Source of the DNA: a virus
IMG/VR virus record: IMGVR_UViG_3300048910_000190
Span: 49,158 to 113,157 of that record
Length of the DNA stretch: 64,000 nt
Strand: one strand, 5' to 3'
The notes under the pieces were generated by a model that worked only from the letters and a program-made list of their open reading frames with translations, was not told the origin of the DNA and did not search any database. Numbering within the stretch: position 1 is the first letter of the stretch; each line of letters opens with the position of its first letter. Position numbers and translations under genes: made by a program. Shown here piece by piece: positions 1-64,000 of the stretch.

Positions 1-128
1 CAGGCCCGGCACTCCCACTCGCCGAGGTCCAAGTCGTCGGCCACCGCGCGGCAGTGCACGGGGTATCGGTACGTGCCGATCCAGTGGATCGACCAGGTGT
101 CACCGGGCGGGTGGGGCTTGTCGGCCAT
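1..128 (-). CDS. Hypothetical phage protein, 3' end outside the window (MADKPHPPGDTWSIHWIGTYRYPVHCRAV...)
   Basis: Manual translation from ATG at 128, preceded by CTGCGAGAGGATGAG, which also precedes the gene at 59428. Confidence 0.6.
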   Translation of the reverse strand, partial: MADKPHPPGDTWSIHWIGTYRYPVHCRAVADDLDLGEWECRA

Positions 129-151
129 GGGCTCATCCTCTCGCAGGGAAG

Positions 152-176
152 CCGCCCCGGGCAGTCCCTGGGGCGG
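152..176 (-). terminator. GC hairpin downstream of the Spd-like operon
   Basis: CCGCCCC (152-158) and GGGGCGG (170-176) inverted repeat; only a short pyrimidine tail. Confidence 0.45.
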
Positions 177-186
177 GTGAAGCTGG

Positions 187-273
187 CGGTAGGCGCTCCG
201 GTAGGAGTCGCGGTAGGGGCCCGGTAGGCGGGGCGGTAGGAGCGTGCTGACCTGCGAGTCCTACCGCGACTCC
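187..273. repeat. Five direct CGGTAGG heptamers plus one inverted copy (iteron/clt-like array)
   Basis: CGGTAGG at 187, 199, 211, 222, 234 (11-12 bp period); perfect 14-bp inverted repeat GGAGTCGCGGTAGG (204-217) / CCTACCGCGACTCC (260-273). Confidence 0.85.
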
Positions 274-314
274 CCAGCCCCGGGGAGGGGCCGCGAGCGA
301 CCCCAGGGGAGCGG

Positions 315-1037
315 TCAGACGGCCTTCTGCAGCACCGCCGGGACAGGTGCCGGATCAACCTCCGGGAGGGCCTTCAGCCGCACCCCCAGCCGCACCCGCT
401 GACGGCGCCGGAAGTGGAGCTTCAGCTCCTCCACGGGCAGGCTCAGATCGTCCGTCAGATAGGCCTTCAGGTCGGCCTTCTCCCAGCCCCCGAAGAGGCC
501 CCTCCGCTGGCCCTCCGTGAGCACGTCGTCGAGGTGCGCGGCGGTGCCCTGATCGGAGGTGTTGGCCACGTGCCGGATGAGGGCCAGCAGCACCTGCAGG
601 GGCGGCTCCTCGTCGATCCACTCCCCGTCATCGTCGGCAGCCGCCTGCCCGGGCGCAGCTCCCTTCTCCGCCTCTCCGGACGCGGCGGCCGGCACGTGGC
701 CTTGGCCGGCGACCAGCGCGGCCAGCACCCACAGCAGCACGCTTACGGTGACCGCCGTGGGCAGCCACGCGCCGACCAGCGGCCAGAACAGCCACAGCAC
801 CCCGGCTGTCCCCCCGGCGCGCCAGGCCCACATCACGAACGGGCGCTTCACGTCACCCTGCTCGGCCTTCGCCGCCGGGTGGCTCGCGCAGTGTTCGGCG
901 TGGCTGGGCTTTTTGTGCTCCGGGTGCTCACACGGCTCGGGCTCCGGCTCGGTGTTGCGGGCCTTGATGGCGGCGGCGATCCGGCGGTGCCCGGCGGCGA
1001 ACGTCGCCAGGTTGACGCCCTTCAGGTAGCCGCGCAT
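315..1037 (-). CDS. Membrane protein with putative C-terminal winged-helix-like DNA-binding domain (ATPase-less TraB-like layout)
   Basis: ATG at 1037 overlaps the upstream stop (ATGA); two hydrophobic segments (WAWRAGGTAGVLWLFWPLVGAW...), acidic linker, basic C-terminal domain. Confidence 0.7.
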   Translation of the reverse strand: MRGYLKGVNLATFAAGHRRIAAAIKARNTEPEPEPCEHPEHKKPSHAEHCASHPAAKAEQGDVKRPFVMWAWRAGGTAGVLWLFWPLVGAWLPTAVTVSVLLWVLAALVAGQGHVPAAASGEAEKGAAPGQAAADDDGEWIDEEPPLQVLLALIRHVANTSDQGTAAHLDDVLTEGQRRGLFGGWEKADLKAYLTDDLSLPVEELKLHFRRRQRVRLGVRLKALPEVDPAPVPAVLQKAV

Positions 1038-1444
1038 CAGGCACCGAACCCGTGCAGCAGGGACGCCATGATGGTCACGGGCACCGCGAGAATGCCCCCG
1101 GCGGCCGAGAGCGCGCCAGGCAGCGCGACCCCCACGATCAGGTCCTTGGTCATGGTCGGCTTGGTGCCGAATCCGATCAGGATCAGGGTCACGGCAACCG
1201 CGCCGGCGCCGATCGGGCCTACGGCGCCGGACTGCTGGCTGACCGTCTGGTTGATCGTTGTGGCTACGGTGCTGAGCTGGGCCAGCGCCTGGCCGCCCCC
1301 GGCAGAGAGCAGGCCGAGCGCGGCACCCCAGTAGATGACGTGGTGGTCCTTGACGGGCTTGAGCCTTCCGCCGCCCTTCTTGTGGACGAACAGAGCGACG
1401 ATGATCAGGAGGATGGCACCGCCCGATCCGATTGCTCCGAACAT
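1037..1444 (-). CDS. Spd-like integral membrane protein
   Basis: 135 aa with several Gly/Ala-rich hydrophobic helices; resembles actinomycete plasmid/AICE spread proteins by composition and context. Confidence 0.7.
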   Translation of the reverse strand: MFGAIGSGGAILLIIVALFVHKKGGGRLKPVKDHHVIYWGAALGLLSAGGGQALAQLSTVATTINQTVSQQSGAVGPIGAGAVAVTLILIGFGTKPTMTKDLIVGVALPGALSAAGGILAVPVTIMASLLHGFGA

Positions 1445-1453
1445 GACGGCCTC

Positions 1454-2023
1454 CTAACGGGCAGTGGGGACGTGGCCGTACAGGACGGCGATGGTGGGGA
1501 CGAGGCCGCACATGGCGACCAGCGCGGAGGCGAAGGGAACCCGGGTGAGGATCACGCCCACGAGCGCCCACTGGCGGGCCTCGGAGACCCGCACCTTCCC
1601 CTTGCTGCGGAGCCACCAGTCGACCCACCAGGCGGCAACTACGGCTCCCACCTGGACCGGTTGCGGCAGGTGCGCGAGCGCCTGGGGCGCCCCGACCTCC
1701 CAGCCGATGCCGGTGGACACGGCGGTCAGCAGCACCCACTGCCGGAATCGCTTGACGCGCTCGCCGTAGTGCTGGCGCCACAGGGCGGTGGCGGCCCGCT
1801 CGGCCGCCTTCCGCTCGACCCGGTGCCGCGCCTCACGCTCGTTCTGGGTCTCGCCTGCGGCGATGAACGCCGCCTCGCGCTCGGTCTTCCGGCGGGTGGC
1901 CCTCTCCTCCGGGGTCTCGGCGATGATGGCGGCGATCCGCTCGAGGACCGCGGCGGGGAGGACGTGCGACGGGTCGTCGTCCTGCTCCGGCTCGCCCTCC
2001 TTCTCGTCCGGCTCCTCGGTCAC
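1454..2023 (-). CDS. Membrane protein with acidic N-terminus and coiled coil
   Basis: GTG at 2023 overlaps the upstream stop, RBS GGAG; C-terminal hydrophobic segments. Confidence 0.7.
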   Translation of the reverse strand: MTEEPDEKEGEPEQDDDPSHVLPAAVLERIAAIIAETPEERATRRKTEREAAFIAAGETQNEREARHRVERKAAERAATALWRQHYGERVKRFRQWVLLTAVSTGIGWEVGAPQALAHLPQPVQVGAVVAAWWVDWWLRSKGKVRVSEARQWALVGVILTRVPFASALVAMCGLVPTIAVLYGHVPTAR

Positions 2024-2118
2024 CTCCGGCTCCGGCGCATCCACCGGAGGGCGGTGTACGCGGCGGCGGCTGCGGTCGGCTCCCCTACGGCCAGGGCCCA
2101 CCAGATCAGACTGTGCAT
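2020..2118 (-). CDS. 32-aa membrane peptide (MHSLIWWALAVGEPTAAAAAYTALRWMRRSRR)
   Basis: Not in the ORF track; strong RBS GAAGGGGAG; its stop overlaps the next GTG. Confidence 0.6.
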   Translation of the reverse strand: MHSLIWWALAVGEPTAAAAAYTALRWMRRSRR

Positions 2119-2154
2119 CGTGCTCCCCCTTCGGGTGGCGGGTTCGGCGGCGCA

Positions 2155-2316
2155 TCATGACCGCCACCACTTCTTGGGCGCGGGTTCGACGACCCAGGTG
2201 GTGCGTCCTGCGCGGTTGCCTTCGATCTGGCGGTGGCCGGCACGGTCGGCCCGCCGGTTGGCGGCTGCCCGGCACTGCTGACCGGACTGCTCCGGCTTGT
2301 CCTTGCGTCCGAACAT
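2155..2316 (-). CDS. 53-aa basic protein (MFGRKDKPEQSGQQCRAAANRR...PKKWWRS)
   Basis: Not in the ORF track; ATG overlaps the DUF2637 gene stop. Confidence 0.6.
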   Translation of the reverse strand: MFGRKDKPEQSGQQCRAAANRRADRAGHRQIEGNRAGRTTWVVEPAPKKWWRS

Positions 2317-3428
2317 CACGCGTACCCGCCGTTCCCGTGGCGCCGCTCATGCGCGGCCTGCTGTGCGGCGGCCTCTGCCTGCTCGGCGGTGCGGGCGCGG
2401 GAGAGGGCGGTGCGGATGTATGCGGTGTCGGCGGGCCGGCCTGCCTTGGCGAGGGCTTGGGCAACGACCGATGCGGCGGTGTCGAGGCCGCCGAGGTGCC
2501 GGGCCATGGTGGTGATCGCATCGGCCTTCGACAGGCCGCTGAGCTGGGGCGCATCACCGCGCATCAGGGCGTCGAGTGCGGGGCGGCTGTCCCTCGGTGT
2601 GATCGGTGGCGTCTCGGGCCGTACCCGGTCGAGGGTGACCGTCGGCGTCGCGGCGAGTTCGAGGGCGAGCGCCACGTCGAGGGCTGACACGGTGGTGCCG
2701 TACGAGCCGAGCAGCTCAGCGAGCTCCGCATGGTTGAGGTGCGGGTGAGACTCAGCGGCAACGGTGATCACCTGGGCTGGGTCCATCGCGGCGAACTTCT
2801 CGGCGAGGACGGCGTGGGCGGTGCGGGGCCGTGATGCGGGCTGATGCGCGGGTGATGCGCCGCTGGTCACGTGCGCAACGGCCCTCGCCTGAAGCGCTCC
2901 AGCGGCTTCGTTGTGGGCGAGGAGCCACCCCCAGAAGCCGAAGCTCGGCAGGCGGAACGCGGACTCGCCGCGGGCAGCGCGAGCGTTGGCCCGATCGGCG
3001 TTCCATGAGAGCGCCGAGACAACGAGCAACCCGAGGGCCGGTGAGGCGTACAGCACCTCGGCGGGGTGGCCGCCGTGGGTGATGTCGGCGTGGACGAGGT
3101 TGAGGTAGACGGAGACGCTGGCCATGCCGAGAGTGGCGAGGATGCTGGGCGCTGCGGTTCGGCCGGCGCGGATCGCGTCGGATGCGGAGCGAAGGCAGAG
3201 ATAGGCGACGCCGTCGAAGACGAGTCCGGCGGCGAGAGCGAGTCCACGGGGGACGTCGTAGTGGCGGGCGACGGTGTAGAGACTCCAGCCGGCCATGCAG
3301 GCTGCTGCGAGACGGATGCCGCCGACGACTGCGTGGCGGCTGGCGGCTGCGATGAACTCGCGGAGGGCGTTGATGTTGCGGTGGCTGCTGTTGTCGGGGG
3401 GTTCGTGGGTAGGGTTTGTGCTGGCCAT
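2316..3428 (-). CDS. DUF2637-like (SpdB2-type) membrane protein with C-terminal HTH-like domain
   Basis: About four TM helices, motif LALAAGLVFDGVAY, low-complexity linker, C-terminus ..YIRTALSR..GNGGYA shared with the 61788-62795 protein. Confidence 0.75.
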   Translation of the reverse strand: MASTNPTHEPPDNSSHRNINALREFIAAASRHAVVGGIRLAAACMAGWSLYTVARHYDVPRGLALAAGLVFDGVAYLCLRSASDAIRAGRTAAPSILATLGMASVSVYLNLVHADITHGGHPAEVLYASPALGLLVVSALSWNADRANARAARGESAFRLPSFGFWGWLLAHNEAAGALQARAVAHVTSGASPAHQPASRPRTAHAVLAEKFAAMDPAQVITVAAESHPHLNHAELAELLGSYGTTVSALDVALALELAATPTVTLDRVRPETPPITPRDSRPALDALMRGDAPQLSGLSKADAITTMARHLGGLDTAASVVAQALAKAGRPADTAYIRTALSRARTAEQAEAAAQQAAHERRHGNGGYA

Positions 3429-3503
3429 GGGAGGCGTGTCTCCTGTGGTTGCGGAAGGGGCCGGGTCGCGGTGGAGTCGCGTGCCCGGCTCTGCCGTTTC
3501 CGG

Positions 3504-3681
3504 TCAGAGGTGGGTGTCGATGAGGTGTCGGAGGATGGCGGAGCGGCTGGTTCCTCCGGTGGTGGCGGCGGTGAGTTTGGCGATCTGGGGGCCGTAGAGG
3601 GTGATGCCGCCGATGACCTTTTTGGTGGGGGGGTTCGGTGGGCGCGGTGGCCTGGGGTGACCCCTCGTCAGAGGTGTGCAT
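3504..3681 (-). pseudogene. Ribbon-helix-helix (CopG/Arc-like) regulator split by a +1 frameshift in a G7 tract
   Basis: Leaderless ATG at 3681 after TTGCCG-N17-TACCTT; removing one base from the G7 tract (3627-3633) gives a 58-aa protein MHTSDEG...TKKVIGGITLYGPQIAKLTAATTGGTSRSAILRHLIDTHL. Confidence 0.6.
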
Positions 3682-3760
3682 ATGCACAAGGTAGCAGCTG
3701 TGCATATGCACGGCAATCGGCATGCTCGACGTATGCATATGCAGCCTTTAACCTGGGCGA
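3675..3760. promoter_or_regulatory. Divergent leaderless promoters with three TGCATATGCA palindromic operators
   Basis: Palindromes at 3677-3686, 3701-3710, 3734-3743; -10 TACCTT (minus) and TAACCT (plus, 3749-3754), each 6 nt before an ATG. Confidence 0.8.
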
Positions 3761-3940
3761 ATGGTCAGCCGAGCGAAGGACACCCACACCACGAACCGGG
3801 TCGTCCGCGTCCCCGATGCGGACTGGGCTGACCTAGGTGAGCGCGCTGGCAACCGGGCGCAGGTGCTGCGCGCGCTGATCGCCTGGTACCTGCGCCGACC
3901 GGGCGCTGAACTGCCAGAAAGGCCGCCCATCACGAAGTGA
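3761..3940 (+). CDS. 59-aa ribbon-helix-helix-like DNA-binding protein (MVSRAKDTHTTNRVVRVPDADWADLGERAGNRAQVLRALIAWYLRRPGAELPERPPITK)
   Basis: Not in the ORF track; alternating beta-strand RVVRV then two helices; leaderless promoter. Confidence 0.75.
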   Translation: MVSRAKDTHTTNRVVRVPDADWADLGERAGNRAQVLRALIAWYLRRPGAELPERPPITK

Positions 3941-3974
3941 CGGACGGCCTCCGACCTGCGCGCATCACGGCGCA

Positions 3975-4205
3975 TCAGGTACGGCGGGACTGCTTCTTGG
4001 GCAGCCAGCGTTCGCCGGCCCAGAGGGTGATGGTGCCGAGCATGGCGAACGTGGGGATGAAGATGACGAGGCCGAAGGCGCCACGGGAGGTGGTGACCGC
4101 GTGGGTGATGAGCGCCGCGGCCACCTCGACGGTAAGTGCCGTGAGGATCAGGTACCAGAACAGGGCGCCCTGCCGGATCCGGTAGCGGGGGCGCCTGGAG
4201 CTCAC
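3975..4205 (-). CDS. Small two-TM membrane protein
   Basis: GTG overlaps the upstream stop; two hydrophobic helices. Confidence 0.65.
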   Translation of the reverse strand: MSSRRPRYRIRQGALFWYLILTALTVEVAAALITHAVTTSRGAFGLVIFIPTFAMLGTITLWAGERWLPKKQSRRT

Positions 4206-4429
4206 TGGGACTCCTCGGGGTAGGGCTGGTCGAACCAGACCCAGCGGTCGCAGTCGCGTTCCCACTGCTCGACGCGGATCGCGGTCGCGGAGAACACGCC
4301 GGTGTTGATCGCATCGCGCAGGTTCCGGACCACCTCGTATGCCCGCGCCTCACTGGTGTGCTCGGTGCGGGTCGTGGCGCCAGCTGGGGTGGTGGCGATC
4401 ACCGCCCACGGCTTCGACTTGCGGGCCAT
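4202..4429 (-). CDS. Hypothetical phage protein
   Basis: 75-aa ORF coupled to neighbours; RBS AAGGAG. Confidence 0.7.
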   Translation of the reverse strand: MARKSKPWAVIATTPAGATTRTEHTSEARAYEVVRNLRDAINTGVFSATAIRVEQWERDCDRWVWFDQPYPEESQ

Positions 4430-4755
4430 CAGGACTCCTTCGTCGGGTCGGTCGCCAGGGCGCGGCGCGTCTGGTGCTGCTCGCGCCAGTGCCGGTTGGC
4501 GGCCTCGACGGCGATGCTGAGGCTGCTGGTGTCGCAGATGATGTGCTCGGACGGGCTGCAGTGGTGGCAGCGGATGCCGCCTTGGCCGACCGAGAAGTCG
4601 TGCAGGCGGGGCGCGTACGCCTGGTGGCGGATGATGACGGCCTCGGGCTGGCCGTCGCGGGTGACGAGCAGCGGGCCTCGTGTGCGGTGACTGTCGAGCC
4701 CTGCGATGGTGTCGCTGAGGTTCAGGGCGAGGTCGCGGATGTCGATCGGGTTCAT
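4429..4755 (-). CDS. Phd/YefM antitoxin-like domain fused to a Cys/His (Zn-binding) domain
   Basis: MNPIDIRDLALNLSDTI...GPLLVTRDGQPEAVII fits the Phd/YefM pattern; then CHHC...H. Confidence 0.6.
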   Translation of the reverse strand: MNPIDIRDLALNLSDTIAGLDSHRTRGPLLVTRDGQPEAVIIRHQAYAPRLHDFSVGQGGIRCHHCSPSEHIICDTSSLSIAVEAANRHWREQHQTRRALATDPTKES

Positions 4756-5063
4756 CAGGACTCCTCGGTGTTGATGGGCAGCCACTTTGTGACCGTGACC
4801 TGGCGCTCCTCCATCGCGGTCGCCGTGACGACCGCCTCCGGGTCTGAGGTGCCGAACGGCTCGCACTCCTGCTCCTCCGTCAAACCGACCTCATAGCGGA
4901 CAGCCCACACCTGGCCGTCGTGGCGGAACAGCAGCTCGTGGAGAGCGACCCAGCGGCGGGATTCAACCTGCCGATCGCTGACCTCCTGGTCGTCGTCGAG
5001 CTCGAACGGCACGCCGATCTCTTCGAGTTCGGCGATGGTGAACTTGCGGGTGAGCTTGGCCAT
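4755..5063 (-). CDS. Acidic hypothetical phage protein
   Basis: ATG at 5063 with RBS GAAGGGG; coupled to the next gene. Confidence 0.7.
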   Translation of the reverse strand: MAKLTRKFTIAELEEIGVPFELDDDQEVSDRQVESRRWVALHELLFRHDGQVWAVRYEVGLTEEQECEPFGTSDPEAVVTATAMEERQVTVTKWLPINTEES

Positions 5064-5088
5064 CAGGCGCCCCTTCGGTGTCGGGTGG

Positions 5089-5415
5089 TCAGTTCTGGCA
5101 GCCGTGCTGGTGGACGGTCTCGGCGCGGCAGGGACACGAGGCAGCCGCCAGCGGGTGGTCACGCATGGCCAGCAGGGCACCGATGGCGAAGTTGATCCCG
5201 GGCGCGCGCTTCGAGTCCGGGGCCAGGGTGACGAGGCGGTTGAACCGGCCGATGGCCTCATTGAAAGCGGCAGCGCGGGTGCTCGCGATGCCTTCGGCGA
5301 TCGCGGCGTCGACCAGGCCCTCCAGGCGGGCCGCCGCGTCGGGGTACTCCTCGGCGGTCGGGTCCTCGCCGGCGCGCAGCTCGGCCAGCAGACGGTCACG
5401 GGCGGTGGTGGTCAT
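5089..5415 (-). CDS. Hypothetical phage protein
   Basis: ATG at 5415 after GAGGAG; helical composition. Confidence 0.65.
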   Translation of the reverse strand: MTTTARDRLLAELRAGEDPTAEEYPDAAARLEGLVDAAIAEGIASTRAAAFNEAIGRFNRLVTLAPDSKRAPGINFAIGALLAMRDHPLAAASCPCRAETVHQHGCQN

Positions 5416-5417
5416 GG

Positions 5418-5555
5418 TCAGGACTCCTCGGAGTAGTCGCAGCAGAGTTCGCAGCACACCTCGTCGTCGACGTATCCGGCTTCGTCGCCTTCGGTGATGC
5501 GGTCGCCGCAGCTGTTGCAGTCGCTGTCGAAGCGGGCAGTGAAACGGGCGGCCAT
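5418..5555 (-). CDS. 45-aa Cys-rich (Zn-finger-like) protein (MAARFTARFDSDCNSCGDRI...CCELCC)
   Basis: Manual translation; RBS AAGGAG; CxxC pairs. Confidence 0.7.
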   Translation of the reverse strand: MAARFTARFDSDCNSCGDRITEGDEAGYVDDEVCCELCCDYSEES

Positions 5556-5557
5556 GG

Positions 5558-5737
5558 TCAGGACTCCTTGGTGGCTCGGGCCTTGCGGGCGTAGCGGATC
5601 TCGCGGAGTTCGTTGCCGCTGCGCTGCATGTTGGCGTTGGCCCGCTGGTAGGCGGTGCGGGCGTCCTCGGCGTCGGCGAGCAGGCGCCGTTCGCGGTCGT
5701 CGAGTTCGGCGTCGGTCAGGTCGGCGAGGGGGTCCAT
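5558..5737 (-). CDS. 59-aa coiled-coil protein (MDPLADLTDAELDDRERR...)
   Basis: Manual translation; RBS GAGGA. Confidence 0.65.
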   Translation of the reverse strand: MDPLADLTDAELDDRERRLLADAEDARTAYQRANANMQRSGNELREIRYARKARATKES

Positions 5738-5747
5738 GGTGGTGTCC

Positions 5748-5921
5748 TCAGTGCTCGTCGGGGCGGTGGGCGGCGGGCGCCTGCACGAACACCTCGACCT
5801 CGAAGCGGTGGCCGTCCGGGCAGTCGACGTACATGCGGGGCCCGGTCAGGCCGCACAGGGTCTCGACCTCGAAATCCGCCAGCTCGGGGCTGGTGCAGTC
5901 GGGGTTCGGGCAGGCGATCAC
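5748..5921 (-). CDS. Small Zn-ribbon protein
   Basis: CPNPDC...CPDGH motif; GTG start. Confidence 0.65.
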   Translation of the reverse strand: MIACPNPDCTSPELADFEVETLCGLTGPRMYVDCPDGHRFEVEVFVQAPAAHRPDEH

Positions 5922-5947
5922 GGCAAGCTTCTTGGGGGCTGGTTGGT

Positions 5948-5969
5948 GGCCGGGGCGCAAACCCCGGCC
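5948..5969. terminator. GC hairpin in an intergenic gap
   Basis: GGCCGGGG-cgcaaa-CCCCGGCC. Confidence 0.4.
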
Positions 5970-6000
5970 AAGGACGGTCAGATGTGCGTGGTGTCCGCCG

Positions 6001-6363
6001 TCACGACGACTGGCCTCGGCCCTGGTCGTACACCCGGGTGCGGGCAGGTGGGCCGTCCATGTGGAGACCGCACACCGGCAGCCACTCCTTGACGTCGCGG
6101 TACCAGCGCCATCCGATGGACTCGGCGTCGCAGCCGCCGCCGTCGCAGGACCGGCCGTAGGTCTCCTCCACTGGCGCATCGGGCAGGCGGGGTGAGGTAC
6201 CAGCGGTCAGCTGGGCTCGCTCGGGAATGCCTCCGACGGGCGGTTGGCGAGATCCGGGGCAGAGCTGGGTCTTCAGCAGGTGGCTCCTGACGAGGCCGCC
6301 TGCGACGAGTTGGCGTTCCTGGCCGCAGCTGGCGCAGGTGCCGCGCTCTGGGGTGCCCGTCAC
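6001..6363 (-). CDS. Cys/His-rich hypothetical protein
   Basis: CASC...H...C and C...C...CxxH motifs; start overlaps the upstream stop. Confidence 0.65.
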   Translation of the reverse strand: MTGTPERGTCASCGQERQLVAGGLVRSHLLKTQLCPGSRQPPVGGIPERAQLTAGTSPRLPDAPVEETYGRSCDGGGCDAESIGWRWYRDVKEWLPVCGLHMDGPPARTRVYDQGRGQSS

Positions 6364-6521
6364 TTGCTCGCCTTGATCTCGTTCTGTGCGATGCGGAAGT
6401 TCTCGCTCACGAACTTCGCGTGATCATTCGGCGCGCACTGCGGGCGATCGCAGGTCAGTGCCTCGCGTACGACGTTGGCCATGAACTCCACGGAGTCGTT
6501 CGCCTCGGGCGGGTTGGTCAC
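6360..6521 (-). CDS. Small hypothetical protein
   Basis: GTG at 6521 after CAGGAGACC. Confidence 0.55.
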   Translation of the reverse strand: MTNPPEANDSVEFMANVVREALTCDRPQCAPNDHAKFVSENFRIAQNEIKASK

Positions 6522-6570
6522 GGTGGTCTCCTGGGTGTTGGGTTGGGTGGCTGGCGGGAACACGGGGCGG

Positions 6571-6867
6571 TCAGGCGGGAAGGTCCGAGTCCGCGCGGGC
6601 GATACGGGCGGCGTGGTGCAGGCCGAGACGCCGAGCGCGCATCGCCGGGATGTCCGGGTACTCGGCAAGGTTCCGGGCCATCGCAGCCTCGATCTCCTGC
6701 GCCACCTGCTCGCGGATGTGGGCCTCGATCGCGGGCCAGAAGTGCGCGAGGAGCGCGACAGTCCGGCCCTGCGACAGGTGGAGCGGTGCCCCGTTGTGGT
6801 TCTTGTCGATGGGCGGCGCGGTGTGGGTGAGTTCGGTGACGGCGGTCGGGATGTCGTCGGGGGTCAC
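6571..6867 (-). CDS. Hypothetical phage protein
   Basis: GTG at 6867 after AAGGAGACC. Confidence 0.65.
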   Translation of the reverse strand: MTPDDIPTAVTELTHTAPPIDKNHNGAPLHLSQGRTVALLAHFWPAIEAHIREQVAQEIEAAMARNLAEYPDIPAMRARRLGLHHAARIARADSDLPA

Positions 6868-6896
6868 GGCGGTCTCCTTCGGATTGACGTGGGCGG

Positions 6897-7064
6897 TTAG
6901 GCGGCGTAGGCGAAGGTGAACCCGCCGGTCACGTCGGTCAGGCCCTCCCACGAGGCGAGGCAGTCCGTGCAGGTCTTGTCTCCGGACGGTCCGGGCTGGA
7001 GTTCCTGCGGCTCGAACTCCCAGCCGCAGAACTCGCAGGCGGCAGAGTCGACGGGGGCGTTCAC
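6897..7064 (-). CDS. Small Zn-finger-like protein
   Basis: CEFC...CTDC; GTG overlaps the upstream stop. Confidence 0.65.
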   Translation of the reverse strand: MNAPVDSAACEFCGWEFEPQELQPGPSGDKTCTDCLASWEGLTDVTGGFTFAYAA

Positions 7065-7315
7065 GCGGCGGGGCCGGGCTTGAAGGGGCAGCGGCGCGCC
7101 CACTCGGCGAGGCGGATCACGGCCCGGGGGCCGAGCCTGTTGCCGTCACAGTCGACGGTGATGGTCCTCGCGGTCACCTTGCTGACGGTGCCGGTGCGCC
7201 AGATCTCGCCGACGCCGCCGTAACCGTTGTCATTGGTCCAGAACTGGATGCGGTCACCGGGCTTGAACTCGGCGAAGGAGGCGGGCTCCCAGCGCTCGGA
7301 GGCTTCGGTCGTCAT
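7061..7315 (-). CDS. Small beta-rich (SH3/KOW-like) hypothetical protein
   Basis: FKPGDRIQF...GTVSKVTARTITV pattern; RBS AAGGAG. Confidence 0.6.
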   Translation of the reverse strand: MTTEASERWEPASFAEFKPGDRIQFWTNDNGYGGVGEIWRTGTVSKVTARTITVDCDGNRLGPRAVIRLAEWARRCPFKPGPAA

Positions 7316-7352
7316 CGCGGTCTCCTTCGGTGGTCGGTGGGCGATGCGGCGG

Positions 7353-7532
7353 TCAGGCGACGCGGGGGGCGCGGGCAGCCTCGGTGTCGGCGGCGAGCTT
7401 GCCCGCGCGCTGGCAGTGCCCATCGGCCGCCATGGCGTCGCCCCGGTCGTTGGCGAGGCCGGCATCGTAGAGAGCCTGACCGTGGAGGATCTGCAGGCTG
7501 GCGACCTCGCTGGTGAGGTGATTGGTATCCAT
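7353..7532 (-). CDS. 59-aa hypothetical protein (MDTNHLTSEVASLQILHGQAL...)
   Basis: Manual translation; RBS AAGGAG. Confidence 0.6.
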   Translation of the reverse strand: MDTNHLTSEVASLQILHGQALYDAGLANDRGDAMAADGHCQRAGKLAADTEAARAPRVA

Positions 7533-7578
7533 GGCGGGCTCCTTCGGCAGGTGGTGCGCGGACGGGGTGGCGGTCGGA

Positions 7579-7911
7579 TCAGGCGGCGAGCGTGAGGGCG
7601 GCGGCGATGGCCTTGTACTCCGGCTTGCGGGGCTTGTACGAGGCGGCGATGCGGGCGATCTGCGCGGCCGTGTATCGGTAGACGGGGCCGGTGCACTCGC
7701 GCTCGGCGACCCATGCGATGCGGACCTGCACCTTGCCGAGCTGGCCAGCGGTGCGGAGCTTCTTGGCGACGGTGCGGAGGGCGTTGGTGACGCCGTTGAC
7801 GGTCTTGATGTCGGTGGTGAGCTTGCGAACTCGGGTGGCGATGGTGCGCTTGGCGTTGGCGCGGCGGCGGTCGCGGAGGAGGCGGGCGGCCTTGCGAGAG
7901 CTGGCGTTCAT
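7579..7911 (-). CDS. Highly basic hypothetical protein (possible nucleic-acid binder)
   Basis: Arg/Lys-rich 110 aa ending YKPRKPEYKAIAAALTLAA; first gene after a strong promoter. Confidence 0.75.
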   Translation of the reverse strand: MNASSRKAARLLRDRRRANAKRTIATRVRKLTTDIKTVNGVTNALRTVAKKLRTAGQLGKVQVRIAWVAERECTGPVYRYTAAQIARIAASYKPRKPEYKAIAAALTLAA

Positions 7912-7930
7912 GGTGGGCCCCTCCGGAGAC

Positions 7931-8066
7931 TGAGCGCTTGTTTTCAGCGCTTCTTGATGTCTCTAGATTAGGGTGGCGCCTTCCTTGATCGCAAGTATTC
8001 AGCGCTGATTTTCTTCTCTCTTGAGCGATGCTTCTCAGCGCTTGACCCCATCGCTACCCTTGAGCC
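7931..8066. promoter_or_regulatory. Divergent promoter region with repeated AGCGCT palindromes
   Basis: Minus-strand TTGCGA-N18-TAATCT (7994-7965); plus-strand TACCCT 6 nt before ATG 8067; AGCGCT at 7933, 7946, 8001, 8037 and AGCGAT at 8024. Confidence 0.75.
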
Positions 8067-8339
8067 ATGACCGACAAGACCAAGCACCCCCGAATCACAG
8101 CGATCGAGACCGCCTCCAAGCAGCTCGACAAGGCCCGCAAAGCCGTCGAGCAAGCCATCTTCGACGCCTACCGCGACCCCACCGTCAAGCGCGGAGACAT
8201 CGCCGACGCCTCCCCCTGGACCCCCGCCCACGTGCGCAAACTCGTCCGCGACGAAGGCATCGGCCCCGACCCCGCCTACGCCAAGCGAACCGAAACCGCC
8301 CGCAAGCGCGCAGCCGAACACGCGACGCCCGACGCCTGA
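8067..8339 (+). CDS. Small HTH-like regulator
   Basis: Lone plus-strand gene; KRGDIADASPWTPAHVRKLVRDEGI resembles an HTH; leaderless start. Confidence 0.7.
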   Translation: MTDKTKHPRITAIETASKQLDKARKAVEQAIFDAYRDPTVKRGDIADASPWTPAHVRKLVRDEGIGPDPAYAKRTETARKRAAEHATPDA

Positions 8340-8395
8340 CCCGTGCCCCGCCCGAAGCCGCCGGCCAGAGCCGAGCGGCGCTTTGTGCTGTCCGC

Positions 8396-8638
8396 TCACG
8401 GTCGCTCACCAGCCCACACGTACGCCCACATCGGGCCGCCAACAGCACCAACACCCGCGCGCCGATACACCCCGACGCGCGACGAAACGAACTCGTCTCC
8501 AGACGCCGTCACGACAGCACGCCAATCCGGAGCAAGCGCTACGAGGTACTCCCACGGCGGGGACCACGGATCACCCGGAATGACAAGCAGCTCGCCGTCA
8601 GCTGGTCCGCCAAAAAGTTCGATGCTGATGCCGCTCAC
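8396..8638 (-). CDS. Hypothetical phage protein
   Basis: IELFGGPADG motif; GTG overlaps the upstream stop. Confidence 0.65.
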   Translation of the reverse strand: MSGISIELFGGPADGELLVIPGDPWSPPWEYLVALAPDWRAVVTASGDEFVSSRVGVYRRAGVGAVGGPMWAYVWAGERP

Positions 8639-9078
8639 GGCTTCACCCGCCGCACGTCGATGCCCGCCCGCTCGGCACGCCGGACGCAATCCCACGTGCC
8701 CGTCGACCCGGTCGTCGGGAAAGCCACGCAGACCGCCGCGCCCAGGTCCACCATCAGCTGATTACGCCTGTGCCCAGCCGTCGGGCAGTACTCGGTCCCG
8801 TCTCGACGCCGGCGCCGATGCCCCGGCTGGCAGTCCGCTGCGCACTCCGCCCACACCGCCGGATGCGGCTCCGAGACGACGCCCAGCCCCTGATGCCCAA
8901 CCGCCCACAGATCGGCCAGCGTGTCCGCGCCCGGCGCCCCGCCGTGCACCACCGTGATCCCGTCCGCACCCAGTTGCATCGCGTCGAACCAGCACTCCAA
9001 GAGCGCGGCGTGGAGCAGCTCGGCATCGGTCCAGGAACGGCTGCCAGTGACCAGCACCCGCAGCAGGCGGCCGCTCAC
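8635..9078 (-). CDS. SLOG-family (DUF2493/YspA-like) nucleotide-binding protein
   Basis: VLVTGSRSW, VVHGGAPGAD, AGHRRNQLM, AFP...GSTGT..C motifs. Confidence 0.85.
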   Translation of the reverse strand: MSGRLLRVLVTGSRSWTDAELLHAALLECWFDAMQLGADGITVVHGGAPGADTLADLWAVGHQGLGVVSEPHPAVWAECAADCQPGHRRRRRDGTEYCPTAGHRRNQLMVDLGAAVCVAFPTTGSTGTWDCVRRAERAGIDVRRVKP

Positions 9079-9446
9079 AGGTCACCCCGCGCCCGAGCAG
9101 CCGCATACAACCGGGCCGTATGCGGCGTCCGCGGCGGCTCAACACCCCGCACCGCCCGGCACTTCCGGCCGGCGTCTGCGCCGCAGAACGAGCACGCCAC
9201 CGACAACGGACCCACCGAACCCAACTCCCGCAGCGCCGCCTCCAACTGCGCCCGGGCCTGCTCCAGCTCCGCCCTCGTGCTACACACCGAGGCCCCCGCC
9301 ACTGCGAGCTGCTCCGACAAGTGCGCCACACCCCGGCGCAGCGAAGCCGCCTCCACCGGCTGCAACGCCCGCGCAGCCCGCTCCACCAGCACAATCAACT
9401 GCTCCGGTGTGGGCAGCGGACCATGCGTCAACGTCGGGGCCGTCAC
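9075..9446 (-). CDS. Coiled-coil protein with phage Zn-finger (CxxC-A-G-C...H-R)
   Basis: VACSFCGADAGRKCR...PHTAR. Confidence 0.7.
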   Translation of the reverse strand: MTAPTLTHGPLPTPEQLIVLVERAARALQPVEAASLRRGVAHLSEQLAVAGASVCSTRAELEQARAQLEAALRELGSVGPLSVACSFCGADAGRKCRAVRGVEPPRTPHTARLYAAARARGDL

Positions 9447-9724
9447 GACTCGGCCCCACGCCGCGAATCCGCACCGGCCACCGGCGCCGGCCACGACCAC
9501 AACGTCCCGAACGGCTTCGCCTTCGCAACCAGACCAACCGTTGCCGGATCGGCGCAGCGTCGGTTCACGCCGAACAGGCCCACCCTGTGCCGGTCAGCCG
9601 CCGACTCGCAGCTGAAGAGTCGACAGCAGCCGGAACAGTGCGACCGCGTCGGGCCGGTCCACCACTGCCCGCACAAGCCGTGCCGTATCGCGTTCAAGGG
9701 AACCGCAGTCTCGGTGTCAGTCAT
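9443..9724 (-). CDS. FDXHR-like phage zinc-binding protein
   Basis: HCSGCCRLF...ADRHR...RCADPATVGL. Confidence 0.7.
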   Translation of the reverse strand: MTDTETAVPLNAIRHGLCGQWWTGPTRSHCSGCCRLFSCESAADRHRVGLFGVNRRCADPATVGLVAKAKPFGTLWSWPAPVAGADSRRGAES

Positions 9725-9821
9725 GAATGCCTCATCTCGCGTCAAAGGAAAGCCGTCAGCGGCCGAGCGGCCTGAAGACGGAGCGGAGGGCCGTCGGGTC
9801 CCTGAACGGTCCTGTGGGCCT

Positions 9822-10247
9822 TTACAGCGCAGGCCGGGCAACAGCGGCCGAATTCGTAGGGCGGCAACCGCCCGCACCCACATGCCAGCCCTGCGCCGCG
9901 AGCTCCTCGAACACCAGCCGGGCCTGCACGTCGGCGGGCGCGTTGCGTCGGGTCTCCAACACGGCGGTGACGACGGCACGTGCGGCATCAGGCCCGGCGT
10001 TGCCGCACGGCCGGCGCAACTCGGCGAGTTCGTCCTTCGCGGTTCGGAGCTGGGCGCGGGCCTGCTGCAGCTGGTGCTGGGCGCCTCCTGCGGTGCGCCG
10101 GTCTTGTTCGCGCCCGGCTTGGTCGCGGTGGTGGAGGGCGAGGAGCCGGTTGCGGTGGGCGGGGTCGAGGTGGGTGGCGGCTTGGCGGAGGAGTTCGGCG
10201 AGTTCGTCACGGTCGGCGGGGGCGAAGGCTGGGGTGGGGCGCTTCAC
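9822..10247 (-). CDS. Coiled-coil hypothetical protein
   Basis: GTG overlaps the upstream stop; heptad-rich. Confidence 0.65.
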   Translation of the reverse strand: MKRPTPAFAPADRDELAELLRQAATHLDPAHRNRLLALHHRDQAGREQDRRTAGGAQHQLQQARAQLRTAKDELAELRRPCGNAGPDAARAVVTAVLETRRNAPADVQARLVFEELAAQGWHVGAGGCRPTNSAAVARPAL

Positions 10248-10960
10248 GACGCGCTCCGGGTTGCGTGGCTGTCTGCGGCGTCTGGCTGCGGCCATGCTGC
10301 GGAGTTCATGAACATGAGCTCGGTGTCTGCGGACCGGTAGGCGTGGGTGCCGCGGAGTGGTCCGCCGCAGATGCGGCACTCGGCGTGGACGATCCAGCCG
10401 GCTTGTCCGCAGTCGAGGCAGCGGACGAGCCAGCAGGCGCGTTCGGGGGTGGCGGTCCACGCCGGGTGGCCGTGGTGCCGCCGGGCGATGTTGCGTTCGA
10501 CTTTGAAGTCGGACCAGAACGTGTCGCCCTGCAGCTGGTCGTAGCGCGGCTGGTAGGGCTCGGCGGGGTGGCCTATGAGCATCAGTTCCCCGCGTTCGGC
10601 GCACACGGTCCCGAACTCGACGGCTTTCTCGATGCGGGGCACGCCGGTGCCTTTGACCTCGATCCAGGTGCGGATCTCGGGCAGCCGGAAGTCCGGGACG
10701 TACAGCGCGCCGGACGGCAGCCGGACGGTCTCGGGCTCGTACTGCCAGGTGATGCCGAGAGTGTCGAGGGTGGCGGCCCAGTCCGCTTCGAGCTTGGAGC
10801 GGAACGTGACCCCGGCGTACCAGGACGGCAGCGCTTCGATGCGGATGCCGTCGGCGAGACCGCTGCCGGGCGTGTGCTCAGCACGGACGGCCTGCTGCTC
10901 GACGGCGACCGCGCTGGCCTGTCCGAGACGGATGAACTCGGGGATGTTCTGGATGTTCAC
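10244..10960 (-). CDS. PD-(D/E)XK endonuclease
   Basis: FRSKLEADWA...WQYEPE...YVPDFRL...WIEVKG. Confidence 0.85.
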   Translation of the reverse strand: MNIQNIPEFIRLGQASAVAVEQQAVRAEHTPGSGLADGIRIEALPSWYAGVTFRSKLEADWAATLDTLGITWQYEPETVRLPSGALYVPDFRLPEIRTWIEVKGTGVPRIEKAVEFGTVCAERGELMLIGHPAEPYQPRYDQLQGDTFWSDFKVERNIARRHHGHPAWTATPERACWLVRCLDCGQAGWIVHAECRICGGPLRGTHAYRSADTELMFMNSAAWPQPDAADSHATRSAS

Positions 10961-12270
10961 AGGACTGCTCCTGTCGGCGAGTGGCCGGTGAACTGGTCGG
11001 CGTCGATGGGCCGGTAGGTGCGCCACGGCCAGTTGCCGCTGTCGCCCTGGCGGATGAAGTGGGGCCAGGCGCGTTCGTCGCGGGCGCCTCGCCAGGGGAG
11101 TACCCGCCGGGCCCGGTCGTCGGCGGCGGAGCGTTCGTCTTCGACGGGGCGTAGGCCGAGGCCGAACTCGGGCCAGCGCAGCCACAGGCTGCTGCCGGTG
11201 GGCCGCAGTGCCCGGGGGCCCATGGGTCCGCCTTGGGGGGAGTGGGCTTCCATGGAGAGGGCGCAGCTGGCGGTGGCGCGGGCTTCGTCGAGCACCACCG
11301 TGATCTTGCGGGCGTGTTCCTCGCTGTTGGGGTCCCCGGTGTGCAACCGGTAGATCGGACCGACGATGAGCAGGTCGGGCATGACGGCTTCGACGCGGCG
11401 CATGAGCCACGCCCTGCCGTCTCCGCGGGTGAGGTCGACGCCTTCCGGGCGAAGGTCGATGTGCAACTGGCCGCGCTTGACGGGAGTCCCGGTGTGCTCG
11501 GCAATGTCGATGAGCCGCTGGTAGTGCCGGCGGGACTGCCGCGCGGAGTTCTCGCAGTCGAGGATCAGAACGCGCTGCGGGCCGAGCTCGTTGGTGCCGC
11601 CGAAGGGCAGCAGGCCGGCGGCGCCTGTGACGCCGATCTGGCGTTGCAGGACGGACTTGCCGCCGCCTTCGCCTGCGGTCCACACGATCCGGTCGGTGTG
11701 CTCCAGGTAGCCGGGCAGCGTCCAGTCGTGCTCGGGATCGTCGGTGGCGAGGAAGTCGTGGATGTCCTGCACGGGGGCGTCGTCAGCAGCCCGGCCGGCG
11801 TCGCGGACCTGGCGCAGTTCGGCGACGGCCTGCTCGGCGAGCTCGGACGCGTCGGCGCCGCTGTCAGGCTTGAACCCGGCCTCGCGGATCCGCGTGCCGG
11901 CCTTGATGAGGGCGCGGCGCAGGGCGAGGTCGCGGAGGCGGTGGTCGAGCCAGTCGACGGATCCGCCCCACGCGGCCATTTCGACGCACTGGTTGAGGTA
12001 GTCGAAGCCTCCGGCGCGTTGCGTGTCGCTGTGGGCTTGGAGGCGGGCGGCGACCGTGAGCAGGTCGACGGGCTCGCTGCTGTCGGAGAGGGCCTGGATG
12101 GCCCGGTGGATGACGGCGTGGGCGGGCCGGTAGTAGTCGGCGCCGGTGACGGTGATCTCTCGGAGGAGGCGCCGGGTGTCGCCGGTGATGAGCCGGCCGG
12201 TGAGTGCCTGTTCGGCGGCGAGGTCGTGGGGTTCGGCGCGGGTGGGGATGGGCTCGTCCTGGTCGGCCAC
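10957..12270 (-). CDS. Replicative helicase: DnaB N-terminal domain plus RepA/AAA_25-type ATPase
   Basis: PHDLAAEQAL...YYRPAHAVIHRAI..EPVDLLTV; Walker A AGEGGGKS; ILDCEN. Confidence 0.88.
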   Translation of the reverse strand: MADQDEPIPTRAEPHDLAAEQALTGRLITGDTRRLLREITVTGADYYRPAHAVIHRAIQALSDSSEPVDLLTVAARLQAHSDTQRAGGFDYLNQCVEMAAWGGSVDWLDHRLRDLALRRALIKAGTRIREAGFKPDSGADASELAEQAVAELRQVRDAGRAADDAPVQDIHDFLATDDPEHDWTLPGYLEHTDRIVWTAGEGGGKSVLQRQIGVTGAAGLLPFGGTNELGPQRVLILDCENSARQSRRHYQRLIDIAEHTGTPVKRGQLHIDLRPEGVDLTRGDGRAWLMRRVEAVMPDLLIVGPIYRLHTGDPNSEEHARKITVVLDEARATASCALSMEAHSPQGGPMGPRALRPTGSSLWLRWPEFGLGLRPVEDERSAADDRARRVLPWRGARDERAWPHFIRQGDSGNWPWRTYRPIDADQFTGHSPTGAVL

Positions 12271-13079
12271 TAGAAGATCCCCCTTTCGGTGTGGGCTTGG
12301 TGGGTGCCGACTGCGGGCCTCGGCTGGGCGCGGGCGGCTGCGCCCAGGGCTTTGAGGCGCAGCTGCGGGTACTGCTTGCGGAGCTTGGGCATCGACAGGA
12401 TGTTTCCGGCCCAGAAGTCGTCTGCCTGGCTCCAGCGGATGGCGCCGAGGACGTCGGCGAGGGGGACCTTGTCGACGTCGAGCATTCGGCGGGCCGAGTT
12501 GCGCCATGCCTGGGTGATGGCGGGGCGCCTTGTGCCGTTCTGCTCGATGAGGTCGGCCAGGAGTGTGCAGGCCTGTTCGACGTCGATGCGGGTGGGTTCG
12601 GAAGGCTCGGACGTGAGACGAAGAGAAGTTCCTTTCCCTTCCCTTCCTTTCCTTTCCTGTGAGGAGCCTTCACTGAAGCCTCCGTGAGGGCTCACGGAAT
12701 CGGCGTTTCCGCAGGTAGGACGGGGTGGAACGGGTCGAATCTCGCCATCGTCGGGGTCCGGGAGGCTACTGCCCGACGGACGGCTGATTCGCTGGTGTTC
12801 AGCCCAGTTCCGCACCGCCAAGTAGGAGCGCTCACTGAGGGTGTAACGAACAATCAGTGAGGCCTCCGTGAGGGCCCACAGGTCACCGTCGACGTCGGTC
12901 GCGGCCCGGTCATCGAGGGGCCACAGGGCAGCCTTCACGAGCCGCGGGTCGTCGATGCACCGGCCCTCGTCGTCGACGTGCGTCCATAGGCCGATGAAGG
13001 TGAGGCGCTGCTCCGGCGTCAGGCCGGCGACAGTGAGCGACGTGAAGAACGTCGGCTTGATCGTGCGGATGCGGGCCAT
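12270..13079 (-). CDS. Phage replication initiator (replisome organiser)
   Basis: MARIRTIKPTFF...FIGLWTHVDDEGR; C-terminal FWAGNILSMPKLRKQYPQL; directly upstream of the helicase. Confidence 0.85.
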   Translation of the reverse strand: MARIRTIKPTFFTSLTVAGLTPEQRLTFIGLWTHVDDEGRCIDDPRLVKAALWPLDDRAATDVDGDLWALTEASLIVRYTLSERSYLAVRNWAEHQRISRPSGSSLPDPDDGEIRPVPPRPTCGNADSVSPHGGFSEGSSQERKGREGKGTSLRLTSEPSEPTRIDVEQACTLLADLIEQNGTRRPAITQAWRNSARRMLDVDKVPLADVLGAIRWSQADDFWAGNILSMPKLRKQYPQLRLKALGAAARAQPRPAVGTHQAHTERGIF

Positions 13080-13154
13080 GGCGCTGCTTTCGAAAGGTGT
13101 GGTCAAGGGGGAGTGAGGGCCCCGGGGCCGGGAGGGGCGGCTTGAGGCGGAGGG

Positions 13155-14003
13155 TCAGGCCGCTTGCTGGGCTTGGCGGGCCCGGCGGCGCATCTTGCGC
13201 CCGGCAGCGGCGGCACTCACCGCGTCTCTGCAGGGCTGGCAGGTGGGTGTGCCGAGCTGGGAGTGGTCGTAGTAGCCGCCGGTGGTGCCGCACCGGCCGG
13301 TCCAGTCCGGTTGCGCTTCGGGGTCGGCGATCGTGTCGTCATCCCAGGCGAGCGCGGGCGCCCAGTGGTGCTTGGCGGCGGTTCGCTGCGAGCGGGCGAT
13401 GTCGTGGGGCCGGACACCGTGCTCTGCGGGGAACTGGTCCCACAGCTGGCCGTACAGGACGTGAATGGTGTGGGCGGTGCCGGCGCGGGCCTGCCGACGC
13501 CCATAGATGATGTCGACGATGGTGTGCAGGTCGAGGCGTGAGCGGCGGACGAGGTGGGACATCGGCCAGCCGCCCGCGATCAGGGCCTGCAGTTCCCGCC
13601 GGGGCCTGGTGGCGTCGGTGAGAGCGACACCACCGGCGGGCGGAATGGCCGGTACCTGAACGCCGAGGAGCGCTGTCGCGTTGGCCGGGCGTATGCGGCG
13701 GGAGGAGTTGTCGAGGAGGTGGTCGATGACTTTGGCGTTGACGGGGGCTGCGGCCGCCACCTGGGCGCGGGTGAGTCCTGCGTCGAGGACGGCTTGGACG
13801 TGGGCGCGGACGGGTTCGGCGTCGGCCCACGGGTTCCATGTGCCGTAGGCCTTCTGGCGGCGCCGGTTGGCTTCCCAGGCGTTCATGCGGACGGTGCATT
13901 TGAGGCAGCGGCACTTTTGGTGGGTGTAGGTGGAGAGCCTGCCGTGGACGAGGGCGTCGTCGGCTGCGGCGGGTGTGCTGGCGGTCGCAGCGGTGGTGTT
14001 CAC
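13155..14003 (-). CDS. DNA-binding protein with Cys motifs and HTH-like repeats
   Basis: HG..Y..KCRCLKC, VRAHVQAVLDAGLTRAQVA, RELQALIAGGW, C-terminal CGT...CQPC. Confidence 0.75.
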   Translation of the reverse strand: MNTTAATASTPAAADDALVHGRLSTYTHQKCRCLKCTVRMNAWEANRRRQKAYGTWNPWADAEPVRAHVQAVLDAGLTRAQVAAAAPVNAKVIDHLLDNSSRRIRPANATALLGVQVPAIPPAGGVALTDATRPRRELQALIAGGWPMSHLVRRSRLDLHTIVDIIYGRRQARAGTAHTIHVLYGQLWDQFPAEHGVRPHDIARSQRTAAKHHWAPALAWDDDTIADPEAQPDWTGRCGTTGGYYDHSQLGTPTCQPCRDAVSAAAAGRKMRRRARQAQQAA

Positions 14004-14054
14004 GGGCGCCTCGTTCTTGGTGGTGGATACGGCAGGCTCAACATCTGGCGGGGA

Positions 14055-14558
14055 TCAGAACGGCGGACTCTGGTCGTAGCTGCCCTGCTGTCCCTGCGGC
14101 GTGCCCCATCCGCCGCCCTGCGCGGGCGCGCTGGACGACGACCACGGGTCCTGGCTTTGCGTGGCGCCCTGGCGCTGCTGCTGGCCGCCCTGGTTCTGCG
14201 AGTTGGCCTTCTGAACGGCGGCAGTGGCGCGGGTGAGGTCGGGGCCGATCGCGTCGATCTTCACGGCGAGCTTGGAGCGCTTCTGCCCTTCCTTGTCCTC
14301 CCAGTTCTCCTGGACGACACGGCCGACGGCGACTACGGCCATGCCCTTCTGGAGGGATTCGGCACAGTTCTCGGCGAGGGACCGGAAGGCGGTGCAGTCC
14401 CACCAGGTGGTGTCGGTGTCCGACCACTCCTGGGTCTGCTCGTTCTTGGTGCGGCGGGAGGTGACGATCGAGAGGCGAACGATCGCAGTTCCGCTGGGGC
14501 TGAAACGCAGCTCCGGATCTTGGCCAAGACGTCCGGTGAGGGTGATGGGGGAGCTCAT
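14055..14558 (-). CDS. ssb: Single-stranded DNA-binding protein
   Basis: ITLTGRLGQDPELRFSPSG...LAENCAESLQKG...; Q/G-rich tail ending DQSPPF. Confidence 0.95.
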   Translation of the reverse strand: MSSPITLTGRLGQDPELRFSPSGTAIVRLSIVTSRRTKNEQTQEWSDTDTTWWDCTAFRSLAENCAESLQKGMAVVAVGRVVQENWEDKEGQKRSKLAVKIDAIGPDLTRATAAVQKANSQNQGGQQQRQGATQSQDPWSSSSAPAQGGGWGTPQGQQGSYDQSPPF

Positions 14559-14595
14559 TGAGCAGGTTCCTTCTGGTTGAGGGCTTGGCGGCTGG

Positions 14596-14895
14596 TCAGG
14601 CGGCGAGGCCGTGGCGTTCGATCTGGGTCTGGCGACGGTTCTGGGCTTGGCGGCCGCGGGCGCGGTCACGCGGGGTCCAACCGCCGCGGATCCCGTTGTT
14701 CTCACGGACCTTGATGCCCTTGCCCGCCTCGCTGACGAGGGCGTCTCGGAGGCATTCGGCAACTACAGGGCAGCGGCGGCACACGGCGCGGGCCTGGGTG
14801 ACCTGGAGGAGCGCCACGTCACTCTGGTAGCCGGTCGGGAAGAAGAGCTCTGGGTCATCGCGGCAAATGGCCCGCTTGGACCACGAATCGGTCAC
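14596..14895 (-). CDS. whiB: WhiB-family Fe-S transcription factor
   Basis: AICRDDPELFFP...ARAVCRRCPVVAECL; GIRGG in place of G(V/I)WGG. Confidence 0.9.
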   Translation of the reverse strand: MTDSWSKRAICRDDPELFFPTGYQSDVALLQVTQARAVCRRCPVVAECLRDALVSEAGKGIKVRENNGIRGGWTPRDRARGRQAQNRRQTQIERHGLAA

Positions 14896-15110
14896 GGCTG
14901 GGCCTCCTCTGCGAGGGCTTGTTCGATGGCGGTGATGCCGGCGCGGGCGTATCCGACGGGGGTGAGGGGCCCGCGGATTGCGGCGCGGACGGTGAGTGCG
15001 GCGCTCCAGGCGGCGGCGAGCACGCACAGCAGGGTCAGGAACAGGGCGACGAGGATGAACTGGGCGGCTGCCACCGGCAGTACGAGGAGGAGGCGGAATG
15101 CGCGGGTCAC
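14892..15110 (-). CDS. Small membrane protein
   Basis: Long hydrophobic stretch; coupled starts and stops. Confidence 0.65.
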   Translation of the reverse strand: MTRAFRLLLVLPVAAAQFILVALFLTLLCVLAAAWSAALTVRAAIRGPLTPVGYARAGITAIEQALAEEAQP

Positions 15111-15604
15111 GACAGCCTCCACACGCGGATCACGGCGCCAGGGGTGTCGAGGGCGTTCAGGCCTTCGCCGGGGAAGACCTTGGCCAGACGCTGGTACTCG
15201 ACGACTCGGGCGTCATCAGCCCAGACGCCAGCGGTGGTGAGGGCGTCCTCGGTGGAGCGGGCGAGCTTGCTGATGTCCGGGTACCGGATCGGCCAGGTCT
15301 GACGCCGCTTCGGTGCACTTGCCGGCTTCGGCAGGGTGAAGACCATTTCGGCGACCAGCGGCCCGTCAAGGGGCTCCCAGGGACCGAGGTCAGCGATCGC
15401 GAGGCGGGCGGCCGACTCGACGGCGCCACGCCAGGGCTTGACCTTCTTGGACGACTCGACGAGTACGGCGTGGGCCCGGCCGGTGGACTTGTTGGTCCGC
15501 TGGCCCTTGTAGGCCTTGCTGCCCTGCGGGGCCGGGATGCCGAGGACGGTGATGGCTACGACCTGGGGTAGGTCCAGGAGAGGCGGTGCGAGGTTGAGGG
15601 TCAT
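15107..15604 (-). CDS. rusA: RusA-family Holliday junction resolvase
   Basis: GIPAPQGSK, ESSKKVKPWR, PDISKLARSTEDALT, WADDARVV. Confidence 0.92.
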   Translation of the reverse strand: MTLNLAPPLLDLPQVVAITVLGIPAPQGSKAYKGQRTNKSTGRAHAVLVESSKKVKPWRGAVESAARLAIADLGPWEPLDGPLVAEMVFTLPKPASAPKRRQTWPIRYPDISKLARSTEDALTTAGVWADDARVVEYQRLAKVFPGEGLNALDTPGAVIRVWRLS

Positions 15605-15729
15605 GTTCGTCGGCTCCAGGCGGTGTAGGCGAGGGTGATGGCGGCGAGGCCGAGGATGAGGAGTACGGCGGCGGCGAGTTGGGGCCAGCCCGGGTCAGTG
15701 ACGACCCGGGTGGCAACGTCGTGGATCAC
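15601..15729 (-). CDS. 42-aa single-TM peptide (MIHDVATRVVTDPGWPQLAAAVLLILGLAAITLAYTAWSRRT)
   Basis: Manual translation; start and stop overlap both neighbours. Confidence 0.65.
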   Translation of the reverse strand: MIHDVATRVVTDPGWPQLAAAVLLILGLAAITLAYTAWSRRT

Positions 15730-16142
15730 GCGACGGGCCGCAGTCCGCAGGCGTCCCACAGGGTGGTGATGGTCTTTCCGCCGGTGTCCTTCGGGAGCGG
15801 GACCGGGTTGCCGTGGTCGGCCGGGGCGGGGGAGGAGACCGCGAGGGCGTTGGCGAGGTCCTGCCGGGTCTCGATCAGCCGGGCGCTGAGCTCGTCGAGG
15901 TCCGCTCCGAGCAGGGTGTTGGCCTCGGTGGCGGTCTCCACCTGTTGAGTCAGCCGCGCGTTCTCGAACTTGAGGGCGTTCTTCTGCTGGCAGACCTTCG
16001 TGATCAGCTCGTCAGCGTGATCGAGCTTGGCCTGCTCGGCTTTGATCGCATCCCGCTCGGCTTCGAGCACGGGGATGCGGTCGGCGGCACGGTGACGGCC
16101 CGTCGCGGCCAGGCCCTGCATCATCTTGGCGATGAGGTTCAC
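15726..16142 (-). CDS. Coiled-coil hypothetical protein
   Basis: 138-aa ORF, coupled to neighbours. Confidence 0.7.
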   Translation of the reverse strand: MNLIAKMMQGLAATGRHRAADRIPVLEAERDAIKAEQAKLDHADELITKVCQQKNALKFENARLTQQVETATEANTLLGADLDELSARLIETRQDLANALAVSSPAPADHGNPVPLPKDTGGKTITTLWDACGLRPVA

Positions 16143-16645
16143 GACGCCACCGCCGGCGCGGGCCGTGGCGTCCAGGTGCCGGCCTTGCCCGCGAGTTTGC
16201 GATCTTCCGCCTCCGACATGCGCTGGTACGCGTCCAGGCGGTCCTGCATGGGCCTGAGCAACGCCCGGGCCTCGTCGCGCTCCCGGGCGACGCGCAGCAG
16301 CTCCGGGGTCGGCCGCGCAGGCTCCAGGGCGCGGTCCCTTCCGGCCGCCTCTCCGCGGAGCTTGGCGTTCTCGGCGCGGAGCTTCCAGATCTCGGCGAGG
16401 TACCTGTCGGTGGCGCGGAGCAGGCGGGCGTGCCGGGCGAGGATGTTCTGGTGGCTCTCGACCTGCTCCTGGAGGCGGGCGTTCTCGTCCCAGCAGAGCG
16501 TGTGGGTGTCGCTGAACGCCTCCGCGATCTGGGCGGCGACGGCCCGGCTGGTGTCGCGCTCGGAGCGCGCCCAGTCCCGCTGCTCGCGGAGCCGGTCGCG
16601 GCGCTGCGTGAGGGTGTGGATAGCGCGGTTCTTACTGCCGAACAT
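16139..16645 (-). CDS. Coiled-coil hypothetical protein
   Basis: 168-aa ORF with RBS GGAGG. Confidence 0.7.
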   Translation of the reverse strand: MFGSKNRAIHTLTQRRDRLREQRDWARSERDTSRAVAAQIAEAFSDTHTLCWDENARLQEQVESHQNILARHARLLRATDRYLAEIWKLRAENAKLRGEAAGRDRALEPARPTPELLRVARERDEARALLRPMQDRLDAYQRMSEAEDRKLAGKAGTWTPRPAPAVAS

Positions 16646-16898
16646 GGCTTCCTCCTTGCGGGACGGGGGTGAACGCGCAGTCGTGGGGGATCAGTCCGAG
16701 GCCAATGGCCAGGGCGACGGCGTGCGCGTTGTTGGTGGCACCGAGCAGCCGGTACGCGGAGCTGGTGAGGGCCTTGACGGTGTTCTCGTTGAGGCCCATC
16801 TCGCGGCCGATCTGACGCTGCTGCTGGCCGTGCGCGAACCGGACGACGAGGGCTGTCTCCAGCGGCGGCAGGGAGATGAGCTGCTGGCGGGCCGTCAC
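16632..16898 (-). CDS. LuxR-type HTH regulator
   Basis: FAHGQQQRQIGREMGLNENTVKALTSSAYRLLGATNNAHAVALA. Confidence 0.85.
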   Translation of the reverse strand: MTARQQLISLPPLETALVVRFAHGQQQRQIGREMGLNENTVKALTSSAYRLLGATNNAHAVALAIGLGLIPHDCAFTPVPQGGSHVRQ

Positions 16899-17728
16899 GA
16901 CGTCACTGCCACGGGGGCGGGGCGAAGCGGCCAACGGCCGTCGATTACGGCCTGCAGGTCGCGCTTCTCGCCGGCCTTCGCCGACCGGAACCACGCCTGC
17001 AGCGATTTGGCCTGCGCTGCGGCCCAGCCGATCTGACGGTGGTGCAGTTCGTCGACGTCGCACGCCAGGTCATCGAATCGGTCGTACGGGCCGTGCGAGT
17101 TCCTGAGAGCCTGCACCCACTCCGGGCGCCGCCCGGCGGCCTGATGGGCGATGACGCTCATCCGCCAGGCAACCCGGGCCGAAGCCATCGCGTCGTACTC
17201 GGCACCGTGGGCCTGCTTCTCGTCCCAGGTATCGCCGTACGTCTCAGCGCTGGTCCGCATCTGGTACGCGCCCTGCTCATCCGACACCCGGGGGCGGTAC
17301 GGTGCGGCGTGCCGGTCGAGGACCATCGTGTCGATGACCCGCGTGAGAGGACCGGCGAGCTCCTCCAGGGCCGCGCCGTGGTGACGGCCGAGCTCGGAAT
17401 CGAGGAGGTTCAGGTCGTAGCTGCCAAGGTTGTGCCCGACCAGGGGGATGCCGGCGCCGATGGCTTCGGCGACGGCCCGGCCGATCTCGTCGACCGCGCG
17501 GGCGGCTTCCATGCCGTGGGCGGCGAGGTACTCGTCGGTGAGGCCGTGGACCTTGATCGCGTCGGGCTCCTGCGGGATGCCGGGGTTGACGATCCAGGTG
17601 CGGCGTTCGGTGGCCTGGCCGCCGCCGACGTGGATGAGCGCGCAGGAGACGATGCGGGCGGTGTGCGGGTGCTTGTCGGACGCCTCGAAGTCCAGGGCGG
17701 CCATGCGCTGTGTGTGCCAGGGAGGCAT
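16895..17728 (-). CDS. DnaQ/DEDDh 3'-5' exonuclease
   Basis: ALDFE, VHGLT, VGHNLGSYDL, IDTMVLD, AHGAEYDA. Confidence 0.9.
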   Translation of the reverse strand: MPPWHTQRMAALDFEASDKHPHTARIVSCALIHVGGGQATERRTWIVNPGIPQEPDAIKVHGLTDEYLAAHGMEAARAVDEIGRAVAEAIGAGIPLVGHNLGSYDLNLLDSELGRHHGAALEELAGPLTRVIDTMVLDRHAAPYRPRVSDEQGAYQMRTSAETYGDTWDEKQAHGAEYDAMASARVAWRMSVIAHQAAGRRPEWVQALRNSHGPYDRFDDLACDVDELHHRQIGWAAAQAKSLQAWFRSAKAGEKRDLQAVIDGRWPLRPAPVAVTS

Positions 17729-17805
17729 GGGGGTTCCGTTCAGGGTGGTGGATGATGGGGTGGGGCCGCGCTTGATTCCCGCAAGCGCGGCCCCGAGCTG
17801 TTCTG

Positions 17806-18783
17806 TCAGTGGCGAGATCCGGGCCGGGTGACGGCGGGCCACGACGGTGCCCCGTCCTCCACCACCTCGGCGTCAACGGCGCCGTCCTCATCGGGGACAG
17901 CAACCGCCCGGGACGGCTGCTCAAGCGCCGCCGCGATGCCCTTCAGATCCGCGAGCAGCTGCGCATCCGCATGGCCAGCCGCCTGGGCCTTCCGGTACAG
18001 GTCCTGCACGTCGTCGATCGTGTCCGCGTCCATGGCCAACGCCCGGTAGTCCGGACGCGGAGCCTCGATCGCCTGCCGGCCCGCGCCCGCCGGGTCCAGC
18101 GCTGCGGCCATCGACATCGGCCCCGTCAGCGCGTCCCGCATCCGGTTCAGGCGCGGAATGACCATCACCACGGGGAAGTTCTTCGTCTGCCCCGCCCTGA
18201 CGACCTTCCGCTGCTGGATCGTCAGACGCACCGGCACCACGCCCTGTCCGCCGGTGCCCTGCAGCACCGTGTCGACCTGCCCGGCGAGACCGTCAGCCGC
18301 GTAGAACGACTTCGTCTCCGCCCGCCACACACCGAAATCCGGCATGTCCGGCAAGAGGACGTTCAGGCGGGTCGTCGCAGAGCAGACCTTGCCCTTCGGC
18401 AGCAGGTACCACTCCGGCCCGTGCTCCGCGAGGCAGATGCACGGCACCTTCGCGATCTTCTCGGTGATGCCGTCGCACCGCCGCTGGCAGCCACCGCCGG
18501 ACCACAACTCGTTGTTCTGCGACAGCGGGTCGCCCGGAGGAAGCAGCGCGTCGATGCTGCGCTTCTTCGTGGTCACACGCCACTGCTTGATCTTTGCGCC
18601 CTGCGGAGTCCACTCGTGGACCTCACCGCCCCACAGTGAGGCCGCGGCCTCCACGTACTCGCGCTCGTGGGACGTGAGGATCCACGTCTCCGACCGCCTC
18701 GGGGCCTTCCCCTCGAAGAACCCGGTCCGCAGGCGCCCGAGTTCGGCGGCCTGCCTCTGCAGCGTCAGGATGCGGGAACCCAT
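17806..18783 (-). CDS. Gp3-like recombination directionality factor family protein
   Basis: ILTLQRQAAELGRLRTG, W.GGGCQRRCDG, TRLNVLLP, GVWRAETKSFYAA; resembles the phiC31/phiBT1 gp3-like family by recall. Confidence 0.72.
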   Translation of the reverse strand: MGSRILTLQRQAAELGRLRTGFFEGKAPRRSETWILTSHEREYVEAAASLWGGEVHEWTPQGAKIKQWRVTTKKRSIDALLPPGDPLSQNNELWSGGGCQRRCDGITEKIAKVPCICLAEHGPEWYLLPKGKVCSATTRLNVLLPDMPDFGVWRAETKSFYAADGLAGQVDTVLQGTGGQGVVPVRLTIQQRKVVRAGQTKNFPVVMVIPRLNRMRDALTGPMSMAAALDPAGAGRQAIEAPRPDYRALAMDADTIDDVQDLYRKAQAAGHADAQLLADLKGIAAALEQPSRAVAVPDEDGAVDAEVVEDGAPSWPAVTRPGSRH

Positions 18784-18784
18784 G

Positions 18785-19624
18785 TCAGGCCGCCTTTGCG
18801 AGAGTCGGTCCAGCCGGCGCGGCGGCGACCGGTGGCAGTACGAGCGGGAAGGACCTGGGGGCGTCGTGGTGCCAGGTGGCGTTTGCCAGCGCTCCGCGGA
18901 ACGCCCGGTGCGCGTCACGATCGGCGGGCATGTCCAGCAGGGCCCGGGACTTCGGCCGCAGGTTCAGGACGCCCGTCCGCTCGATCTCCGGCATCGGCGC
19001 CGTCGAGTCGTCGGGGAGTAGCACGCCCTCGCAGAACCGCAGGGCGGCGAGCTGCTGGGCGTTCTCCGGGTAGGCGCTCTTCGCGGGCCGGGTCGTCGAC
19101 GTCTTGTAGTCGATGAGCCACAGCTCCCGGCGCCCGCCCGGGCCGGTCGGCAGCCAGATGATGAGGTCCGCCGTACCCGCGTAGCCGAGCCGCCGGTGGA
19201 TGCAGGTGATCTCCGTGGCGACGACGTCACGCTCGAAGTCCACGCCCCACTCGGTGAACCATGCGAGCAACTGCCGGGCGAACGGCTCCACTTCCGGGTC
19301 CGCCGCGAACGGCGTCCCCAGCACCTCGGCCTGCCCCCGGTCATGCACCCGCGTCCCGAGGTCCTTCGCGGCCTCGCTGACGTCCTTGTGGACGGCCTTC
19401 CACTGCCTGATCAGGGCGGCTCGGTCCGTGTCAGCGCGCTCGACAATCTCGTCAAGGCGCTCCAAGGCCCACTCGACGGTGAGCTTCACCGCCCACGGCT
19501 GCAGGACGGGCTTGGCCACCGACGTGCCGAGGACGTTGGTGACGGAGACGAGGTCAGGCCCCCCGTCGGGGTCTTCGTAGTAGCGGCCGTTCTCGGTCTC
19601 GTGCGCGTGCTTCGGGTCGGTCAT
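18785..19624 (-). CDS. PD-(D/E)XK (RecE/Cas4-like) exonuclease
   Basis: SVTNVLG...GTRVH...YAGTADL...LIDYKTS...QLAA. Confidence 0.88.
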   Translation of the reverse strand: MTDPKHAHETENGRYYEDPDGGPDLVSVTNVLGTSVAKPVLQPWAVKLTVEWALERLDEIVERADTDRAALIRQWKAVHKDVSEAAKDLGTRVHDRGQAEVLGTPFAADPEVEPFARQLLAWFTEWGVDFERDVVATEITCIHRRLGYAGTADLIIWLPTGPGGRRELWLIDYKTSTTRPAKSAYPENAQQLAALRFCEGVLLPDDSTAPMPEIERTGVLNLRPKSRALLDMPADRDAHRAFRGALANATWHHDAPRSFPLVLPPVAAAPAGPTLAKAA

Positions 19625-19992
19625 GCTGCCTGCCCCCGGTGGTCCTGCTGCGCCGGGAGCGTCAGCGTCTGGTCGGCGCGGCGCCTCGCGGAGAACGTCC
19701 GTCCCGCCGCGTCACGCAGCTCGTCCGCGAGCTGCAGCGCCCGCGTCTCGTCCAACTCCAGCTCCGGGTACGGCATCTGCGAGTCCGTCTCGAAGTCGAC
19801 GACCGCCTCGTCCCACTGAGCGGCCGGGCCGTCGACGGCCTTCGCGAGCTTGCCGAGGAGCTCCATCGCCCCGTCCCGGTCGTTGCCCCACAGCTCGGCG
19901 ATCGCCCGCAGAGTCGCACCCCGGATCTCGTCCGAGTGCAGGACCACGACGGAGCCGAACACGTCGACCTTGGCGTACAAGCTGGCGTCCAT
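19621..19992 (-). CDS. Acidic hypothetical protein
   Basis: 123-aa ORF with RBS GAGGAGG. Confidence 0.7.
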   Translation of the reverse strand: MDASLYAKVDVFGSVVVLHSDEIRGATLRAIAELWGNDRDGAMELLGKLAKAVDGPAAQWDEAVVDFETDSQMPYPELELDETRALQLADELRDAAGRTFSARRRADQTLTLPAQQDHRGQAA

Positions 19993-20126
19993 CAGGACCT
20001 CCTCAACGGTGAGTGATCACGCCACGGATTGCCGCAGCCACACGGGCACAGCGGGCCAGACTGAAATGCCACCGCGGCGACCGTGCCAGCCGCGAGCAGC
20101 ACCACGGCGGCCAGCGACGCAATCAC
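19992..20126 (-). CDS. 44-aa membrane-anchored Cys peptide (MIASLAAVVLLAAGTVAAVAFQSGPLCPCGCGNPWRDHSPLRRS)
   Basis: Manual translation; overlaps both neighbours. Confidence 0.6.
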   Translation of the reverse strand: MIASLAAVVLLAAGTVAAVAFQSGPLCPCGCGNPWRDHSPLRRS

Positions 20127-20398
20127 GACGCGCTCGGCTGCTTGTAGGTGACAACCAGCCGCACCGCGTCCACCGACGACACCGACGGGCCGCCAGCCGA
20201 CGGGACCAAGGCCTCGAACAGCGGGCCCGCATCCGTCCGACGCTCCACGACCATCCCCAGGGGGACGTCACCGGTCGTCAGCACCTGCCAGTACCGGCCA
20301 CCGCACGTGCAACCCGGGCGCACCCACAGCTCGTGCCCATCGACCTGCACCTCGGCCGTCTTCGTGACCTCCGTGAGGTCCACCAGCGGGGCGCTCAC
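20123..20398 (-). CDS. Hypothetical phage protein
   Basis: GTG overlaps the upstream stop. Confidence 0.6.
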   Translation of the reverse strand: MSAPLVDLTEVTKTAEVQVDGHELWVRPGCTCGGRYWQVLTTGDVPLGMVVERRTDAGPLFEALVPSAGGPSVSSVDAVRLVVTYKQPSAS

Positions 20399-20718
20399 GC
20401 CGCCACCGCCGAAGTGAGAGCAGGGACGGTGTACACGGTGACCATCACCGGCACGTCCTGGAACACCGCATGCACGGCCTGCAGCGTGCGCCCCGAGTGC
20501 CGGTTCAGCCACGGGTCGCCGGCCTCACCGCCCAGCACCCCCGCGATCGCGTGCACGGAGCTGGCCGGGGCGTCCCAGTAGGAGCCGCTCAGCCCGCCCG
20601 ATTCGGCACTCACCGACCAGTCGATGCGAGGCAGTTCGGGGTGCAGGGTGAGCAACTGCACCAGGGCGTGCGCAGCCGACAGCTGCGGATTGTGCGGGCG
20701 GGTAGGGTTGGAGGTCAT
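20395..20718 (-). CDS. Hypothetical phage protein
   Basis: AAHALVQLLTLHPELPRIDWSV; RBS AGAGAGG. Confidence 0.7.
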   Translation of the reverse strand: MTSNPTRPHNPQLSAAHALVQLLTLHPELPRIDWSVSAESGGLSGSYWDAPASSVHAIAGVLGGEAGDPWLNRHSGRTLQAVHAVFQDVPVMVTVYTVPALTSAVAA

Positions 20719-20804
20719 TGCTGTGCCTCTCTGTGACGAGTGGAGGGGTAGGGCAAGAAGGGGGTCGTCACTGGGTCTGCAGTCCGGTGGCGGCCCTGCC
20801 GCCG

Positions 20805-20990
20805 TTACGCGGCGTTTTGCTGCTGTACCGCCGGATTGCGCTCCGCACGAAGCCGGGCCAACGCCGGCGCGAGGACGTGTCGCAGTTCGTCCAGGAGCTC
20901 GGGGGGCGGGGGCGGAGTCGCCGCCACGCGCCTGCGGATTTCGGCCATGTCGTCGGCGCCGAGGATGGCGAGACGCTCCGCGCGGGTCAT
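20805..20990 (-). CDS. Small protein downstream of Cro
   Basis: MTRAERLAILG...PPPPPELLDELR; coupled to cro. Confidence 0.75.
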   Translation of the reverse strand: MTRAERLAILGADDMAEIRRRVAATPPPPPELLDELRHVLAPALARLRAERNPAVQQQNAA

Positions 20991-21202
20991 GCGGCCTTGT
21001 CGCTCGTCTTGAGGTCGTCGAGGCTCACGCCGTAGGCCTCGGCGATGATGGCGGCGGTGTCGAAGTAGGGCTTACGGCTGCCGTTGAGTAGCCGTGCTAC
21101 CTGCGCCTTGTCGAGACCGGTGCGTGCTGCGATCATCCTGGTGTTGGTGTCGCCAGCGTCGTGACTGATCTTCTTGAAGGCCTTGCGGTGGAAGGTGGGC
21201 AT
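20987..21202 (-). CDS. Cro-like XRE HTH protein
   Basis: MIAARTGLDKAQVARLLNGSRKPYFDTAAIIAEAYGVSLDDL. Confidence 0.9.
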   Translation of the reverse strand: MPTFHRKAFKKISHDAGDTNTRMIAARTGLDKAQVARLLNGSRKPYFDTAAIIAEAYGVSLDDLKTSDKAA

Positions 21203-21423
21203 GGTTCACCTCCTGGCGATGCCCGTCAGCACTGCTGCTGCCTGACAGCAAATATAGCCCAGTTGGTGCGCCCTGACAGTGGTTACGCATGGGTAATTTG
21301 CGCAGCTGAAGTGCAATGTGAGTGGAGCTGGCCAATCCGGCTTGATGTGGACGCGCAGAACGATGGCTTGAGCTGTACTGTTGTCAGCTGACAGCAGTGC
21401 TTGTGAGCACTACCCTCCACACC
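21203..21423. promoter_or_regulatory. Lysis/lysogeny switch: divergent promoters with CTGACAG operators
   Basis: Minus-strand CTGTCA-N17-TATATT (21279-21251); CTGACAG at 21242, 21273, 21388; palindrome TGTCAGCTGACA 21382-21393; plus-strand TACCCT (21411-21416) 7 nt before ATG 21424. Confidence 0.75.
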
Positions 21424-21882
21424 ATGACTGGCAGCCACGCCATGGACACCGGAATCCAAGCCCTCGCGGCCTACATCCGCCGCTACGCCCCATCCGCCGG
21501 CTACGACCTCGACGCATGGGGCGAACAGGCACGCCTCGCCCGCGACGCCGAGATGGACAGCGGCACCCTCGCCCGCATCCTCACCGGCCAACGGATGCCC
21601 AAGCCCGACAAGCTCTGGCCCCTCGCCAAGGCCCTCAGCCGCCCCTACCCCGAACTCCTGGTGGAAAGTCAGATCATCCCCGCCGATTCGCTCGCACACA
21701 TGGCGCAACCGGCAGTACCATCACTACCCATCACTGCTGAGGTCTTGGCCGACCAGTGGGGCGTGCGCGACGCAAAAGGGCGGGAGCTTGTCCAAGACAT
21801 GCTCGACCGACTGCGAATGCTTGCCCAACAACCCCAGGGCGACCAACCAGAAGGCCAAGGGAGTGCGCAGGCACACGGCTAA
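21424..21882 (+). CDS. XRE-family immunity repressor
   Basis: QARLARDAEMDSGTLARILTGQRMPKPDKLWPLAKALSRPY; divergent from cro. Confidence 0.88.
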   Translation: MTGSHAMDTGIQALAAYIRRYAPSAGYDLDAWGEQARLARDAEMDSGTLARILTGQRMPKPDKLWPLAKALSRPYPELLVESQIIPADSLAHMAQPAVPSLPITAEVLADQWGVRDAKGRELVQDMLDRLRMLAQQPQGDQPEGQGSAQAHG

Positions 21883-21892
21883 AGGGGCGCGC

Positions 21893-22357
21893 ATGACGGT
21901 CAGACAGCAGTGGCTCGCGGCAGCACTAGGAATCGCAACCGGGATCGCAGCCATCCTCCTGACCAGCGCCCCCGAACTGGGCGGAGCAATCCTCGGCGCC
22001 GCAGCAGCCGCCGGCGCCGGGGCCAGCATCCTCGACCGACGCACCCAGCAACTCCGCATAGCCACCGACCAACTGGACGAAGCCCGTCGGCAATACGAGG
22101 CAGCCCACGGAACCCTCGCCGGTCAGCGCGAGCGCATGCGCAGCGCCCAGATCGAAGCCGACGGTCGCCTCGCCGAACGAACCGCCACACTGAACGCCGC
22201 CCACCAGCGCGAGCTGATCGAAAGCCAGATGCAGTGGTTCGAGGAGGGCGCCAAGGCCGTCATTCTGGGACGTCTCCCCGTCGACGGCCCGTCCGACCTC
22301 GCATCGATCATCTCGCTCGGAGCCCACCGCCACCGCGCCGCCGGACCGCACAACTAG
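21893..22357 (+). CDS. Two-TM plus coiled-coil protein co-transcribed with the repressor
   Basis: Hydrophobic N-terminal hairpin then heptads; 10 bp after the repressor stop. Confidence 0.75.
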   Translation: MTVRQQWLAAALGIATGIAAILLTSAPELGGAILGAAAAAGAGASILDRRTQQLRIATDQLDEARRQYEAAHGTLAGQRERMRSAQIEADGRLAERTATLNAAHQRELIESQMQWFEEGAKAVILGRLPVDGPSDLASIISLGAHRHRAAGPHN

Positions 22358-23895
22358 TCACCGCCGACGCCGTCCGACTTCGGATCAAAGGGCCACTCGG
22401 TGAAGCCCGGCTCGCCAGGGAAGACCAAACGCGTCCTGGCGCCTGCCGGCAGGCTGCGACTCGACGACTGGGCCCGCAGCACCTCCACGCGAACCACCTT
22501 GCGCACCACGTGACGCTGCTGCTCAAGGGTCATCTTGCGCGACCACAAGTCGTCCAATTCGTCCGGCGAAGCCGCCAGCAGCTCATCCAGCAGCGAATCG
22601 CCAGCTGACATCATCCGCTGCAGCCCCGCCTCGCACGCCGCAAGCAGTGGCACGATCCCCTGCTCCATCGCGGCCAACGATGCTGCTGACAACGCAGGCA
22701 GCCCCGTCTCCGGACTGAACGTCACGGCCTGCTGCCGAGCCTCGGCCAACTGGTTGGACATAGCCGCATGCCTGGCCCGTTCGCGCTCGATCTCGGCCGT
22801 GGAGTCAACCCGCTGAAAGGCACTTCGCGCGGCCGGCGAGGCCAACCAGAGCAGCAGGCCCTCTTCCACATAGGCGTCCAGCCTGGCTTTCATGATGCTC
22901 AGATGGTTCTGCGTGCACCGATACAGGGCCTTCCGGCTGTACTGCGGCCGGTCGCCCACCGCCTTCATGCGGGCAGCCTTGACGTCACCACCCTCTCGGC
23001 ATACCGAACACAAGGCGATTCCCGTCAAGAGGTGCTGAACGCCACTGGTGTGCGTCGTCAACCGCGCGGGGTCCTTGAGGATTGCCTGTACCCGCCAGAA
23101 CAGGGCCTCATCAACGATCGCATCCCACTGCGCCGGGTACTCGGTTTCCTTGTGGACCCGGATACCGATGTACGCCCTGTTCGTCAGGATGATCCGGAGA
23201 CCCGTTGTCTGAATATCCGGACGCCACGGCTTCATCAGCGGCAGGAGCGAGTTGAGACTGTGCTGTTCGTCGACCCGCTTGAACAGCTCCCGTACCACGG
23301 GGCCCTGCTCGGGGTGGACGACCTGACCGAGGAGCTCGCCGGTGTCCGGGTCGTACTCGCGCTTGAACCCGAAAGCGACCGGGGCGTGAGCGCCGCCGCG
23401 CCTGGCATTGAGGTTGACTGTTCGTACGATCCGAGAGGTGATGCCCTCGCCCTCCTCCTCGGCCTGGAGGGCGTCACGAGTGAACTCGCGGAAGTCGGAG
23501 GGGACGCGCATGTCGTACAGGCGGCCGTCGTAGTACAGCTTGATGTCTGTCCGCTCGCACAGGTCGCGAAGTCCGATGGACACCTGCATGTTGCGAGAGA
23601 GCCTGCTCTTCTCCGCGTAGACCACGACGTCGATCAGGCCGGCTTCCATGTCGGCGACCATGCGTTCGTAGTCCTCACGGACCTTTTTGGCTCGCCGTGA
23701 GGCGGATCGGTCGAGGTCCTTGTAGTAGTCGACGATGGTCCAGCGGTTGTCGGCGCAGACCATCTCACCGACGGCGAACTGGTCTTTGACGGATCGTCCG
23801 CGCTTGTTGCGGTCGCGGGAGGCGCGGCCGTAGAGGGCGGCGCGGAGAGGGCGCGCGAGGGCTTCCGACCTGGGCAGCGGGATGACGGTGGCCAT
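22354..23895 (-). CDS. int: Large serine integrase
   Basis: ALYGRASRD catalytic motif, SRLSR, recombinase domain, LLTGIALCSVC...YRC Zn ribbon, coiled coil; leaderless TATCCT-N6-ATG. Confidence 0.95.
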   Translation of the reverse strand: MATVIPLPRSEALARPLRAALYGRASRDRNKRGRSVKDQFAVGEMVCADNRWTIVDYYKDLDRSASRRAKKVREDYERMVADMEAGLIDVVVYAEKSRLSRNMQVSIGLRDLCERTDIKLYYDGRLYDMRVPSDFREFTRDALQAEEEGEGITSRIVRTVNLNARRGGAHAPVAFGFKREYDPDTGELLGQVVHPEQGPVVRELFKRVDEQHSLNSLLPLMKPWRPDIQTTGLRIILTNRAYIGIRVHKETEYPAQWDAIVDEALFWRVQAILKDPARLTTHTSGVQHLLTGIALCSVCREGGDVKAARMKAVGDRPQYSRKALYRCTQNHLSIMKARLDAYVEEGLLLWLASPAARSAFQRVDSTAEIERERARHAAMSNQLAEARQQAVTFSPETGLPALSAASLAAMEQGIVPLLAACEAGLQRMMSAGDSLLDELLAASPDELDDLWSRKMTLEQQRHVVRKVVRVEVLRAQSSSRSLPAGARTRLVFPGEPGFTEWPFDPKSDGVGGD

Positions 23896-23918
23896 GCGCA
23901 AAGGATAGGGCCAGTCAC

Positions 23919-23984
23919 AGACTTACGTACCCCCCTTGGATCATCCGGCGTGCGCTGCCGCCGGGAAGGGGGGTAGGTCAGTCT
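23919..23984. other. Putative attP site of the serine integrase
   Basis: 19-bp arms matching at 17/19 (AGACTTACGTACCCCCCTT vs reverse complement AGACTGACCTACCCCCCTT) centred on GCG-TG-CGC; immediately 5' of int. Confidence 0.65.
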
Positions 23985-23988
23985 CGCG

Positions 23989-24300
23989 TCAGTCGTTGGC
24001 ATCGCCTTGCTCGGTGACAATACCGAGCAAGGACCGGATGATCCGGATGGACTCGGCGGTCGCGCTTCGAAGCTTCTCGACTAGCAGCACTAGCTCGGCG
24101 CTGGTGGCGATGGCCAGATCGGGAAGCTCGGCCTGCTGGAGCTCTTCCTCGATCATGTCCGTGCGGGTCACAATCGACTCAATGCTGTCGTGCACTTTCG
24201 TCCTGGTGCGCGCTGGTTGTCCTCGACCGGGCTGCGCTGCTCGGCCGGGCGCGGGAGGGGGCCGCGCTTGTGGCCATGTCGCAGGGCGGGCATGCGACAT
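23989..24300 (-). CDS. Hypothetical helical protein (start uncertain)
   Basis: Ordered helical C-terminal half; low-complexity N-terminus. Confidence 0.45.
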   Translation of the reverse strand: MSHARPATWPQARPPPAPGRAAQPGRGQPARTRTKVHDSIESIVTRTDMIEEELQQAELPDLAIATSAELVLLVEKLRSATAESIRIIRSLLGIVTEQGDAND

Positions 24301-24528
24301 GGGCCGGTGTTCGAATTGTGAAAGTCAGGACCGGAAGCGATCGTTGCTGCTTACGGTGGCATACGGTCCATCAGTGGGGCTACGGGCGTTAGGTACCTGT
24401 TACGGCGTGTTCGAATGATCTGCCTTGGGCGGCTGGGATGAATGTGGGCATACCCGGCCAGACGCGGATGACACTTGCTGCATATCTGCTGCTGACTTCC
24501 GATCTTGCTGCGGGCAGCGTGACTACGT

Positions 24529-24765
24529 ATGCCCGCCGACCAGCCCGCATGGGTGATCCAGATCCGCCAGCAGGTCGGACGACGTATTCGCGATCTCCGC
24601 ACCGACCGGGGCCTCTCCCAGGAGAAGCTCGCTGAGCTCGCCGGGATCAGCCGCCACACCATGTACCGCACGGAGACCGCGACTCACGCCGCATCGACCG
24701 ACGTGATCGTCAGGATTGCTCGCGTGCTGGGTGTACCTCCGGACCGTCTGTTTCGGGACGAGTAG
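24529..24765 (+). CDS. XRE HTH protein
   Basis: VGRRIRDLRTDRGLSQEKLAELAGISRHTMYRTE. Confidence 0.92.
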   Translation: MPADQPAWVIQIRQQVGRRIRDLRTDRGLSQEKLAELAGISRHTMYRTETATHAASTDVIVRIARVLGVPPDRLFRDE

Positions 24766-24810
24766 CAGGGCAGCCCTGGTGGCCGTCGACGGCCTCGGCA
24801 CGGTCCTCGA

Positions 24811-25038
24811 TCATTGCCGGTCGGCCTCGGGCGTAGGCGGCGCAGTTGATGCAGTAGCCCCGGGCGAGGCCTTTGGCGTCTGGTTGCACGGGCAGTCCTT
24901 GTCGGTGCATCGGCACATGTGCGGCGCTGGGCAGCCCCAGTGTGCGCCGAGCTGGCACTCGAACGAGATGAAGAAGGTGCCGCCCTTGGACAGGTCGATG
25001 CGGACGACGAGGTCGCGCTCCTCCGGCGGCCAGCTCAC
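24811..25038 (-). CDS. Cys/His-rich small protein
   Basis: SFECQLGAHWGC...HMCRCTDKDCPC; GTG overlaps the upstream stop. Confidence 0.6.
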   Translation of the reverse strand: MSWPPEERDLVVRIDLSKGGTFFISFECQLGAHWGCPAPHMCRCTDKDCPCNQTPKASPGATASTAPPTPEADRQ

Positions 25039-25208
25039 TGCGGTAGCACTAGGTGTTGAGTGCAGACGACGCTGTCGCGGCGCAGGATGCTGTCGCCGAC
25101 GGGCACGCTGGTGACGCCGTCGGGGTGGAGGGGGCCGTCTGTGGTGCCGCAGGTGCGGCAGGCGGCTGGCTCCAGAGGGGCGGCTTCGGGGCGCGCGGGT
25201 TGGGTCAC
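25035..25208 (-). CDS. Small Zn-finger-like protein
   Basis: CRTCG...VCTQH. Confidence 0.55.
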   Translation of the reverse strand: MTQPARPEAAPLEPAACRTCGTTDGPLHPDGVTSVPVGDSILRRDSVVCTQHLVLPQ

Positions 25209-25231
25209 GCTCCGATGATCGGCAAGAGGGC

Positions 25232-25304
25232 GGGACGGCCACACCGCGTTTCGGGGACGTTTGGGACGGTTCACTGGTAGACCTTGACTCGTCCCCCGCG
25301 TCCT
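25232..25304. promoter_or_regulatory. GGGACG operator-like repeats between divergent genes
   Basis: GGGACG at 25232, 25254, 25263; inverted CGTCCC at 25290 and near-match CGTCCT at 25299. Confidence 0.6.
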
Positions 25305-25317
25305 TGGAAGGCGAATC

Positions 25318-26082
25318 ATGAATCAGGCCCTGCGGCAGGCCATGGTGGCTGCGACGATGACCGAGGCTCAGCTCGCCGCGGCCTGTGACGTGGACCCGAA
25401 GACTGTCGGCCGCTGGCTGTCCGACCCGTCGAGGATCCCGCACGGCAAGCACCGCTGGGCCGCCTGTCAAGCTCTCGGAGTGGAGGAGGCCGTGGTGTGG
25501 CCTGGTGCTGTGCGGGCGACCGTGAAGGTCGGCCCGGACCGTGAGGTCGTTGCCGTGTACCCGTACCGGTCGGCGGCGCCGACGTCGTTGTGGCGGCAGC
25601 TGATCAGTCGAGCGGAGTCGCAGCTGACGTTCGCTGGCTACACCAACTACTTCCTGTGGCTGGAGCAGGCGAACCTGGGCGGCCTGCTGCGCCGGAAGGC
25701 GACGCTGGGCTGCCGGGTGCGGTTCCTGGTCGGCGACCCGGGCAGCCCGATCACGCGGCAGCGGGAGATCGAGGAGGACGTCCCGCTCACTCTGTCGACG
25801 CGGATCGCGGTGACGATAGGGGAACTGCAGAAGCTGCAGGACGTGGACGCCGTGGAGGGCCGCTTCTCGACGGGTCATCACGCCCTGAGCGTGTTCCGTT
25901 TCGACGACGAGATGCTGGTAACGCCACTCCTGCCGGGCCGGGTCGGGCATGACGCGCCGATGCTGCACCTGCGCCGGCTGCAGGATGACGGCCTGTTCGA
26001 CCGGTACGCGGAGTGCGTCGAGGACCTGTGGCAGCATGGGCGGCCCGTCTGGGATCTGGAGGTTGAGCATGCCACGGCGTGA
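25318..26082 (+). CDS. XRE HTH plus DUF5919-like (PLD-like fold) regulator
   Basis: MNQALRQAM...QLAAACDVDPKTVGRWL; VYPYRS, FAGYTNYFLW, SVFRFDDEMLVTP. Confidence 0.8.
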   Translation: MNQALRQAMVAATMTEAQLAAACDVDPKTVGRWLSDPSRIPHGKHRWAACQALGVEEAVVWPGAVRATVKVGPDREVVAVYPYRSAAPTSLWRQLISRAESQLTFAGYTNYFLWLEQANLGGLLRRKATLGCRVRFLVGDPGSPITRQREIEEDVPLTLSTRIAVTIGELQKLQDVDAVEGRFSTGHHALSVFRFDDEMLVTPLLPGRVGHDAPMLHLRRLQDDGLFDRYAECVEDLWQHGRPVWDLEVEHATA

Positions 26083-26536
26083 CTACGAGGATGATCCGAA
26101 CGCCCCGAAGGCCAACTCGCTGGTGCCAGCCGCGAGCGTGGTGGTCGTGGACGAGGCAGGGCGGGTGCTGCTGCAGCGCCGGACCGACAACGGGATGTGG
26201 GCTCTCCCAGGCGGGAAGCACGAGATCGGCGAGTCGCTGGCCGACTGCGGTATCCGGGAGACCCGGGAGGAGAGCGGCATCGACGTGGAGATCACCGGCA
26301 TCGTCGGGACCTACACCAACCCTGCCCACGTTTTCGCGTACGACGACGGCGAGGTCCGTCAGGAGTACTCGATCTGCCTGCTTGCGCGGCCGGTCGGCGG
26401 CGAGCTGCGGGTGTCGGACGAGTCGTTCGAGGTGGCGTGGTTCGATCCCGCCGAGGTTGACGACCTGCCGATGGTGGCGTCGATCCGTAAGCGCGTGGAC
26501 GACTGGCGCTCCGGCGAGTTCCCGGTGGTGCGGTGA
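26069..26536 (+). CDS. NUDIX hydrolase
   Basis: Nudix box GGKHEIGESLADCGIRETREESGI. Confidence 0.95.
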   Translation: MPRRDYEDDPNAPKANSLVPAASVVVVDEAGRVLLQRRTDNGMWALPGGKHEIGESLADCGIRETREESGIDVEITGIVGTYTNPAHVFAYDDGEVRQEYSICLLARPVGGELRVSDESFEVAWFDPAEVDDLPMVASIRKRVDDWRSGEFPVVR

Positions 26537-26554
26537 GCCTCGGACACACAAAAG

Positions 26555-26592
26555 CAGCCCCCGCCTCGGCCATACGGCCAGGGCGGGGGCTG
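26555..26592. terminator. Bidirectional terminator between convergent genes
   Basis: CAGCCCCCGCC / GGCGGGGGCTG stem; T-run on the minus strand. Confidence 0.75.
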
Positions 26593-26593
26593 T

Positions 26594-26905
26594 TCACTGC
26601 TCATGATCGCGTTGGGCTTTGATGAGGAGCCGGGTTCGCTGCGCGAGCTGCGCGGCGAGGGACACGAGGAGCATGGTGCGGCCGACGCGGAGGGCTCCGA
26701 TGGCGGGTCCGTGCGGCCACAGGGTGGCGAGGACGGTGTACAGGCCGAGGAGCCCCATGGAGACGGTGACGGCCATGATGTGCCGGCCGATGGGAGTGGA
26801 TCGCCACGGCGCCAGCCGATGGTAAGTGGTGGCGAAGACCAGGCTGGCGATGGAGACGAGGCCGCTGGCGGAGACGTTGGCTAGCTGGTCCCAGGTGAGG
26901 TTCAC
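26594..26905 (-). CDS. Holin-like three-TM membrane protein
   Basis: APWRSTPIGRHIM plus three hydrophobic helices; last gene of the lysis cassette. Confidence 0.7.
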   Translation of the reverse strand: MNLTWDQLANVSASGLVSIASLVFATTYHRLAPWRSTPIGRHIMAVTVSMGLLGLYTVLATLWPHGPAIGALRVGRTMLLVSLAAQLAQRTRLLIKAQRDHEQ

Positions 26906-27156
26906 GCGTGGCCTCCCATGGAGAGGCGGATGGACTCGGCGAAGTGGTTTCGCTGCCGGGCCTCCCGCAGTTTCGCAGCTTCCCCGGTGACCTCTCGTCC
27001 CTGCGCCTCCACCAGTTGGCGGTCGCACGCGGCCTGATGTAGAGCCCTCGCGGCTTCCCGTTGCCCTGGGGTGGGGCGTGGTGTCTCGCGCTCAAGGGAG
27101 ACTGCGGGCCGGCGCAAGAGAGCCCTACGGAGCCACCTTCTTGCCCTTGGGGCCAC
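26902..27156 (-). CDS. Basic lysis-cassette accessory protein
   Basis: RBS GGAGGAGG then GTG; ends RQRNHFAESIRLSM. Confidence 0.65.
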   Translation of the reverse strand: MAPRARRWLRRALLRRPAVSLERETPRPTPGQREAARALHQAACDRQLVEAQGREVTGEAAKLREARQRNHFAESIRLSMGGHA

Positions 27157-27457
27157 TTGCCACCTCCTCCAGGGCGCGGGGCAACGAGGCCAACACATGG
27201 TTGGCGGTACGCGACAGTTCGAGTAGCTCGCCGACCTGGCCTTGCGTCAGGTACAGGGATTCTGTGCGCTCTTGGCACGCGGTGCGCCAGGTGTCGCGTT
27301 CGGCGGAGATTTCGGCGATGCGGGCATCGCGGTCGGCTCGGATTTCGCGGACCACGGAGGCGGGGACGAGGTGGCCGCGGAGGATGAGGACGACGATGGT
27401 CATGACGACGGCGATGGCGCCGCCTTGGGCGTAGCCGGTGCCCAAGATGTCAGCCAC
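27125..27457 (-). CDS. One-TM plus coiled-coil lysis-cassette protein
   Basis: N-terminal TM then ILRGHLVP and a coiled coil. Confidence 0.75.
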   Translation of the reverse strand: MADILGTGYAQGGAIAVVMTIVVLILRGHLVPASVVREIRADRDARIAEISAERDTWRTACQERTESLYLTQGQVGELLELSRTANHVLASLPRALEEVASGPKGKKVAP

Positions 27458-27501
27458 GGCTACTTCTCCTCCCGCGGGTTAAGGGGTGCAGGTGCAGGGG
27501 G

Positions 27502-27849
27502 TCACTCGCCCTTGGGGATGGCGGCGGTCGGGGCGGTGACCTGGGTGCGGACGAACATCGCGACGATCGCGGCGGCGAGGGACATGACGACGGCCTGCTG
27601 GTCGGCGGACCAGTGGAGGCCGAAGCCGACGGCCAGGGCGATGACGGCCTGGACGGCGCCGAGGAGGGCGGCGCTGATCCCGTCGTGGGCGATGACCGCG
27701 ACGACGAGGCCGACGATGGCCGCGGCCGCGGCGTTGATGACGGCCTGCTGGTCGGTGGTCACGTTGAGGCCGAACGCGGCGAGCGTCTTGACGAGGATCG
27801 CCACAAGGCCGAGCCACAGTGCGGGCTCTCTGGTGAAGAACTTGGGCAT
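27502..27849 (-). CDS. Holin
   Basis: FTREPALWLGLV; internally duplicated DQQAV motifs; four hydrophobic segments. Confidence 0.8.
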   Translation of the reverse strand: MPKFFTREPALWLGLVAILVKTLAAFGLNVTTDQQAVINAAAAAIVGLVVAVIAHDGISAALLGAVQAVIALAVGFGLHWSADQQAVVMSLAAAIVAMFVRTQVTAPTAAIPKGE

Positions 27850-27873
27850 GGGGTTTCTCTTCTCTGGGAGGGG

Positions 27874-28089
27874 TTAGGCCTGGAGGGCCTTGTCGTACGC
27901 CATGAAGCTGGCGTAGTCGCTGTCGGCGGAGCCGTTGGCGGTGTTCATGAGGATCACGTCGTCCTTCGGGGCGCCCCAGGCATTCCAGAGGCACCAGGGG
28001 ACGTGGATACGCAGGCCGTTCGGGTAGACGGCGAAGACCTCGTTGTGGGACGGGTGGCGGAAGAGGAGGACACCCTCGGGTGCGGCCAT
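27874..28089 (-). CDS. 71-aa protein directly after the amidase (possible separate cell-wall-binding subunit)
   Basis: ATG 2 nt after the amidase stop; aromatic beta-rich sequence. Confidence 0.65.
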   Translation of the reverse strand: MAAPEGVLLFRHPSHNEVFAVYPNGLRIHVPWCLWNAWGAPKDDVILMNTANGSADSDYASFMAYDKALQA

Positions 28090-28091
28090 GG

Positions 28092-28694
28092 TCAGACTCC
28101 CAGGTAGCGGTAGATGGTGGGTCGGTCCGGTGCGGGCGGCGGCGGCGGTACCGGCGCCGGGGTGGGCTGAGGCGGCTGCGGTGGTGCGGGGTTGAGGATC
28201 TGCCGGGCGCGGGCGAGGATCGCGGGGCGCTGGGCCTTGATGGGTTCGCCGGGGCAGTCGTAGTGGCCGCCCCAGGCGGCGCCGCCCATGCCGTGCCAAC
28301 CGAGGCCCGAGCCGCCCGGGTCGTCAGTGGACTGCAGCGGCACGCCGTAGGTCTGGTGCAGCCAGGCGAGCAGTTGGGCAGCGTTCTCCAGCTGGCTGGC
28401 CGTCAGCGAGTCGCCGCCGAAGCCTTCGTTCTCGATCGACACCCAGGCGGAGTTGCCAGCGGCCTCCGCCCACGCGCGGTCGTCGGTGTCGACGAGCTGG
28501 CGGAGCTGCCCGGACTTGGGGTTGAGGAAGTGCGCGGAAGCCTGGCTGTCCGGGTTCTTGAACCAGCTCTCGGAGCCGTCCTCATAACCTTCCTGGATGT
28601 GCAGGACGAGGCCGCGGTGGTCGGACATGCCGCCGATGCGGCGGTTGGGGGTGGGGCCGATCCAGTCGGCCCCGGGCATGCGTGCCACGGGCAT
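28092..28694 (-). CDS. Endolysin, N-acetylmuramoyl-L-alanine amidase (Amidase_2)
   Basis: LVLHIQEG, ASAHF, DTDDRAWA, SIENEG, HYDCPG; Pro-rich tail. Confidence 0.92.
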   Translation of the reverse strand: MPVARMPGADWIGPTPNRRIGGMSDHRGLVLHIQEGYEDGSESWFKNPDSQASAHFLNPKSGQLRQLVDTDDRAWAEAAGNSAWVSIENEGFGGDSLTASQLENAAQLLAWLHQTYGVPLQSTDDPGGSGLGWHGMGGAAWGGHYDCPGEPIKAQRPAILARARQILNPAPPQPPQPTPAPVPPPPPAPDRPTIYRYLGV

Positions 28695-28698
28695 CTCC

Positions 28699-29511
28699 TC
28701 AGAGGTTGTTCGCAGCGAGCCAGGTGCGCATGGCAGCCGCGAGCGCCTGGTTGCCGCTGGCCGGGGCTGGCGGAGTGGGCACTGGCGTCGGAGTGGTGGT
28801 CAAGGTGGGGACGGTCACGTCGCCCCGCTGGGAGAGGAGCCAGCTGAGGTCGGCGGCCGGGAGGTAGCCCCAGCCGGCCTGCCCCCAGCTCTCGCTCCAG
28901 GAGTTCGGGATCCAGTACTCGCCGGTGGTGGCGTCGTAGCGGGACAGTTCGAGCTCGTGGCCGCCTGCCAGGCCGGACGTCGTGGTGAGGATGATGCGGC
29001 CGTCGGGGGCGGTGTCGAACATCGACTGGAACCAGGGGATGCCGATGAGGACCGGGCCAGCCTGGAGTGCGGAGTTGAGGGCTGCGATGGAGAACGCGTG
29101 CGTGTACCCGCCCGCCAAGCCGAGCGCCTTCAAGGCCTTGGCGACACCGATGCCCGAACTGCCGGTGTCGGCGGGCGGGTACTCGCCGGTGATGCCGTCC
29201 AGCACCGTGGCGAGGCTGTACAGGGCAACGGCGAAGGTCTCGTCGAGCTGATGAACTCCGGCCGCGAACAGGCCATGTGAGGCCGCGGCCCCTGCCGGGG
29301 TGATGGTGACGCTGGTGGTAGCGGTCCGCCCCGCGGAGTCGGTACCGAGCAGGCCTGTGGCGGCGTTACCTGTACAGCTGCCGAGTTGGCCCTGGTCGAG
29401 GATCGGGATCCGGCGCGTCCAGTCGACGGTCTTGATGGCCGACTTGGGGAGGACGCCGTAGGCGTAGGCGAGCGAGCGAGGGTCGTGGTCGACGTGCCGG
29501 CCGAGACGCAT
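28699..29511 (-). CDS. Papain-like (C1) cysteine peptidase
   Basis: [11 protein letters not shown] (catalytic Cys), GGHE (His), NSWSESWG (Asn). Confidence 0.9.
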
Positions 29512-29624
29512 CACGCGGACGCACCCCCAGTCGGGCGAACCCGCACCGAACAGGTGGGTAGCGGTCCCGCGCACACGGGGGCGCCCGGCGGCCGGTTCGC
29601 GCCCCGCGCCTTGCTGAGAGCCAT
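29511..29624 (-). CDS. 37-aa leader ORF coupled to the peptidase
   Basis: RBS GAAGGGA then ATG; TGATG overlap with the peptidase start; no recognisable features. Confidence 0.35.
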
Positions 29625-29866
29625 GAGGGTTCCCTTCGGAGGGTCAGGTCAGTGCAGGCCCGGTGCAGGTCAGCGCCGTAGTCCGCGACCCTCCATCCCG
29701 GCCTGGCGCCGACACGCGCACCGGACCCGCACCCCCACAATCACCGCCCGCCCCACTCGCCCCGCAACGCCCTGACCTGCGTTTCCACCTGCCCCGGGCG
29801 GTCCCTCTAGCGTCTCCACCTGCGAACCGGCGACTCCGAGGGGCCGGCCGCCACGCGGGGCCCGGT

Positions 29867-29903
29867 CTGTAGCGGGCGCGGGCCCCGCCTTCGCCCGCTA
29901 CAG
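29867..29903. other. 12-bp perfect inverted repeat upstream of the glycosyltransferase operon
   Basis: CTGTAGCGGGCG-N13-CGCCCGCTACAG. Confidence 0.6.
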
Positions 29904-29923
29904 CCCGCTGATCGGAGCGTCAC

Positions 29924-30919
29924 GTGGCCATTCAGGCCCCCTCCTTGGACGCGTTCGGCCTGATGGCGGACCGCACCGGCTGCGGAACCTTGCGCATCGA
30001 ACTGCCGCTGACGGCCCTGCGCGCGCACAACATGGAGACGGCGTTCTCCGAGCGCATGTCAGAGCACCTGCAGACGCGGACGGTCATCGGTCAGCGCGTG
30101 TGCCTGCCCGGCATCACCGTCGCGTGGCAGAAGATGGCCGCCGCGCCGGATCACCCGAGGATGATCCTGGAGCTGGACGACGACCTGTGGCACGTCGACG
30201 GGACCAGCCCTATCGCGCACGCCTTCTTCAGCAAGCCGGGGGTGCTGGAGAACCTGGAGGCGAACCTGCGGGCGTCGGATGCGGTCACCGTCACCACCGA
30301 GAGCCTCGCGGACGTGGTGCGGCAGTTCAACGCGAACGTGCACGTCATCCCCAACTACCTGCCCGCGTGGCTGCTGGAGCACGAGCGGCCCCGGCGAGAC
30401 GGTGTGGTGACGATCGGCTGGGGCGGGTCTTCCACCCACCTCATGGACGTGGAGGAGATCGGCGGCCAGCTGCGGCAGGTCATGACCCGCAACCCGCACA
30501 CCGAGTTGCACCTGATGGGCTCCAACTATGCGAAGGAGCTGGGCGTCCGCGAGCGCGTGCGGCACAGCGAGTGGACCAACGACGTCCCGGCGTACTGGCG
30601 GGCCATCGACTACGACGTGATGCTCGCCCCGCTGCGCGCCAACGTCTTCAACGCCTCCAAGAGCCCTCTGCGCCCTCTGGAAGCGGCGATGCTCGGCATC
30701 CCCGTCATCGCCTCCGACTACGGGCCGTACGCCCAGTTCGTGCGGCACGGCGAGACGGGGTTCCTCGTGAAGCGCGACCACGAGTGGGGCAAGTACTTGC
30801 GCGAACTCGTCAACGACGAGGCGATGCGCAAGGAGATGGGCGCCGCCGGACGACGGCAGGCCGCCGACTGGACGATCGAGGGGAACGTTGAGCAGTGGCA
30901 GAAGGTGATCGAGGGATGA
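29924..30919 (+). CDS. Glycosyltransferase (GT-B, GT4-like)
   Basis: TGCGTLRIELPL, ELDDDLW, IGWGGS, MLAPL..NVFNASKS..LEAAMLGIPVIASDYGPY..VRHGETGFLV. Confidence 0.9.
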   Translation: MAIQAPSLDAFGLMADRTGCGTLRIELPLTALRAHNMETAFSERMSEHLQTRTVIGQRVCLPGITVAWQKMAAAPDHPRMILELDDDLWHVDGTSPIAHAFFSKPGVLENLEANLRASDAVTVTTESLADVVRQFNANVHVIPNYLPAWLLEHERPRRDGVVTIGWGGSSTHLMDVEEIGGQLRQVMTRNPHTELHLMGSNYAKELGVRERVRHSEWTNDVPAYWRAIDYDVMLAPLRANVFNASKSPLRPLEAAMLGIPVIASDYGPYAQFVRHGETGFLVKRDHEWGKYLRELVNDEAMRKEMGAAGRRQAADWTIEGNVEQWQKVIEG

Positions 30920-31635
30920 GCGACCTCATCGTCCTCGTGCCGACCCGGGGCCGGCCGGACAACCTGTGGCAACTGTGGCTCGCCTTCACCGAGACGTGCG
31001 CCGCCAGCACGCTGCTCGTTGCGTGTGTGGACGACGACGACCCGGAACTGGACGCCTACCGGAAGGTGCACGCGGCGGCGTGCGAGCAGGCACCAGCGGG
31101 CGACGGCGACGCGCGGTTCCTACTGCTCATCGGCCCCCGGCTGCGCCTGGGCGGGACGTTGAACCGGTATGCACCGTACTGGGCGACGCTGGCTCCGAAC
31201 GTCGGCTTCATGGGTGACGATCACCGGCCGCGCACCGTCGGCTGGGACCGGCAGTACATCGACGCTCTGGCTCAGTTGGGCACCGGCATCGTGTACGGCA
31301 ACGACCTGATCCAGGGCGAGGCACTACCCACGCAGGCCGCCATGACCTCGGACATCATCCTCGCCACCGGCCACATGCTGCCGCCCGGCCTGGTTCACCT
31401 CTGGGTCGACAACGCGTGGCTGGAGCTGGGCCGGGCGCTTGGCGCCATCGCCTACCTGCCCGATGTGATCGTCGAGCACTGCCACCCGATCGCGTCGAAG
31501 GCGGCGTGGGACGCCGGCTATGCGGAGTGCAACACCGACGAGCTGATGGACGCCGACCGGGCCGTGTTCGAGGCGTGGCGGGCCAACGACCTGGACCGCT
31601 GGGTCCAGCAGATCAAGGAGTATCAGCGTGGCTGA
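30916..31635 (+). CDS. Glycosyltransferase (GT-A, GT2-like)
   Basis: IVLVPTRGRP, CVDDDD, FMGDD (DxD-like), LWVDN, VEHCH. Confidence 0.85.
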   Translation: MSDLIVLVPTRGRPDNLWQLWLAFTETCAASTLLVACVDDDDPELDAYRKVHAAACEQAPAGDGDARFLLLIGPRLRLGGTLNRYAPYWATLAPNVGFMGDDHRPRTVGWDRQYIDALAQLGTGIVYGNDLIQGEALPTQAAMTSDIILATGHMLPPGLVHLWVDNAWLELGRALGAIAYLPDVIVEHCHPIASKAAWDAGYAECNTDELMDADRAVFEAWRANDLDRWVQQIKEYQRG

Positions 31636-32023
31636 CCCCTCCAAGCAGCGCCCTGGTGACCAGCCGCTGCCCGAGCCCGGCCGCGAGTGTGTGCAGGACG
31701 CACTCATCGCGCAGATCGAGGAGCGCAAGCAACTCGGCATCGAGCGGTACGGCCGCCCGCTGGAGACCCACAACGGCCGCGATGCCGTTCAGGATGCCGT
31801 TGAGGAGGCGATCGACCTTGCGGTGTACCTGAAGCAGGTCGAGTTGGAGATGCGCGACGTCCGCGCCGAGCGGGACCAACTCGCCACGACTCTCGATGAA
31901 GTCCTGCGCCAGTTCGTGCACCGCACGCACCCTGGCCAGCCGTGTCTCCAGAGCAACCACGTCTCGGCGGATCAGGTCGATGACTGGCGGAGTGTGCTCG
32001 CAACGAAGGGTGCGCCGCGATGA
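31628..32023 (+). CDS. All-alpha protein, possibly MazG-like NTP pyrophosphatase
   Basis: GIERYG...DAVEEAIDLAVYL acidic EExxD helix. Confidence 0.5.
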   Translation: MADPSKQRPGDQPLPEPGRECVQDALIAQIEERKQLGIERYGRPLETHNGRDAVQDAVEEAIDLAVYLKQVELEMRDVRAERDQLATTLDEVLRQFVHRTHPGQPCLQSNHVSADQVDDWRSVLATKGAPR

Positions 32024-32622
32024 CCGAGTACCGCCTGTTCGCCGGCGACGTGCCGCACGTCTCCACCGCCGAGTTCCACGAGCACCGCGAGCGGGCCCCA
32101 CACCTGGAGCAGCCCGTACACCGGCCCCGCCTGGACACGGCCGCAGAGCTGGTCCGTGACGCCCTCGGCCGCCTCGGCCCTGCCTCCCGGAGCGTCTCCG
32201 ACCTCGGGTGCGGAGACGGTGGCCTCCTGTCCCTGCTTCAGGCCGATGAAGGTGTGTCCTGCTGGGGCTACGACTTCCAGCCCTCGAACCAGGCCGGCTG
32301 GCGGGAACGCGGAGTGCGGGCCTACCCGTACGACGCGTTCGGCGCCGGCCGCGACCGGGTGCAGTTCGGGAACGTCGCCGTGATGACCGAGGTGCTGGAG
32401 CATCTCGCGACGCCTCACGAGGTCGTGCGGTGGGTCGCACTGCGCTCCCGGTTCGTCGTGGCGTCGTCGCCGTGGACGGAGACGCCCGAGTCCCACGACG
32501 AATGCCACTGCTGGTGTTGGGATCAGGACGGCTACCGGGCGCTAATCGAGCAGGGCGGCTTCACCGTGCTGCGCCACGAGACCGTCGGACAGTTCCAGTT
32601 GATCCTCGGGGAGCAGTCATGA
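32020..32622 (+). CDS. Class I SAM-dependent methyltransferase
   Basis: SDLGCGDGGLL, WGYD, TEVLEHL. Confidence 0.9.
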   Translation: MTEYRLFAGDVPHVSTAEFHEHRERAPHLEQPVHRPRLDTAAELVRDALGRLGPASRSVSDLGCGDGGLLSLLQADEGVSCWGYDFQPSNQAGWRERGVRAYPYDAFGAGRDRVQFGNVAVMTEVLEHLATPHEVVRWVALRSRFVVASSPWTETPESHDECHCWCWDQDGYRALIEQGGFTVLRHETVGQFQLILGEQS

Positions 32623-32996
32623 GCAGACTCTCCGGCCATGCGTGGACCACCCTCTACCGCGCGCAGAACCTGTGGCACGACATGCTCGCTCGACTGTTGG
32701 GCTACTGCAACGACTGCCCCTGGCGGCCCGACCCAGGGGAGGGCGCCGGATACTCCCACTGGCGATGCGGCTGGAAGCGGGGTCACGAAGGTTTGCACCG
32801 CTACCGCAACTACGCCTGGTCAGACGACGGCAACTGCGACTACGTGCCCGTGCCTCATGGCCGGACATGGCCCACCCAGCCGAATGACCGCCGGTCTGTG
32901 CTGACCCGCCGCCAGCAGCGTCGGCGGAGGGCATGGGAAGAGCAGCAGCACGCAGAGAGGCTCCTGGCTCTCGCCCCCCACTCTGAGGCGGAGTAG
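32619..32996 (+). CDS. Cys/His-containing hypothetical protein
   Basis: CNDC and RCGWKRGHEGLH motifs; coupled to neighbours. Confidence 0.65.
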   Translation: MSRLSGHAWTTLYRAQNLWHDMLARLLGYCNDCPWRPDPGEGAGYSHWRCGWKRGHEGLHRYRNYAWSDDGNCDYVPVPHGRTWPTQPNDRRSVLTRRQQRRRRAWEEQQHAERLLALAPHSEAE

Positions 32997-32998
32997 CG

Positions 32999-33874
32999 AT
33001 GCGCGTCCTGATCACCGGTCACCGCGGCTTCATTGGCCGACACCTGGCCGCAGCCTGTGAAGCGCGCGGGTGGGAAGTGACCGGCGTCGACCTCGTGGAC
33101 GGAGACGACGCCCTCGACTTCTTCCGCTACCGACAAGACGAGCGCCGGTACGGTATCGCGTTCCACTGCGCCGCGATCGTCGGTGGCCGGGCCAGCATCG
33201 ACGGTCATCCCCTCGGCGTCGGCACCAACCTCGCCCTCGACAGCTGGTTCATGCGGTGGCTCGTCAGCTCCGGCACGCCCCGAGCCGTCTACTACTCCAG
33301 CTCGGCCGCGTACCCTGTCGCGCTGCAAGGCGAGAACTCGGGACACCGCCTGCGCGAGGACGACATCGACCTTGAGCGGCCCGGGCGGCCGGACGCCACC
33401 TATGGCCTCGCGAAGCTGACCGGCGAGCAGCTCGTGCCGTACGCCGAGGCGGAGGGCTGCCGCGTGCATGTGCTGCGCCCCATGTCCGGGTACGGCGCCG
33501 ATCAGGCCCTCGACTACCCGTTCCCCTCGTTCATCGCACGCGCCAAGCGCGGTGACGACCCCTTCGAGATCTGGGGAACCGGACGGCAGGTCCGCGACTG
33601 GATCCACATCGACGATGTCGTGGGCGCGACGCTGGCCGTCGTGGACCAGGACGTGACCGGGCCCGTCAATCTCGGAACCGGCCGGGCAACCAGCTTCAAC
33701 GAGCTCGCCCGGGCGGTGTGTGCGGCGGCCGGCTACCAGCCGTGGCTCAAGCACATCATCGGCGCCCCAGACGGGGTGCAGTACCGCGTCGCTGACCCCA
33801 CCAAGATGCTCACCATCTACCAGCCCAGGGTGACCCTCGAAGAGGGCATTCGTCGCGCTCTGGAGGCAGCATGA
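32999..33874 (+). CDS. NAD-dependent nucleotide-sugar epimerase/dehydratase (extended SDR)
   Basis: VLITGHRGFIG, YYSSSAAY, YGLAK (YxxxK), RDWIHIDD, NLGTG. Confidence 0.93.
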   Translation: MRVLITGHRGFIGRHLAAACEARGWEVTGVDLVDGDDALDFFRYRQDERRYGIAFHCAAIVGGRASIDGHPLGVGTNLALDSWFMRWLVSSGTPRAVYYSSSAAYPVALQGENSGHRLREDDIDLERPGRPDATYGLAKLTGEQLVPYAEAEGCRVHVLRPMSGYGADQALDYPFPSFIARAKRGDDPFEIWGTGRQVRDWIHIDDVVGATLAVVDQDVTGPVNLGTGRATSFNELARAVCAAAGYQPWLKHIIGAPDGVQYRVADPTKMLTIYQPRVTLEEGIRRALEAA

Positions 33875-34806
33875 GTGCTCACGAGATGACCGCCGAGCAG
33901 TACGTCCCGTTCGCGGTGGCCCTTGAGGTCAACCGGCGGGATGCCATCGCTGGCCTGACTGTCTTCAAGCGCCCCCTGCCATCCTGCCCGGTATGCGGCA
34001 AGGCAACGAGCAGTGTCACCACACGAACCGCCGACTACTCCTTCGCAGGATCAGGCTCTGTTGCGGTCTCTCTGCCGTGTGGCCACGTTCTGACCATCAG
34101 CGAGCAACTCGTTTGGGACCTGGCGGACACCGTGCGGAACCTCGCCGACTGGGAGTGCAACCGACCCGTCGGCCAGCACCTGGAGGGGCCGCAGCCTCCC
34201 CGCGTGAAGCTGCAGCCCGGCATCTCCGTCGTCGTGCCGACCCATCCGGCGCGGGTTCGCAACGGCATGACGAAGCGCGCCGTCGGCAGCGTGCTCGGGC
34301 AGACCCTGCCCGCCGCGGCCATCATCATCGAGCAGGACCTGACGCGGGCTGGTGCCGCGGCAACCCGGCACCGCGGGCTGATGAAGGTCACCACCGAGTG
34401 GGTCGCGTTCCTCGACAGCGACGACCAGATGAAGCCCAACCACCTGGCCGAGCTCATGGCCTGCGCCGAGGAGACCGGCGCCACGTATGTCTACAGCTGG
34501 TACGAAGCCGTCGGGTTCGGCGCGGACCCGCTGCCGCACTTCGGGAGGCCCTTCGACCCGGCGTCGCCGACGCAGACCACCATCACCACCCTCGTCCGCG
34601 CCGAACTCGCCCAGGCCGTCGGCTTCCGCGAACCCCCGCCCGGAGCACTGATCAACGGCGAAAGGTACGGCGAGGACTTCCAATTCACCATCGAGTGCCT
34701 CGCCGCTGGCGCCCGCATCGTCCACCACCCGGCGCGCACCTGGCTCTGGAACTACCACGGCGCCAACAGCTCCGGCCAGCCCGGCCGCGGCGACGCCACT
34801 CACTGA
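33871..34806 (+). CDS. GT2 glycosyltransferase with an N-terminal Zn-ribbon-like domain
   Basis: CPVCG...LPCGH, then ISVVVPTH, WVAFLDSDD, GEDF. Confidence 0.85.
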   Translation: MSAHEMTAEQYVPFAVALEVNRRDAIAGLTVFKRPLPSCPVCGKATSSVTTRTADYSFAGSGSVAVSLPCGHVLTISEQLVWDLADTVRNLADWECNRPVGQHLEGPQPPRVKLQPGISVVVPTHPARVRNGMTKRAVGSVLGQTLPAAAIIIEQDLTRAGAAATRHRGLMKVTTEWVAFLDSDDQMKPNHLAELMACAEETGATYVYSWYEAVGFGADPLPHFGRPFDPASPTQTTITTLVRAELAQAVGFREPPPGALINGERYGEDFQFTIECLAAGARIVHHPARTWLWNYHGANSSGQPGRGDATH

Positions 34807-34818
34807 GAAGGGGAATCC

Positions 34819-35025
34819 ATGGCCACCATCGACCCGAATCGGGCACTGCCCGTCTATCAGGCCCGCGTCAGCAACATGATCAACGACATCATTCTCCGAG
34901 ACATCGCCATCTCCGAACTGGAGGAGAGCAACAGTCGGCTCCAGCAGGAGAACGTGGACCTGAGGAAGCAGGTCCACGACCTGACCCCAGGCCGCGACCC
35001 GGCTGCTCCCTCCGAGGTTGACTAG
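34819..35025 (+). CDS. Small coiled-coil protein
   Basis: ISELEESNSRLQQENVDLRKQV; RBS AAGGGA. Confidence 0.7.
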   Translation: MATIDPNRALPVYQARVSNMINDIILRDIAISELEESNSRLQQENVDLRKQVHDLTPGRDPAAPSEVD

Positions 35026-36245
35026 GCGACGCGGGTGAAACGCAGGTGCGAGCCGGCGCGCAGGCCGGTGGCGGAGCCGTTGGACGCGTTCTGTGCCCAC
35101 CGGAGTTGGACGTTGCCGCTGGTGCTGCTGACGGTGATGTAGGCGCGGATGTTGCAGCCCATGTCCGTGGAGCCGTTGGTGCCGACCACGCGGGCCGTGG
35201 TGCTGGCGTTGACCGTCGCCTCGTACGAGGTTGCGGGCGAGGAAGCAACGACACCGAACGACGTGTACTTCATGGTCGCCCCGGAAGGGATCGTGAAGTC
35301 GAACTTGAGATCGCCGGCCGACGGGGTACTACCGAAGATCATCAGGTAGCCGTCGACGATGTACGTGGCGTTGGCGCTGAGGGACGCGACGAGGTGATCG
35401 TCATTCTGCAAGGTCGTGTTGCTGGTGACGGACTCGTCAGCGGTCTTGATGACCGCGATGGTCTGCCCAATGCCATAGACCGCCAGGCTCCCGTTGACGG
35501 TCAGGGTGTAGGTCAGGGGCGACGCCGCGTTGCCGAAGAAGCTCGCTGGCCCGCTGTCCGCTTGAATCCCCAGGGCCGCCGCTGCGCCGTTGTTGACGAC
35601 CTGGATCTCGTTGTTGTCCATCCGCAGGTTGAGCCCGGAGTCGGGCCCGATCTGGAACGCGTGACTGGTGGAGCTGTTGCTGACGTCAGCCGTCGACGTG
35701 AGACGAAACGCGCTGTCGCTGGCAAGAAACCCCACCCCGGACCGGTACAGGTTGGTGTCGCGCGCACCCGAGCCGGGGCCTATGTCGATGCGCCCGTCGG
35801 CGCGAATCTGGATGCGGTCCTGGCTGTCCCCGGAGACTCGGCCGCCGTAAGCGATCCCGGCGGCCGCGGCATGCTCGGTGAGTACGGCGGCTGCGGTGTT
35901 GCCCCCGCCGAAGGTGTTCGCCACGCGCAGGGTGGTGGCGTCGGTGGCGCGGCTGGCCCATACCTGGCCGGCGTAGGTTGCGCTGCTGTTGGGGTACTCG
36001 ACCCAGCCTGCCGAGGCCGGCGAAGTGCCGTTGTGGACGTACGAGCGGTAGCTGTTGTTGGACTCCAGGATGTGCTGCCCGCCGTAGGGCGTGGAGGGGC
36101 GCGTGCTGGAGGTGACGATACGGGAGCCGACCGCGAGGTCGAGGGCGTCCCAGTTGTTGAGGAGGTCGGTGACGACGTTGACGAGGTCGGAGCCGTCCGA
36201 GCTGGTCTTGTAGAGGCTGAGGCGGGGTGTGGTGGTTGCGGTCAT
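35022..36245 (-). CDS. Minor tail / tail fibre protein
   Basis: TTTPRLSL...NNWDALD N-terminus typical of fibres; beta-rich C-terminal domain. Confidence 0.8.
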   Translation of the reverse strand: MTATTTPRLSLYKTSSDGSDLVNVVTDLLNNWDALDLAVGSRIVTSSTRPSTPYGGQHILESNNSYRSYVHNGTSPASAGWVEYPNSSATYAGQVWASRATDATTLRVANTFGGGNTAAAVLTEHAAAAGIAYGGRVSGDSQDRIQIRADGRIDIGPGSGARDTNLYRSGVGFLASDSAFRLTSTADVSNSSTSHAFQIGPDSGLNLRMDNNEIQVVNNGAAAALGIQADSGPASFFGNAASPLTYTLTVNGSLAVYGIGQTIAVIKTADESVTSNTTLQNDDHLVASLSANATYIVDGYLMIFGSTPSAGDLKFDFTIPSGATMKYTSFGVVASSPATSYEATVNASTTARVVGTNGSTDMGCNIRAYITVSSTSGNVQLRWAQNASNGSATGLRAGSHLRFTRVA

Positions 36246-36715
36246 CGGGCTGCCTTGCTGGTGCGGTGGGGGAGGGCGGCGTGGCCTTGGCCGTTGACGT
36301 GGTCGTGGATGGCGCGGGCCCGGTCGGGGTTGATGGTGTGGTGGCGGATCAGGTCGAGCGGGTCCGCGCTCGGGGCGCCGGAGGGGCCGCGGCGGGGCGG
36401 GGAGACGATGCGGACACGGTTGGCCTTGGTGTCGGCGATCCGCTGGAGGAGGTCGGCTCGGGCCGCGTCACGGCTGGCCGGGGTGGACTGGGGGCGGCCG
36501 TCGTCGGGCATGTGCGGCTCGTGGAGGACGACGTCGAGGAGCGTGTCCAGGTCTGCAGGGTCGATGCCGTACTCGGCGGCCCGCCACGCGAGCGTGTCCA
36601 CCGGGAGGACGTGCAGGTGGGCCTGCCCGTCGGGGCGGAGCTGGTGGATGAACCAGCAGTCGGTGCCGCCGACGAGCGCCCGGGTGACGCCGGTGACGGT
36701 GAACGTGTCAGTCAT
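36242..36715 (-). CDS. Tail-region hypothetical protein (possible fibre chaperone)
   Basis: LAWRAAEYGIDP..LDVVLHEP; position between tail genes. Confidence 0.7.
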   Translation of the reverse strand: MTDTFTVTGVTRALVGGTDCWFIHQLRPDGQAHLHVLPVDTLAWRAAEYGIDPADLDTLLDVVLHEPHMPDDGRPQSTPASRDAARADLLQRIADTKANRVRIVSPPRRGPSGAPSADPLDLIRHHTINPDRARAIHDHVNGQGHAALPHRTSKAAR

Positions 36716-36723
36716 AAGTCCCC

Positions 36724-39546
36724 CTAGACCCTGTACGACCAGATGTTGACGGCGCCTGAGGCGCTCGCGCTGAATGAGGCGGTGAACCCGGTGGTGGACG
36801 AGGCGGAGATCTGCGTGGACTTGGCTGCGCCGGAGTCGACCAGCGTCACCAGGGGAACCATGGTCGATGCCATCGTCGCGCCGTACGTCAGGGACACCCC
36901 GCTGACTCCGGAGATCGACACCGATCCGGTGAAGACCGCGTCCTTCGAGGACGCCGCGACGTAGTTGTTGAACTTGCCGACAAGCCGGACCAGTCCGGTG
37001 TCGTGAAACTTCAGCATGCTCGACGACGCCGAGCCCTCGGTGATGTCGAATCCGATCTGCGTGTACGTGTCGTTGACGATCCAGTAGCCCTTGTTGTTGG
37101 TCTGGAGGCGGGTGTCGGTCGCCCCGATTGCGAGGGAGTGGCCGAAGCCGGTGTTGTAGCCGATGTACGCGCTGCTGTCGTCGAGGGACAGGACCGTGGC
37201 CCCGGCATTCTCGGCGCTCGACTGGAAGAGCAGCCCGGGGACGAAGCCGCTGGCGAAAGCTCCGATCGACGAGTAGTCCGTTGCGGAGTAGTCGGTGTAG
37301 CAGCGGATCTCTGGCTGTCCGACACCGACGGGGTTGACCACCAGACGGTTGGAGCCGGCGATGCCCGTCGCGAACGTGCCGATGATTGACACGTTGCCGG
37401 TGGCTGATGCGATGTCGACGGTCTGGGTGCCAGCCGCGTTGAAGGCCTGCAGCCCGGCGGAGTTGAGCTCGACACGAGCCCCGGTGTCGGCGGTCTTGAT
37501 GCGGGCGCCGACGATCCAATCCGCGTTGATGGTCCCGGCGGTGACCTTGCTGACGGTCAGGTCAGAGATGTGCGCGTCGTCGATCAGCAGAGCCGTGGCC
37601 GTGGCGGCGTCGGACGGCGCGGACTTGTTGCCCGCGATGTCGACCGCGATGACGCGCACGTACCGGGCGGAGGTCTCTTCGACCTGCACGGTGGTGACGA
37701 CCGGCACCTGAGCCTGGATCATGCCCGCTGTGGCGGAGACCTTGGCCTTGAGGGTTGTCGGGGACGGCGTGAAGTACGGCTCGTACTCGACGTGGATCTC
37801 CAGGTGGTGGAGGTCCGCTTCGAGGTTGTAGGTGCCGCCGCTTGCCCGGCCGAGCGTGTGCGTGATCTGCAGGGCGATGCGGGACGCCGCCACCGACGGC
37901 GGCGCGGGTGTGCTCGGGGGAATGTTGTCGGCGGTGGCCACGATCGTTGTCGTTGGCGACCACGCCCCGATGTTGCCGGCCCGGTCAACCGCGCGGATCT
38001 GCAGGTCGTAGCCGATGCCGGGCGCCAGGTCGAGGAGCTGCGCGGTGGTGGTCCCCCACGCGACGTTCATGTACTGCCACTGGCCGGTGGGGGCGGCGAA
38101 AGGCTGCCGCCACTGCTGCAGGTCCTCCCATCGGACCTGGGAGAGCTGGGACCAGGTGGCGGGGTAGATCAGGTCGGTGTCGACGGCCCACCGCAGTTCG
38201 TAGTGGTCGCCGTCGAGGACCGTGGAGCCGTCGGTGTTGTTGGGGGCGTTCCAGGCCGTGATGAGGCGGGCCCGGGTGAAGCCCCGGTTGTCGAGGTAGG
38301 CGGCGCCGGAGAACGGGGTGATGAACGTCGGAACGCCGGGGATGGACGTGTCGGCGGTGGGGCGGGAGCCGACGGGTTCGGTGCTGGAGTTGGTGAGCTG
38401 TCTCTCGAAGTTGCCGACGACCACGGTGGTGGTGCCGTCGGGTTCGAACGTCACGTAGTCCGTGAGGTCGGTCCACGCGCCTGCGGCGGACCGGTAGCCG
38501 ACGGTGTGCCCGGCGGTGACGGGCCACGTCGTCTCGGTGACCTGCAGCTTCAGCGGGTTGAGGCGCTGCCCCCGGAAATTGATCTCGTTGGCGGTGTCAA
38601 CGAGGCCCTTGTCCGGGTCGTACGTCCACACGTAGTCGCCCGGGATGAAGCTCCCCGCGATGTCGTAGTCAGCGGCGGTCAGGGTGAGGGCGTGGTGCGG
38701 GCCGGTGAACTGGGAGAGGGCCAGCTGCGCGCGGACGATCGCGTTGGTCTGCGAGGTGCCGGACTCGGACACCATGCGGGTGAACGCGACGCTGTTGCCG
38801 TGCAGGTCCTTGTACGGGTTGAGGGCGGGGTTGATGTTGGCGGAGCCGGTGGCGATGGACGCGCCTTCGCCCTGCGCGAGGAGGACGACGCGGGTGGTGA
38901 AGTCCTGCACGTCCTCGGCAAGGTTCAGCTGTCCGGGGAGTGCGAGGAGGTTCATGTCCTGACCGGCGCCGCGTTTGACGATCGCGCATGCCGGGGTGGT
39001 GACGAAGAGGTTGGACTCCGGGCCCGCGTCGAGGGTGCCGTTGCCGTTGACCCGCCACGACACGGGCACGGCAGTGGTGGACATGGTGTCGCACACGTAC
39101 TGGATGGCCTTGCGGGGGGTTTGCCACTGGTGGACGCCGGAGTAGGTGCCCGCAACCGAGTACAGGGTGCCCTCGGTGATTGCACCGGAGGACGGGAGCA
39201 GGCCGCGGATGGCGGTCGGGAACGAGGCGGAGATGAAGGCGAAGGGGCTCTCGATTACGGCGCCCTTGTCGTCCTCGTCGCCGAGCCAGAACTCCAGTCC
39301 ACTGCCGCCGATCTGGACCATGTCGGCCCGGGTGCGGGCGTCGTCGGAGAAGGTCTTTGAGCGGACGACGCCGACGTACCGGGCGGCGGTGAGGAGGTTG
39401 TCGCCGTAGGCGCGGGGGTCGATGCGTCCGGCGACGATCGCGATGTGGCCGAGTTCTTGGACGGCGTCGAGTACGTCGCGCGGGCAGTCCGGCTTGAGGG
39501 CGATCTGCCAGGAGCCGAGGGCGGTGTGGACTTGGGTGACGGGCAT
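36724..39546 (-). CDS. Minor tail (hub/central fibre) protein with FN3-like domains
   Basis: About 940 aa; YDLQIRAVDRAGN and YVRVIAVDIAGNKS FN3 signatures. Confidence 0.85.
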   Translation of the reverse strand: MPVTQVHTALGSWQIALKPDCPRDVLDAVQELGHIAIVAGRIDPRAYGDNLLTAARYVGVVRSKTFSDDARTRADMVQIGGSGLEFWLGDEDDKGAVIESPFAFISASFPTAIRGLLPSSGAITEGTLYSVAGTYSGVHQWQTPRKAIQYVCDTMSTTAVPVSWRVNGNGTLDAGPESNLFVTTPACAIVKRGAGQDMNLLALPGQLNLAEDVQDFTTRVVLLAQGEGASIATGSANINPALNPYKDLHGNSVAFTRMVSESGTSQTNAIVRAQLALSQFTGPHHALTLTAADYDIAGSFIPGDYVWTYDPDKGLVDTANEINFRGQRLNPLKLQVTETTWPVTAGHTVGYRSAAGAWTDLTDYVTFEPDGTTTVVVGNFERQLTNSSTEPVGSRPTADTSIPGVPTFITPFSGAAYLDNRGFTRARLITAWNAPNNTDGSTVLDGDHYELRWAVDTDLIYPATWSQLSQVRWEDLQQWRQPFAAPTGQWQYMNVAWGTTTAQLLDLAPGIGYDLQIRAVDRAGNIGAWSPTTTIVATADNIPPSTPAPPSVAASRIALQITHTLGRASGGTYNLEADLHHLEIHVEYEPYFTPSPTTLKAKVSATAGMIQAQVPVVTTVQVEETSARYVRVIAVDIAGNKSAPSDAATATALLIDDAHISDLTVSKVTAGTINADWIVGARIKTADTGARVELNSAGLQAFNAAGTQTVDIASATGNVSIIGTFATGIAGSNRLVVNPVGVGQPEIRCYTDYSATDYSSIGAFASGFVPGLLFQSSAENAGATVLSLDDSSAYIGYNTGFGHSLAIGATDTRLQTNNKGYWIVNDTYTQIGFDITEGSASSSMLKFHDTGLVRLVGKFNNYVAASSKDAVFTGSVSISGVSGVSLTYGATMASTMVPLVTLVDSGAAKSTQISASSTTGFTASFSASASGAVNIWSYRV

Positions 39547-39547
39547 G

Positions 39548-40768
39548 TCAGCGCCTCGCCGTGTAGGTGGCTTCGGCGAGCGCGCCGATGTACATGTTCC
39601 GCAGGTCTGTCGCGGCGTCACCGGACACTGCGCTCCCGCCTCCGGCGACGACGCCGAGCCAGAAGTCGAGCGTCGCGGTGGTGGCCTTGGACACGCCGAG
39701 GTTGGCATGCGCGGTGAAGGTGCGGGCGCTGCCGGCCGCGGCCCGGTTGCCGTCCGTGTCGTTGCCGGTGGCGACGACGTAGCCGGACGCGGCGGCGTTG
39801 GTGTTGGTCTCGGAGGTGGCGAGGTACACGGCGAGGGTGGAGGCCGCGCCGGACTGCAGGTAGCCCTCTACGAAGCGAGAGCCGCGGCGCAGGGTGAGGT
39901 CGAGGGTGACGCGGCCGGGGGAGCGTGGCGCGGTGAGGCGTAGGACGCACTGCTCGACGTCGTTGCGGAGCATGGTGGCGGAGTCCCAGGCGGCGACGTT
40001 GGAGCCGCCGACGGTGATGTTCCACCGCTTGGAGTGCCAGGCGCCGCCTGTGTAGGACTGGACGTCGAGGACGCCCGCCGTGGCGGTGGGGGTGACGTTG
40101 ACGAGGGCGTTGCCGAGAGTCCACGCGGCGACGGGCACGGGCTGGCCGATGCCTTCCAGTTCGAAGCCGGAGCCCGTCGCGGTGGCAGTGTCGTTGATGC
40201 GGACACGGCCGTTCAGGTAGTTGGCGGGGTCGCAGCCCCAGCGGGGCGAGGTTCCGGCGGGGATGCCGCGGTAGACGGTCATGGCGCCATCGGCTCCCGT
40301 GCGGGTCATCAACGTCGGGTTGGTGGCGCCCGTGTAGTAGGTGGTGTGGCCGATCGGCGGGGCGTGCCAGGTCTCCCCGGTGAGCGCGAAGTCGTTGGCT
40401 CGGACAGCGCCGGTCAGCCTGCTCTGCAGGTCGACTTCGGAGGCCGCACCGAGGCGCGTCAGGGCGACCTTCCAGGTCGAGGTCACCATGTCGCCGACGA
40501 GCTCGCGCAGCACCGCGCTGGAGCTCTTGACTGTGTAGTAGCCGTTGCGTTCCGGCTTGTCCGTCCACGTCACCGCGATCGGGGTGCCCTGCTCCAAGGC
40601 CTCCAGGTTGTCGTGCCGGGCTACGAGTACGGCACGGGTCAGGGGCGGATTGGACTCCTGGCCGTCGAGGTCGAGGGTGCGGTCGTCTCCTGCCGAGGCC
40701 TCCGTGACGGTGAAGGTTTCCCGCAGCGTGGTGCGGCCGAGCTGGATCGTGCCCCAGGTGCCGGTCAT
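39548..40768 (-). CDS. Distal tail / minor tail protein
   Basis: First gene after the tape measure; beta-rich. Confidence 0.8.
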   Translation of the reverse strand: MTGTWGTIQLGRTTLRETFTVTEASAGDDRTLDLDGQESNPPLTRAVLVARHDNLEALEQGTPIAVTWTDKPERNGYYTVKSSSAVLRELVGDMVTSTWKVALTRLGAASEVDLQSRLTGAVRANDFALTGETWHAPPIGHTTYYTGATNPTLMTRTGADGAMTVYRGIPAGTSPRWGCDPANYLNGRVRINDTATATGSGFELEGIGQPVPVAAWTLGNALVNVTPTATAGVLDVQSYTGGAWHSKRWNITVGGSNVAAWDSATMLRNDVEQCVLRLTAPRSPGRVTLDLTLRRGSRFVEGYLQSGAASTLAVYLATSETNTNAAASGYVVATGNDTDGNRAAAGSARTFTAHANLGVSKATTATLDFWLGVVAGGGSAVSGDAATDLRNMYIGALAEATYTARR

Positions 40769-43700
40769 CAGCGGCTCCTCCCCCGGTCGTAGTTGCGCAA
40801 CGCGTCCTTGATCTCGCCGACCATGGCGTTTGCTGCGGCCCGGCGCTCTGCCGCGGATGACATGTCGAAGGAACCGCTGATCGTCAGGTTCTGGATCGTG
40901 ATCGTGGCACCGGCTGCCGCCGTGGCTGCGGACACGGCCGGGCTGCTGCTGGTGGCGGCTCCGACTGTCGGCAGGCTCGGCGACCCCACGCCGAGGGGCA
41001 TGCCGGCGATGTCGCCGGTGATGCCTTGCAGCTGCGCCCGGAGGTCTGGCACACGGGACGCGATGCCGCCCATCAGGCCGTCCATCAGCAGCTTGCCGGA
41101 GGGGGTGAGGATGCGGGCGTCGACCTTGGGTGGGCCCTTCCAGTCGGGGAGGTGGCTGGTGAGGTCGAGGAGAGTTCTCTCCACGGCGTAGAAACGGGAC
41201 TGGATGCCGCTGATGAACGAGTTGATGACGGACTGTCCGGCCCGGTACAGGGAGGACCCGAGGTCGTCGAACACCCCCATGACCCGACTGGGTATCTCGA
41301 CGAACTCCCTGACGACGAGGTCCTTGAACCCGACCAGGACATCCCGCGCCGAGCTGATCGCCCCGCGGTAGTCGCCGTTCAGGAACTGGGTCAGCATCCG
41401 CAGGGCGGGCACGACGATCTGCGTGAGGGCCCGTGCGAAGTTGTCCGCGAAGATCGCGGCTAGCTGGCCGATTGCAGAGATGATCGGGATCAGGAGCGGC
41501 ATCATCGCCTTCAGCTGCTCGCCCAGCAGACGCGCCAGCAGTTGGAGGAGGGGCGCCAGGGCCGCAGCGACCTGGGCAAACGCCTGGCCCAGCTGGGCGA
41601 GCGGCAGCTCCTGGATCAGCTGGGTCAGAATCGGCAGGAGAGCGCCCGTCAGGGTGGTGAGGATGTTGACGAAAGGCGTGAGCAGTGCGGGCAGTTGAGC
41701 CAGGAGCGGCATCAGGAACGCGCCGATCTGATCAGCCGCCGCCTGGATCACCGGCGCCAGCTGCCGGAAGATCTCGGCGAGACCGGCGAGGATCGGCGAG
41801 AGTGCGCCGAGGAGCTGGCCCGCCAGCTTGCCTGCCAGGGTCAGCAGCGGCCCCGCTGCGGTGATCAGCTGGCCGACGGCCTGCGCGGCGGACAGGAGAA
41901 CTGGGGCGAGCCCGGCGATGACCGGCCGCAGGGCGTTGCCCAGAGTCTGGATCAGTGCCTGCACAGGCGGGGCCAGGGCTTGGATGACGGGGGCGAGGGC
42001 CATCAGCGCCTGGCCGAGGAGTGGGGCGACCGTTGTTGCCAGGGCGTTGAACGTGCCGAAGAGCGCGGTCAGGGCGCCCTGAATTTCGGGGGCGGCGGTG
42101 ATCCGCCGCAGTTCCTTGAAGACCGACCCCAGCATGCCGAGGGCGTCTCCGCCCGCCGATCCGGCGGCCTTCAGAACGTTCCCGACCGTGCCGAGGACGT
42201 CACCGAGGAGACGTCCGAACTGGCCGACCAGATCCAGGGCCCGGTTGATCGTGTCGGTGAGGCCGCCACTGGCAAACGACTTCGCGAGCTTGTCGCCGAA
42301 CGAGCCGACAGTGTCGGCGATCAGCTGGGTGACGCGCAGGAACGCCGGGCCGGCCGCTGCGGTGAGCTGACCGAACATGGTGACCAGCCGCGCCGGGACC
42401 TGCTCCAGCGGCTTGAGGCCGTTGTTGATCCCTTCGAATGCCGTTTTGAGGGTGCCGGTCTTCGACAGGTTCCCGACCGCGTCGAGGGCGTTCAGGGCGA
42501 CCTGGTTGAGGATCCCGGCGGTGCCGACCAGCCCGGCCTGCAGATCCGGCAGGACCTGGTGCGCCACTGTGGTGAGCCGGTCGCCGATCCCGGCGAACAT
42601 GGCCTGCTGAACGTCCAGCTTCAGGGCATCCCAGGCGGGCTTCAGGGCGATGACCGCGTTCACGAAATCCCTCGCGGAGGGGGCAAGCTTCGCGATCGCA
42701 TCCGCCGCGCCGCCGGCCGCGGCGCCGGTCTTCTGCATCGCGTCCGTGACAGCCTGCTGCGCCTGCGCGACACGGATCGCACCGTCCTCCGCAGCCTCGA
42801 CCTCCGATATGCGCGCCTCCGTCAGGGCCTGCGTCTTGTCGAGGACGTCCTGCTGCGCGTTCGAAACGTCCTGGGTCGCCTGCACGACCTTCTCGTTGCC
42901 GTCGACGCCAGCCTTCGCCGCGTCCGCGGCCTCCTGCTTGAGGCGCTGCTGGGCGAGGGTCTGCTCGTTGAGGTGCTGCACGGCCTGGTCGTAGGCGAGC
43001 TGTGCTTCCTGCCTCTGCTCCTCGGTGGCGGTCGGGTCGGCGAGGGTCTTGTCGAGGTCCTCTTTGGCTTTCTGGACGTCGAGGACCGCCTGCCGGTGGT
43101 CCAACTCGCCGTCGATCAACTGGTTTTGGTAGTCCTCCAGCTGCTCCTTGGCGGCCTTGCGGGCCTGGATGAGGTCGAGCTGGGCCTGCTTCTCCTTCAA
43201 CTGCGCGGCGGTGAGGTCGCGTTCGGCGGCGGCGACCTGCTGGACGGCGTGCCGGTTGGCGTCGGCCGCATCCCGAATGGCGATCTTCAGGGCGGTCTGG
43301 GCGTCCGCGAGAGCGTGGGTGGCGGTGGCGGCCCCGCCTGCTCCGCCGACGGCGGGCTTGAACGCCTGCGTGAAGGCATCGCCGATCCCGGAGGTGCCGA
43401 GCTTGATGGCGCCGAACGCGGCGATGAGGGAGCCGAGCGCCGGGGCCGCGACGGCGGCGGCCGGAGCCATGGAGATGATCGACTGGACGAGGGAGGCAAG
43501 GGTCGGCACCGCACTGCCCGCTGCGAGGGCGAGCCCGGACACGCCGCCGCCGAGCGCACCAACGCCGCCAGCCGCACTGCTGGAGCTCGGCCCGAGCCGG
43601 GCGAGCTGCCCGAGGAGCCCGGAGAGGCCGTTGTTCTCGACCTCGACCCGCACCCGCCGGTTGCGTGTCAGCTCGTCCAGGCGCGCGCGGGTGTCCCCGG

Positions 43701-44481
43701 CGACGAGGTTCGTGCGGACGTCGATGTGCCGGTCCCGGGTGAGCCGGTCCAGCTGGGTGAGGTAGGTGTCGGCCTTGAGGCGTGGCGTGACCTGAACGAA
43801 CTGGTCGCGGGTGAGTCGGGAGAGCTGCGTCAGGTAGGTGGACGGGTCGCCCATCACGGGCGTGATTTTGACGGTCCGGTCTTGGATGAGCTTCTTGATC
43901 TGCGCCTCGACCGAGGCCAGCGACGCGGACGCCAACTCGACCTTGATCTGTACCTTTGCTGCTGCGCCGAGGGCCTTCAGCTTCGCCTTCGCGTCGGCGT
44001 CGTCAACGATGACCTTGAGCTTGGCGGTGACGTCCCGCGCCAGCCGGTCCAGGCTGGCCCTGGCATTGGTGTCGTTCAGGCCGACATTCACCGTGACGGT
44101 GATGTCCTTGGCGAGGGCAGCGAGCTTCGCCTTCGCGGCCGTGTCAACGACCCTGGCCGTCGCTGTGACGGTGAAGGCCTTGGCGAGGCGCGCGAGGGCG
44201 GTCTTCGCCGGGCCGTCGGCAACGCTCACCGTCGCCTTCACGGCTCTCGGCTTCGTGAGCCCGGCGAGGCGGGACTTCGCCGCGGCGTCGTCGACCTGAA
44301 TGCCGACCTTCACGGTGAGGGGCTTGGCCAGCTTGGCGAGGGACGCCCGCGCCGCCGTGTCGTTCAGCTTGACGAGGGCCGTGATGTCGAGCTTCTGGCC
44401 CTTCAGCTTGGCCAGGGACGCGTCGTACTTCGCCCGGTCCATCGTGACCTCTACGAAGCCCTCGGCCACACGAAACGCCAT
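40768..44481 (-). CDS. Tape measure protein
   Basis: 1237 aa, Ala/Leu-rich helical repeats; follows the chaperone genes. Confidence 0.95.
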   Translation of the reverse strand: MAFRVAEGFVEVTMDRAKYDASLAKLKGQKLDITALVKLNDTAARASLAKLAKPLTVKVGIQVDDAAAKSRLAGLTKPRAVKATVSVADGPAKTALARLAKAFTVTATARVVDTAAKAKLAALAKDITVTVNVGLNDTNARASLDRLARDVTAKLKVIVDDADAKAKLKALGAAAKVQIKVELASASLASVEAQIKKLIQDRTVKITPVMGDPSTYLTQLSRLTRDQFVQVTPRLKADTYLTQLDRLTRDRHIDVRTNLVAGDTRARLDELTRNRRVRVEVENNGLSGLLGQLARLGPSSSSAAGGVGALGGGVSGLALAAGSAVPTLASLVQSIISMAPAAAVAAPALGSLIAAFGAIKLGTSGIGDAFTQAFKPAVGGAGGAATATHALADAQTALKIAIRDAADANRHAVQQVAAAERDLTAAQLKEKQAQLDLIQARKAAKEQLEDYQNQLIDGELDHRQAVLDVQKAKEDLDKTLADPTATEEQRQEAQLAYDQAVQHLNEQTLAQQRLKQEAADAAKAGVDGNEKVVQATQDVSNAQQDVLDKTQALTEARISEVEAAEDGAIRVAQAQQAVTDAMQKTGAAAGGAADAIAKLAPSARDFVNAVIALKPAWDALKLDVQQAMFAGIGDRLTTVAHQVLPDLQAGLVGTAGILNQVALNALDAVGNLSKTGTLKTAFEGINNGLKPLEQVPARLVTMFGQLTAAAGPAFLRVTQLIADTVGSFGDKLAKSFASGGLTDTINRALDLVGQFGRLLGDVLGTVGNVLKAAGSAGGDALGMLGSVFKELRRITAAPEIQGALTALFGTFNALATTVAPLLGQALMALAPVIQALAPPVQALIQTLGNALRPVIAGLAPVLLSAAQAVGQLITAAGPLLTLAGKLAGQLLGALSPILAGLAEIFRQLAPVIQAAADQIGAFLMPLLAQLPALLTPFVNILTTLTGALLPILTQLIQELPLAQLGQAFAQVAAALAPLLQLLARLLGEQLKAMMPLLIPIISAIGQLAAIFADNFARALTQIVVPALRMLTQFLNGDYRGAISSARDVLVGFKDLVVREFVEIPSRVMGVFDDLGSSLYRAGQSVINSFISGIQSRFYAVERTLLDLTSHLPDWKGPPKVDARILTPSGKLLMDGLMGGIASRVPDLRAQLQGITGDIAGMPLGVGSPSLPTVGAATSSSPAVSAATAAAGATITIQNLTISGSFDMSSAAERRAAANAMVGEIKDALRNYDRGRSR

Positions 44482-45218
44482 CTACTCCACCTCCTCCTGC
44501 GGTGCCACCCGTGTGACGCTGATCAGACCGGGATGGGCCACGCGCATCGCCGCGAGTTCCATGTGCTGCCTGTCCTGCGACGCCGGGGCCTCGCTGTGCG
44601 TTGCCGGGGCCGCCTCGCGCTGTTCCTCGGCCCGGGCGGCGATCACCCCGCCGTACACCGCCACCCGCTGCGCCAGGCTGAGGAACCGGGGCCCGTCCAG
44701 GTCGTCCGCGCCGATGTCGATGCCGTAGAAGCGCAGGAAGTCCGCGTCCAGGTCCGGCAGGTAGTCGATGACCCACCCAACCTGCGCGACCCGGTCACGG
44801 AGCGGCCTGGCCCACGTCAGGCACGCCCTTTTCCCGACTCGTCCACCGGCCCGGCGAGGTGCGAGACGGCGGCTTCGATGATCTGCGCCAGCTCCTCGTC
44901 GCCGACCTCGGCCGACTGCTCCAGCGCCTCATACGCCTCCGGGCCGAGGAGCCGCTCCAGGAGCCGCTGTGCGGCGGCGTTCTCGCCCATCGTGCGGGCG
45001 AGCCGCAGAAACTCCAGCGTCAGGCCGGTAGGCACCTTGGAGGGGATGCGGTACGGGACGTCCTGGCCGTCGTCGCCGGTGAGGTAGAACAGCACGATGC
45101 CCGGGTCGGCGGTCTTCTTCTTCCTGCCGATCCGGACCGGCTCGAACGGCGCCGGGGACGTGACGGCGGAGGGCTCGACCTGGGGGCGCTTGGCGGTGCT
45201 AGTGCGGGAGGTGGCCAT
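44482..45218 (-). CDS. Tail assembly chaperone, long form via -1 frameshift
   Basis: Slippery G GGA AAA at 44835-44829; the -1 frame stays open to 44482 (LPDLDADFLRFYGID...LAQRVAVYGG). Confidence 0.85.
44817..45218 (-). CDS. Tail assembly chaperone, short form
   Basis: Between tail tube and tape measure; ends at the slippery site. Confidence 0.88.
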   Translation of the reverse strand: MATSRTSTAKRPQVEPSAVTSPAPFEPVRIGRKKKTADPGIVLFYLTGDDGQDVPYRIPSKVPTGLTLEFLRLARTMGENAAAQRLLERLLGPEAYEALEQSAEVGDEELAQIIEAAVSHLAGPVDESGKGRA

Positions 45219-45281
45219 CGGTTGCTCCTGTACGGAAAGGGGGAGGGTCGGCGCTCCGGCGGCGAAGGCCGCCGGGCGCGG

Positions 45282-45842
45282 TTACGAAGTCGCCTCGACG
45301 ATGTGGAAGGGGGCGATGGACGCGGTCACGTAGTGCGCCGTGAACTTCGTCTTGAAGAGCGTCTGCTTGTCCTTCGTGTACGCCATCCCGACCGAGTCGG
45401 TGGACAGGACCTTGCGGACGATGGCGCGCCGCCGGAACGAGTTGGCGCCCCAGCCGTCGAAGAGCATCGCCGTGTAGTTCGGCTGCGTCGCGCTCGAAGC
45501 GAACAGCGGCTCCAGGGTCTTGTAGCCCGCCCCGGTGGCCGCCGTGCCGCCGTTCAGCGCCACCGACAGGTTCTCCAGCGTCGCCTCCGCCAGCGACGTT
45601 TCGATCATCATGTCTCGCTTGGTCAGGCGGGACCCGGCCCGGTCGACGATCTGGTCGACCTCCAGTGCCGTGTACGTCTGGTCGATCGTCAGCGTCACCC
45701 CGTCCTGGGTGCCGCCCATGTCCGTCCACGCGGACGCCTGCGGCGTGGCGTTGACGGCCGCGTCGGCGGGCTCGGTCGCCCCGTACGTGCCCTGGTAGAG
45801 GGTCGCCGGTCCGAGGATCAGGTTCGTCGTGTTCACGGACAT
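45282..45842 (-). CDS. Major tail tube protein
   Basis: NLILGPATLY, WTDMGGTQDGV, ETSLAEATLENL. Confidence 0.9.
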   Translation of the reverse strand: MSVNTTNLILGPATLYQGTYGATEPADAAVNATPQASAWTDMGGTQDGVTLTIDQTYTALEVDQIVDRAGSRLTKRDMMIETSLAEATLENLSVALNGGTAATGAGYKTLEPLFASSATQPNYTAMLFDGWGANSFRRRAIVRKVLSTDSVGMAYTKDKQTLFKTKFTAHYVTASIAPFHIVEATS

Positions 45843-45845
45843 GGA

Positions 45846-46019
45846 TCAGTCCTCCTTCGCCGCTGGTGCGGCAGTTGTCGCCCGGACGGGCTCGGTGACG
45901 GGACTCGGCGAGGCGGAGGGTTCCTCGACGAGCAGGCCCTGGGCGTGGAGGTCGAGGTACTCGGCGGGTGAGACCTCCACCTCCACGTCGGGGCGGAACG
46001 TGGTGCGGACGACGGTCAT
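45846..46019 (-). CDS. Small virion-region protein with Ser/Thr/Pro-rich tail
   Basis: VRTTFRPDVEVEV..EYLDL; coupled start. Confidence 0.7.
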   Translation of the reverse strand: MTVVRTTFRPDVEVEVSPAEYLDLHAQGLLVEEPSASPSPVTEPVRATTAAPAAKED

Positions 46020-46237
46020 CGGTAGTCCTCTCGCCGCAGGGGGAACTGGTGGTGGCTGAACTGGGGGTGGAACTGCAGGGCGAGGGTCTGTTCCGGTGGG
46101 ATGCTGCGGGGGCATTCGATGACGCGGGCGCCGGCGATGAGGAACTCCAGCTCTGCGCGGTTGTCGTGGACGAGGACGAGCCCGTTCCAGGTGAGGAGGT
46201 CGCGGCTGGTTTCGCCCTGCAGCGCCCATCGGGTCAC
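46016..46237 (-). CDS. Hypothetical virion-region protein
   Basis: GTG overlaps the upstream stop; LLTWNGLVLVHDNRAELEFL. Confidence 0.65.
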   Translation of the reverse strand: MTRWALQGETSRDLLTWNGLVLVHDNRAELEFLIAGARVIECPRSIPPEQTLALQFHPQFSHHQFPLRREDYR

Positions 46238-46680
46238 GTCGCCACCTCGACCCAGTTGAACGTGAGGCCCAGGTTGAGGCGCGCGTACGAGGCCTCGTCG
46301 TCGGGTACGCGGCGCGGCTCGTACGTCGAATACACGGACAGGGCCCGGGCGTTCGGGTACCCGGCGGGCAGCGTCAGCAGCCTCGGCGTGCTGATGCTGT
46401 CGTAGCAAGCGGCCTGGATCTGCTCCGCCAGGAAGCCGGCCTTGTTCCACGGCGGCCGGTTCGACTCCGGGCTGACAGCCCAGCAGTCCACGGACACGAC
46501 GGGGGCCCGCAGCGGCACGTACAGGTTGGGGGTGCCGCCGACGGTGGCGACGGTCACGAACCCGGACGCCGCCCACGTGGCGTTGCTGCGCGGCAGTGTG
46601 GTCGCGACGATGTCCCCGACGACACCCTTCAGCCAGGCGGCAGCGACGAGTTCGGTGCTCGCGCGTAGCAGGACGCTCAT
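46234..46680 (-). CDS. Tail terminator-like protein
   Basis: Position; PVVSVDCWA motif. Confidence 0.75.
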   Translation of the reverse strand: MSVLLRASTELVAAAWLKGVVGDIVATTLPRSNATWAASGFVTVATVGGTPNLYVPLRAPVVSVDCWAVSPESNRPPWNKAGFLAEQIQAACYDSISTPRLLTLPAGYPNARALSVYSTYEPRRVPDDEASYARLNLGLTFNWVEVAT

Positions 46681-47036
46681 CGCAGCTCCCTCGGCTGGAG
46701 CAGTGCGGGTCGCAGGAAGGGGTACGCGGGGGTTCCGGGGTGGTTGACCTTCGCTACGGGATGGTCGGCGCCGGGCCAGTACAGGGCCTTCTTGCCGTTG
46801 GGGCGGATCACGTGCGGGGCGGTGCCGTATTCGACGTACCGCCAGTACGGGACGTCTGTGGACACGCGCAGGGTGAGGCCTTCGACCTCGGCGGTGATGG
46901 AGGCTTTGAGGCGGCCGGTGTTGACGCGGGCGAGGCCTTGGGCGGTGGCGGCGATGTCGTGCCCGAGGTGCTGCATGACGGTGTGCAGGGCGGCGTCGAG
47001 GTGAGCGTCCGCGCTCGGGTCAAGCTTGATCGTCAT
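46677..47036 (-). CDS. HK97 gp10-like neck protein
   Basis: ARVNTGRLKASI, YVEYGTAPH, HPGTPAYPFLRPAL. Confidence 0.88.
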   Translation of the reverse strand: MTIKLDPSADAHLDAALHTVMQHLGHDIAATAQGLARVNTGRLKASITAEVEGLTLRVSTDVPYWRYVEYGTAPHVIRPNGKKALYWPGADHPVAKVNHPGTPAYPFLRPALLQPRELR

Positions 47037-47110
47037 CTCCGCCGTCCTCTCCAGACAGTGGCGTGCAGGGTGGCCGCCCGGTCTCCCCGGGCTGGTGGCC
47101 GTGGTGCTGT

Positions 47111-47446
47111 TCAGTTGACGAGCGTGAGGTCGAGTCGCAGTTCCGGTGTGAAGCCGACCGCGGCGAGCTGGGTGACTGCCGTGATCGCGTAGATGCGGCC
47201 GGTCCGTTCGTCGCGGAGCCGGTCCTCCTCCGTGACGCTGGTGCCGACGGGGAGCCGCGCGGTGGCGTAGCGGACGACGCGGGGTGTCGCCGAGTTCGGG
47301 GTGGTGATGCTGCGGGTCCGCTCGATCAGGCTCGCCCGGACGCGGGTCAGGGTGTCTCCGCCCGCTTCGGAAGCGGAATCAAGTTGATCACCGAACGTGT
47401 CGGTAGCGGTCCCCCGCAGTACCGTCACCCAGGTCGTCGGAATCAC
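47111..47446 (-). CDS. Head-tail stopper/closure protein
   Basis: VTVLRG..DTFGD, DRLRDERTGRIYAI. Confidence 0.78.
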   Translation of the reverse strand: MIPTTWVTVLRGTATDTFGDQLDSASEAGGDTLTRVRASLIERTRSITTPNSATPRVVRYATARLPVGTSVTEEDRLRDERTGRIYAITAVTQLAAVGFTPELRLDLTLVN

Positions 47447-47889
47447 CCCAAGTCCTCCATTGGCTTCCAGTTCTGCAGGACGTCGTTCTCCTCGGCGAGG
47501 GGGTTCGCGAACCACGAGCCGCCGTCGACGAACGGGCTGCGCACATGGATGGTGCGGCTCCTGCGCCACGACAGGCGGTTGATCGCGCGGGCCGCCATCG
47601 GCGCCAGAACGAGCGCGTTCTCCTTGAGGCTGGCGGATACTCCGTCCTGGGTGCTGGCCGTCAGATCCAAGTTCACGAGGAGGCCCGGCTGCCCGGCCGC
47701 CCACGCCGCCTGGAAGGCGACGGCCCGGCCCAGCCAGTACACGTCGCGGGGGCGCAGGCGGGCTGTCTGGTCGAAGGACCGTCCGACGAAGACCTCGATC
47801 ATGGCCTGTGCCTGGAGGAGCTGCTGATCCGCCACTTCGACGCCGGTGACTTCGGCGGTGGTGGTGGCGTCGGCCCATGCGTTGACCAC
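47443..47889 (-). CDS. Head-to-tail adaptor
   Basis: First gene after the capsid; AVAFQAAW. Confidence 0.75.
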   Translation of the reverse strand: MVNAWADATTTAEVTGVEVADQQLLQAQAMIEVFVGRSFDQTARLRPRDVYWLGRAVAFQAAWAAGQPGLLVNLDLTASTQDGVSASLKENALVLAPMAARAINRLSWRRSRTIHVRSPFVDGGSWFANPLAEENDVLQNWKPMEDLG

Positions 47890-47958
47890 AGCTCCTCCTT
47901 CCTGCGGGTGGTGCCCTGCGCCGTCGCGTGGCCGACGGCGCAGGGGGACCGGCTGGTT

Positions 47959-48876
47959 CTAGCCGACGAGGATGGACGCGCCGGCGGGGTGGCCGTAGGC
48001 CCAGCCGCGGCGGGCGCGCATCTTGAGGAGCGACTCGTCGGTGAGGGCGCTGGTGCCGTCGCGGCCGTCGATGAACACGGACTCGGGGCCGGAGCGAACG
48101 CCGAGGAGCATCAGGTCCGTCGACACGAAGCACATGAGGGGGCGGCCGGTCGGCGCGGAGGTGGCGGTGGCGGAGGTCTTCGCGCCCAGTGACCAGCGGA
48201 TCGGCACGCCGAAGATCGTGTCAGGGGTGCCGGAGTCCGCGCCCTGCCCCTGCACGAAGATCGGCTCGCCGACGGAGTCCTTGACGCCACGCAGCGCCTT
48301 CTTGAAGGTCGGGTGCGCGATCGCGAGCGTGGTCGACGGGTCGTAGTAGTCGCCGGCCTCCAGGAGGCTGACGGCGGTGTTGAACTCGTCGTACTGGACG
48401 TTGCCTGCGGTCGCGGCGATGGTGATGTTCGCCCCGCCGGTGTAGTTGAGGGTCGCGTCGGTGGTGTTCAGCAGGTAGTACAGGGAGGTGAAGGGGACGC
48501 CGGTTCCGGTGGCGGCCGTGACGCCCAAGCAGGCGTTGTCGAGGATCTTGGCGTACGAGATGCCCCAGTCCCGCATCTTGGTGGAGAGGATGTTGGCGAG
48601 GGAGTCGTTGATGTCCTCCTCCGCGATGCGGATGACCTTGCCGAGCTTCTTCGCGTAGAGGATGACCTCGTCGTTGAGGGAGGTGTCCTCGCCGTACGCG
48701 GAGCCCTTGTCGACGAAGTCCACGCCCATGCCGGCGGAGCGCGGGGTGTGGCGGGTGTCGGAGCCCATCGGGATGCGGGAGGCCAGTGCCTCGACCGCGG
48801 ACGTCTGGGTGATGCGGGTGATGACCTCGGAGCCGTACTCTTCCGGGATCCACGGCTCGAACGTGTTGCGTGCCAT
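47959..48876 (-). CDS. Major capsid protein (HK97 fold)
   Basis: WIPEEYGSEV, AKKLG..IRIAEEDIND, LRGVKDSVGEPIF, TIFGVPI. Confidence 0.92.
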   Translation of the reverse strand: MARNTFEPWIPEEYGSEVITRITQTSAVEALASRIPMGSDTRHTPRSAGMGVDFVDKGSAYGEDTSLNDEVILYAKKLGKVIRIAEEDINDSLANILSTKMRDWGISYAKILDNACLGVTAATGTGVPFTSLYYLLNTTDATLNYTGGANITIAATAGNVQYDEFNTAVSLLEAGDYYDPSTTLAIAHPTFKKALRGVKDSVGEPIFVQGQGADSGTPDTIFGVPIRWSLGAKTSATATSAPTGRPLMCFVSTDLMLLGVRSGPESVFIDGRDGTSALTDESLLKMRARRGWAYGHPAGASILVG

Positions 48877-48995
48877 GCGGCCCTCCTGGGGCGGGTGATG
48901 GGGCGGAGCTGGTGGGCTCGGGCCCCATCACGGGCGCCTCGAACAGGTGGGCTGCCCGATCACCGGGCTGCGCGATCACACGATATGGGCGAGGG

Positions 48996-49727
48996 TCAGG
49001 AGCCTCCCAACACGCGGGCCGCGTGCTGCTCCCAGCTGTTCTTGGGCTTCTCCGGTGCGGCGGCCTTGGGGGCACCCGTGGGGCGGGGCTTCGCCTTCGG
49101 CTTCTCCGCCTCCGGCTTCGTGAAGAACTCCGGGTACTCGGCGCGCAGCCGGTCGATCTCCGAGTCGAGGCCGATCACGTCACCGTCGTCGTCCACCGAC
49201 AGGGACTGCGTGTCCAGGAGCCGCAGGACCCGGTCGGGGCCTCCGGCGACACCGGCCTCAGCCAGGGCAGCCCGGGCGGCCTGACTGACGATGCGGGGCT
49301 TCCACGTGTTCTCGGCTTCTTCGCGGGCTTCGCGCAGCGCCTTGTCGAGGTCGCCCTCGTTGGCGCGGTCGCGGTCCTCGCGCTCCTTCAGGGCGAGGCG
49401 GTGCCGCTTCGCGTCGTCGTTGGACTTCTTCAGGGCGGCCCGGAGCTTTGCGAGTTCGACCTCGGCCTTGGTGAGAGCCGGGTCCTTCTTCGCGTCGGGC
49501 TTCGGCGGTTCCGGCTTGGGCTGCTCGTCGTCCGGCTCGTCATCGGCGCCGGTGTCGTCCTCGGCGTCGTCGAGGTCGGCGCCGTCCATGTCGACGTCAC
49601 TGTCGCCGTCGTCCTCGGCGCCGCCCGCGATCGGGTAGATCGGGCGGCCGTCGGCACGGTGGCCGAGGATCGTGTGCGGGGGCAGGCTGATAGCGGGGCG
49701 GGGGGCTCCGATCACCGGAACGTCCAC
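48996..49727 (-). CDS. Capsid scaffolding protein
   Basis: ILGHRADGRPIYPIAGG, acidic linker, coiled coil, EIDRLRAEYPEFF. Confidence 0.85.
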   Translation of the reverse strand: MDVPVIGAPRPAISLPPHTILGHRADGRPIYPIAGGAEDDGDSDVDMDGADLDDAEDDTGADDEPDDEQPKPEPPKPDAKKDPALTKAEVELAKLRAALKKSNDDAKRHRLALKEREDRDRANEGDLDKALREAREEAENTWKPRIVSQAARAALAEAGVAGGPDRVLRLLDTQSLSVDDDGDVIGLDSEIDRLRAEYPEFFTKPEAEKPKAKPRPTGAPKAAAPEKPKNSWEQHAARVLGGS

Positions 49728-49800
49728 GGGGTGTCTCCCATCACGGGGGCGGATTGTTGACTGGCCGTGACCGTAGCTCCACGTCACGGCAGGTTTGTGA

Positions 49801-50820
49801 TCAGCCGGTGGGTGCTGTCCGGTCGAAGTGGCCTTCGCGGACCGCCCGGCGGGCTTTCGCTGCGACACGGGGCGGCAGGGTACGGCCCGAGGCGAGGAGG
49901 GAGCGGGCCGCGCGGATACGGGCGGCGCCGGACTCGGACGGCAACGCATTGCCCAGGGCGACCGACTCGGCGGCCTGCTGCTGCAGGAAGTCCGGCAGCC
50001 CGGCTGCGCGTCGCCACTCCGGAGACCACGGCACTGCACGGCACCGGCAGGCCGGGTGCAACGGCGGCCCGTCGATCGCATCCGGGCCGCTGCCACGCTG
50101 CAGCGGGTCGAACGACCGGCCCCCGTCGAAGTCCTCGCCCGGCCCGGCGACCTGGCCCGAGTACGCGGCGCAGTTCACGCAGGCGTCCAGCTCGGCGATC
50201 CAGATGCGACCGAACCCGAGGTCGTCGGCGACAGCACGGGCCCCGGTGTTGACGGCCTGATGGACGAGCCAGGCGACGGCCGTGCGCACCCTCGCGATGG
50301 CGGCACGGGCCACGCCGAGCGCCGCGGCGACGAGCCCGAACGGCTGCCCCTCGACCAGCCCCGGGTCAAGCAGGGCAAGCGCCCGCCCGATCTGGGTCTC
50401 CACCGTCCGCTCCAGGCGGTCGAGGACCCGGCCGGTGTCGGGGTGGGCCCGTGCTCCCCGGCCGGCGGCGCGCGGGGGATGCCCGGCGGCGCGGGCGAAC
50501 GCCTGGGCCTGCCTGACGCCGAGCTTGAGCGCCCCGGGCATGGCCTTGCGCAGGGCGCGGACCGCGCGACGGCCCAGCCCGGCGAGAGCCTGTTCGACCT
50601 TGGCCGTCACCGTTGCGAGGAACTCCGCCAGTTCCTTGCCCGCCCCGACGGCGGCAACCGATCCGAACGCGGCGACCCACAAGCCCGCTGCTGTGGCGAG
50701 CAGTTCCTCCATGTGGGAGTCGCTGTCGCCAACGGCCTGCCGGGTGACGGTGTCCTCGTAGGCGGCCGCTTCGTCGGTGTGCTGGGCCTGGGCCAGGTCG
50801 GCGAGTGTGGCGGCGGTCAT
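49801..50820 (-). CDS. MuF-like minor capsid / head morphogenesis protein
   Basis: WIAELDACVNC...PPLHPACRC. Confidence 0.85.
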   Translation of the reverse strand: MTAATLADLAQAQHTDEAAAYEDTVTRQAVGDSDSHMEELLATAAGLWVAAFGSVAAVGAGKELAEFLATVTAKVEQALAGLGRRAVRALRKAMPGALKLGVRQAQAFARAAGHPPRAAGRGARAHPDTGRVLDRLERTVETQIGRALALLDPGLVEGQPFGLVAAALGVARAAIARVRTAVAWLVHQAVNTGARAVADDLGFGRIWIAELDACVNCAAYSGQVAGPGEDFDGGRSFDPLQRGSGPDAIDGPPLHPACRCRAVPWSPEWRRAAGLPDFLQQQAAESVALGNALPSESGAARIRAARSLLASGRTLPPRVAAKARRAVREGHFDRTAPTG

Positions 50821-52367
50821 GCGCCCTGCCCGTCAGGGGGGACGATGGCCGGCCGCGTGGTGAGGGCTTGGATGAGTGGGTCGATGAGCTGCTGCGCCTG
50901 ACCCTGGTCGATGGCGTTCAACGTGACGGCGGAGCCGATCTTCTGCAGGGAGTCGGCGAACGAGGCGAGGTCGGCGAGGCGGTCGCGGAGCTGTGCGGCA
51001 TCGTCCGTGGACTCCTCCAGCCACGCCTCCACCTGGTCGTCGGTGTAGCCGCCCTCCACCAGCACCTGCCGCAGCGGCACACCGAGCTTGGTCTTCTGCT
51101 CGGCGGCGAGCCACCCGAAACGGTCGTCGGTCGCGGAGGCCGCAGCCCACCGCACGTCAACGACCGGTTCTTCGAAGCCGAGGAGGCGCAGGGCGAACGT
51201 GAACACGTCCTGCCACGTCCCGCCGAAGGACAACTGACGGTTGCGGATCTTCTTGGTGAACGGCGCTTCCTTCGCTCGCAGGGACTCACCGGACGGGGCG
51301 TCACCCTGCGGGTCGAACAGGTGCAAAGGGGTGGTGGTGGACTGTGCCATCGCCCGTACGTTGAACATCACCGGGTCGAGGAACACGTTCGGCTGCGCCG
51401 CATCGAACTGGCCAACGGCCTTGAAGCCCCTGAGGAGCATCACCTCGCCCGGGCCGGCCTTCAACGCGGAGGTGTCACCGGAGTCGGTGGGCCCGGACTC
51501 GGGGTCTGGTGGGAAGAAGTCGTCGTCGAAGTCGCTCGGGTCGAGGTCCCCGGTGTCGGTGGTCGCGGCCTCGGTGAGCGCGTAGCGCTGAGGAAAGCCC
51601 TGGTAGTCGACGGTGGCCATGTGGGTCGCGATGAGCTTGTTGATGGCGTTCTGGGGGCCGTAGGCGCGCTTGTGTTCGGGTGCGCCGAAGGGCCGGTCGG
51701 TACGGAAATGGAAGACGGGGATCTCGCCGTAGTCGTGGTCGATGAGCCACGACTCCGGGTCCGGCTCGCCGTCGTCTTCCGGCGTCGCAAGCCACGGCAT
51801 CCAGTCGCGTTCTGCGGTGCCTTGCGAGTCCGGCCGGGTGGTCCACCGTTCGATCCGGTCGGGGTAGTACAGCTCTGCCCTGTAGGTCTTGCCCTCGCAC
51901 CACTTCTTGATGGCGTAGCGCTTCTCGCGCGGGTTCTCCTCGTCGTAGATGACCCGCACGGTCGTCGGCGAGTTGTAGAACATCTGCACATCTTGGACCG
52001 TGTCGTTCTCGTCGGCGGCCGGGAGGACGATGAGGTAGGCGTCGCCGAACTCGCAGGCCCGGCGGTGGACGTCGCCAGCCTCCAGGTCCATGCCGTTGCT
52101 GTCCCAGACGCCCTGCAGCGCCTCGGCCTGGGTGTCGTCCGGGCTGGTGACGGCGGCGATCTCCAACCGGTCGACGACCGCGTCGACAACGGTGCACGCG
52201 AAGTTGAGATCGAAGTCGATGCCGGTGCGCTCCATGGCCCGTTGGACTCGCACGGAGGAGAACACTTCCGGGGCGGTTCCCTCGTAGTAGGCGTCGGCCT
52301 TGTCGTAGGCGTGGCGGGAGTCCCTCAGGGACTTGATCCCGTCCCACAGGTCATCGCTCGCCGTCAC
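50817..52367 (-). CDS. Portal protein (SPP1 gp6-like)
   Basis: YYEG, NFACTVVDAVVDRL, IPVFHF, DYQGFPQRY. Confidence 0.92.
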   Translation of the reverse strand: MTASDDLWDGIKSLRDSRHAYDKADAYYEGTAPEVFSSVRVQRAMERTGIDFDLNFACTVVDAVVDRLEIAAVTSPDDTQAEALQGVWDSNGMDLEAGDVHRRACEFGDAYLIVLPAADENDTVQDVQMFYNSPTTVRVIYDEENPREKRYAIKKWCEGKTYRAELYYPDRIERWTTRPDSQGTAERDWMPWLATPEDDGEPDPESWLIDHDYGEIPVFHFRTDRPFGAPEHKRAYGPQNAINKLIATHMATVDYQGFPQRYALTEAATTDTGDLDPSDFDDDFFPPDPESGPTDSGDTSALKAGPGEVMLLRGFKAVGQFDAAQPNVFLDPVMFNVRAMAQSTTTPLHLFDPQGDAPSGESLRAKEAPFTKKIRNRQLSFGGTWQDVFTFALRLLGFEEPVVDVRWAAASATDDRFGWLAAEQKTKLGVPLRQVLVEGGYTDDQVEAWLEESTDDAAQLRDRLADLASFADSLQKIGSAVTLNAIDQGQAQQLIDPLIQALTTRPAIVPPDGQGA

Positions 52368-52433
52368 ATCGCCCTCCATCGTCTCGGATCGCGATCACCA
52401 TAGGAGCCGGGCCAGTTCGGGCTGCGACACGTT

Positions 52434-53984
52434 TCAGGCGACGTAGGACTGGCTGCGAGCCGTCACCTGGCGCTGCTTCGGCGGATCCAAGAATCGGCTG
52501 ACTGCCGAGCCAACAGCGTCAACGAGGTCGTCGAACGGAGCTTTCGGGAAGGCAACCATCTGCTCCTCCAGGTCCCGCAGCGCGCGGGCATGCAGGACCC
52601 GGCCCCGCTGGTAGTGGTTGAGGACCTTGGCGGCGCGGACCTCCTTCGGTTCCCGCTGGTGCACGGTGCGGAGCTTGACGGGCATGTGGTGGAGGATCGC
52701 CTGCCACGCGTCGCCGCCCTGGTTCGTCTCGATGACGATCAGCCCGATCTCCGGGTACTCGTCGAGGATCGCGAGGACCCGCTCCCTCAGCTTGGCGCCG
52801 GGCGGGATGCGGACAGGGATCGCGGCGTGCACAGTGCACGACCTTGTCTGCGCGCACCACGACACCACCGCGAGGCCCGTGAAGTCCGAGGTGGCTTTCG
52901 CGGTCACGGCCGGGTCGATGCTGAGCATCATGTGCGTGACGGGCTCGGTGCCGTACCGGAAGTCCTCGGCCGACCAGTAGTCCCCGTCTGCGCCCATCGG
53001 GTCGTTCGCCATGTTCTTTGCGTACGACCGGGTGTGCTCGATGCTCTTCAGGTATGCGAGCGGCCACTTGGCCGGCCACATGGAACGCTCCGTGCCGTCG
53101 TCCGCGCGGACGATCGGCATCGAATGGTGGGCCTGGAAGTTCTCGTCCCGGATCCACTCGGCGGTCTCCGTGCCCCGGGCGTGCTTGACGAGCTGGTGAA
53201 CGATCGACCCGGGCATGGTGACGGTGCCGACCAGCACGACCCGCGCATAGATGTTGAGCGGCAGAATCGCGTCCTTGAGGGTGGTGAGGCGCTTCCCTGC
53301 CTGGTCAGCCGAGTAGGACGACTCGTCGGGCTCCACATCGTCCAGCAGCAGCAGATCGGGGCGGCGGGAGCCGACCTTCATACCGAGGCTGCTGGAGTCC
53401 ATGCCGCGCGCGGCAAATGCGAACCCCGACTGGGCGACGTACATGCGCTGCGTGTCCGCAACCGATGCGCCGGAGGGGCGCTTGGCGGGATTGCACAGCT
53501 CAGGGAAGTCCTGCTGTAGCCACTCGTTGGTATTCAGCTCGGACTTGAACGTCGACAGGTGACCTTCGGCCTGCGCGGCGGAGGAGGAGAACGCGGCGAC
53601 GAACTTGATGAAGCCGTGCGCGGCGGCCCACATCGGCAGCAGCAGGAACCACCACGTGGACTTGCCGGTGGAGCGGGGTGCGATGTAGGCGTCGCGCTGC
53701 TCGGCCGGGGCTTGGGCGGGGCGGATCCAGCGGCGTCCGGCGCGGCACCAGTCGAGGTGTGCGTCGCCGAAGCTGACGTTGCCTTCGGCGTCCCGGAGGT
53801 GGGCGCGGAGGTACACCAAGGCGAACAGGATTGGATCAAGACGTGTGAGCGTTCGGCGCCCCTCCGGACTGTCGAGCATCCGCACGTCAGGCACGGCCCG
53901 GGCCAGGTACGCGTCCAGGTCGAAGCTTTCCGCGTCGAGCCCGGCGAGGTAGGAGTCGAGCGGCTCGGTGATGGCATCGATCAC
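52434..53984 (-). CDS. terL: Terminase large subunit
   Basis: Walker A APRSTGKS, Walker B LLLLDDVE, nuclease SIDPA...DDLVDA. Confidence 0.95.
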   Translation of the reverse strand: MIDAITEPLDSYLAGLDAESFDLDAYLARAVPDVRMLDSPEGRRTLTRLDPILFALVYLRAHLRDAEGNVSFGDAHLDWCRAGRRWIRPAQAPAEQRDAYIAPRSTGKSTWWFLLLPMWAAAHGFIKFVAAFSSSAAQAEGHLSTFKSELNTNEWLQQDFPELCNPAKRPSGASVADTQRMYVAQSGFAFAARGMDSSSLGMKVGSRRPDLLLLDDVEPDESSYSADQAGKRLTTLKDAILPLNIYARVVLVGTVTMPGSIVHQLVKHARGTETAEWIRDENFQAHHSMPIVRADDGTERSMWPAKWPLAYLKSIEHTRSYAKNMANDPMGADGDYWSAEDFRYGTEPVTHMMLSIDPAVTAKATSDFTGLAVVSWCAQTRSCTVHAAIPVRIPPGAKLRERVLAILDEYPEIGLIVIETNQGGDAWQAILHHMPVKLRTVHQREPKEVRAAKVLNHYQRGRVLHARALRDLEEQMVAFPKAPFDDLVDAVGSAVSRFLDPPKQRQVTARSQSYVA

Positions 53985-53987
53985 GGG

Positions 53988-54527
53988 CTACTCCCCGGCC
54001 GCGCCGTAGTCCGGCTCCCGCTGCTCCCCGCCGTCCAGCGAGTGGTGCACGACAACTCGCCCGGACGGGTCAACAGCAGACGGCACAGATCTGGGCGTTG
54101 GCCCGCACGGGCAGCTGCCGTCGAAGTCGTGGACGATCACATCGTCGAGCGGAACGACGTGAGCCGTGCCCGCATCGACCTGCTGCACAAGCCACTGGCC
54201 AGGCGGGATGTCGTCGGTCACGACCAGGTCGGACTCGTGCTCGTAGCGTTCGCTGCTGGCCGGCGCGGGCTTCGGCGCGATGACCGGTTCGGTGTCGTCG
54301 CCCATGTCCAGGTCGAACTCGTCCACGGTGATGATGGCCCGGAGCAGCCTCATGCCGACCGGCGGCCGGACGTCCCCAGCGGCGTCGCCGACGATCGGCC
54401 GGCCCGTGGGCTGGTAGTCCTGCAGGGTCATCCGGTCGATGAGGTGCTCGCCGAGCGCAGCCAGGTATCCGGGGTCGGATGCGAGCCAGGACGGTACGAG
54501 GGAGTCGAAGTAGTAGCTGCTGCTCAC
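53988..54527 (-). CDS. Hypothetical protein between the terminase subunits
   Basis: C-terminal HVVPLDD..HD..CPCGP...VVHHSLDG metal-binding-like motif. Confidence 0.7.
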   Translation of the reverse strand: MSSSYYFDSLVPSWLASDPGYLAALGEHLIDRMTLQDYQPTGRPIVGDAAGDVRPPVGMRLLRAIITVDEFDLDMGDDTEPVIAPKPAPASSERYEHESDLVVTDDIPPGQWLVQQVDAGTAHVVPLDDVIVHDFDGSCPCGPTPRSVPSAVDPSGRVVVHHSLDGGEQREPDYGAAGE

Positions 54528-54988
54528 TGCTCGCCTCGCAGGCGCTGCTCCTCGTAGGCGACCCGGGCCTTCGCCTCGTTGATCATCTCATGGAGTTCGA
54601 GATCCACAACCGTCTGCTCCGTCACCACGGCCTGGATGAGCGTCGGCGCCTTGATCCCGAGCAGGTCGATGATCTGCTTGCCGACCTGGACCGCCACCTC
54701 GATCGCCCGAGGCTCACCCTTGTCCACCCGCGGTGCCAGGCTCTTCAGGTAGTGCTCCAGGCGGTCGATCTGCTGCTGCACCCACAGGTCGGCCATCTCC
54801 TGCTCGGCGTCCCGCGCGGCCCTGCGCGCCCGCGTGAAGTCCTTCCGGGCGGCGGAGACGGAGCCGTTGTAGCCGAAGGACGGGTCATCCGCGATGTCCT
54901 CGAACGAGATTCCGTCGATGCGGGCCTTGACGAGCCTGGTTCGGCGCTGCGCCACGAGCACCTGCGCGTACCTGTCATTGGGGGCCAC
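54524..54988 (-). CDS. Terminase small subunit
   Basis: HTH-like RIDGISFEDIA...SAARKD then a coiled coil; upstream of terL. Confidence 0.8.
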   Translation of the reverse strand: MAPNDRYAQVLVAQRRTRLVKARIDGISFEDIADDPSFGYNGSVSAARKDFTRARRAARDAEQEMADLWVQQQIDRLEHYLKSLAPRVDKGEPRAIEVAVQVGKQIIDLLGIKAPTLIQAVVTEQTVVDLELHEMINEAKARVAYEEQRLRGEQ

Positions 54989-55047
54989 GATTCCTCCTCG
55001 GGTCGACCTGGATGATCGCCCGAGGAGGGCCGTGGGCTGCGAACGGG

Positions 55048-58000
55048 TTAGGACAGGGCGCACCACCAGGCGTTGGACGCTCCTGCGAGGGTGCCGATGC
55101 TGGACGGCATTGAGGTGGTCTGGCCGGTCGCCGCGGTGCCATAGCGGCTGGTGGATGCCGAGAGGCCCGCGTTGACGGCGCTCTGGCTGACCCCTCGCAG
55201 GAAGGACGGCAGCGTGCTGCCGTTGGCGAAGAAGCCGATCAGATAGTCCCCGGCCGCGAGAGCCTGCGCGCCCCCGGCGAGGGCCATCGTCTTCGTGCCG
55301 GTGCTCGCCCAGGCCGTCGCCTGATCAGCGGTCGATGCGATCAGGCTGCCCGCTGCGGTGTACAGCCCGGCGAAGCACTGGCCGCTCGTCAGGCCGGATC
55401 CGGCGGTGGAGACGAACATCAGGATGTTGGTGATGGAAGCGGCGACGGGGAGGTGGATGCGGGCGAAGTGCACCGTGCCCGCGGCTGGGAGGAGTTGCCC
55501 GGCTGCGCAGGTGGCGGGGTCTTGGGTCCAGGTGGTCAGGCCGTGGTCTTCCGGTGACCAGTAGACGCGGGGGTGGACGTGGCCGACCGCTGTGGCGCTG
55601 GGGCCTGCCCCGGCGGCGCCGATCGCGCCGGCCTTGGTGGGGATGGTGGTGGTGTCTACGGTGGCGCCGCTGCTGGCGGAGGTGAGGGCGTAGCGCATCA
55701 GCTCGCCCATCGTGAGGACTGGGATCCCCTTGGAGTTGATCGCGGCGATGATCGAGGTGAAGTCGGAGGTGAGGCACTGGGAGGTGTCGGCCGGGCTGGC
55801 GGCGACGAGCTGGTGGAAGTTGAGGACCAACACGCCACCGTTGGCCTTGATCTTGTCGAGGTCTCCGCCCGCGCCGGTGATGTTGGCGGGCGCGTAGCCG
55901 CCGGAGAAGGAGGAGATGGCGGAGATGCGCCGGACCCGGAACGGGTCCGACGGCGGGAAGACCTCGCGGGTCTTGTTGACCGTGGTCGCCGACGTCGCGA
56001 AGTACTTCTGCAGGATGCTGGTGATCGACGTGCCGTCAGTCGTCTTGCCGGTCGCCCCCTTCGGCAACGCGAACAGGTCAGCGCCGTGGAAGCCGTTGCT
56101 GACGGCGTACGCCTTCATCGCGCGGGCGTCCGCATCCACCTGCGCGGCCGTCACCCCGGCGTAGGTGAGCCCGTGGATCGTGTCCGAGCTGGCATGGCAG
56201 GCCAGCTCCCAACCGGACGCGGCTTGGAGGTCCTGCATCTCCTGGAGCGTCAAGCGGCCCGACAGGCCCACCCGGTCCTGGATGACGTAGGCCGTTACCG
56301 GGTAGCCGTACGTGTCGAGGATGGTCTTGCCCTGGTCGATGAACGACTGGTACACGTCATCGGCGGTCAGGATCACGACGCCGGACGGGAACACCGCCGC
56401 CCCGTCAGCGATCAGTTCGGCGGCCTGCAGGCGCACCGTGACCGCCGCCCCCGTGTCCCGGATCCGGACGCGCAGCGCGGTGAGACCGGAGCGGGCGCCG
56501 GCCCCGACCGCGGTGGCGTCCGCGAACCCGAGGCTCATCAGCACCCAGTCGCCGGACGTCAGGTAGGTGCTGGTGCCGGTGGTGCTCTGCGGGTTCCATG
56601 TCCAGCCGGACGCGAACGTGCCGTCGACGGCGAGCGTGACGTCGAGGTTCTGCAGGGTCGTGATGTCTTCGACGCGCACGGCGATTCGCAGCGCCTTGCC
56701 GGTCGTGTCCGCCGAGGTGATCGCCCCGGTGACGGCGTAGGTGGCATTGTCGCCCGGGCTGACGTACTTGGCGCACTGGGAGCCGCGGGCGAACACGACT
56801 GTGTCGGCCGTGAGGGTGCCACCGTTGGCGACGAAGCTGTTGCCGGACTGCCACTCGGTGAGGATTGCCGAGGCCTGCGGGAAGCGGGGGAGACGGAACG
56901 TGGGCGGGTAGATGGCGGTGCTGCTACCGGAAGCACTGTTGCTGGTGTTGGTCAGCAGGATGCTGGCCGGGTAGTTGGTGGAGGCGTAGACGGTGCCGGT
57001 CCCGGTGCCCTTCGTGACCAGGGCCAGGGTGACGAGGCCGCCGGAGATGTGGCCGGCCGCGACGGTGAACTCCCACTCGCCGCCGACTCCTGGGAATGAG
57101 GATGCCTGCGGATAGTAGGAGGGCAGGCCTTCGGTGGCAGGGGTGGTCGTGCCGGACGAGGCGTACAGGTTGGGTACGCCCGATGAGTCGAGCAACGCGA
57201 GGTCGAGGAACTGTCCGGAGGAGGAGCGCATGAAGCTCGCGGAGATGCTGACCTTGTCGCCCGCGGCGGCGGCGATCTGTGCCTGCAGCGGTACGGTGCC
57301 GCCACTCTTGACGATCTGCCAGGCACCGGAGGTGTTGGGCAGGGTCACGTCGCCGGGCGTGAGGTACTGCTCGACGGTCGTGACCGTGGTGCCGCTACTT
57401 CCTCCGCTGCCTGCAGTCGCTGTGGCCCAGGCGACACCCGCGCTCTTGGTCGAGTCCGCGGTGAAGACCTGCCCGTCCGTGCCGACGCCGACCCGGGCGA
57501 GAGTGCCGGAGCCGGTGGCGACGAACACGTCGCCCTTCGTTGTCGCGAGGCTCTTGGCCACGTACAGGGCGGCGGCTGAGGTGACGGCTGCTCCGGATGC
57601 CGCGATGGCCCGGTTGTCGGCGTAGGCGCGGTCTCCGTGCGGGTCGGTCGCTGCGACGTGCGCGGTGATGGCAGCGGCCGGCGCCCCGCTGGCAGCGTAG
57701 GTGGCATTCGCGCGTGCGATTTCGGCGCTGATCTGGGTGTCGGTGTAGGCCCGATCGGCGTGCGGGTCGGTGGCAGCAACGTGGGCAGCCACTGCTGCTG
57801 CGGGGGCACCGGACGCGGCGTAGGTGGCATTGGCCCGGGCGACCTCTGCTGCCACCTTCGTGTCGGTGTAGGCCTCCGCGGTGGTGAGCGCAGCGGTTGC
57901 GGCGCCGGCCGCGTCGAAGGTGGCGATCGTCGCCGACGACAAGGTCGGGTTGGGGTAGGCGCCGGTAAGTGCGCCGCCGGCCGGGCCCGATGGTGCGCCG

Positions 58001-58530
58001 CCTCCGCTGCCGCCGATGGGCTGCCCGGTGCCCCAGGAGTTGGTGGTCTTCGGGCCGTAGATGACGAGTGCGGTCGGGATGCTGTTGTCGATGTACCAGT
58101 CGCCGACGATGCCGATGCCGAGGTCGGGGGCGCCGCTTCCGGAGCGGACGGAGTTGCCTTGCGGCCCGGTGACGACGAGGTAGGCGCCGGATGCGGGCAC
58201 GGTTGGGGTGACGGCGGGGAGGCTGACGTTGGGTGCTGCTGCTGGCAGGGCGAGCGGGTACAGCCGCACGATCTGGTGGGCTTTCATCTCGGCGACGAGA
58301 TAGGTCCAGCCGGTTGGGGTGCATCCGGCGGCGTCGGTGGCGACGAGCGTCGCGGCCATGCCGCCGGTGGCGTCGACGGTGGCGTTGCTGGTGCCGTGCA
58401 GGATGACGCCGTACGTGGGGGAGGTGACGGTGGGTGCGGTGAAGCGGACTTCGTCGATGTCGAGGGTGCCGTCGGGGGCGAGGTATCGGCCGGTGACGGT
58501 GACGGTTTCGAGTCCGGGGGGGAAGGTCAC
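55048..58530 (-). CDS. Large fibre/spike-like virion protein with a NodB polysaccharide-deacetylase-like domain
   Basis: Baseplate-anchor-like N-terminus, GDWYID/YPNPTL motifs, DPH repeats, TKGD motif, LTADD...WELACHA...IH, C-terminal WWCALS. Confidence 0.8.
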   Translation of the reverse strand: MTFPPGLETVTVTGRYLAPDGTLDIDEVRFTAPTVTSPTYGVILHGTSNATVDATGGMAATLVATDAAGCTPTGWTYLVAEMKAHQIVRLYPLALPAAAPNVSLPAVTPTVPASGAYLVVTGPQGNSVRSGSGAPDLGIGIVGDWYIDNSIPTALVIYGPKTTNSWGTGQPIGGSGGGAPSGPAGGALTGAYPNPTLSSATIATFDAAGAATAALTTAEAYTDTKVAAEVARANATYAASGAPAAAVAAHVAATDPHADRAYTDTQISAEIARANATYAASGAPAAAITAHVAATDPHGDRAYADNRAIAASGAAVTSAAALYVAKSLATTKGDVFVATGSGTLARVGVGTDGQVFTADSTKSAGVAWATATAGSGGSSGTTVTTVEQYLTPGDVTLPNTSGAWQIVKSGGTVPLQAQIAAAAGDKVSISASFMRSSSGQFLDLALLDSSGVPNLYASSGTTTPATEGLPSYYPQASSFPGVGGEWEFTVAAGHISGGLVTLALVTKGTGTGTVYASTNYPASILLTNTSNSASGSSTAIYPPTFRLPRFPQASAILTEWQSGNSFVANGGTLTADTVVFARGSQCAKYVSPGDNATYAVTGAITSADTTGKALRIAVRVEDITTLQNLDVTLAVDGTFASGWTWNPQSTTGTSTYLTSGDWVLMSLGFADATAVGAGARSGLTALRVRIRDTGAAVTVRLQAAELIADGAAVFPSGVVILTADDVYQSFIDQGKTILDTYGYPVTAYVIQDRVGLSGRLTLQEMQDLQAASGWELACHASSDTIHGLTYAGVTAAQVDADARAMKAYAVSNGFHGADLFALPKGATGKTTDGTSITSILQKYFATSATTVNKTREVFPPSDPFRVRRISAISSFSGGYAPANITGAGGDLDKIKANGGVLVLNFHQLVAASPADTSQCLTSDFTSIIAAINSKGIPVLTMGELMRYALTSASSGATVDTTTIPTKAGAIGAAGAGPSATAVGHVHPRVYWSPEDHGLTTWTQDPATCAAGQLLPAAGTVHFARIHLPVAASITNILMFVSTAGSGLTSGQCFAGLYTAAGSLIASTADQATAWASTGTKTMALAGGAQALAAGDYLIGFFANGSTLPSFLRGVSQSAVNAGLSASTSRYGTAATGQTTSMPSSIGTLAGASNAWWCALS
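57628..57873 (-). repeat. Two tandem 123-bp (41-aa) intragenic repeats
   Basis: AYTDT.....ARANATYAASGAPAAA..AHVAATDPH.DR twice. Confidence 0.9.
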
Positions 58531-58634
58531 CGGTTGGTCCTCCATCGGGCGGGCAGGGGTGTGGTCTGCCTGGTGGAGGGGGCCGGGCGTTGCCTATCGG
58601 AGCATGGGCGGCGGCGGGGCGTGTGAATGCGAAA

Positions 58635-58657
58635 GGCCCCGCCGTGGTGGCGGGGCC
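58635..58657 (-). terminator. Terminator between the early and late regions
   Basis: GGCCCCGCC-N5-GGCGGGGCC followed by TTT on the minus strand. Confidence 0.7.
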
Positions 58658-58829
58658 GTTGGTGGATCGTAGAGGGGAGCCCATTCCCTCAAGCATCGCA
58701 GGCCAGGTTCGTCGGGCGTCGAGTACGCGTCCTCTTCGCCGTTCAAGTCCTGCCGTTCGGGCAACGTCTGGTGATCGAGCCAGCCGTCCCACGCCAGACG
58801 CGCGGTTTCTCTCAGTGTGCCACGGTGCG

Positions 58830-59261
58830 TCAGCTGGTCAGTGCCCACTCGGGCTTGTAGTCGGGGTGATAGGCGTACGCCAGGGCGAACTTGCGGAGCG
58901 CGTCTTCCATGACGGCGGCGAAACCGCTCAAGAAGGTCGCGTGGTAGTCATGGGCGCGTTCAGCGAGGCGTATGACGTCCCGCTTGGCGTCGACCTCGGC
59001 CAGCACACGCGCCGGATCATGGCGGGCGATGTGGCTGGCATCGGCCATGCTTTGCCGGTCGTCGGTCTCACCAGTGCCTGCAACGCACGTCGCTGCAGCG
59101 CCATCAGGGCCGCTGAAGACGGCTTCCTCGAACCAGGAGGTGCCGGGCTTACGCCAGTGCTTGTTCGGATTGTGCCGCCACGGACCGCTCGTTGCTGCCC
59201 TTGCCGCCTGCTCGTCCTCGTCGAGGCGTGCCCGGAGAAAATCCACCAGGTCGTCGGTCAT
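58830..59261 (-). CDS. DUF6221-like phage protein
   Basis: DLVDFLRARLDEDE, HIARHDPARVLAEVDAKR, LAYAYHPDY. Confidence 0.85.
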   Translation of the reverse strand: MTDDLVDFLRARLDEDEQAARAATSGPWRHNPNKHWRKPGTSWFEEAVFSGPDGAAATCVAGTGETDDRQSMADASHIARHDPARVLAEVDAKRDVIRLAERAHDYHATFLSGFAAVMEDALRKFALAYAYHPDYKPEWALTS

Positions 59262-59428
59262 CGTGGGCTCACAACATCACACCTGTCGGGTCCACCGAGG
59301 GCACCACCATGCCCGTACATGCAGTTGATGTTCTGGCAAGCGTGGTCGTCGGATGCTGGGGCGAAGATCAGTGGGTTGCCGTGGACGGGGCAGACACAAA
59401 GGTCACTGCACTGGTGCTGGCTGCTCAT
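59258..59428 (-). CDS. 56-aa Cys/His-rich protein (MSSQHQCSDLCVCPVHGNPLIFAPASDDHACQNINCMYGHG...)
   Basis: Manual translation; stop overlaps the DUF6221 ATG. Confidence 0.7.
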   Translation of the reverse strand: MSSQHQCSDLCVCPVHGNPLIFAPASDDHACQNINCMYGHGGALGGPDRCDVVSPR

Positions 59429-59481
59429 GTCTCATCCTCTCGCAGTCGGGCCCGCCAGGTCGTTGCCTGACAGGTCCCAGT

Positions 59482-59760
59482 TCAGCAGTACGACTCGCCG
59501 CCGCACCCGTTCCACTGTGCGCGGACGTATTCCAGCGGCCCGTCGTCGTCGCTCCAGGTCGCAGATCCGGGCCCTGGGAGGCCGGGTGCCCAGGTGCCGT
59601 GCCTGCGGTCGTAGTCGAGGAGTTCGAGCGCCTGGTTGAGGTAGTCGTCGGGCGGCAGCGCCGGGTCGGCGAGGTGCTGCAGGTCTGCGGCCACGGCCCG
59701 CTGCAGCAGGTGGTCCCGCTCGGCCTTGGCAGTGCTGGTGAGGTGCGAATCAAGCTCCAC
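59482..59760 (-). CDS. Hypothetical protein downstream of the translocase
   Basis: RBS GGAGGTGG; overlaps the translocase stop. Confidence 0.6.
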   Translation of the reverse strand: MELDSHLTSTAKAERDHLLQRAVAADLQHLADPALPPDDYLNQALELLDYDRRHGTWAPGLPGPGSATWSDDDGPLEYVRAQWNGCGGESYC

Positions 59761-61720
59761 CGTCAGCCACCTCCTCCTCGTCGCGGGCCGGGAGCGAGTA
59801 CCTGACCGCTGCGCCCTCCTTCTCCCCGATGATGCCGTGCTCCAGCCACACGTCGACGGCCCGGCGGACCGTGTCCCGGCTGTCGAACGGGCCGTCCCGG
59901 TGCAACATGTCCTTCGTCACCGAGCCGTGCTCCTCGCACAGCTGGCAGAACACCCGGTACAGGGACGGCTGGCCATCCGCGCCGACCGGCTGGCCGTCCG
60001 GGTAGCAGAGCTGCGGGCGCGGAGGCGGAACGAGCCGAATCTGCGGCCGCACATCCGCAGCCGCTGGACGACCGCGCCCCATGACGACATCCCTGACGTC
60101 TGCCGTGATGTCCGCGCCGCTCACGAACTCCGCGCGGCACTTCGGCGGGCTCGTCAAAGGCATCTCCGGGCAGCCGAGATAGAACTCGCCCCGGCGCGTC
60201 AGCTCATGCGGGGTGAACCCCGCAGTCTTCCAACCGGTCCCGAAGATGAACTGGGTGTGCCCAGCCTCGCCAACCCGAGTAGAGATCCGGTTGCCGTAGT
60301 TCCCGCGGGCGTCCGTGTCACCACCGAACACCTTGGCGGAGGGCTGCTGCGTCGCAGAAAGGAACTGGATCCCGTAACCACGGGCGAGGGCCAGCAGCGA
60401 CTGGTACGTCGTCGTGATCGCCTGCTCGGCGGGGCCGGCGTCGGGGTCGCCCTTGGCGAGTGCGGCCTCCTCCTTGCGGAGTTCTTCGTCCTGCCGGATC
60501 AGCTCCGCGAGCTCATCGGTGACGATGAACCAGACCGGCCCGTGCACGCCGGGCACCCACTTCTGGATCGAATCGTGCCCCGCGGCGATCGACTCCTTCG
60601 ACAGCGCCTCCAGGACGGCGCCGCGACGGTCGAGTTCGGCGCGGATCTTGTGCAGAAGGTCGCGCGCCTCCTCCGGGCCGCGGGCGAGGCCCTTCATCAG
60701 GGGCTCCCACGGTCCGAGCTCCAGGGCGCCCGGCTTCATGTCGATCCCGAAGATCTCGACGTGCTTCTTGCGTAGCAGCTTCTTGACGATGAGGTTGACG
60801 ATCCCGGACTTGCCCCAGTCGCTGGCGCCGGCCACGAGGGTGTGCCGGTACAGCATGGTCAGGAGGACCGGCTCGCCGTTCTCGTCCCAGCCGATGCGGA
60901 TCGGGTCGTTGATGTCGTCAGTCTCGCCGTCGAGGCTGAACGGGATGACGTCGTCGCAGAAGGGGTTCCTGGCGGGGGTGGGCTCGGGCGCGATGAGGGC
61001 GTCGGCCGCCGGCGCCAGTTCATCGGCCTGGGCCGGGGCGGCGGTGGGCACGATGGCGCCCTTCACGGCCTTCGTCCCGTTGGTGGCGGCCAGTTCGCGC
61101 TCGTGCTTGCGATGCTCCTTCAGCCACGGCACCCAGCCGGCGTAGCCGACACCGGTCGCCACGACTGTCGCCATGAGCGAGGCGCCCCCGATACCACCTC
61201 CGACCGCTACTGCCGCGTCAGCAAGGGCGATGCCAACACCAGCGCTGATGGTGTGGAGGCTCTCCTTCTCGACCTTCAGCCCGATCCAGGACACGCCTGC
61301 GGCAACGGCGGTTGCGGCGGCGTATCCGGTGGCGGCACCAGCCCCGGCTCCGGCGAGGTGCTGCGCCCAGCCGATGGTGCTGACGGTGCCGGTAGCGGCG
61401 GCGGGGACGAGCTCCAGGCGGTAGCGGAGGACGAGGCTGTAGACGCGGCGGGCCACGAGGGCGCATCCGGCCCGGAGGCGGCGCTGAGCTGGGGTTTTCT
61501 TCTCTGTGACGGGCAGGTAGATGGAGTTGAAGTCCGGTGACGACGACGGCTGGGCTGGCGCGTCCGGGGCAAGCGTCCAGGTGATGTGACCTGCGGTTTC
61601 GACGACGGGGGCTGTCGTCGGCACGTTCGTCGTCGGAATCGTCGTCACGTTCGTCACGGCCGTGCTGGGCGCGCGCCGGGGCTGCGGCAGAAGCACGGGG
61701 CCGAGGTGCTGCTGGGCCAC
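59750..61720 (-). CDS. FtsK/SpoIIIE-family TraB-like DNA translocase
   Basis: N-terminal TMs; Walker A AGASDWGKS; GIDMKPG; Walker B FIVTDEL; ATQQP; C-terminal winged-helix-like domain. Confidence 0.88.
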   Translation of the reverse strand: MAQQHLGPVLLPQPRRAPSTAVTNVTTIPTTNVPTTAPVVETAGHITWTLAPDAPAQPSSSPDFNSIYLPVTEKKTPAQRRLRAGCALVARRVYSLVLRYRLELVPAAATGTVSTIGWAQHLAGAGAGAATGYAAATAVAAGVSWIGLKVEKESLHTISAGVGIALADAAVAVGGGIGGASLMATVVATGVGYAGWVPWLKEHRKHERELAATNGTKAVKGAIVPTAAPAQADELAPAADALIAPEPTPARNPFCDDVIPFSLDGETDDINDPIRIGWDENGEPVLLTMLYRHTLVAGASDWGKSGIVNLIVKKLLRKKHVEIFGIDMKPGALELGPWEPLMKGLARGPEEARDLLHKIRAELDRRGAVLEALSKESIAAGHDSIQKWVPGVHGPVWFIVTDELAELIRQDEELRKEEAALAKGDPDAGPAEQAITTTYQSLLALARGYGIQFLSATQQPSAKVFGGDTDARGNYGNRISTRVGEAGHTQFIFGTGWKTAGFTPHELTRRGEFYLGCPEMPLTSPPKCRAEFVSGADITADVRDVVMGRGRPAAADVRPQIRLVPPPRPQLCYPDGQPVGADGQPSLYRVFCQLCEEHGSVTKDMLHRDGPFDSRDTVRRAVDVWLEHGIIGEKEGAAVRYSLPARDEEEVADGGA

Positions 61721-61763
61721 GGCAAGGTCCTCTTTCTAGGGTGGGGAAACGGGAAACAAGCAG

Positions 61764-62268
61764 TGATGCGGACACGGAGCCCGGTGACTACAGGTAGCCG
61801 CCGGTGCCCTGCTGCGGGTCGGTGGATGATGCGCGGGAGAGCACGGTGCGGACGTAGTTCGCGTTGACGGTGATGCCGTGCGGTGCGAGCGCATCAGCGA
61901 TCTGCTGCGCCTGCGCATCAGGGTGCGCATCGCGCATCGCCCGGACTGCGGCGGCCTTCGAGAGCGCGGTGAGGTCGATGTCGTGCGGCGCCTCAAGGCC
62001 ATCGCTCGTGTGCGCATCAGGTGATGCGGCCTGCGGCACGGTGATGATGCGCGGGGCCGCATCACGGTTCTGACGTGTATAAACAGTGGGCGCATCAGGG
62101 GTGGCCGGGGCGCGGCGGGGCTGCGGTGACGGTGCGATCTGGCGTGGCTGCTGAAGCGTGATGACGATGTGCTGCGCATCGTCGTGCGATGCGGCGAGTG
62201 CGGCGGCGGGTGATGCGGTGATGCGCTCGGCGTGGGGCGCATCAGGTGAGGCGAAGTACGCCGCATCA
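61764..62268. repeat. Array of 13 CGCATCA/TGATGCG heptamers in both orientations
   Basis: Copies at 61764, 61827, 61890, 61914, 62013, 62022, 62045, 62058, 62091, 62211, 62219, 62238, 62262. Confidence 0.85.
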
Positions 62269-62795
62269 CCTTCGATGCGGTCGAGGCGGGCCTCGACAGC
62301 GGTGCGCGTCACGGTGAACGACTTCTTCGGGAAGAAGAGCCAAGCCAGCCCGGGGATCACGGGGAGTGACGCCTGGACGCGGCCTTGCTGGCGGAGTGCT
62401 TCGCGGTGCTCGAAGCGGTGCCACATCTCAAAGGCGATCTCGGCGATGCCGGGGGCGGAGCCGAGGAGGATGCCGCCGACGGTTCCCCAACCCTCCAGGT
62501 GGGCGTGGGTCCAGTTGGTCCAGGTGCTGGCGGAGACCATGGCGAGCATGGCGAGGCGCGGGGCGAGGCCCGAGTCCTCGGAGGTGGCGTAGCTCTGGGC
62601 GAGGAGGGCGAAGTAGAGGGCGGCGATGTCGAACATGCCGGAGCCGAAGACGGCAATCTGCCAGGGGGCGTGGAACATGACGGTGAGGAGGGTGTAGATG
62701 GACCAGGTGCCGACGGCGAGGGCTGCGCCCATGACGAGGAACAGGGCGCCGCGGATCGCCTTCTTCTTCCTGGGGCCGGTGCTGTTCTCGTTCAC
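61788..62795 (-). CDS. DUF2637-like (SpdB2-type) membrane protein with C-terminal HTH-like domain
   Basis: About four TMs, GMFDIAALYF motif, C-terminus LSKAAAV...YVRTVLSR...GTGGYL homologous to 2316-3428. Confidence 0.8.
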   Translation of the reverse strand: MNENSTGPRKKKAIRGALFLVMGAALAVGTWSIYTLLTVMFHAPWQIAVFGSGMFDIAALYFALLAQSYATSEDSGLAPRLAMLAMVSASTWTNWTHAHLEGWGTVGGILLGSAPGIAEIAFEMWHRFEHREALRQQGRVQASLPVIPGLAWLFFPKKSFTVTRTAVEARLDRIEGDAAYFASPDAPHAERITASPAAALAASHDDAQHIVITLQQPRQIAPSPQPRRAPATPDAPTVYTRQNRDAAPRIITVPQAASPDAHTSDGLEAPHDIDLTALSKAAAVRAMRDAHPDAQAQQIADALAPHGITVNANYVRTVLSRASSTDPQQGTGGYL

Positions 62796-62806
62796 GGGGT
62801 GGCCTT

Positions 62807-63142
62807 TCAGAGGTGGGCGTTGTGATGGGCGGGTGTGGTGATGCTGGGTGCTACGTGGTGGGCTGCGAGTGCGAGGAGCCAGGCGGCGGCTTGGGTGACG
62901 TGGGCTGCGGCGCGGAGGGTGGTGGTTGCGGTGAGTCGGAGGTGGAGGAGGGCGCCGGCGAGGGTGTGGGGTACGTCCCAGCGAAGGGTCCAGGCGCCGC
63001 CGGTGATGGCGGCGATGTAGGCGAGGACCGTGGCGGGGAGTGCGGTCGGGCCGGGGGTGTAGTGCCAGGCGATGAGCGCGAGGGCGATCGCCGCAACGGT
63101 GAGGGTGTGGTGTTCGGCGGGGGTGGCGTGGCGGCGGGTCAT
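62807..63142 (-). CDS. Membrane protein
   Basis: Two to three hydrophobic helices; upstream of the DUF2637 gene. Confidence 0.65.
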   Translation of the reverse strand: MTRRHATPAEHHTLTVAAIALALIAWHYTPGPTALPATVLAYIAAITGGAWTLRWDVPHTLAGALLHLRLTATTTLRAAAHVTQAAAWLLALAAHHVAPSITTPAHHNAHL

Positions 63143-63363
63143 GACCGACCGGCCGCGAACACGCGCTTGGTGGTTTCGAAGGTGGTCTCGGGTAGGGGTG
63201 CGATCCAGGATTTGGAGCAGGTGCGGAGTACGACCGCCGCGTGGTGTTCGCAGGCGTTGTTGCCGGTGGTCGAGTCGAGGAAGACGGTGACGACGGCGGG
63301 GCCGGTGCAGGAGGTGGTGGTGTCGACGAAGTGGGCTCGGCAGGTGGGGTCGAAGGTGGGCAT
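63139..63363 (-). CDS. Small Cys/His protein
   Basis: CRAH...SCTGP...ACEHHAA; RBS AAGGAG. Confidence 0.65.
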   Translation of the reverse strand: MPTFDPTCRAHFVDTTTSCTGPAVVTVFLDSTTGNNACEHHAAVVLRTCSKSWIAPLPETTFETTKRVFAAGRS

Positions 63364-63439
63364 GGTGGGCTCCTTGGTTGGTGGTCTGACTGCCTGCGGC
63401 TGCCGCACAGATGGGGGGCTGTGCGGCGCCGTCCGGCGG

Positions 63440-63601
63440 TCAGGCCGGTTGGACGGGCCACTGGTAGAGGCCGCTGGTCGGGTCGGTGGTGTGGCTGAGG
63501 TGGGTGATGGTTCCGGCGAGGTCGCCTTCGGTGATTCGCATGGGCGGGTCGTCGCTGCTGGTGGGATGTCCGCAGGCTTGGCAGTGGACGGGCTGGTCCA
63601 T
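63440..63601 (-). CDS. Small Zn-finger-like protein
   Basis: HCQACGH...HLSH; ATG overlaps the upstream stop. Confidence 0.6.
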   Translation of the reverse strand: MDQPVHCQACGHPTSSDDPPMRITEGDLAGTITHLSHTTDPTSGLYQWPVQPA

Positions 63602-63801
63602 CACGGGCTCCGTCGGTGGGTTCGGGGTCGGGCTCTGCAGGTGCTGGCGTGGTTGTTGGCGGCTTGGCGGAGGTCGCCGGTGTTGCCCCACGTCTTGCAG
63701 CCGGTGCAGTGCCAGATCGGGGGCTGGAACAGGTAGCGGCGGATCTCGACGGTGGCGCCGAGGAGGGTGTCGTAGGTGCAGGTGACGAGGTGGAGCCTCA
63801 C
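63601..63801 (-). CDS. Small Zn-finger-like protein
   Basis: WHCTGC...AANNHASTCRA. Confidence 0.65.
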   Translation of the reverse strand: MRLHLVTCTYDTLLGATVEIRRYLFQPPIWHCTGCKTWGNTGDLRQAANNHASTCRARPRTHRRSP

Positions 63802-63804
63802 TGG

Positions 63805-64000
63805 TCAGTGCTCCGTGGCGTCGACGAAGAGGCTGTCGTAGAGGTGCATCTGGCCGGCGGCGTGCTTGGCGACGGCGTAGGCCTGGACTTCCTTCGTGAA
63901 GGCGGCGTTGGTCTTCCAGGACATGTGGGCGTCGATGATGTTGGTGGCGAGGATGCGGGCGGCGTCGGGGTCGGTCTTGATGAGGCACTGCCGGACGGCT
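63805..64000 (-). CDS. Hypothetical protein, 5' end outside the window (...AVRQCLIKTDPDAARILATNII...DATEH)
   Basis: Open frame from the window edge to the stop at 63805; high-GC3 codon usage. Confidence 0.6.
   Translation of the reverse strand, partial: AVRQCLIKTDPDAARILATNIIDAHMSWKTNAAFTKEVQAYAVAKHAAGQMHLYDSLFVDATEH

Follow-up and report, generated by a model that had tools for sequence, protein, structure and literature searches.

In Streptomyces, one protein is held to be pivotal for both conjugation and intramycelial spread: TraB, an FtsK-like protein that reads the clt locus via a winged helix. The TraB-clt pair has several named forms: the 8-bp TRS of pSVH1, the 7-bp DC1/DC2 repeats of pWTY27, and the clt loci of pJV1 and pIJ101. 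The TraB of pSVH1 reads its 8-bp repeats through a C-terminal wHTH (PMC3583192, PMC4170104), and the TraA of pWTY27, which has transmembrane (TM) helices at residues 68-90 and 102-124, binds a clt that is composed of 7-bp direct repeats and inverted repeats, begins inside its own gene, and extends 3' of it (PMC3583192). Two other proteins of these systems bear on the present locus: SpdB2, homologues of which are found on actinophages and have been proposed to spread phage DNA (PMC4447253), and SpdA2 of pIJ101, which binds a specific motif and affects stability, not transfer (PMC4170104). Here we analyze the left operon of a 64-kb window (the whole stretch of DNA under study, part of a 135-kb viral record), the last gene of which, g81, together with a repeat array 3' of it, looks like an undescribed, motor-less counterpart of the TraB-clt recognition pair.

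The operon is encoded on the minus strand and comprises g84 (2316..3428; 370 aa), a DUF2637/SpdB-like membrane protein; g83 (1454..2170; ~200-238 aa, start uncertain), with a charged coiled-coil N-terminal part and C-terminal TM helices; g82 (1037..1444; 135 aa), a Gly/Ala-rich polytopic membrane protein, the stop of which overlaps the g81 start; and g81 (315..1037; 240 aa). A sequence-only reading of this DNA had counted six genes and no ATPase; the absence of an ATPase holds, and the gene count drops to the four that are supported, since the count of six rests on two tiny ORFs called in a relative. No Walker A motif ([AG]x4GK[ST]) is present in g81-g84, Pfam gave no match at E<0.1 for any of the four, no ATPase was detected in them in NCBIfam, PHROG, or PADLOC, and scans of the same genes found neither an FtsK/SpoIIIE domain of the TraB type nor a partition NTPase of the ParA, ParM, or TubZ type; the positive control, g171, returned a PF01580 match and a Walker A motif at residue 298. 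For g81, g82, and g83, searches of Pfam, NCBIfam, PHROGs, and PADLOC returned no informative family. For g84, the window copy gives no Pfam match at E<0.1 (PF10935 being SpdB2/DUF2637), matches phrog_29416 with an E of 4e-36, and in tblastn matches phage genes annotated as DUF2637; homologues are present in loci L002, L006, and L011, the L002 copy with a 'faint' DUF2637 match. A g84-like protein is thus a frequent, not a universal, companion of the module. The two genes between are constant: g81 homologues are always preceded by homologues of both g82 and g83, and a g82 homologue stands directly upstream of the g81 homologue in 16 of the 16 loci compared, as well as in loci found by DNA pattern.

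The g81 protein has, in order, an N-terminal helix, a stretch rich in Cys and His (residues 36-53, nt 879-932), a pair of predicted TM helices (residues 66-111, nt 705-842; AF2 helices 66-83 and 85-111, both hydrophobic on the Kyte-Doolittle scale), an acidic disordered linker, and a predicted C-terminal winged helix (residues 145-226, nt 360-605). The winged-helix-like domain proposed from the sequence is borne out by a confident fold prediction: the pLDDT is ~90 over residues 145-225 in a model of the whole protein, the pLDDT is 89 and the pTM 0.80 in a model of the domain only, and DSSP assigns the H-b-H-H-b-b topology (H1-b1-H2-H3-b2-b3, with a basic wing) in both models. The same reading had described two TM helices and a basic C-terminal domain; the TM helices are confirmed, as is a basic wing, RRRQRVRLGVRLK, but the domain as a whole is near neutral (13 K/R vs. 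11 D/E). In structural searches, nearly all of the best 50 matches (VIA, Foldseek) are winged-helix domains, and DNA-binding members are numerous among them (TcpK-oriT, forkhead, BlaI/MecI, MarR, PadR, and the winged helices of ORC/Cdc6/MCM), with FtsK-gamma and the TraB wHTH absent among the structural matches listed. Because these matches are generic and weak (Z <= 6.7, Foldseek E >= 0.04), the fold indicates a winged helix and does not by itself indicate binding to the array. A four-copy g81 complex prediction scored 0.00 with an uncertain partner fold and is evidence for neither side. The family comprises ~161 representatives, every one unnamed and almost all 180-300 aa in length (profile search over 1.84 billion representatives); a sequence profile search of the PDB gave chance-level matches only, and relatives in the ESM Atlas fall only in clusters labeled 'hypothetical protein.'

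The array begins 42 nt downstream of the g81 stop codon (315-317), within the 50 bp claimed for it earlier. Five CGGTAGG heptads, read on the plus strand (CCTACCG on the minus, coding strand), start at 187, 199, 211, 222, and 234 and span 187..240, with spacings of 12, 12, 11, and 12 bp, as the claim of five repeats at 11-12 bp had it; we propose these heptads as the binding sites of the g81 winged-helix domain. An inverted heptad lies at 260..266 on the minus strand (GGTAGG on minus, CCTACCG on plus), and between the inverted and direct heptads lies a 10-nt core, CGCAGGTCAG (247..256, minus strand). The perfect 14-bp inverted repeat that had been described is also present (204-217 / 260-273), pairing the third direct heptad with the inverted heptad. 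The window contains 11 CGGTAGG heptads, vs. 5.4 +/- 2.4 in shuffled sequences, and six of the 11 are packed within 80 bp; the whole 135-kb record contains 13. A GC-rich, terminator-like hairpin with no U-tract (270..294, minus strand) stands just past the g81 stop, and analogous GC hairpins stand ahead of the array in relatives. On the far side, a second GC hairpin (152-176) and an RBS motif, CTGCGAGAGGATGAG (132-146), precede g80 (1..128, minus strand; 62 aa, running off the window), the first gene past the array.

We identified 32 distinct versions of the array, most of which share one layout: one or two GGTAG(G), 4 nt, CGCAGGTCAG, 6-8 nt, and then three to five CCTACC(G) at 10-13 bp. The total number of sites per array has its mode at six (17 of 32), and the spacing between heptads is 11 bp in 32 instances and 12 bp in 44. 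The core is identical in 30 of the 30 arrays found through the exact core, which was itself the search pattern for those 30; in the L053 array, found through its protein, the core carries one mismatch. The core also holds its distances: the last GGTAG starts a fixed 9 nt away, and 6-8 nt separate the core from the first CTACC. The phased spacing and the fixed core distances fit binding of protein on one face of the DNA. Each relative's array carries one or two copies of the inverted heptad, and outside close relatives only these 6-7 nt, not the full 14-bp repeat, are kept; the 14-bp perfect inverted repeat is a lineage-specific extension. The heptad core, CTACC, is almost invariant across the family, and because it hardly varies, there is no covariation of protein and site to be seen beyond one case of a domain swap. 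Literature searches with strings of the composite motif found no paper that prints it. We conclude that the array is neither a product of chance nor particular to the window.

The link between array and winged-helix gene appears in searches from either direction. Starting from the protein, the array stands 3' of the g81 homologue in loci L002-L006 and L008 to L019 and in plasmids NZ_CP108187.1 and NZ_CP108517.1, a set that reaches down to ~45% identity in the winged helix, and it stands 3' of homologues with still more distant winged-helix domains in AICE-like chromosomal elements. Starting from the DNA, the pattern GGTAG-N4-CGCAGGTCAG-N6-11-CTACC gave 20 matches in 17 of 401 Streptomycetaceae genomes, and the reversed control gave 0. 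The 20 matches reduce to 18 distinct sites (two are redundant, the first overlapping another match at its site and the second being a contig-end duplicate), of which 16 lie 0-120 nt 3' of a TM-plus-winged-helix gene of the g81 family, one has a winged helix too divergent for BLAST, and one is a two-repeat remnant with no winged-helix gene. A natural control is provided by P0020 (locus L007), a homologue with a different C-terminal domain: there is no CCTACC array downstream of its gene and no cluster of such repeats on the whole 12.6-kb contig. The genes past the array vary from carrier to carrier, and the S. kaniharaensis plasmid has none downstream of the array that runs in the same direction. 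A lack of downstream repeats in homologous operons had been named as a finding that would speak against the earlier reading; the repeats are kept beside homologues in every context examined, and that objection does not arise. The array goes with the module upstream of it, not with what lies downstream.

The module is carried by temperate phages, by relaxase/rolling-circle plasmids, and by a pSAM2-like integrative element, in Streptomyces and Kitasatospora. No FtsK/SpoIIIE gene was found in a 50.5-kb integrase-bearing phage that carries the module, in the integrative element, in a plasmid contig of ~13 kb, or in either of two complete plasmid records, of which one is circular and the other linear. 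Because the plasmid carriers encode a relaxase and MobC, the module need have no part in their transfer; no relaxase was found in the phage carriers. The pSAM2-like element has no tra gene, has a Pif-like NUDIX gene, and holds the array between a kor-controlled block and rep-xis-int. The suggestion that the module borrows the translocase encoded at 59750-61720 does not extend to these carriers: that gene belongs to a second, neighboring phage in the window, and borrowing from it is not the general rule. The two phages are alike in arrangement, the second having a DUF2637 gene and then the FtsK-like gene, and the g81 phage having a DUF2637 gene and then g83-g82-g81 and the array in the equivalent slot. 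No phased short repeats were found downstream of the second phage's FtsK-like gene (58500-59800), and near-identity DNA searches of plasmid and phage collections with 1-4500 returned nothing.

Comparison with TraB and TraA shows a likeness of plan without detectable kinship of sequence. Like TraB-type proteins, g81 has its TM helices in the N-terminal part, the pair falling at nearly the same residues as in pWTY27 TraA, and it has a C-terminal (predicted) winged helix and a cis site of short direct repeats and an inverted repeat directly 3' of its gene (PMC3583192). Spd/DUF2637 genes are nearby, and in plasmids and AICEs there is a divergent GntR regulator of the Kor/TraR type (PMC4447253). 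Unlike pWTY27 TraA and pSVH1 TraB, which are ~690-770 aa in length, g81 has 240 aa and no FtsK/SpoIIIE ATPase; unlike TraB-clt, it occurs in carriers that, where checked, encode no translocase; and its heptad and invariant core differ from those clt repeats that are given in PMC3583192. Descent from a TraB that has lost its motor, as once proposed for g81, is not supported by the comparisons: BLASTP and hhalign of g81 against the window's FtsK-like protein gave nothing, no longer, fused g81 relatives were found, and ten longer profile-search matches, when scanned, contained no FtsK fusion and no PF01580.

The remaining described systems are each like the module in part. The Spd genes of pSVH1 (SpdB2/DUF2637, SpdB3, and Spd79) also form a translationally coupled operon of small membrane proteins, with a GntR regulator in plasmids, and SpdB2-like genes are likewise found on actinophages (PMC4447253); however, SpdB2 binds DNA non-specifically, with no cognate site described, and g81-g83 match no named family. 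SpdA2-sps of pIJ101 likewise pairs a small protein encoded by a plasmid with a specific, conserved motif that it binds and that is located at the gene for the protein (PMC4170104), but sps is a single palindrome in a coding region whereas the array beside g81 is phased and lies outside genes, and no membrane anchor is described for SpdA2 whereas g81 has two TM helices. TcpK, a wHTH relaxosome accessory protein that acts on the repeated sites of the pCW3 transfer origin, is among the best, albeit weak, structural matches of the g81 domain (5vfx), but it is a ~100-residue chain (5vfx, 5vfy) that acts with a relaxase, which the phage carriers of g81 lack.

The features seen in the sequence, the predicted fold, the strict co-occurrence and fixed geometry, and the absence of the FtsK family in the carriers checked lead us to infer DNA binding by g81, its oligomerization, a complex with g82 and g83, and a function in spread or transfer. 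According to this proposal, g81 and the array are a cognate pair that tethers the element's DNA to an Spd-like membrane complex, in the manner of clt. The C-terminal winged helix of g81 would bind the CCTACC(G) heptads, at about six sites, one per helical turn, with four or five in one orientation and one or two in the other around the CGCAGGTCAG core. On binding, an oligomeric nucleoprotein complex would form and hold the DNA of the element itself against the cytoplasmic side of the membrane, where g81 would be joined by g82 and g83, the membrane proteins inherited with it, and usually by a DUF2637/SpdB-like protein. The module would be the DNA-recognition part of an Spd-like apparatus for intramycelial spread or transfer, and the array would be its cis-acting site, as clt is for TraB. 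We give the statement as a whole (pair, tether, oligomeric complex, and role in spread or transfer) a probability of about 0.45; that g81 binds the array is, taken by itself, probable. Since the module has no translocase ATPase, a motor, if needed, would be supplied in trans. A bolder form of the proposal, which we consider rather doubtful, is a TraB-independent, ATPase-less spread/transfer module, common to Streptomyces/Kitasatospora phages, rolling-circle plasmids, and pSAM2-like elements, in which a roughly hexameric g81 ring would load double-stranded DNA at a six-site, clt-like locus, with heptads converging on a fixed core, and would pass the DNA to a Spd/DUF2637 pore or to a host FtsK-family motor. 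To our knowledge, there is no precedent in Streptomyces for a spread or transfer apparatus without an ATPase. The proposal also leaves the invariant CGCAGGTCAG core unaccounted for, and the core may itself be the true functional center, bound or cut by another factor.

A membrane anchor, a winged helix, and a repeat locus beside the gene, minus the motor, are conserved in three classes of mobile element. If g81 binds the array, a small protein and a portable, well-defined cis site of 80 bp would be to hand; the pair would let recognition of plasmid and phage DNA at the hyphal membrane be examined, would give a handle on Spd-type DNA movement with a host motor or none and on phage spread through the mycelium, and would flag mobile elements that detection based on tra genes would be expected to miss. 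The bolder, ATPase-less form would imply a second, unrecognized intramycelial route for DNA, one used by phages.

The position of the array, directly upstream of the next operon in most carriers, fits a regulatory role equally well, and g81 might instead be a membrane-tethered transcription factor, like ToxR, CadC, or TcpP, that acts on the phased heptads to activate, repress, or block transcription into the next operon (phage late genes here; a Zn-ribbon gene and rep-xis-int in the integrative element), coupling membrane events to expression. ToxR/CadC-type proteins are membrane-tethered DNA-binding winged helices that act on direct repeats, and heptads at 11-bp phasing are typical of winged-helix activators of the OmpR/SARP class. 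The array is flanked on one side by a terminator-like hairpin and on the other by the RBS of the next co-directional gene, several loci leave only 10-15 nt between the last heptad and the start codon, and the location ahead of rep-xis-int in the pSAM2-like element suits such a factor too. However, proteins of the ToxR/CadC type carry a wHTH of the OmpR type at the N terminus, followed by a single TM helix and a sensor in the periplasm, whereas g81 has a C-terminal winged helix of canonical, not OmpR-type, predicted topology, has two TM helices, and lacks an external domain; a scan of 1-4000 revealed no sigma-70-like promoter; and the strictly conserved partner of the array is the upstream three-gene membrane module, whereas the downstream genes show no conservation and in one plasmid none is co-directional. 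We judge a transcription factor to be possible, at well under even odds. A centromere or stability site, at which g81 and the array would hold copies at the membrane or at septa so that they are shared among hyphal compartments and spores, would account for a phased direct-repeat cis site beside the gene of its presumed binder, as is the case for sopC, parC, and parS. Its model is pIJ101 SpdA2-sps, which affects segregational stability without affecting transfer (PMC4170104). Here, though, the operon has no partition NTPase, and active partition would be of little use to several of the carriers (integrated prophages, an integrative element, and rolling-circle plasmids of the multicopy type), which makes a centromere quite unlikely.

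That the array is not bound by g81 at all is also unlikely. It would then be a site for a host factor or other protein, or a place of DNA processing or recombination at CGCAGGTCAG (nick, loading, or crossover), and its linkage to the module would be a mosaic junction merely retained. The 10-nt core is stricter than the heptads and stands at fixed distances, and a small gene inserted in Kitasatospora locus L009 is flanked by a second, partial copy of the array lying 630 bp downstream, an arrangement suggestive of recombination there; moreover, GGTAGG on inspection resembles the six inner bases of KOPS, the motif of E. coli FtsK (GGGNAGGG), with its copies converging on the core. But the linkage to the winged-helix gene has outlasted deep divergence of the protein as well as moves among phages, plasmids, and integrative elements, the one domain-swapped homologue has no array, and the phage carriers have no relaxase. 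Self-recognizing exclusion, in which g81 would capture incoming array-bearing DNA and block superinfection or redundant conjugal entry, we regard as very improbable: a prophage- or plasmid-borne membrane protein with a DNA-binding domain for the site of its own kind would suit it, as would the Pif-like NUDIX gene of the integrative-element carrier, but the module includes no nuclease or other effector, PADLOC returned nothing, and the fixed core and the position of the site would be left unaccounted for.

Several narrower assignments for the array were also considered. An RNA element is not favored, because Rfam gave no match on 1-500 and the z-score of the intergenic RNA fold is only -1.6, which is not unusual. 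The heptad does not appear to match the consensus sequences of PhoP, MtrA, and GlnR, host regulators of the OmpR type, and an ECF-type −35 element, 'GGAAC,' in the core region was rejected, since its bases vary among arrays. Replication iterons are ~17-22 bp repeats that lie beside the gene for, and are bound by, the element's Rep initiator. The label 'iteron' in the sequence-only reading is a misnomer, the units being 7-bp heptads at one helical turn, rather than ~17-22 bp repeats, and no rep gene adjoining them. The replication genes seen in carriers lie at a distance: a Rep_1-like gene is ~3.7 kb from the array in plasmid NZ_CP108187.1, and the DnaB-like gene of the g81 phage is ~10 kb from the array.

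The DNA 3' of g81 carries CGGTAGG at window positions 187, 199, 211, 222 and 234, an inverted copy at 260-266, and a perfect 14-bp inverted repeat (204-217 / 260-273), and the heptads converge on a 10-nt core, CGCAGGTCAG (minus strand, 247-256). In the window there are 11 copies of the heptad, as compared to 5.4 +/- 2.4 expected, and six of the 11 fall within 80 bp. The module upstream of the array consists of g84 (2316-3428; DUF2637/SpdB-like), the membrane-protein genes g83 (1454-2170) and g82 (1037-1444), and g81 (315-1037), all on the minus strand. The sequence-only reading, which had correctly described the array and inverted repeat beside g81, had also counted six genes in this operon, of which only four are supportable, and had seen no ATPase, which is borne out by the lack of a Walker A motif and of an ATPase family match in g81-g84.

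The array is present 3' of the gene in every locus fetched through g81 homologues, comprising phage loci (a 34-kb phage contig, a Kitasatospora prophage and five more viral contigs) and bacterial or plasmid loci (six Kitasatospora genomes and one S. kaniharaensis plasmid). In all of these loci the stop codon is followed by a GC hairpin, one or two GGTAG(G), 4 nt, CGCAGGTCAG, 6-8 nt, and three to five CCTACC(G), with spacings of 10-13 bp. The array is also found in chromosomal AICE-like elements, detected by profile search, and in two Streptomyces plasmid records encoding a 299-aa protein (p299) that has the winged-helix (WH) domain alone in common with g81 (about 48% identity). Among two distant relatives, L052 has heptads and core in rearranged order, and L054 has irregular heptad spacing. 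Among 30 distinct arrays retrieved with the exact core, the core is 9 nt from the last GGTAG in all 30 and 7 nt from the first CTACC in 22, with heptad spacings mostly of 11 or 12. When one mismatch is permitted in the last core base, 32 distinct arrays are obtained, 17 of which have six sites, counting both orientations; split by orientation, 2+4 is the commonest arrangement (12 arrays), followed by 1+5 (5 arrays). A natural control is provided by a homologue (P0020) in which the N-terminal half is kept but the C-terminal domain is unrelated: the 12.6-kb contig encoding it contains one CCTACC and no array. This wider conservation strongly generalises the observation made in the window.

Starting from DNA rather than protein, we searched 401 Streptomycetaceae genomes for the pattern GGTAG-N4-CGCAGGTCAG-N6-11-CTACC and obtained 20 matches in 17 genomes; a reversed control pattern gave 0 matches in the 401 genomes. 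One match overlaps another at a single site and one is a contig-end duplicate; the other 18 are distinct sites, 16 of which lie 0-120 nt downstream of a g81- or p299-like gene (tblastn), which in most cases has homologues of g82 and g83 upstream of it. The site in locus L048, with variant heptads (ACTACCC), follows the gene of a TM+WH protein that has diverged beyond the reach of BLAST and is still alignable with the family; in locus L042 a remnant of two repeats stands without any TM+WH gene. The genes g83-g82-g81 co-occur in 16 of 16 loci compared; g84 and the downstream genes are variable, the small genes after the array differ from carrier to carrier, and the S. kaniharaensis plasmid has no co-directional gene downstream of the array. 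Because g83-g82-g81 are constant and the downstream genes vary or are absent, we conclude that the array belongs to the upstream module.

In plasmids and integrative elements, the array is often followed by a small conserved ORF that starts (M/V)YRYRCxxC...TTSP, is Zn-ribbon-like and has a conserved His further along (L027 7571-7819; L028 6560-6808; L036-L038; L052 3590-3841; L053 4886-5146). In Kitasatospora sp. NPDC094028 (L009, 6690-7400), a small CxxC ORF is flanked by the full array and, 630 bp downstream of it, a partial copy (two GGTAGG, the core, one CCTACCG); this insertion-like arrangement hints that arrays may also act as recombination junctions.

A word search returned 24 relatives of g81, every one unnamed, from Streptomyces, Kitasatospora or soil metagenomes. 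The AlphaFold2 model of g81, from an alignment of these relatives, opens with a helix at the N-terminus. Two long hydrophobic helices (66-111) come next, joined by an acidic, disordered linker to a C-terminal domain with the order helix-strand-helix-helix-strand-strand (pLDDT about 90; pLDDT 89 and pTM 0.80 when modelled by itself). Foldseek and VIA-align scores for this domain are modest (E >= 0.04; Z <= 6.7), and the structural matches are almost uniformly winged-helix: TcpK bound to oriT, forkhead, BlaI/MecI, MarR, PadR, and ORC/Cdc6/MCM WH domains. The models thus support a winged-helix fold for this domain, as had been anticipated, at fold level and with no closer assignment. A Cys/His-rich stretch, C-x-H-x2-H-x4-H-x2-H-C-x2-H, at residues 36-53 (window 879-932) is kept in most orthologues, is lacking in ~200-aa forms, and could coordinate metal in the N-terminal segment, on the cytoplasmic side.

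The sequence-only reading had suggested that g81 might be a TraB with the motor removed, or a membrane-anchored centromere-binding protein, and that the module might be a DNA tether or might borrow the translocase encoded at 59750-61720. That gene, with a Walker A motif at residue 298, is the one FtsK/SpoIIIE gene detected by PF01580 in the 135-kb record, and it lies inside a second phage. PF01580 detected none in G002, a relative of 50.5 kb that carries a serine integrase of its own, or in G001, a 95%-identical contig collinear with genome 7.1-55.7 kb that is probably incomplete, because the integrase is absent. Likewise, no FtsK/SpoIIIE gene was found in NZ_CP108187.1 (complete circular plasmid, 14,258 bp), NZ_CP108517.1 (complete linear plasmid), or the S. 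kaniharaensis plasmid contig (WBOF01000014.1, 19,559 bp). The latter has identical array sequence at 6183 and 19412 and therefore repeats itself after about 13.2 kb, so the plasmid is probably circular and assembled with terminal redundancy. Plasmid carriers encode a relaxase, MobC and a Rep_1-type gene; phage carriers have no relaxase. A pSAM2-like integrative element (Streptomycetaceae contig JBITXL010000005.1, 9514-19582) has the order NUDIX / GntR - DUF6284 - DUF6303 - SpdB-like - small - g83-like - g82-like - TM-WH - array - two small genes - Rep - Xis - Int, with no FtsK/Tra gene between kor and rep; AICE detection schemes relying on a tra gene would be expected to miss such elements. 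A WH profile search returned 161 representatives among 1.84 billion, nearly all of 180-300 aa with the domain C-terminal. Of the ten longer hits scanned, some have WH domains in tandem, some are eukaryotic Ish1/SAP repeat proteins and the others gave no Pfam hit, with 0 FtsK fusions. With FtsK missing from the carriers checked and 0 FtsK fusions among the longer hits scanned, descent of g81 from TraB by truncation is not detectable, and borrowing a neighbouring phage's translocase cannot be the general mode of the module.

Among described systems, the nearest is the pairing of TraB/TraA with clt. In pWTY27, TraA combines an FtsK domain with TM helices at 68-90 and 102-124, whereas g81 has no motor; the clt that TraA binds starts 16 bp inside its gene and comprises 7-bp direct repeats and inverted repeats, and, in pSVH1 TraB, helix 3 of the C-terminal wHTH reads 8-bp repeats (PMC3583192; PMC4170104). 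A published suggestion is that actinophage-borne SpdB2 homologues aid phage DNA spread (PMC4447253). In the second phage (element B; 35000-58600, with its own portal, capsid and terminase), the slot after the DUF2637 gene (61788-62795) holds the FtsK-like gene, with no phased repeat array seen downstream, versus g83-g82-g81 and the array in the first phage (element A). The array also sits ahead of the next operon, a position that lends some probability to a ToxR-like regulatory role for g81. A cognate pair is favoured because of the likeness to TraB/TraA-clt, the SpdB2 proposal and the slot equivalence with element B. We put the probability that g81 binds the array at about 0.7; a role of the pair in spread or transfer is tentative, at somewhat under even odds. 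According to the cognate-pair reading, about six membrane-anchored winged helices would gather on the array and would tether element DNA to an Spd-like membrane complex, the array being a clt-like cis site with no motor of its own. Another factor could act at the invariant core. There is a tentative likeness between GGTAGG and the inner bases of the E. coli KOPS motif. The earlier structural reading is right in outline, and the g81 family with its proposed cognate site is undescribed and falls within the Tra/Spd-clt theme. The pair is cheaply testable and bears on DNA recognition for movement in mycelial bacteria.

The 135-kb record (70% G+C; window = its bases 49158-113157) contains, by crude gene calling and Pfam, two siphovirus-type structural modules: one left of the window (genome 41.7-47.1 kb; TerS, TerL, portal, protease) and one at window 36-58 kb (SPP1-type portal, HK97-type capsid), with a large serine recombinase (22354-23901) between them. 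The g81 module lies between the early region and late genes of element A; g80 (minus strand, start at 128) is first after the array, followed by six small genes and TerS. The two phages share a 962/1165-aa polysaccharide-deacetylase-domain protein (76% identity) at different places in their structural modules (genome 36041-38929; window 55048-58545), and genes at the record ends (genome 4323-5326 vs 134419-135338) are 75-91% identical at protein level. The likeness of the two ends suggests that the record includes a third related element, at least in part, or a tandem series of related prophages, and is not one 135-kb phage. A plus-strand gene at 3761-3940, transcribed divergently to the g84 operon, encodes a 59-aa ribbon-helix-helix-like protein that may regulate the module locally. 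Its paralogue at genome 1692-1931 is 43% identical, and L015, L017, L008 and L019 contain homologues. The motif CTGCGAGAGGATGAG (132-146 and 59431-59445), which includes the RBS, lies immediately 5' of the first post-module gene in both phages, and also precedes the first post-module gene in two unrelated viral contigs, L008 and L019.

Follow-up and report, generated by a model that had tools for sequence, protein, structure and literature searches.

A counter-oriented glycan operon between the tail and lysis genes of a temperate Kitasatospora/Streptomyces-type phage, with virion proteins as a candidate target

The window analyzed here, a 64,000-nucleotide stretch of a 135-kb virus record, carries between its tail and lysis genes an operon that encodes three glycosyltransferases (GTs), a SAM methyltransferase and an SDR epimerase, all without membrane segments. 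The best reading of this operon, which we hold with about even confidence, is a phage-encoded glycan-building kit that acts on virion proteins; a methylated oligosaccharide made with the phage's own sugar-nucleotide enzyme is a plausible product. The phage is a temperate siphovirus of Kitasatospora/Streptomyces-type bacteria with a serine integrase, and its sequence was found only in root and soil metagenome DNA runs. Gene content and published precedent fit the glycan operon proposed in the first-pass annotation, but the clues to its target taken from the tail tube and from a small protein fail, as described below.

Positions 29924–35025 are filled by eight plus-strand ORFs, rather than the seven genes first counted, which form one translationally coupled operon. 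The seven junctions measure −4, −8, −4, −4, +2, −4 and +12 nt, with ATGA overlaps at four of them, in agreement with the tight coupling noted earlier. Both flanks are on the minus strand, as originally described: tail genes at 35022–44481, including a 1237-aa tape measure, on one side, and lysis genes (C1 peptidase, 28699–29574; amidase, 28092–28694) on the other. The operon runs convergent with the tail operon and opposite to the late genes, and adjoins the tail-fibre genes. The third-position GC of the ORFs (0.82–0.94) is that expected of coding sequence in a genome of 70% GC, and a hydrophobicity scan gave no membrane span among the eight proteins (maximum KD19 1.65). The genes are as follows:

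29924–30919, plus strand: g1, GT4-family (GT-B) glycosyltransferase, 331 aa, from Pfam and PHROG matches
30916–31635, plus strand: g2, GT-A fold glycosyltransferase, 239 aa, whose ATG overlaps the g1 stop
31628–32023, plus strand: g3, small helical protein, 131 aa, matching only PHROGs of unknown function
32020–32622, plus strand: g4, class I SAM-dependent methyltransferase, 200 aa, PF13489
32619–32996, plus strand: g5, small basic Cys/His-rich protein, 125 aa, with an ATGA overlap with g4
32999–33874, plus strand: g6, extended-SDR NAD-dependent sugar-nucleotide epimerase/reductase, 291 aa, PF01370
33871–34806, plus strand: g7, GT2 glycosyltransferase with a Cys-rich N-terminal extension, from Pfam and PHROG matches
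34819–35025, plus strand: g8, coiled-coil protein, 68 aa, whose stop overlaps the convergent tail-fibre stop

GT4 membership was judged by a Glycos_transf_1 domain above the Pfam gathering score. The g1 protein exceeds the cut-offs for both PF00534 (E = 8.8e-15; 55.1 bits against 26.4) and PF13692 (49.6 bits against 27), which upholds the GT4-like enzyme of the first reading. It also matches phrog_7162 (E = 1.2e-53), and its orthologues in relatives and Kitasatospora prophages are 56–77% identical, while gp6 of Streptomyces phage KimJongPhill is 39% identical. For GT2/GT-A enzymes the criterion was a GT-A Rossmann-like fold with a DxD metal/nucleotide-sugar motif, and g2 and g7 were both assigned to this class. 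Two GT2-like enzymes had been proposed; g7 has the corresponding Pfam domain (PF00535, E = 2.9e-10; 40.8 bits against a cut-off of 23.3), whereas g2 stands as a GT-A fold enzyme for which the Pfam search gave no match. The AlphaFold2 model of g2 (pLDDT 94.5) has a GT-A fold, and Foldseek matched it to AvpGT, WrtF, chlorella virus hyaluronan synthase, TarP and SpsA (E = 6e-9 to 1e-6); its structural neighbours also include TarS and RmlT, which like TarP are wall-teichoic-acid glycosyltransferases. Residues D39/D41/D42 and G100-D101-D102 are invariant, and none of the >2000 homologues of g2 has a Pfam domain. The protein matches phrog_14945 "glycosyltransferase" (E = 1.9e-44), as well as phrog_2675, which is labelled "DNA methyltransferase". 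The predicted fold, the invariant D101-D102 and phrog_14945 together identify g2, at the level of a structural model, as a GT-A glycosyltransferase.

The PF00535 match of g7 is confined to residues 116–306, and the protein also matches phrog_14775 (E = 1.2e-41). The GT2 part (residues ~116–306) is preceded by a Cys-rich N-terminal extension of ~110 aa. In relatives, g7 consists of the ~200-aa GT2 domain alone (78–84% identity), and the N-terminal piece is a separate ORF in relatives L008 and L049. The extension has a third-position GC of 0.79, against 0.92 for the GT2 domain.

The SAM methyltransferase and the nucleotide-sugar epimerase/dehydratase of the first-pass annotation were both recovered. 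The g4 protein matches PF13489 (E = 3e-10), has orthologues of 64–75% identity at the same position in relatives, and is probably an O-methyltransferase with a sugar as its presumed substrate; neither the (D/N/S)PP(Y/F/W) nor the PCQ motif of DNA methyltransferases was seen when its translation was inspected. The g6 protein matches PF01370 (E = 3.5e-33; 115 bits) and phrog_540 (E = 1e-49), and its translation has the N-terminal GxxGxxG and catalytic YxxxK motifs by which extended SDRs were recognized. Among PDB entries it is most similar to MoeE5, GDP-mannose 3,5-epimerase, GDP-fucose synthase and UDP-glucose 4-epimerase. All NCBIfam matches were far below cut-offs, and the search gave no subfamily or substrate call.

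The three small proteins are less conserved. The g3 model (pLDDT 82.6) is a two-helix hairpin for which a PDB fold search gave no match, and g3 is missing from the compact cassettes of relatives. Its proposed likeness to MazG, a family of all-alpha NTP pyrophosphohydrolases judged here by profile or four-helix-bundle fold matches, was dropped: neither Pfam (E ≤ 10), PDB sequence and profile searches, the Atlas nor the fold search supported a MazG-family relationship. Searches with g5 (third-position GC 0.83; pI 9.3; 4 Cys and 8 His) gave no informative match, and relatives have no conserved g5. The g8 gene (third-position GC 0.84) has a homologue of 67% identity in relative L045 and contains a perfect 10-bp hairpin at 34953–34978; its stop and that of the tail-fibre gene share CTAG at 35022–35025.

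Upstream of g1 we found two conserved elements, a putative promoter and a candidate regulatory leader:

29764–29816, plus strand: promoter-like blocks upstream of the operon, conserved in relatives
29772–29788, plus strand: promoter-like block CTGACCTGCGTTTCCAC
29808–29816, plus strand: promoter-like block TAGCGTCTC, TAnnGTCTG in relatives
29855–29908, plus strand: structured 5' leader with two interleaved GC-rich stems

Both blocks are kept across 8–9 relatives, while the ~20 nt separating them varies, and their spacing differs from that of canonical sigma-70 promoters. In the leader, stem 1a:1b is 10 bp and stem 2a:2b is 8 bp, with an extra copy of the 3' arm (2b'). The leader occurs once in the window, and relatives carry it upstream of g1. 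Compensatory double changes are seen in stem 2 in four relatives (L005, L054, L044 and L055) and in stem 1 in L044. Pairing at two G.T wobbles is possible on the plus strand alone, and the fold z-score is −3.7 on that strand versus −2.1 on the minus strand. An Rfam search with the leader gave no match. The earlier suggestion that the operon is expressed independently of the late transcript is plausible, given the conserved promoter-like blocks and structured leader that belong to it. A simple promoter scan found nothing at 29764–29816.

Kitasatospora prophages and IMG/VR relatives carry the five-enzyme core at this location with its gene order unchanged, and in other relatives the same site holds different sugar genes. 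A GT4 homologue is present in all seven of the related-tube records that are at least 34% complete; the five records without one are fragments, 14–33% complete. The cassette is at the same site in every locus with recognized flanking tail or lysis genes. By these sequence comparisons, it appears to be a fixed part of the phage lineage rather than a sporadic add-on. Variant islands in relatives, as well as KimJongPhill, add a prolyl-hydroxylase-type 2OG-Fe(II) oxygenase (PF13640), which this window's cassette lacks. A broader proposal, to which we give only a modest chance, is that soil Streptomycetaceae phages share one fixed, always counter-oriented glycan island, placed between tail-fibre and lysis genes, with at least three swapped enzyme sets, the type-1 island being driven by a conserved two-state leader RNA. 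The sets would be:

Set 1: GT4/GT-A/MT/SDR/GT2
Set 2: GT4/2OG-oxygenase/NTP-transferase/MT/GT2
Set 3: GT4 with several SDRs

If the operon glycosylates virion proteins, a short methylated oligosaccharide would be assembled on phage structural proteins in the host cytoplasm, during infection or after induction. The g6 enzyme would convert a common host NDP-sugar to its epimer, one glycosyltransferase would attach the first sugar to Ser/Thr in a virion protein, the remaining two would lengthen the chain, and g4 would O-methylate one of the sugars. A lytic-cycle function is argued for by KimJongPhill, in which an SDR–MT–GT4 trio sits immediately upstream of terS and reads the same way as the structural genes. 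As candidate acceptors, the first-pass annotation had named the tail tube, which ends ...EATS, and the 45846–46019 protein with its S/T/P-rich tail; both features are present in the translations. However, both recur in Microbacterium phages OscarSo and Wyvern, which gave no GT1- or GT2-family match: their homologue of the tail tube ends ...DATS, and that of the small protein carries a low-complexity tail. These are thus family traits and not signs of glycosylation. An ...ATS end in GT-less phages is still compatible with that end serving as acceptor. Comparison of capsid C-termini revealed no Ser/Thr extension that tracks cassette type, and this lack of an acceptor signature weighs against virion proteins as the target.

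Phage sugar-chain systems are already known from mycobacteriophages, and virion glycosylation is a standard idea in actinobacteriophage annotation. As described in passages of four articles (PMC11600133, PMC12363180, PMC11256854 and PMC13445384) that cite Freeman et al. [quoted passage not shown] Like Che8 (gp108–110) and Corndog (gp35–38), the present phage has about three tandem GTs, soluble cytoplasmic enzymes and an actinobacterial host, and, with g4 as a probable O-methyltransferase, it resembles the Corndog set in that enzyme as well; it differs in the added GT4 enzyme and SDR epimerase. The Corndog GT genes lie inside the structural operon and those of Che8 at the right genome end, whereas here they are counter-oriented between tail and lysis genes. 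In BLASTP comparisons with the Che8 and Corndog enzymes, which are 47–56% identical to each other, the sole match was g7 to Che8 gp108 (19% over 98 residues; E = 3e-4 in a 3-sequence and 7e-4 in a 7-sequence database), and no mycobacteriophage was among the matches listed by tblastn for g1, g2 and g7. The g7–gp108 similarity is that of generic GT2 domains and not orthology, which counts against virion glycosylation.

Closer counterparts are the annotated GT/MT genes (4–6 and 107–110) of Streptomyces phages KimJongPhill and Zuko (Zukovirus), which include true orthologues of g1 (35–39%) and of the g7 GT2 domain (54–58%), accompanied by an SDR and methyltransferases. KimJongPhill, whose g7 orthologue is 58% identical, is related to this phage in its capsid protein (55%), tail tube (52%) and terminase (49%), and a search for an integrase in it gave no match. 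In these phages, however, the genes are divided between opposite ends of the genome, with the g1 set pointing in the same direction as the packaging genes and with the oxygenase as an addition. In Actinoplanes phage phiAsp2, a GT cassette (pas33–pas35) directly follows the tail genes, and the N-terminal domain of pas34, 37% identical to g2, is fused to a methyltransferase domain, which suggests a functional tie between the two activities. The phiAsp2 cassette differs in having the tail-gene orientation, no GT4, no epimerase, and a methyltransferase of PF13578 rather than the PF13489 of g4.

To our knowledge, virion glycosylation by phages has been shown so far only in mycobacteriophages, where it is discussed as antibody evasion. 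If the present reading is correct, a non-orthologous, larger and variable kit in soil Kitasatospora/Streptomyces phages would mean that the trait was assembled more than once and would suggest a role that has nothing to do with animal immunity, for example in stabilizing the particle, in keeping it from adsorbing to debris, or in masking receptors. A glycan coat on the virions, diversified in an antibody-free environment, would point to a non-immune role of phage glycosylation, and the leader, if correctly read, would be a new cis-regulatory RNA controlling it. The five-gene core, its natural variants at the same site and the candidate leader have comparative value, and controls are available in relatives that share the tube and capsid families but have no GT.

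The main rival, which we consider unlikely, is that the soluble GTs modify a host envelope polymer, decorating a wall glycopolymer or lipid-linked precursor at the cytoplasmic membrane face. This could alter the phage receptor and block superinfection or re-adsorption of progeny, as with TarP on staphylococcal wall teichoic acid. The phage is temperate, with a serine integrase, and the operon is moron-like, pointing against the late genes and preceded by conserved promoter-like blocks and a leader of its own; moron-type genes are often expressed from prophages, and this architecture counts against virion glycosylation. So do the structural neighbours of g2 (TarP, TarS and RmlT): GT2 is the family of TarS and TarP, and TarM belongs to GT4, the family of g1. 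The variable gene content of the site is what one would expect if diversifying selection acted on a surface antigen. Against envelope modification, the operon has no flippase, polyprenyl-phosphate GT, GT-C membrane protein or membrane segments; the cassette is not patchy but present in every adequately complete relative; and orthologues of g1 and g7 are found near packaging genes in the integrase-less KimJongPhill. Its five enzymes also exceed the need of the phage wall-polymer modifiers known to us, which are single GTs. TarP, from a Staphylococcus aureus prophage, is likewise a soluble GT-A enzyme, but it is a single enzyme with a trimerization domain and no accompanying methyltransferase, epimerase or further GTs, and is only about 10–13% identical to g2. 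A Gtr-type seroconversion cassette (GtrA/GtrB/GtrC) was also rejected, in view of the missing bactoprenol-phosphate GT and membrane-span-like segments and the lack of any corresponding Pfam match.

Rather improbable is another cytoplasmic acceptor: only a minor virion component, for instance the tail fibre or the receptor-binding protein, or else a small molecule or a non-structural protein of phage or host. The operon adjoins the tail-fibre genes, an acceptor signature is lacking on capsid and tube, and the PF13640 oxygenase of the variant islands hints that hydroxylated protein residues are the acceptors in those phages. That type of oxygenase is absent here, however; the one tail protein read for this purpose, a 407-aa tail-fibre translation, has no collagen-like or Ser/Thr tract; and antibiotic-type glycosyltransferases belong to GT1, not to GT4 or GT2.

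Glycosylation of modified DNA bases as an evasion of restriction, the last target suggested at first, is very improbable: in T4-type and TET-associated systems, phages do have GTs that glucosylate hydroxymethylated bases, but no partner gene for base glycosylation was found in the 135-kb record among those searched for (thymidylate-synthase/hydroxymethylase, PF00303; TGT/DpdA, PF01702), g4 is of the small-molecule type, and three GTs with a sugar-nucleotide epimerase suit an oligosaccharide better than a base adduct. The "DNA methyltransferase" label of phrog_2675 traces to phiAsp2 pas34, which is noted as a putative O-methyltransferase and carries the Pfam domain Methyltransf_24.

The eight plus-strand genes at 29924-35025 (g1-g8) constitute a real, well-conserved phage glycan operon. 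The ORFs lie between two minus-strand blocks, one for the tail and one for lysis, with junctions of -4, -8, -4, -4, +2, -4 and +12 nt, four of which have an ATGA overlap. Their third-position GC (0.82-0.94) is the coding signature of this genome. The first-pass annotation had described a seven-gene operon with a possible MazG-like member; the operon stands, but it contains eight genes and the MazG assignment was not upheld.

Features of the glycan operon
29855-29908, plus strand: structured leader, 54 nt, GC-rich, following two conserved blocks; conserved in relatives and unique in the window
g1, plus strand: GT4 glycosyltransferase (PF00534, phrog_7162)
g2, plus strand: GT-A domain glycosyltransferase (phrog_14945; no Pfam match; predicted fold, pLDDT 94.5)
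g4, plus strand: class I SAM methyltransferase
g6, plus strand: extended short-chain dehydrogenase/reductase (SDR) with GxxGxxG and YxxxK
g7, plus strand: GT2 domain (residues 116-306) after a Cys-rich extension of ~110 aa
g3, g5 and g8, plus strand: small proteins without assigned function

The structural neighbors of the g2 model are AvpGT, WrtF, a viral hyaluronan synthase, TarP and SpsA, and D101-D102 is invariant in g2. The solved relatives closest to g6 are MoeE5, GDP-mannose 3,5-epimerase, GDP-fucose synthase and a UDP-glucose 4-epimerase; none of the NCBIfam models came close to its cut-off. Database searches with g5 and with the N-terminal extension of g7 returned no informative match. 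This extension (window 33871-34215) is Cys-rich, with a CxxC ... CGH arrangement. A MazG identity for g3 found no support in Pfam at E ≤ 10, in PDB sequence and profile searches, in the Atlas or in a fold search with the g3 model (pLDDT 82.6), which is a helical hairpin, and was rejected.

The parent record is 135 kb long with ~70% GC, and the window corresponds to its bases 49158-113157. The runs listed for the sequence are all root and soil metagenome DNA, none of them RNA, and a search for nucleotide matches to the window among deposited phages found none. The surrounding genes include a siphovirus late module, a lysis block and a serine integrase, which indicates that the phage is temperate.

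Genes surrounding the operon
52434-53984, minus strand: large terminase (late module)
50817-52379, minus strand: portal (late module)
coordinates not given, minus strand: scaffold (late module)
47959-48876, minus strand: major capsid protein (late module)
45282-45842, minus strand: tail tube (late module)
40768-44481, minus strand: tape measure, 1237 aa (late module)
down to 35022, minus strand: minor tail and fiber genes (late module)
28699-29574, minus strand: C1-type peptidase (lysis)
28092-28694, minus strand: Amidase_2 lysin
22354-23901: serine integrase

Upstream of the terminase, a 1165-aa fiber-like protein (window 55048-58545, minus strand) contains a polysaccharide deacetylase domain (PF01522, E 2e-5). 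The nearest relatives of the cassette genes are in prophages of three Kitasatospora isolates, and g2 homologues are numerous in Streptomyces and Kitasatospora genomes, so the host most likely belongs to the Streptomycetaceae.

The core enzymes g1, g2, g4, g6 and the GT2 domain of g7 occur in the same order in the IMG/VR records L005, L007, L009, L044 and L045 and in the Kitasatospora prophages L054-L056, in each case counter-oriented and flanked by tail-fiber and lysis genes. The order is also kept in L012, where the flanking genes were not recognized. In the compact form, L055, the five genes are contiguous and span 3.75 kb; g3, g5, g8 and the g7 extension are additional insertions among them in the window. 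Only this phage has the extension fused to GT2; L008 encodes it as an ORF of its own (8589-8846) and L049 within another ORF (7152-7895). Its behavior is that of a mobile small domain. At the same site in L008 and L010, orthologues of g1 and g7 bracket other genes, which in L008 encode a prolyl-hydroxylase-type 2OG-Fe(II) oxygenase, an NTP-transferase and a different methyltransferase, while L047-L049 carry a distant GT4 (~35%), two or three SDRs and another GT2. Of 12 records found via the tail-tube protein, the seven with a completeness of 34% or more all encode a GT4 homologue, and the five lacking one are all 14-33% fragments. Thus, the island is stably kept in the lineage, and its cargo varies.

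At 29764-29816, where g1 and the lysis peptidase gene diverge, lie two blocks, CTGACCTGCGTTTCCAC and TAnnGTCTG, at 29772-29788 and 29808-29816, that are conserved across relatives and separated by a variable spacer of ~20 nt. They look promoter-like, although their spacing is not that of a canonical sigma-70 promoter. A simple scan of 27800-36500 for sigma-70 promoters and intrinsic terminators gave nothing useful. The leader that follows comprises two stems with interleaved arms (1a:1b, 10 bp; 2a:2b, 8 bp), and the 2b arm is present twice. Each arm was located explicitly before pairs were counted, as MAFFT placed the 3' arm wrongly in two rows. Stem 2 stays paired despite double changes in L005/L054, L044 (two) and L055, and the second copy of 2b follows these changes. 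In stem 1 there is a single double change, and its two G.T wobbles can pair on the plus strand only. These compensatory changes and strand-specific wobbles favor a leader in the operon mRNA that takes up either of two mutually exclusive folds and may act as a terminator/antiterminator or riboswitch-like switch for the glycan genes. Rfam gave no match for the leader, and scanning viral contigs for its pattern located it only in the known relatives. In L014, a match to the stem-1 pattern lies beyond the 3' end of the tube gene; it is only a plain hairpin and was rejected as the same element. Together, the blocks and the leader support the earlier proposal that the operon could be expressed independently of the late transcript.

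At the 3' end, CTAG at 35022-35025 is common to the stop of g8 and that of the convergent 407-aa tail-fiber gene, and an intergenic terminator is therefore absent. Within g8, at 34953-34978 and 44 nt beyond the fiber stop on the minus strand, there is a perfect 10-bp hairpin that may terminate the late tail operon from inside a gene on the opposite strand.

Passages in papers citing Freeman et al. 2023 (PMC11600133, PMC12363180, PMC11256854, PMC13445384) describe O-linked glycans on the Che8 capsid, glycosylation of mycobacteriophage capsid and tail-tube proteins by the phages' own glycosyltransferases, and an O-methyltransferase with three tandem glycosyltransferases in cluster O phages. While the Che8 and Corndog enzymes share 47-56% identity with each other, those of the window showed only generic GT2 similarity to them (g7 versus Che8 gp108, E ~3e-4 to 7e-4 in tiny databases). 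No orthologues were found, and orthology was rejected: the cassette resembles these systems on paper, without shared descent. On sequence comparison, the operon is a non-orthologous addition to the phage glycan systems already known. The inference of glycan operons is already routine in actinobacteriophage genome papers, and only the variable island at a fixed site and the structured leader exceed expectation.

Putative glycosyltransferases have reportedly been noted in some Streptomyces phages. Protein orthologues of g1 and g7 are found in the Streptomyces phages KimJongPhill and Zuko; the KimJongPhill capsid, tube and terminase are 55%, 52% and 49% identical to those of the window phage. Its gp4-6 (SDR, methyltransferase, GT4) immediately precede terS and are oriented like the structural genes, and gp107-110 encode a GT2, a methyltransferase, a second GT2 and a 2OG oxygenase. 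Neither a tyrosine nor a serine integrase was found in this genome. The GenBank name of gp4 (L002:1199-2251), UDP-glucose dehydrogenase, looks wrong, since its Pfam matches are to the NAD-dependent epimerase/dehydratase and GDP-mannose 4,6-dehydratase families (E 2e-42, 4e-35). Homologues of g2 occur in 63 Streptomyces phage records, e.g., Jay2Jay and Blueeyedbeauty, and in the Actinoplanes phage phiAsp2, where a glycosyltransferase cassette directly follows the tail genes. There, pas34 fuses a g2-like domain to a methyltransferase domain, which supports action of the methyltransferase on the glycan.

We give virion proteins about an even chance of being the target of glycosylation, favored by precedent, the number of enzymes, the universality of the island in the lineage and the orthologues beside packaging genes in an integrase-less phage. 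In mycobacteriophages, capsid and tube subunits reportedly carry the glycans at their C-termini. The tube of the window phage ends in ...EATS, and Ser or Thr is among the last two residues in 23 of 24 relatives. This end and a 57-aa protein with an S/T/P-rich tail (45846-46019) had initially been taken as acceptor clues. However, the Microbacterium phages OscarSo and Wyvern, with 33-kb genomes and no annotated glycosyltransferase or match to PF00535 or PF00534, have a ~50% identical tube ending in ...DATS and a homologue of the small protein with its own low-complexity tail. Both features are therefore not evidence of glycosylation, although these ends could still serve as acceptors. In the capsid proteins, neither a C-terminal Ser/Thr extension (13 relatives and the two phages lacking glycosyltransferases) nor any other C-terminal or loop difference tracked island type.

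Modification of the host envelope is a weaker, tentative alternative. It would suit a temperate phage with a counter-oriented unit that has its own upstream elements and variable cargo, and teichoic-acid glycosyltransferases belong to the GT4 and GT2 families; but the operon lacks membrane components, and the universality of the island and the packaging-gene neighbors in KimJongPhill again argue against it. Somewhat less probable still are other cytoplasmic acceptors, such as the fibers only or other proteins. Prolyl-hydroxylase-type oxygenases (PF13640) adjoin glycosyltransferases in L008 (10184-10834) and in the lytic-looking Zukovirus KimJongPhill (gp110; L003:3990-4634); this suggests that in those phages protein hydroxylation might precede glycosylation, and is a hint that their acceptors are proteins. 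DNA bases, also proposed initially, are a very improbable target: a search of the record for modification partners yielded no thymidylate-synthase/hydroxymethylase or TGT homologue, g4 lacks DNA-methyltransferase motifs, and three glycosyltransferases and an epimerase are better suited to an oligosaccharide.

The small protein at 45846-46019 (minus strand), whose gene directly precedes that of the tail tube, combines a conserved N-terminus of ~35 aa with a variable Pro/Ala/Thr-rich tail. Its homologues (L051:13993-14280, L052:1319-1498) are found among Streptomyces-type and Microbacterium phages, whether or not these carry glycosyltransferase genes.

Follow-up and report, generated by a model that had tools for sequence, protein, structure and literature searches.

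A DNA translocase, a membrane adaptor, and a clustered word array in a tailed actinophage: a possible phage-borne relative of Streptomyces plasmid transfer systems

Why should a tailed phage encode an FtsK/SpoIIIE-family DNA pump and accompanying membrane proteins just upstream of its packaging genes? We addressed this question in a window of 64,000 nt (the whole stretch of DNA analyzed), corresponding to positions 49,158 to 113,157 of IMG/VR record IMGVR_UViG_3300048910_000190. The 135-kb record belongs to a tailed phage whose host is a Kitasatospora/Streptomyces-like soil bacterium. A preliminary description had taken it for a complete integrative prophage carrying a TraB-like conjugative module. 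The first part of that claim lacked support: the record is a root-metagenome contig with a likely chimeric join (left of about 6.6 to 7.0 kb in the window), and its attP-like site is intact. This site, read from the sequence as an imperfect inverted repeat (about 23920-23984), lies just upstream of a minus-strand gene for a large serine integrase (22354-23895; PF00239 and PF07508) and is spanned unbroken by contigs of two runs (19.6 kb in X3 and 7.4 kb in X2). Because it is unbroken, neither integration nor an excised circle is demonstrated.

The translocase and its genomic context

The pump is a 656-aa FtsK/SpoIIIE-family double-stranded DNA (dsDNA) translocase encoded on the minus strand (59750..61720; PF01580, E 1e-7; phrog_1358, E 1.5e-20) and is the sole FtsK-family protein of the 135-kb record. 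Its reading frame and those of its relatives are intact, and the Walker A (GASDWGKS) and Walker B (TDELAEL) motifs are invariant across 51 relatives. An AlphaFold model (AF2; mean pLDDT 78.6) comprises a disordered region (residues 1-72), a helical bundle (77-219), the motor (about 250-550), and a C-terminal winged helix (585-642). The last is built of helices at 585-598, 603-609, and 615-627 followed by a beta hairpin at 631-642, with a pLDDT of about 95. Eleven of the 51 relatives match a GntR/HutC-type model, presumably through this domain. Foldseek searches recovered the E. coli FtsK motor (6T8G/2IUS), TcpA, and EccC as the closest solved structures. Pfam and AF2 thus bear out the ATPase and winged-helix parts described earlier. 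The helical bundle may be the transmembrane part, but its N-terminal segments are only moderately hydrophobic (Kyte-Doolittle 1.55-1.63, whereas the one segment in pIJ101 Tra reaches 1.95). Immediately downstream, a 92-aa open reading frame (ORF) on the same strand (59482..59760) matched nothing in Pfam, PHROG, or NCBIfam; its 11-nt overlap with the translocase stop suggests that the two may be translationally coupled.

The genes for the pump, a membrane adaptor (see below), a DUF6221 protein, the terminase, the portal, and the capsid share one leftward operon on the minus strand, the first gene of which encodes a GntR/UTRA regulator. The contiguity with DUF6221, terminase, and structural genes reported before was confirmed, these genes lying downstream of the pump in the same direction. 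The module is placed between the phage early genes and the packaging and head genes, in an operon that runs into the latter and apart from the lysogeny genes. Downstream of the pump come the DUF6221 gene (58830..59261, minus strand; PF19730, E 2e-32) and a gene for a 1160-aa fibre-like protein (55048..58530, minus strand; phrog_14726, E 1e-13; PF01522, E 2e-5), which combines a tail-fibre-like N terminus with a polysaccharide-deacetylase domain and has a 76% identical paralogue at record positions 36041-38929. These are followed by the genes for the large terminase TerL (52434-53984, minus strand), 47-54% identical to those of Streptomyces phages Yara, Dryad, and KimJongPhill, and for an SPP1-type portal (50817-52367, minus strand; PF05133, E 1e-14). 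The DUF6221 gene is conserved in relatives: it was found in 9 of 15 homologous genome loci, lying downstream of the pump gene in loci L029, L030, and L033 and at another position in the rest. Replication genes, for a DnaD-like HTH_36 protein and a DnaB helicase, form a separate arm about 9 kb away on the opposite strand. Near the module we found neither a plasmid nor an AICE replication gene, and no ParA/ParB-type partner adjoins it.

A membrane adaptor whose gene carries a clustered word array

Upstream of the pump gene, the DUF2637 and other membrane genes mentioned in the preliminary description were recovered. The first encodes a DUF2637/SpdB-like membrane adaptor of 335 aa (61788..62795, minus strand; phrog_10376, E 2e-42). 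Its match to PF10935 is weak (the protein scores 19.7-21 bits and a six-frame search gives 23.5 bits, against a cutoff of 22.8), but a 73% identical Kitasatospora homologue carries PF10935, and homologues in BE-cluster phages are annotated as DUF2637. A transmembrane scan and AF2 predict three to four N-terminal transmembrane helices, a disordered linker, and a C-terminal three-helix HTH, and alignment shows a conserved GTGGYL tail. A longer 557-aa ORF reaching 63461 was rejected as the true adaptor, its Pro/Arg/Ser/Thr-rich N-terminal extension being spurious. Farther upstream on the same strand are a 111-aa Ala/Leu-rich hydrophobic ORF (62807..63142; GC3 0.86), for which no family match was found, and an 89-aa Cys-containing ORF (63139..63408; GC3 0.84), which extends past the region described before and has no assigned family. 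A small hydrophobic ORF similar to the former lies upstream of the pump gene in loci L047 and L048.

An unbiased scan of the 135-kb record identified GCGCATCA as its most clustered 7/8-mer. The array (61764..62268) has 8 exact copies, or about 16 if one mismatch is allowed, and they lie on both strands; it occupies the 3' half of the adaptor gene, which encodes the linker, and is located 50-550 bp before the pump start codon. The copies are spread over several reading frames and are spelled with rare codons: GAT accounts for 8 of 12 Asp codons versus 9.6% record-wide, GC3 is 0.74 versus 0.94, and the GAT-GCG spelling is kept in five homologues. The array is under purifying selection at the DNA level.

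A second, distant adaptor paralogue of 370 aa (2316..3428, minus strand; 23% identical, BLASTP E 1e-6; weak PF10935 match) is encoded left of the suspected assembly join, with no adjoining pump gene. Its HTH helix resembles that of the adaptor (AYIRTALSR versus NYVRTVLSR), and the same CGCATC word is present in seven copies in and just below the 3' part of its gene (window 2035-2860). Lytic BE-cluster phages likewise have adaptor-like genes but no pump at all. Since adaptor-like genes occur pump-free both there and at the paralogue, the adaptor must do something independently of the pump.

Conservation and phylogeny of the module

The gene order is shared by Kitasatospora and Streptomyces prophages, at 39-76% identity, and is found again in IMG/VR phage contigs. 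A distant sister group retains the synteny, with a strong DUF2637 match and 11-32 word copies directly following the pump gene. The top word cluster lies next to the pump gene in 25 of 34 nonredundant related loci (12.8% expected; p 7e-16); the remaining 9 lack a top-ranked array beside it. The word itself changes from lineage to lineage, with 8-35 copies, and it tracks the adaptor rather than the winged helix of the pump: pumps that are 84-91% identical (81-89% over the last 75 residues) adjoin different words, and the same word is found beside pumps with only 47-52% identity. What is new here is this clustered word array within the adaptor gene, recurring beside the pump gene with lineage-specific words.

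These observations support the view that the module belongs to, and is conserved within, a phage lineage rather than being an adjacent AICE, to judge from the sequences. AICE identity found no support: the module is embedded among phage genes, and tblastn searches of 15 genome loci recovered RepSA or an AICE integrase in none of them. Accordingly, that the module is accidental cargo, an inert AICE or plasmid fragment that landed in a prophage, is close to refuted: its parts do resemble plasmid parts, but its order is kept across the Kitasatospora and Streptomyces prophages, its frames and catalytic motifs are preserved, and its array DNA is under selection.

Outside these prophages, the pump has its closest full-length relatives in the 129-kb phage Gilgamesh and in linear Streptomyces plasmids of about 130 kb. 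Gilgamesh is an isolated temperate phage, and its gp10 matches the family HMM over residues 2-616 (E 6e-130), sharing a clade with the family at a support of 99/98. In the tree, the pump forms a deep branch of its own, apart from pIJ101 Tra and a pSAM2-type AICE Tra and separate from the host-type FtsK, although the deep nodes are weak. Omega gp203 and Bacillus Shbh1 gp25, which are FtsK-like proteins of lytic phages, fall with chromosomal FtsK and outside the pump family. Profile searches are in keeping with this: NF041214 (plasmid_TraB; cutoff 800 bits) did not match the window pump and only weakly matched 9 of its 51 relatives (best E 5e-8; Gilgamesh gp10, 54 bits), and NF007615 (NCBIfam FtsK) gave the pump 16 bits against a cutoff of 1566. 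The designation TraB-like is therefore apt for architecture, length, and the 26% motor identity to pIJ101 Tra but does not extend to membership in the plasmid_TraB family, and the phylogenetic placement in the TraB clade raised earlier has, within the limits of those weak deep nodes, come out as a separate branch.

Possible functions of the module

We tentatively favor the reading, to which we give somewhat less than an even chance, that the module is a phage-borne version of the Tra/Spd/clt transfer and spread apparatus of Streptomyces plasmids. The C-terminal HTH of the adaptor probably binds the array of the 7-8-bp word in its own gene, and such binding would anchor the phage DNA to the membrane, with the array serving as the putative cis site. 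The pump, encoded directly downstream, would as an FtsK-like hexamer take the tethered dsDNA and push it across a septal cross-wall or a hyphal contact. Replicating or excised genomes could then reach neighboring compartments or hyphae without virions. We infer, in other words, binding of the adaptor to the array, an interaction of the adaptor with the pump, and passage of DNA from one compartment to another. By pure extrapolation, this phage might conceivably conjugate, spread intramycelially, and bypass receptor-based resistance, as the preliminary description had envisaged.

This reading is favored because the adaptor layout matches that of the protein found in the SpdB slot in a pIJ101-like plasmid, because the adaptor gene holds the record's top word cluster, and because the 23% identical paralogue, whose HTH helix is similar, has the same word. 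The conserved synteny, the GntR/UTRA regulator, the rare-codon spelling of the copies, the top cluster next to the pump gene in 25 of 34 loci, and the full-length relative in an isolated phage add to the case. It is weakened because the pump falls outside plasmid_TraB and on a branch apart from pIJ101 Tra, because its membrane segments are weakly hydrophobic and its winged helix does not co-vary with the word, and because adaptor-like genes occur without a pump and 9 of the 34 loci lack a top-ranked array beside the gene. The case for the adaptor as the reader of the word is also partly confounded, since the word sits inside the adaptor gene.

Some of the same evidence suits membrane tethering for stability or segregation, which we regard as unlikely but the most serious competitor. 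Here the adaptor would anchor replicating, episomal, or prophage DNA, and the motor would clear or segregate it inside the hypha, perhaps at cross-walls or sporulation septa. Copies would thereby be inherited, and no DNA would leave for other cells. That the word tracks the adaptor and not the pump, that adaptors exist without a pump, and that the closest outside relatives of the pump (those of Gilgamesh and the linear plasmids) suit an episomal lifestyle are all consistent with such a role, as is the precedent of pIJ101 SpdA2, whose site lies in its own gene and which affects segregational stability rather than transfer (PMC4170104). Against this, a ParA/ParB-type partner was not seen beside the module, which stands in the operon leading to the packaging genes and not with those for lysogeny; the serine integrase means that the phage need not persist as a plasmid; and lytic BE-cluster phages keep the adaptor too.

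Still less probable is a host-directed function, in which the pump and membrane protein act on host DNA or septation and the array is a regulatory operator field; delayed cross-wall closure or sporulation, exclusion of superinfecting DNA, or mobilization of host DNA would be possible outcomes. FtsK-like genes are indeed widespread in actinophages and Bacillus phages, lytic ones included, and PHROGs places them under "moron / host takeover." However, the lytic-phage proteins Omega gp203 and Shbh1 gp25 are not members of the pump family, an operator field requires neither 8-35 copies on both strands in a coding region nor their upkeep beside the pump in many lineages, and the phage lacks a KOPS-like word that is dispersed or skewed, a search for skewed 8-mers having found none.

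In phage lambda, the iterons for the O protein lie inside gene O. By analogy, the adaptor could be an initiator or replication organizer and the array an origin or a replication-associated membrane attachment site, consistent with sites on both strands within the gene of their presumed binding protein. We consider this very unlikely, given the separate replication arm, the multipass membrane topology of the adaptor, and the association of the array in 25 of 34 loci with a DNA pump rather than with replication genes.

Returning to the transfer and spread reading, a bolder generalization, which is possible but to our minds doubtful, is that some temperate actinophages have a virion-independent movement system, in which the adaptor reads the array and hands the genome to the pump for passage across cross-walls or between hyphae, the adaptor and word together constituting an exchangeable address cassette independent of the pump. 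If true, this would be a functional counterpart of the movement proteins of plant viruses, and such phages would be conjugative elements as well as viruses.

Comparison with known transfer and spread systems

In the classical TraB-clt system, the pump itself recognizes the repeats through helix alpha-3 of its winged helix, so that word and helix would be expected to co-vary. Like the transfer regions of pSVH1, pIJ101, pJV1, and pWTY27, the phage module has a single FtsK-like pump with a putative membrane N terminus, a motor, and a C-terminal winged helix; like plasmid regions comprising TraB/Tra, clt, SpdB2, and TraR/KorA, it has a multipass membrane partner and a GntR-type regulator; and like clt, its putative short-repeat cis site lies beside or inside the transfer genes. 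The TraR/KorA regulators of Streptomyces plasmids are of the GntR type, and their clt regions contain 8-bp repeats (PMC4447253; PMC3583192). The pump is collinear with pIJ101 Tra and of the same length, with 26% identity across the motor. A corresponding arrangement is seen in a pIJ101-like plasmid with a DUF2637 protein in the SpdB slot, which has the same order of transmembrane region, linker, and HTH as the adaptor, a word array in its DUF2637 gene, and a GntR gene beside tra; pairwise similarity of the adaptor to this protein or to pIJ101 SpdB was not found. Unlike these plasmid regions, the module is in a tailed-phage genome and lacks a plasmid replication gene, its pump is on its own branch outside the curated plasmid_TraB family, and no homologue of SpdB3, Spd79, or SpdA was recognized in it. 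A clt-like short-repeat array is present beside the pump; the word tracks the membrane partner and does not co-vary with the pump's winged helix, so that the TraB-clt recognition rule is not borne out.

A second comparison is with SpdA2 of pIJ101, which binds a palindrome (sps) inside its own gene (Thoma et al. 2014, PMC4170104). Both are proteins of a transfer or spread region with a site in their own coding sequence, DNA binding by the adaptor being predicted; SpdA2 is small and soluble and has one palindrome, whereas the phage adaptor is a membrane protein with 8-35 copies of a lineage-specific word. With chromosomal FtsK/SpoIIIE and the FtsK-like proteins of phages (Mycobacterium Omega and Bacillus SPO1-like), the pump shares the motor fold and winged helix, but the genome-wide skewed guide word of the KOPS/SRS type is absent from the present phage. 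AICEs combine Int, Rep (RepSA, RepAM, or Prim-Pol), and Tra in 9-25 kb without virion genes (PMC3218068).

Plasmid-phages with conjugative functions have precedents, and the one invoked earlier is real: pZL12/phiZL12 is a Streptomyces plasmid-phage with a tra gene (Zhong et al. 2010, as cited in PMC3583192 and PMC4487206), and its conjugal transfer requires tra and two adjacent genes. Compared by description only, pZL12 is a ParAB-carrying circular plasmid prophage of about 90 kb, whereas the present phage has a serine integrase and an attP-like site; tblastn with the pump recovered no plasmid of the pZL12 size class at E 1e-5. Further published precedents are the SpdB2 homologues of phages phiC31 and VWB. 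The nearest parallel from an isolated temperate phage is Gilgamesh (MN234216), which differs in its 129-kb genome, in a tyrosine integrase beside the terminase, in a small membrane protein after gp10 in place of a DUF2637-type adaptor before the pump, and in its repeats, limited to a weak Pro-codon-like one at the gene's 3' end, but whose gp10, annotated as an "FtsK-like DNA translocase," is a full-length member of the same pump family.

Gene order and phage context of the translocase module

The module is a run of minus-strand genes, all in one direction and either overlapping or separated by short gaps. At its head are a GntR/UTRA regulator, encoded beyond the window (record 116814-117548, minus strand), and small genes that include one for a DUF6197 protein; an 89-aa ORF and a hydrophobic 111-aa ORF follow, upstream of a DUF2637-like gene (61788-62795) whose membrane product we call the adaptor. 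After it come the FtsK-like gene (59750-61720) for a 656-aa translocase, here called the pump, a 92-aa ORF overlapping its stop codon, a DUF6221 gene (58830-59261), the gene for a 1160-aa protein with a tail-fibre-like N terminus and a polysaccharide deacetylase domain (55048-58530, between DUF6221 and the terminase genes), and finally two small genes, TerL, portal, and head and tail genes. The preliminary description had reported an ATPase and DUF2637 run contiguous with DUF6221, terminase, and structural genes, and this arrangement is indeed present. In the opposite arm are a Cro/CI-like gene and genes for DnaD-like and DnaB proteins, the latter two encoded on the other strand. The 1160-aa protein has a 76%-identical paralogue (record 36041-38929) inside the record's other structural module. 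A counter-oriented cluster between the tail and lysis genes (29924-35025, plus strand) codes for GT1/GT4 and GT2 glycosyltransferases, a methyltransferase, and an NAD-dependent epimerase/dehydratase; a Streptomyces prophage (L005) has a comparable cluster upstream of its terminase.

Prophages of Kitasatospora keep the order GntR, DUF6197, DUF2637, pump, DUF6221, two small genes, TerL, portal, and capsid, with TerL proteins up to 78% identical. A tblastn check of 15 genome loci gave neither a RepSA gene nor an AICE-type integrase; a bona fide AICE taken for comparison has the usual GntR-Tra-RepSA-Xis-Int order. A distant sister group of pumps (25-28% identity) is found on phage contigs, adjoining portal, MuF, and prohead protease genes, and here too a protein that matches DUF2637 strongly (E 1e-19) precedes the pump. 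Judged by its sequence relationships and gene neighborhoods, the module belongs to a phage lineage. In one Kitasatospora prophage (sp. NBC_00240, L004), the stretch from the pump gene to the packaging genes contains a gene for a protein with a TROVE (Ro60-like) domain (L004 12852-14429).

Assembly and integration state of the record

The IMG/VR virus record, assembled out of root metagenomes, comprises 135,339 bp with ~70% G+C throughout, and its genes were called by third-position G+C; the window corresponds to record positions 49158-113157. It is nearly all phage-like and contains two siphovirus structural modules, both on the minus strand. Its first 127 bp (record 1-127) are an exact copy of an internal stretch (record 55611-55737). 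Depth was checked with the contigs of four metagenome runs over window 5001-25000: at 5001-6580 it is 5-7x that further right, and contigs break at ~6580 and at 6895-6985. Several phages of the sample probably share the segment 5001-6985, and window sequence to the left of ~7 kb may be connected to the rest through an assembly repeat, a candidate chimeric join. The 135-kb record, labeled "100% complete," seems to contain parts of more than one phage genome. The block from ~6985 to the record end measures ~79 kb, and in two of the runs (X3 and X4) depth holds at about 10 between ~7 kb and 25 kb.

This block encodes a serine integrase (22354-23895), just upstream of which is an attP-like imperfect inverted repeat (~23920-23984); both are bridged unbroken by a 19.6-kb X3 contig and a 7.4-kb X2 contig. 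A complete integrative prophage is only partly established: the attP-like site is intact and has phage genes on both sides, so the assembled molecule is no proof of an integrated state. The record may instead represent a free, episomal, or tandem phage form. A search of the whole record for tRNA genes as candidate att sites recovered none. Adjoining the attP-like site, the genes for an HTH_3/DUF5919 regulator and a NUDIX hydrolase overlap (25318-26536, plus strand); NUDIX (Pif) proteins are transfer-immunity factors of the AICE pSAM2.

The pump and its family

The Walker A and B motifs of the pump are invariant. Its AlphaFold model (51 input sequences; mean pLDDT 78.6) consists of a disordered stretch (residues 1-72), a helical bundle (77-219), a motor (~250-550; pLDDT >90), and a classic winged helix (585-642), which bears out the earlier recognition of an FtsK/TraB-type protein with ATPase and winged helix domains. 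Foldseek ranks the E. coli FtsK motor first, followed by the conjugation coupling protein TcpA and EccC. The membrane segments are merely moderately hydrophobic. It is the single FtsK-family gene of the record, and across the 79-kb phage block we detected no KOPS-like guide word, that is, no overrepresented or strand-skewed 8-mer.

The family is small; a search among 1.84 billion library representatives gives 21 clusters at a cutoff of E 1e-30 and 165 when this is relaxed to E 1e-10. Homologues at 39-76% identity come from Kitasatospora and Streptomyces genomes and from IMG/VR contigs, and the family HMM matches over its full length gp10 of Gilgamesh, an isolated temperate Streptomyces phage, as well as a protein of ~130-kb linear Streptomyces plasmids that is 39% identical to the pump in the motor. 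These plasmids, NZ_CP122459 (L025; 131.5 kb) and four similar ones, encode the closest full-length relatives outside prophages; they are about the same size as Gilgamesh (129 kb) and may be phage-plasmids.

A tree of motor domains unites the phage family with Gilgamesh gp10 and the 130-kb plasmid protein (support 99/98), and this clade is sister to the distant phage group (89/88). Mycobacterium phage Omega gp203 and a protein of a Bacillus phage join chromosomal FtsK. The curated plasmid_TraB model does not match the window pump and is matched weakly by 9 of 51 relatives, slightly more often than FtsK. On this sequence evidence, the pump falls outside both the host-type FtsK proteins and the curated plasmid_TraB model. 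The pIJ101-type Tra and a pSAM2-type AICE Tra fall elsewhere in the tree, whose deep nodes lack resolution; there is thus no single TraB clade to which the pump could be assigned.

The adaptor

The long ORF possibly taken as the DUF2637 gene in the preliminary description has a spurious 220-residue N-terminal extension. The real adaptor has ~335 residues, with three to four N-terminal transmembrane helices, a disordered linker, a C-terminal three-helix domain (pLDDT ~83), and a conserved GTGGYL tail; its AF2 model is of low confidence (mean pLDDT 50, 7 sequences) and usable for the C-terminal domain only. Pairwise BLASTP among the phage adaptor, the plasmid DUF2637 protein, and pIJ101 SpdB retrieved no similarity.

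A second adaptor paralogue (2316-3428, minus strand), 23% identical, has no pump or other translocase gene beside it. Its HTH helix is similar (AYIRTALSR versus NYVRTVLSR), and the same CGCATC word occurs in and just below its 3' part (copies at 2035-2860). Adaptors without a pump are also encoded by lytic BE-cluster Streptomyces phages, e.g., MindFlayer gp32. The extreme C termini are alike in otherwise unrelated tails: GTGGYL in the window adaptor (residues 329-335) and GEGPYL, DGTYL, and GSPYL in adaptors of other loci (L005, L038, L054, and L058). This shared motif could be a docking peptide for the pump and, if so, would account for the exchangeability of adaptors.

A word array within the adaptor gene

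All 7-, 8-, and 9-mers of the 135-kb record were scored for local clustering without a prior word. The top clustered words are GCGCATC, CGCATCA, and GCGCATCAG, at 61.5-62.3 kb; GCGCATCA has 8 exact copies at 61827-62244, out of 21 record-wide, and ~16 copies at 61764-62268 when one mismatch is allowed. This array occupies the half of the adaptor gene that codes for the linker and stands 50-550 bp ahead of the pump start codon. Across 34 nonredundant related loci (~20 kb each), the top word cluster adjoins the pump gene in 25, with 12.8% expected (binomial p 7e-16). The word varies by lineage (e.g., GCGCATCA, GGCGCC-like, TGAGCGC, GCTTCGG, GTGTTCG, GTCCGGA, CGGTCCG with 35 copies, and TTCCGTC), and in the distant sister group 11-32 copies stand right after the pump gene.

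Word copies occur on both strands and in several reading frames. The GC3 of the adaptor gene is 0.94 over the membrane part and drops to 0.74 over the linker, where Asp is spelled GAT in 8 of 12 codons (9.6% record-wide) and Ser is spelled TCA in 4 of 7 (3.5% record-wide). In five homologues (62-73% protein identity), Asp-Ala in the linker half is GAT-GCG in 6-9 of 6-10 cases, and Asp in the membrane half is always GAC. Because of the two-strand, multiframe copies, the rare codons, and the spelling kept in homologues, we interpret the array as a DNA element under selection within coding sequence and not the by-product of a peptide repeat. The strands, frames, and codons speak against a peptide-repeat artefact at this locus and most others; such an origin may apply to L032, L052, L059, L061, and the plasmid L043, where most copies share a single orientation and frame.

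The word follows the adaptor, not the motor

The clt regions, the cis transfer sites of Streptomyces plasmids, contain short direct repeats, and in pSVH1 these are bound by helix α3 of the TraB winged helix (PMC4447253; PMC3583192, quoting Vogelmann 2011). In the phage loci, pumps that are 84-91% identical (81-89% over the last 75 residues) can have different words next to them, along with adaptor tails that are unrelated, and pumps only 47-52% identical share one word where the adaptor tails are related (40-55% identity). The rule that the pump's winged helix reads the word thus appears to fail here. The linkage of word and adaptor is partly automatic because the word lies inside the adaptor gene; it is informative nonetheless, in that the pump tolerates exchange of the word and the word is retained while adaptor tails diverge. 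Given that the word follows the adaptor and that the second paralogue, with its similar HTH helix, has the same word, we think that the adaptor C-terminal domain would be the array reader and the pump a generic motor recruited by it.

Functional implications and comparison with plasmid transfer systems

By analogy with plasmid systems, the best reading, held tentatively, is that of a phage-borne Tra/Spd-like translocation unit, in which the adaptor would tether phage DNA via the word array and the pump would drive the tethered DNA across cross-walls or hyphal contacts. That the same parts serve membrane tethering for segregation or stability is less likely; the precedent for it is SpdA2 of pIJ101, whose binding site lies within the gene for the protein itself and which has a role in stability, not transfer. 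A host-directed role of pump and adaptor is improbable, and an array acting as an origin-like locus is more improbable still. Inert cargo, for a module with invariant Walker motifs, is scarcely credible.

Filamentous actinomycetes are multicellular. If a Tra/Spd-like unit does push DNA via cross-walls or into a touching hypha, the phage would need no receptor to spread and would stay inside the mycelium, which would change ideas on lysogeny, on the containment of phages, and on how genes flow among Streptomyces-like bacteria and blur the boundary between phage and conjugative element. Pump, adaptor, and word array form a concrete unit open to testing, for which Gilgamesh on S. lividans is a cultivable entry point.

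FtsK-like genes are routinely annotated in Streptomyces phages without explanation. The Tra of pIJ101 is collinear with the phage pump, of the same length, and 26% identical over the motor. In a pIJ101-like S. californicus plasmid, a GntR gene is divergent from tra, which is followed by a small gene and then by a DUF2637 protein in the SpdB slot; this protein has the same build as the phage adaptor (transmembrane helices, linker, and C-terminal HTH), and its gene holds 10-15 copies of CGTGAGC(A). TraR is likewise of the GntR type, and SpdB2, a TraB interactor, is a four-helix, pore-forming, DNA-binding membrane protein (Thoma et al. 2015). The conjugative plasmid-phage pZL12, invoked earlier as a precedent, is real, its transfer requiring the tra gene and two neighbors (PMC3583192). 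Together with the SpdB2 homologues of phiC31 and VWB, it is a published precedent; the three-part unit in a siphophage lineage that bears an integrase, the generality of word arrays and their DNA-level selection, and the finding that the word follows the adaptor go beyond the searchable literature. The last of these was unexpected and differs from the published TraB-clt model, in that the DNA address would go with the membrane adaptor and not the motor, an arrangement that may apply to plasmids too.
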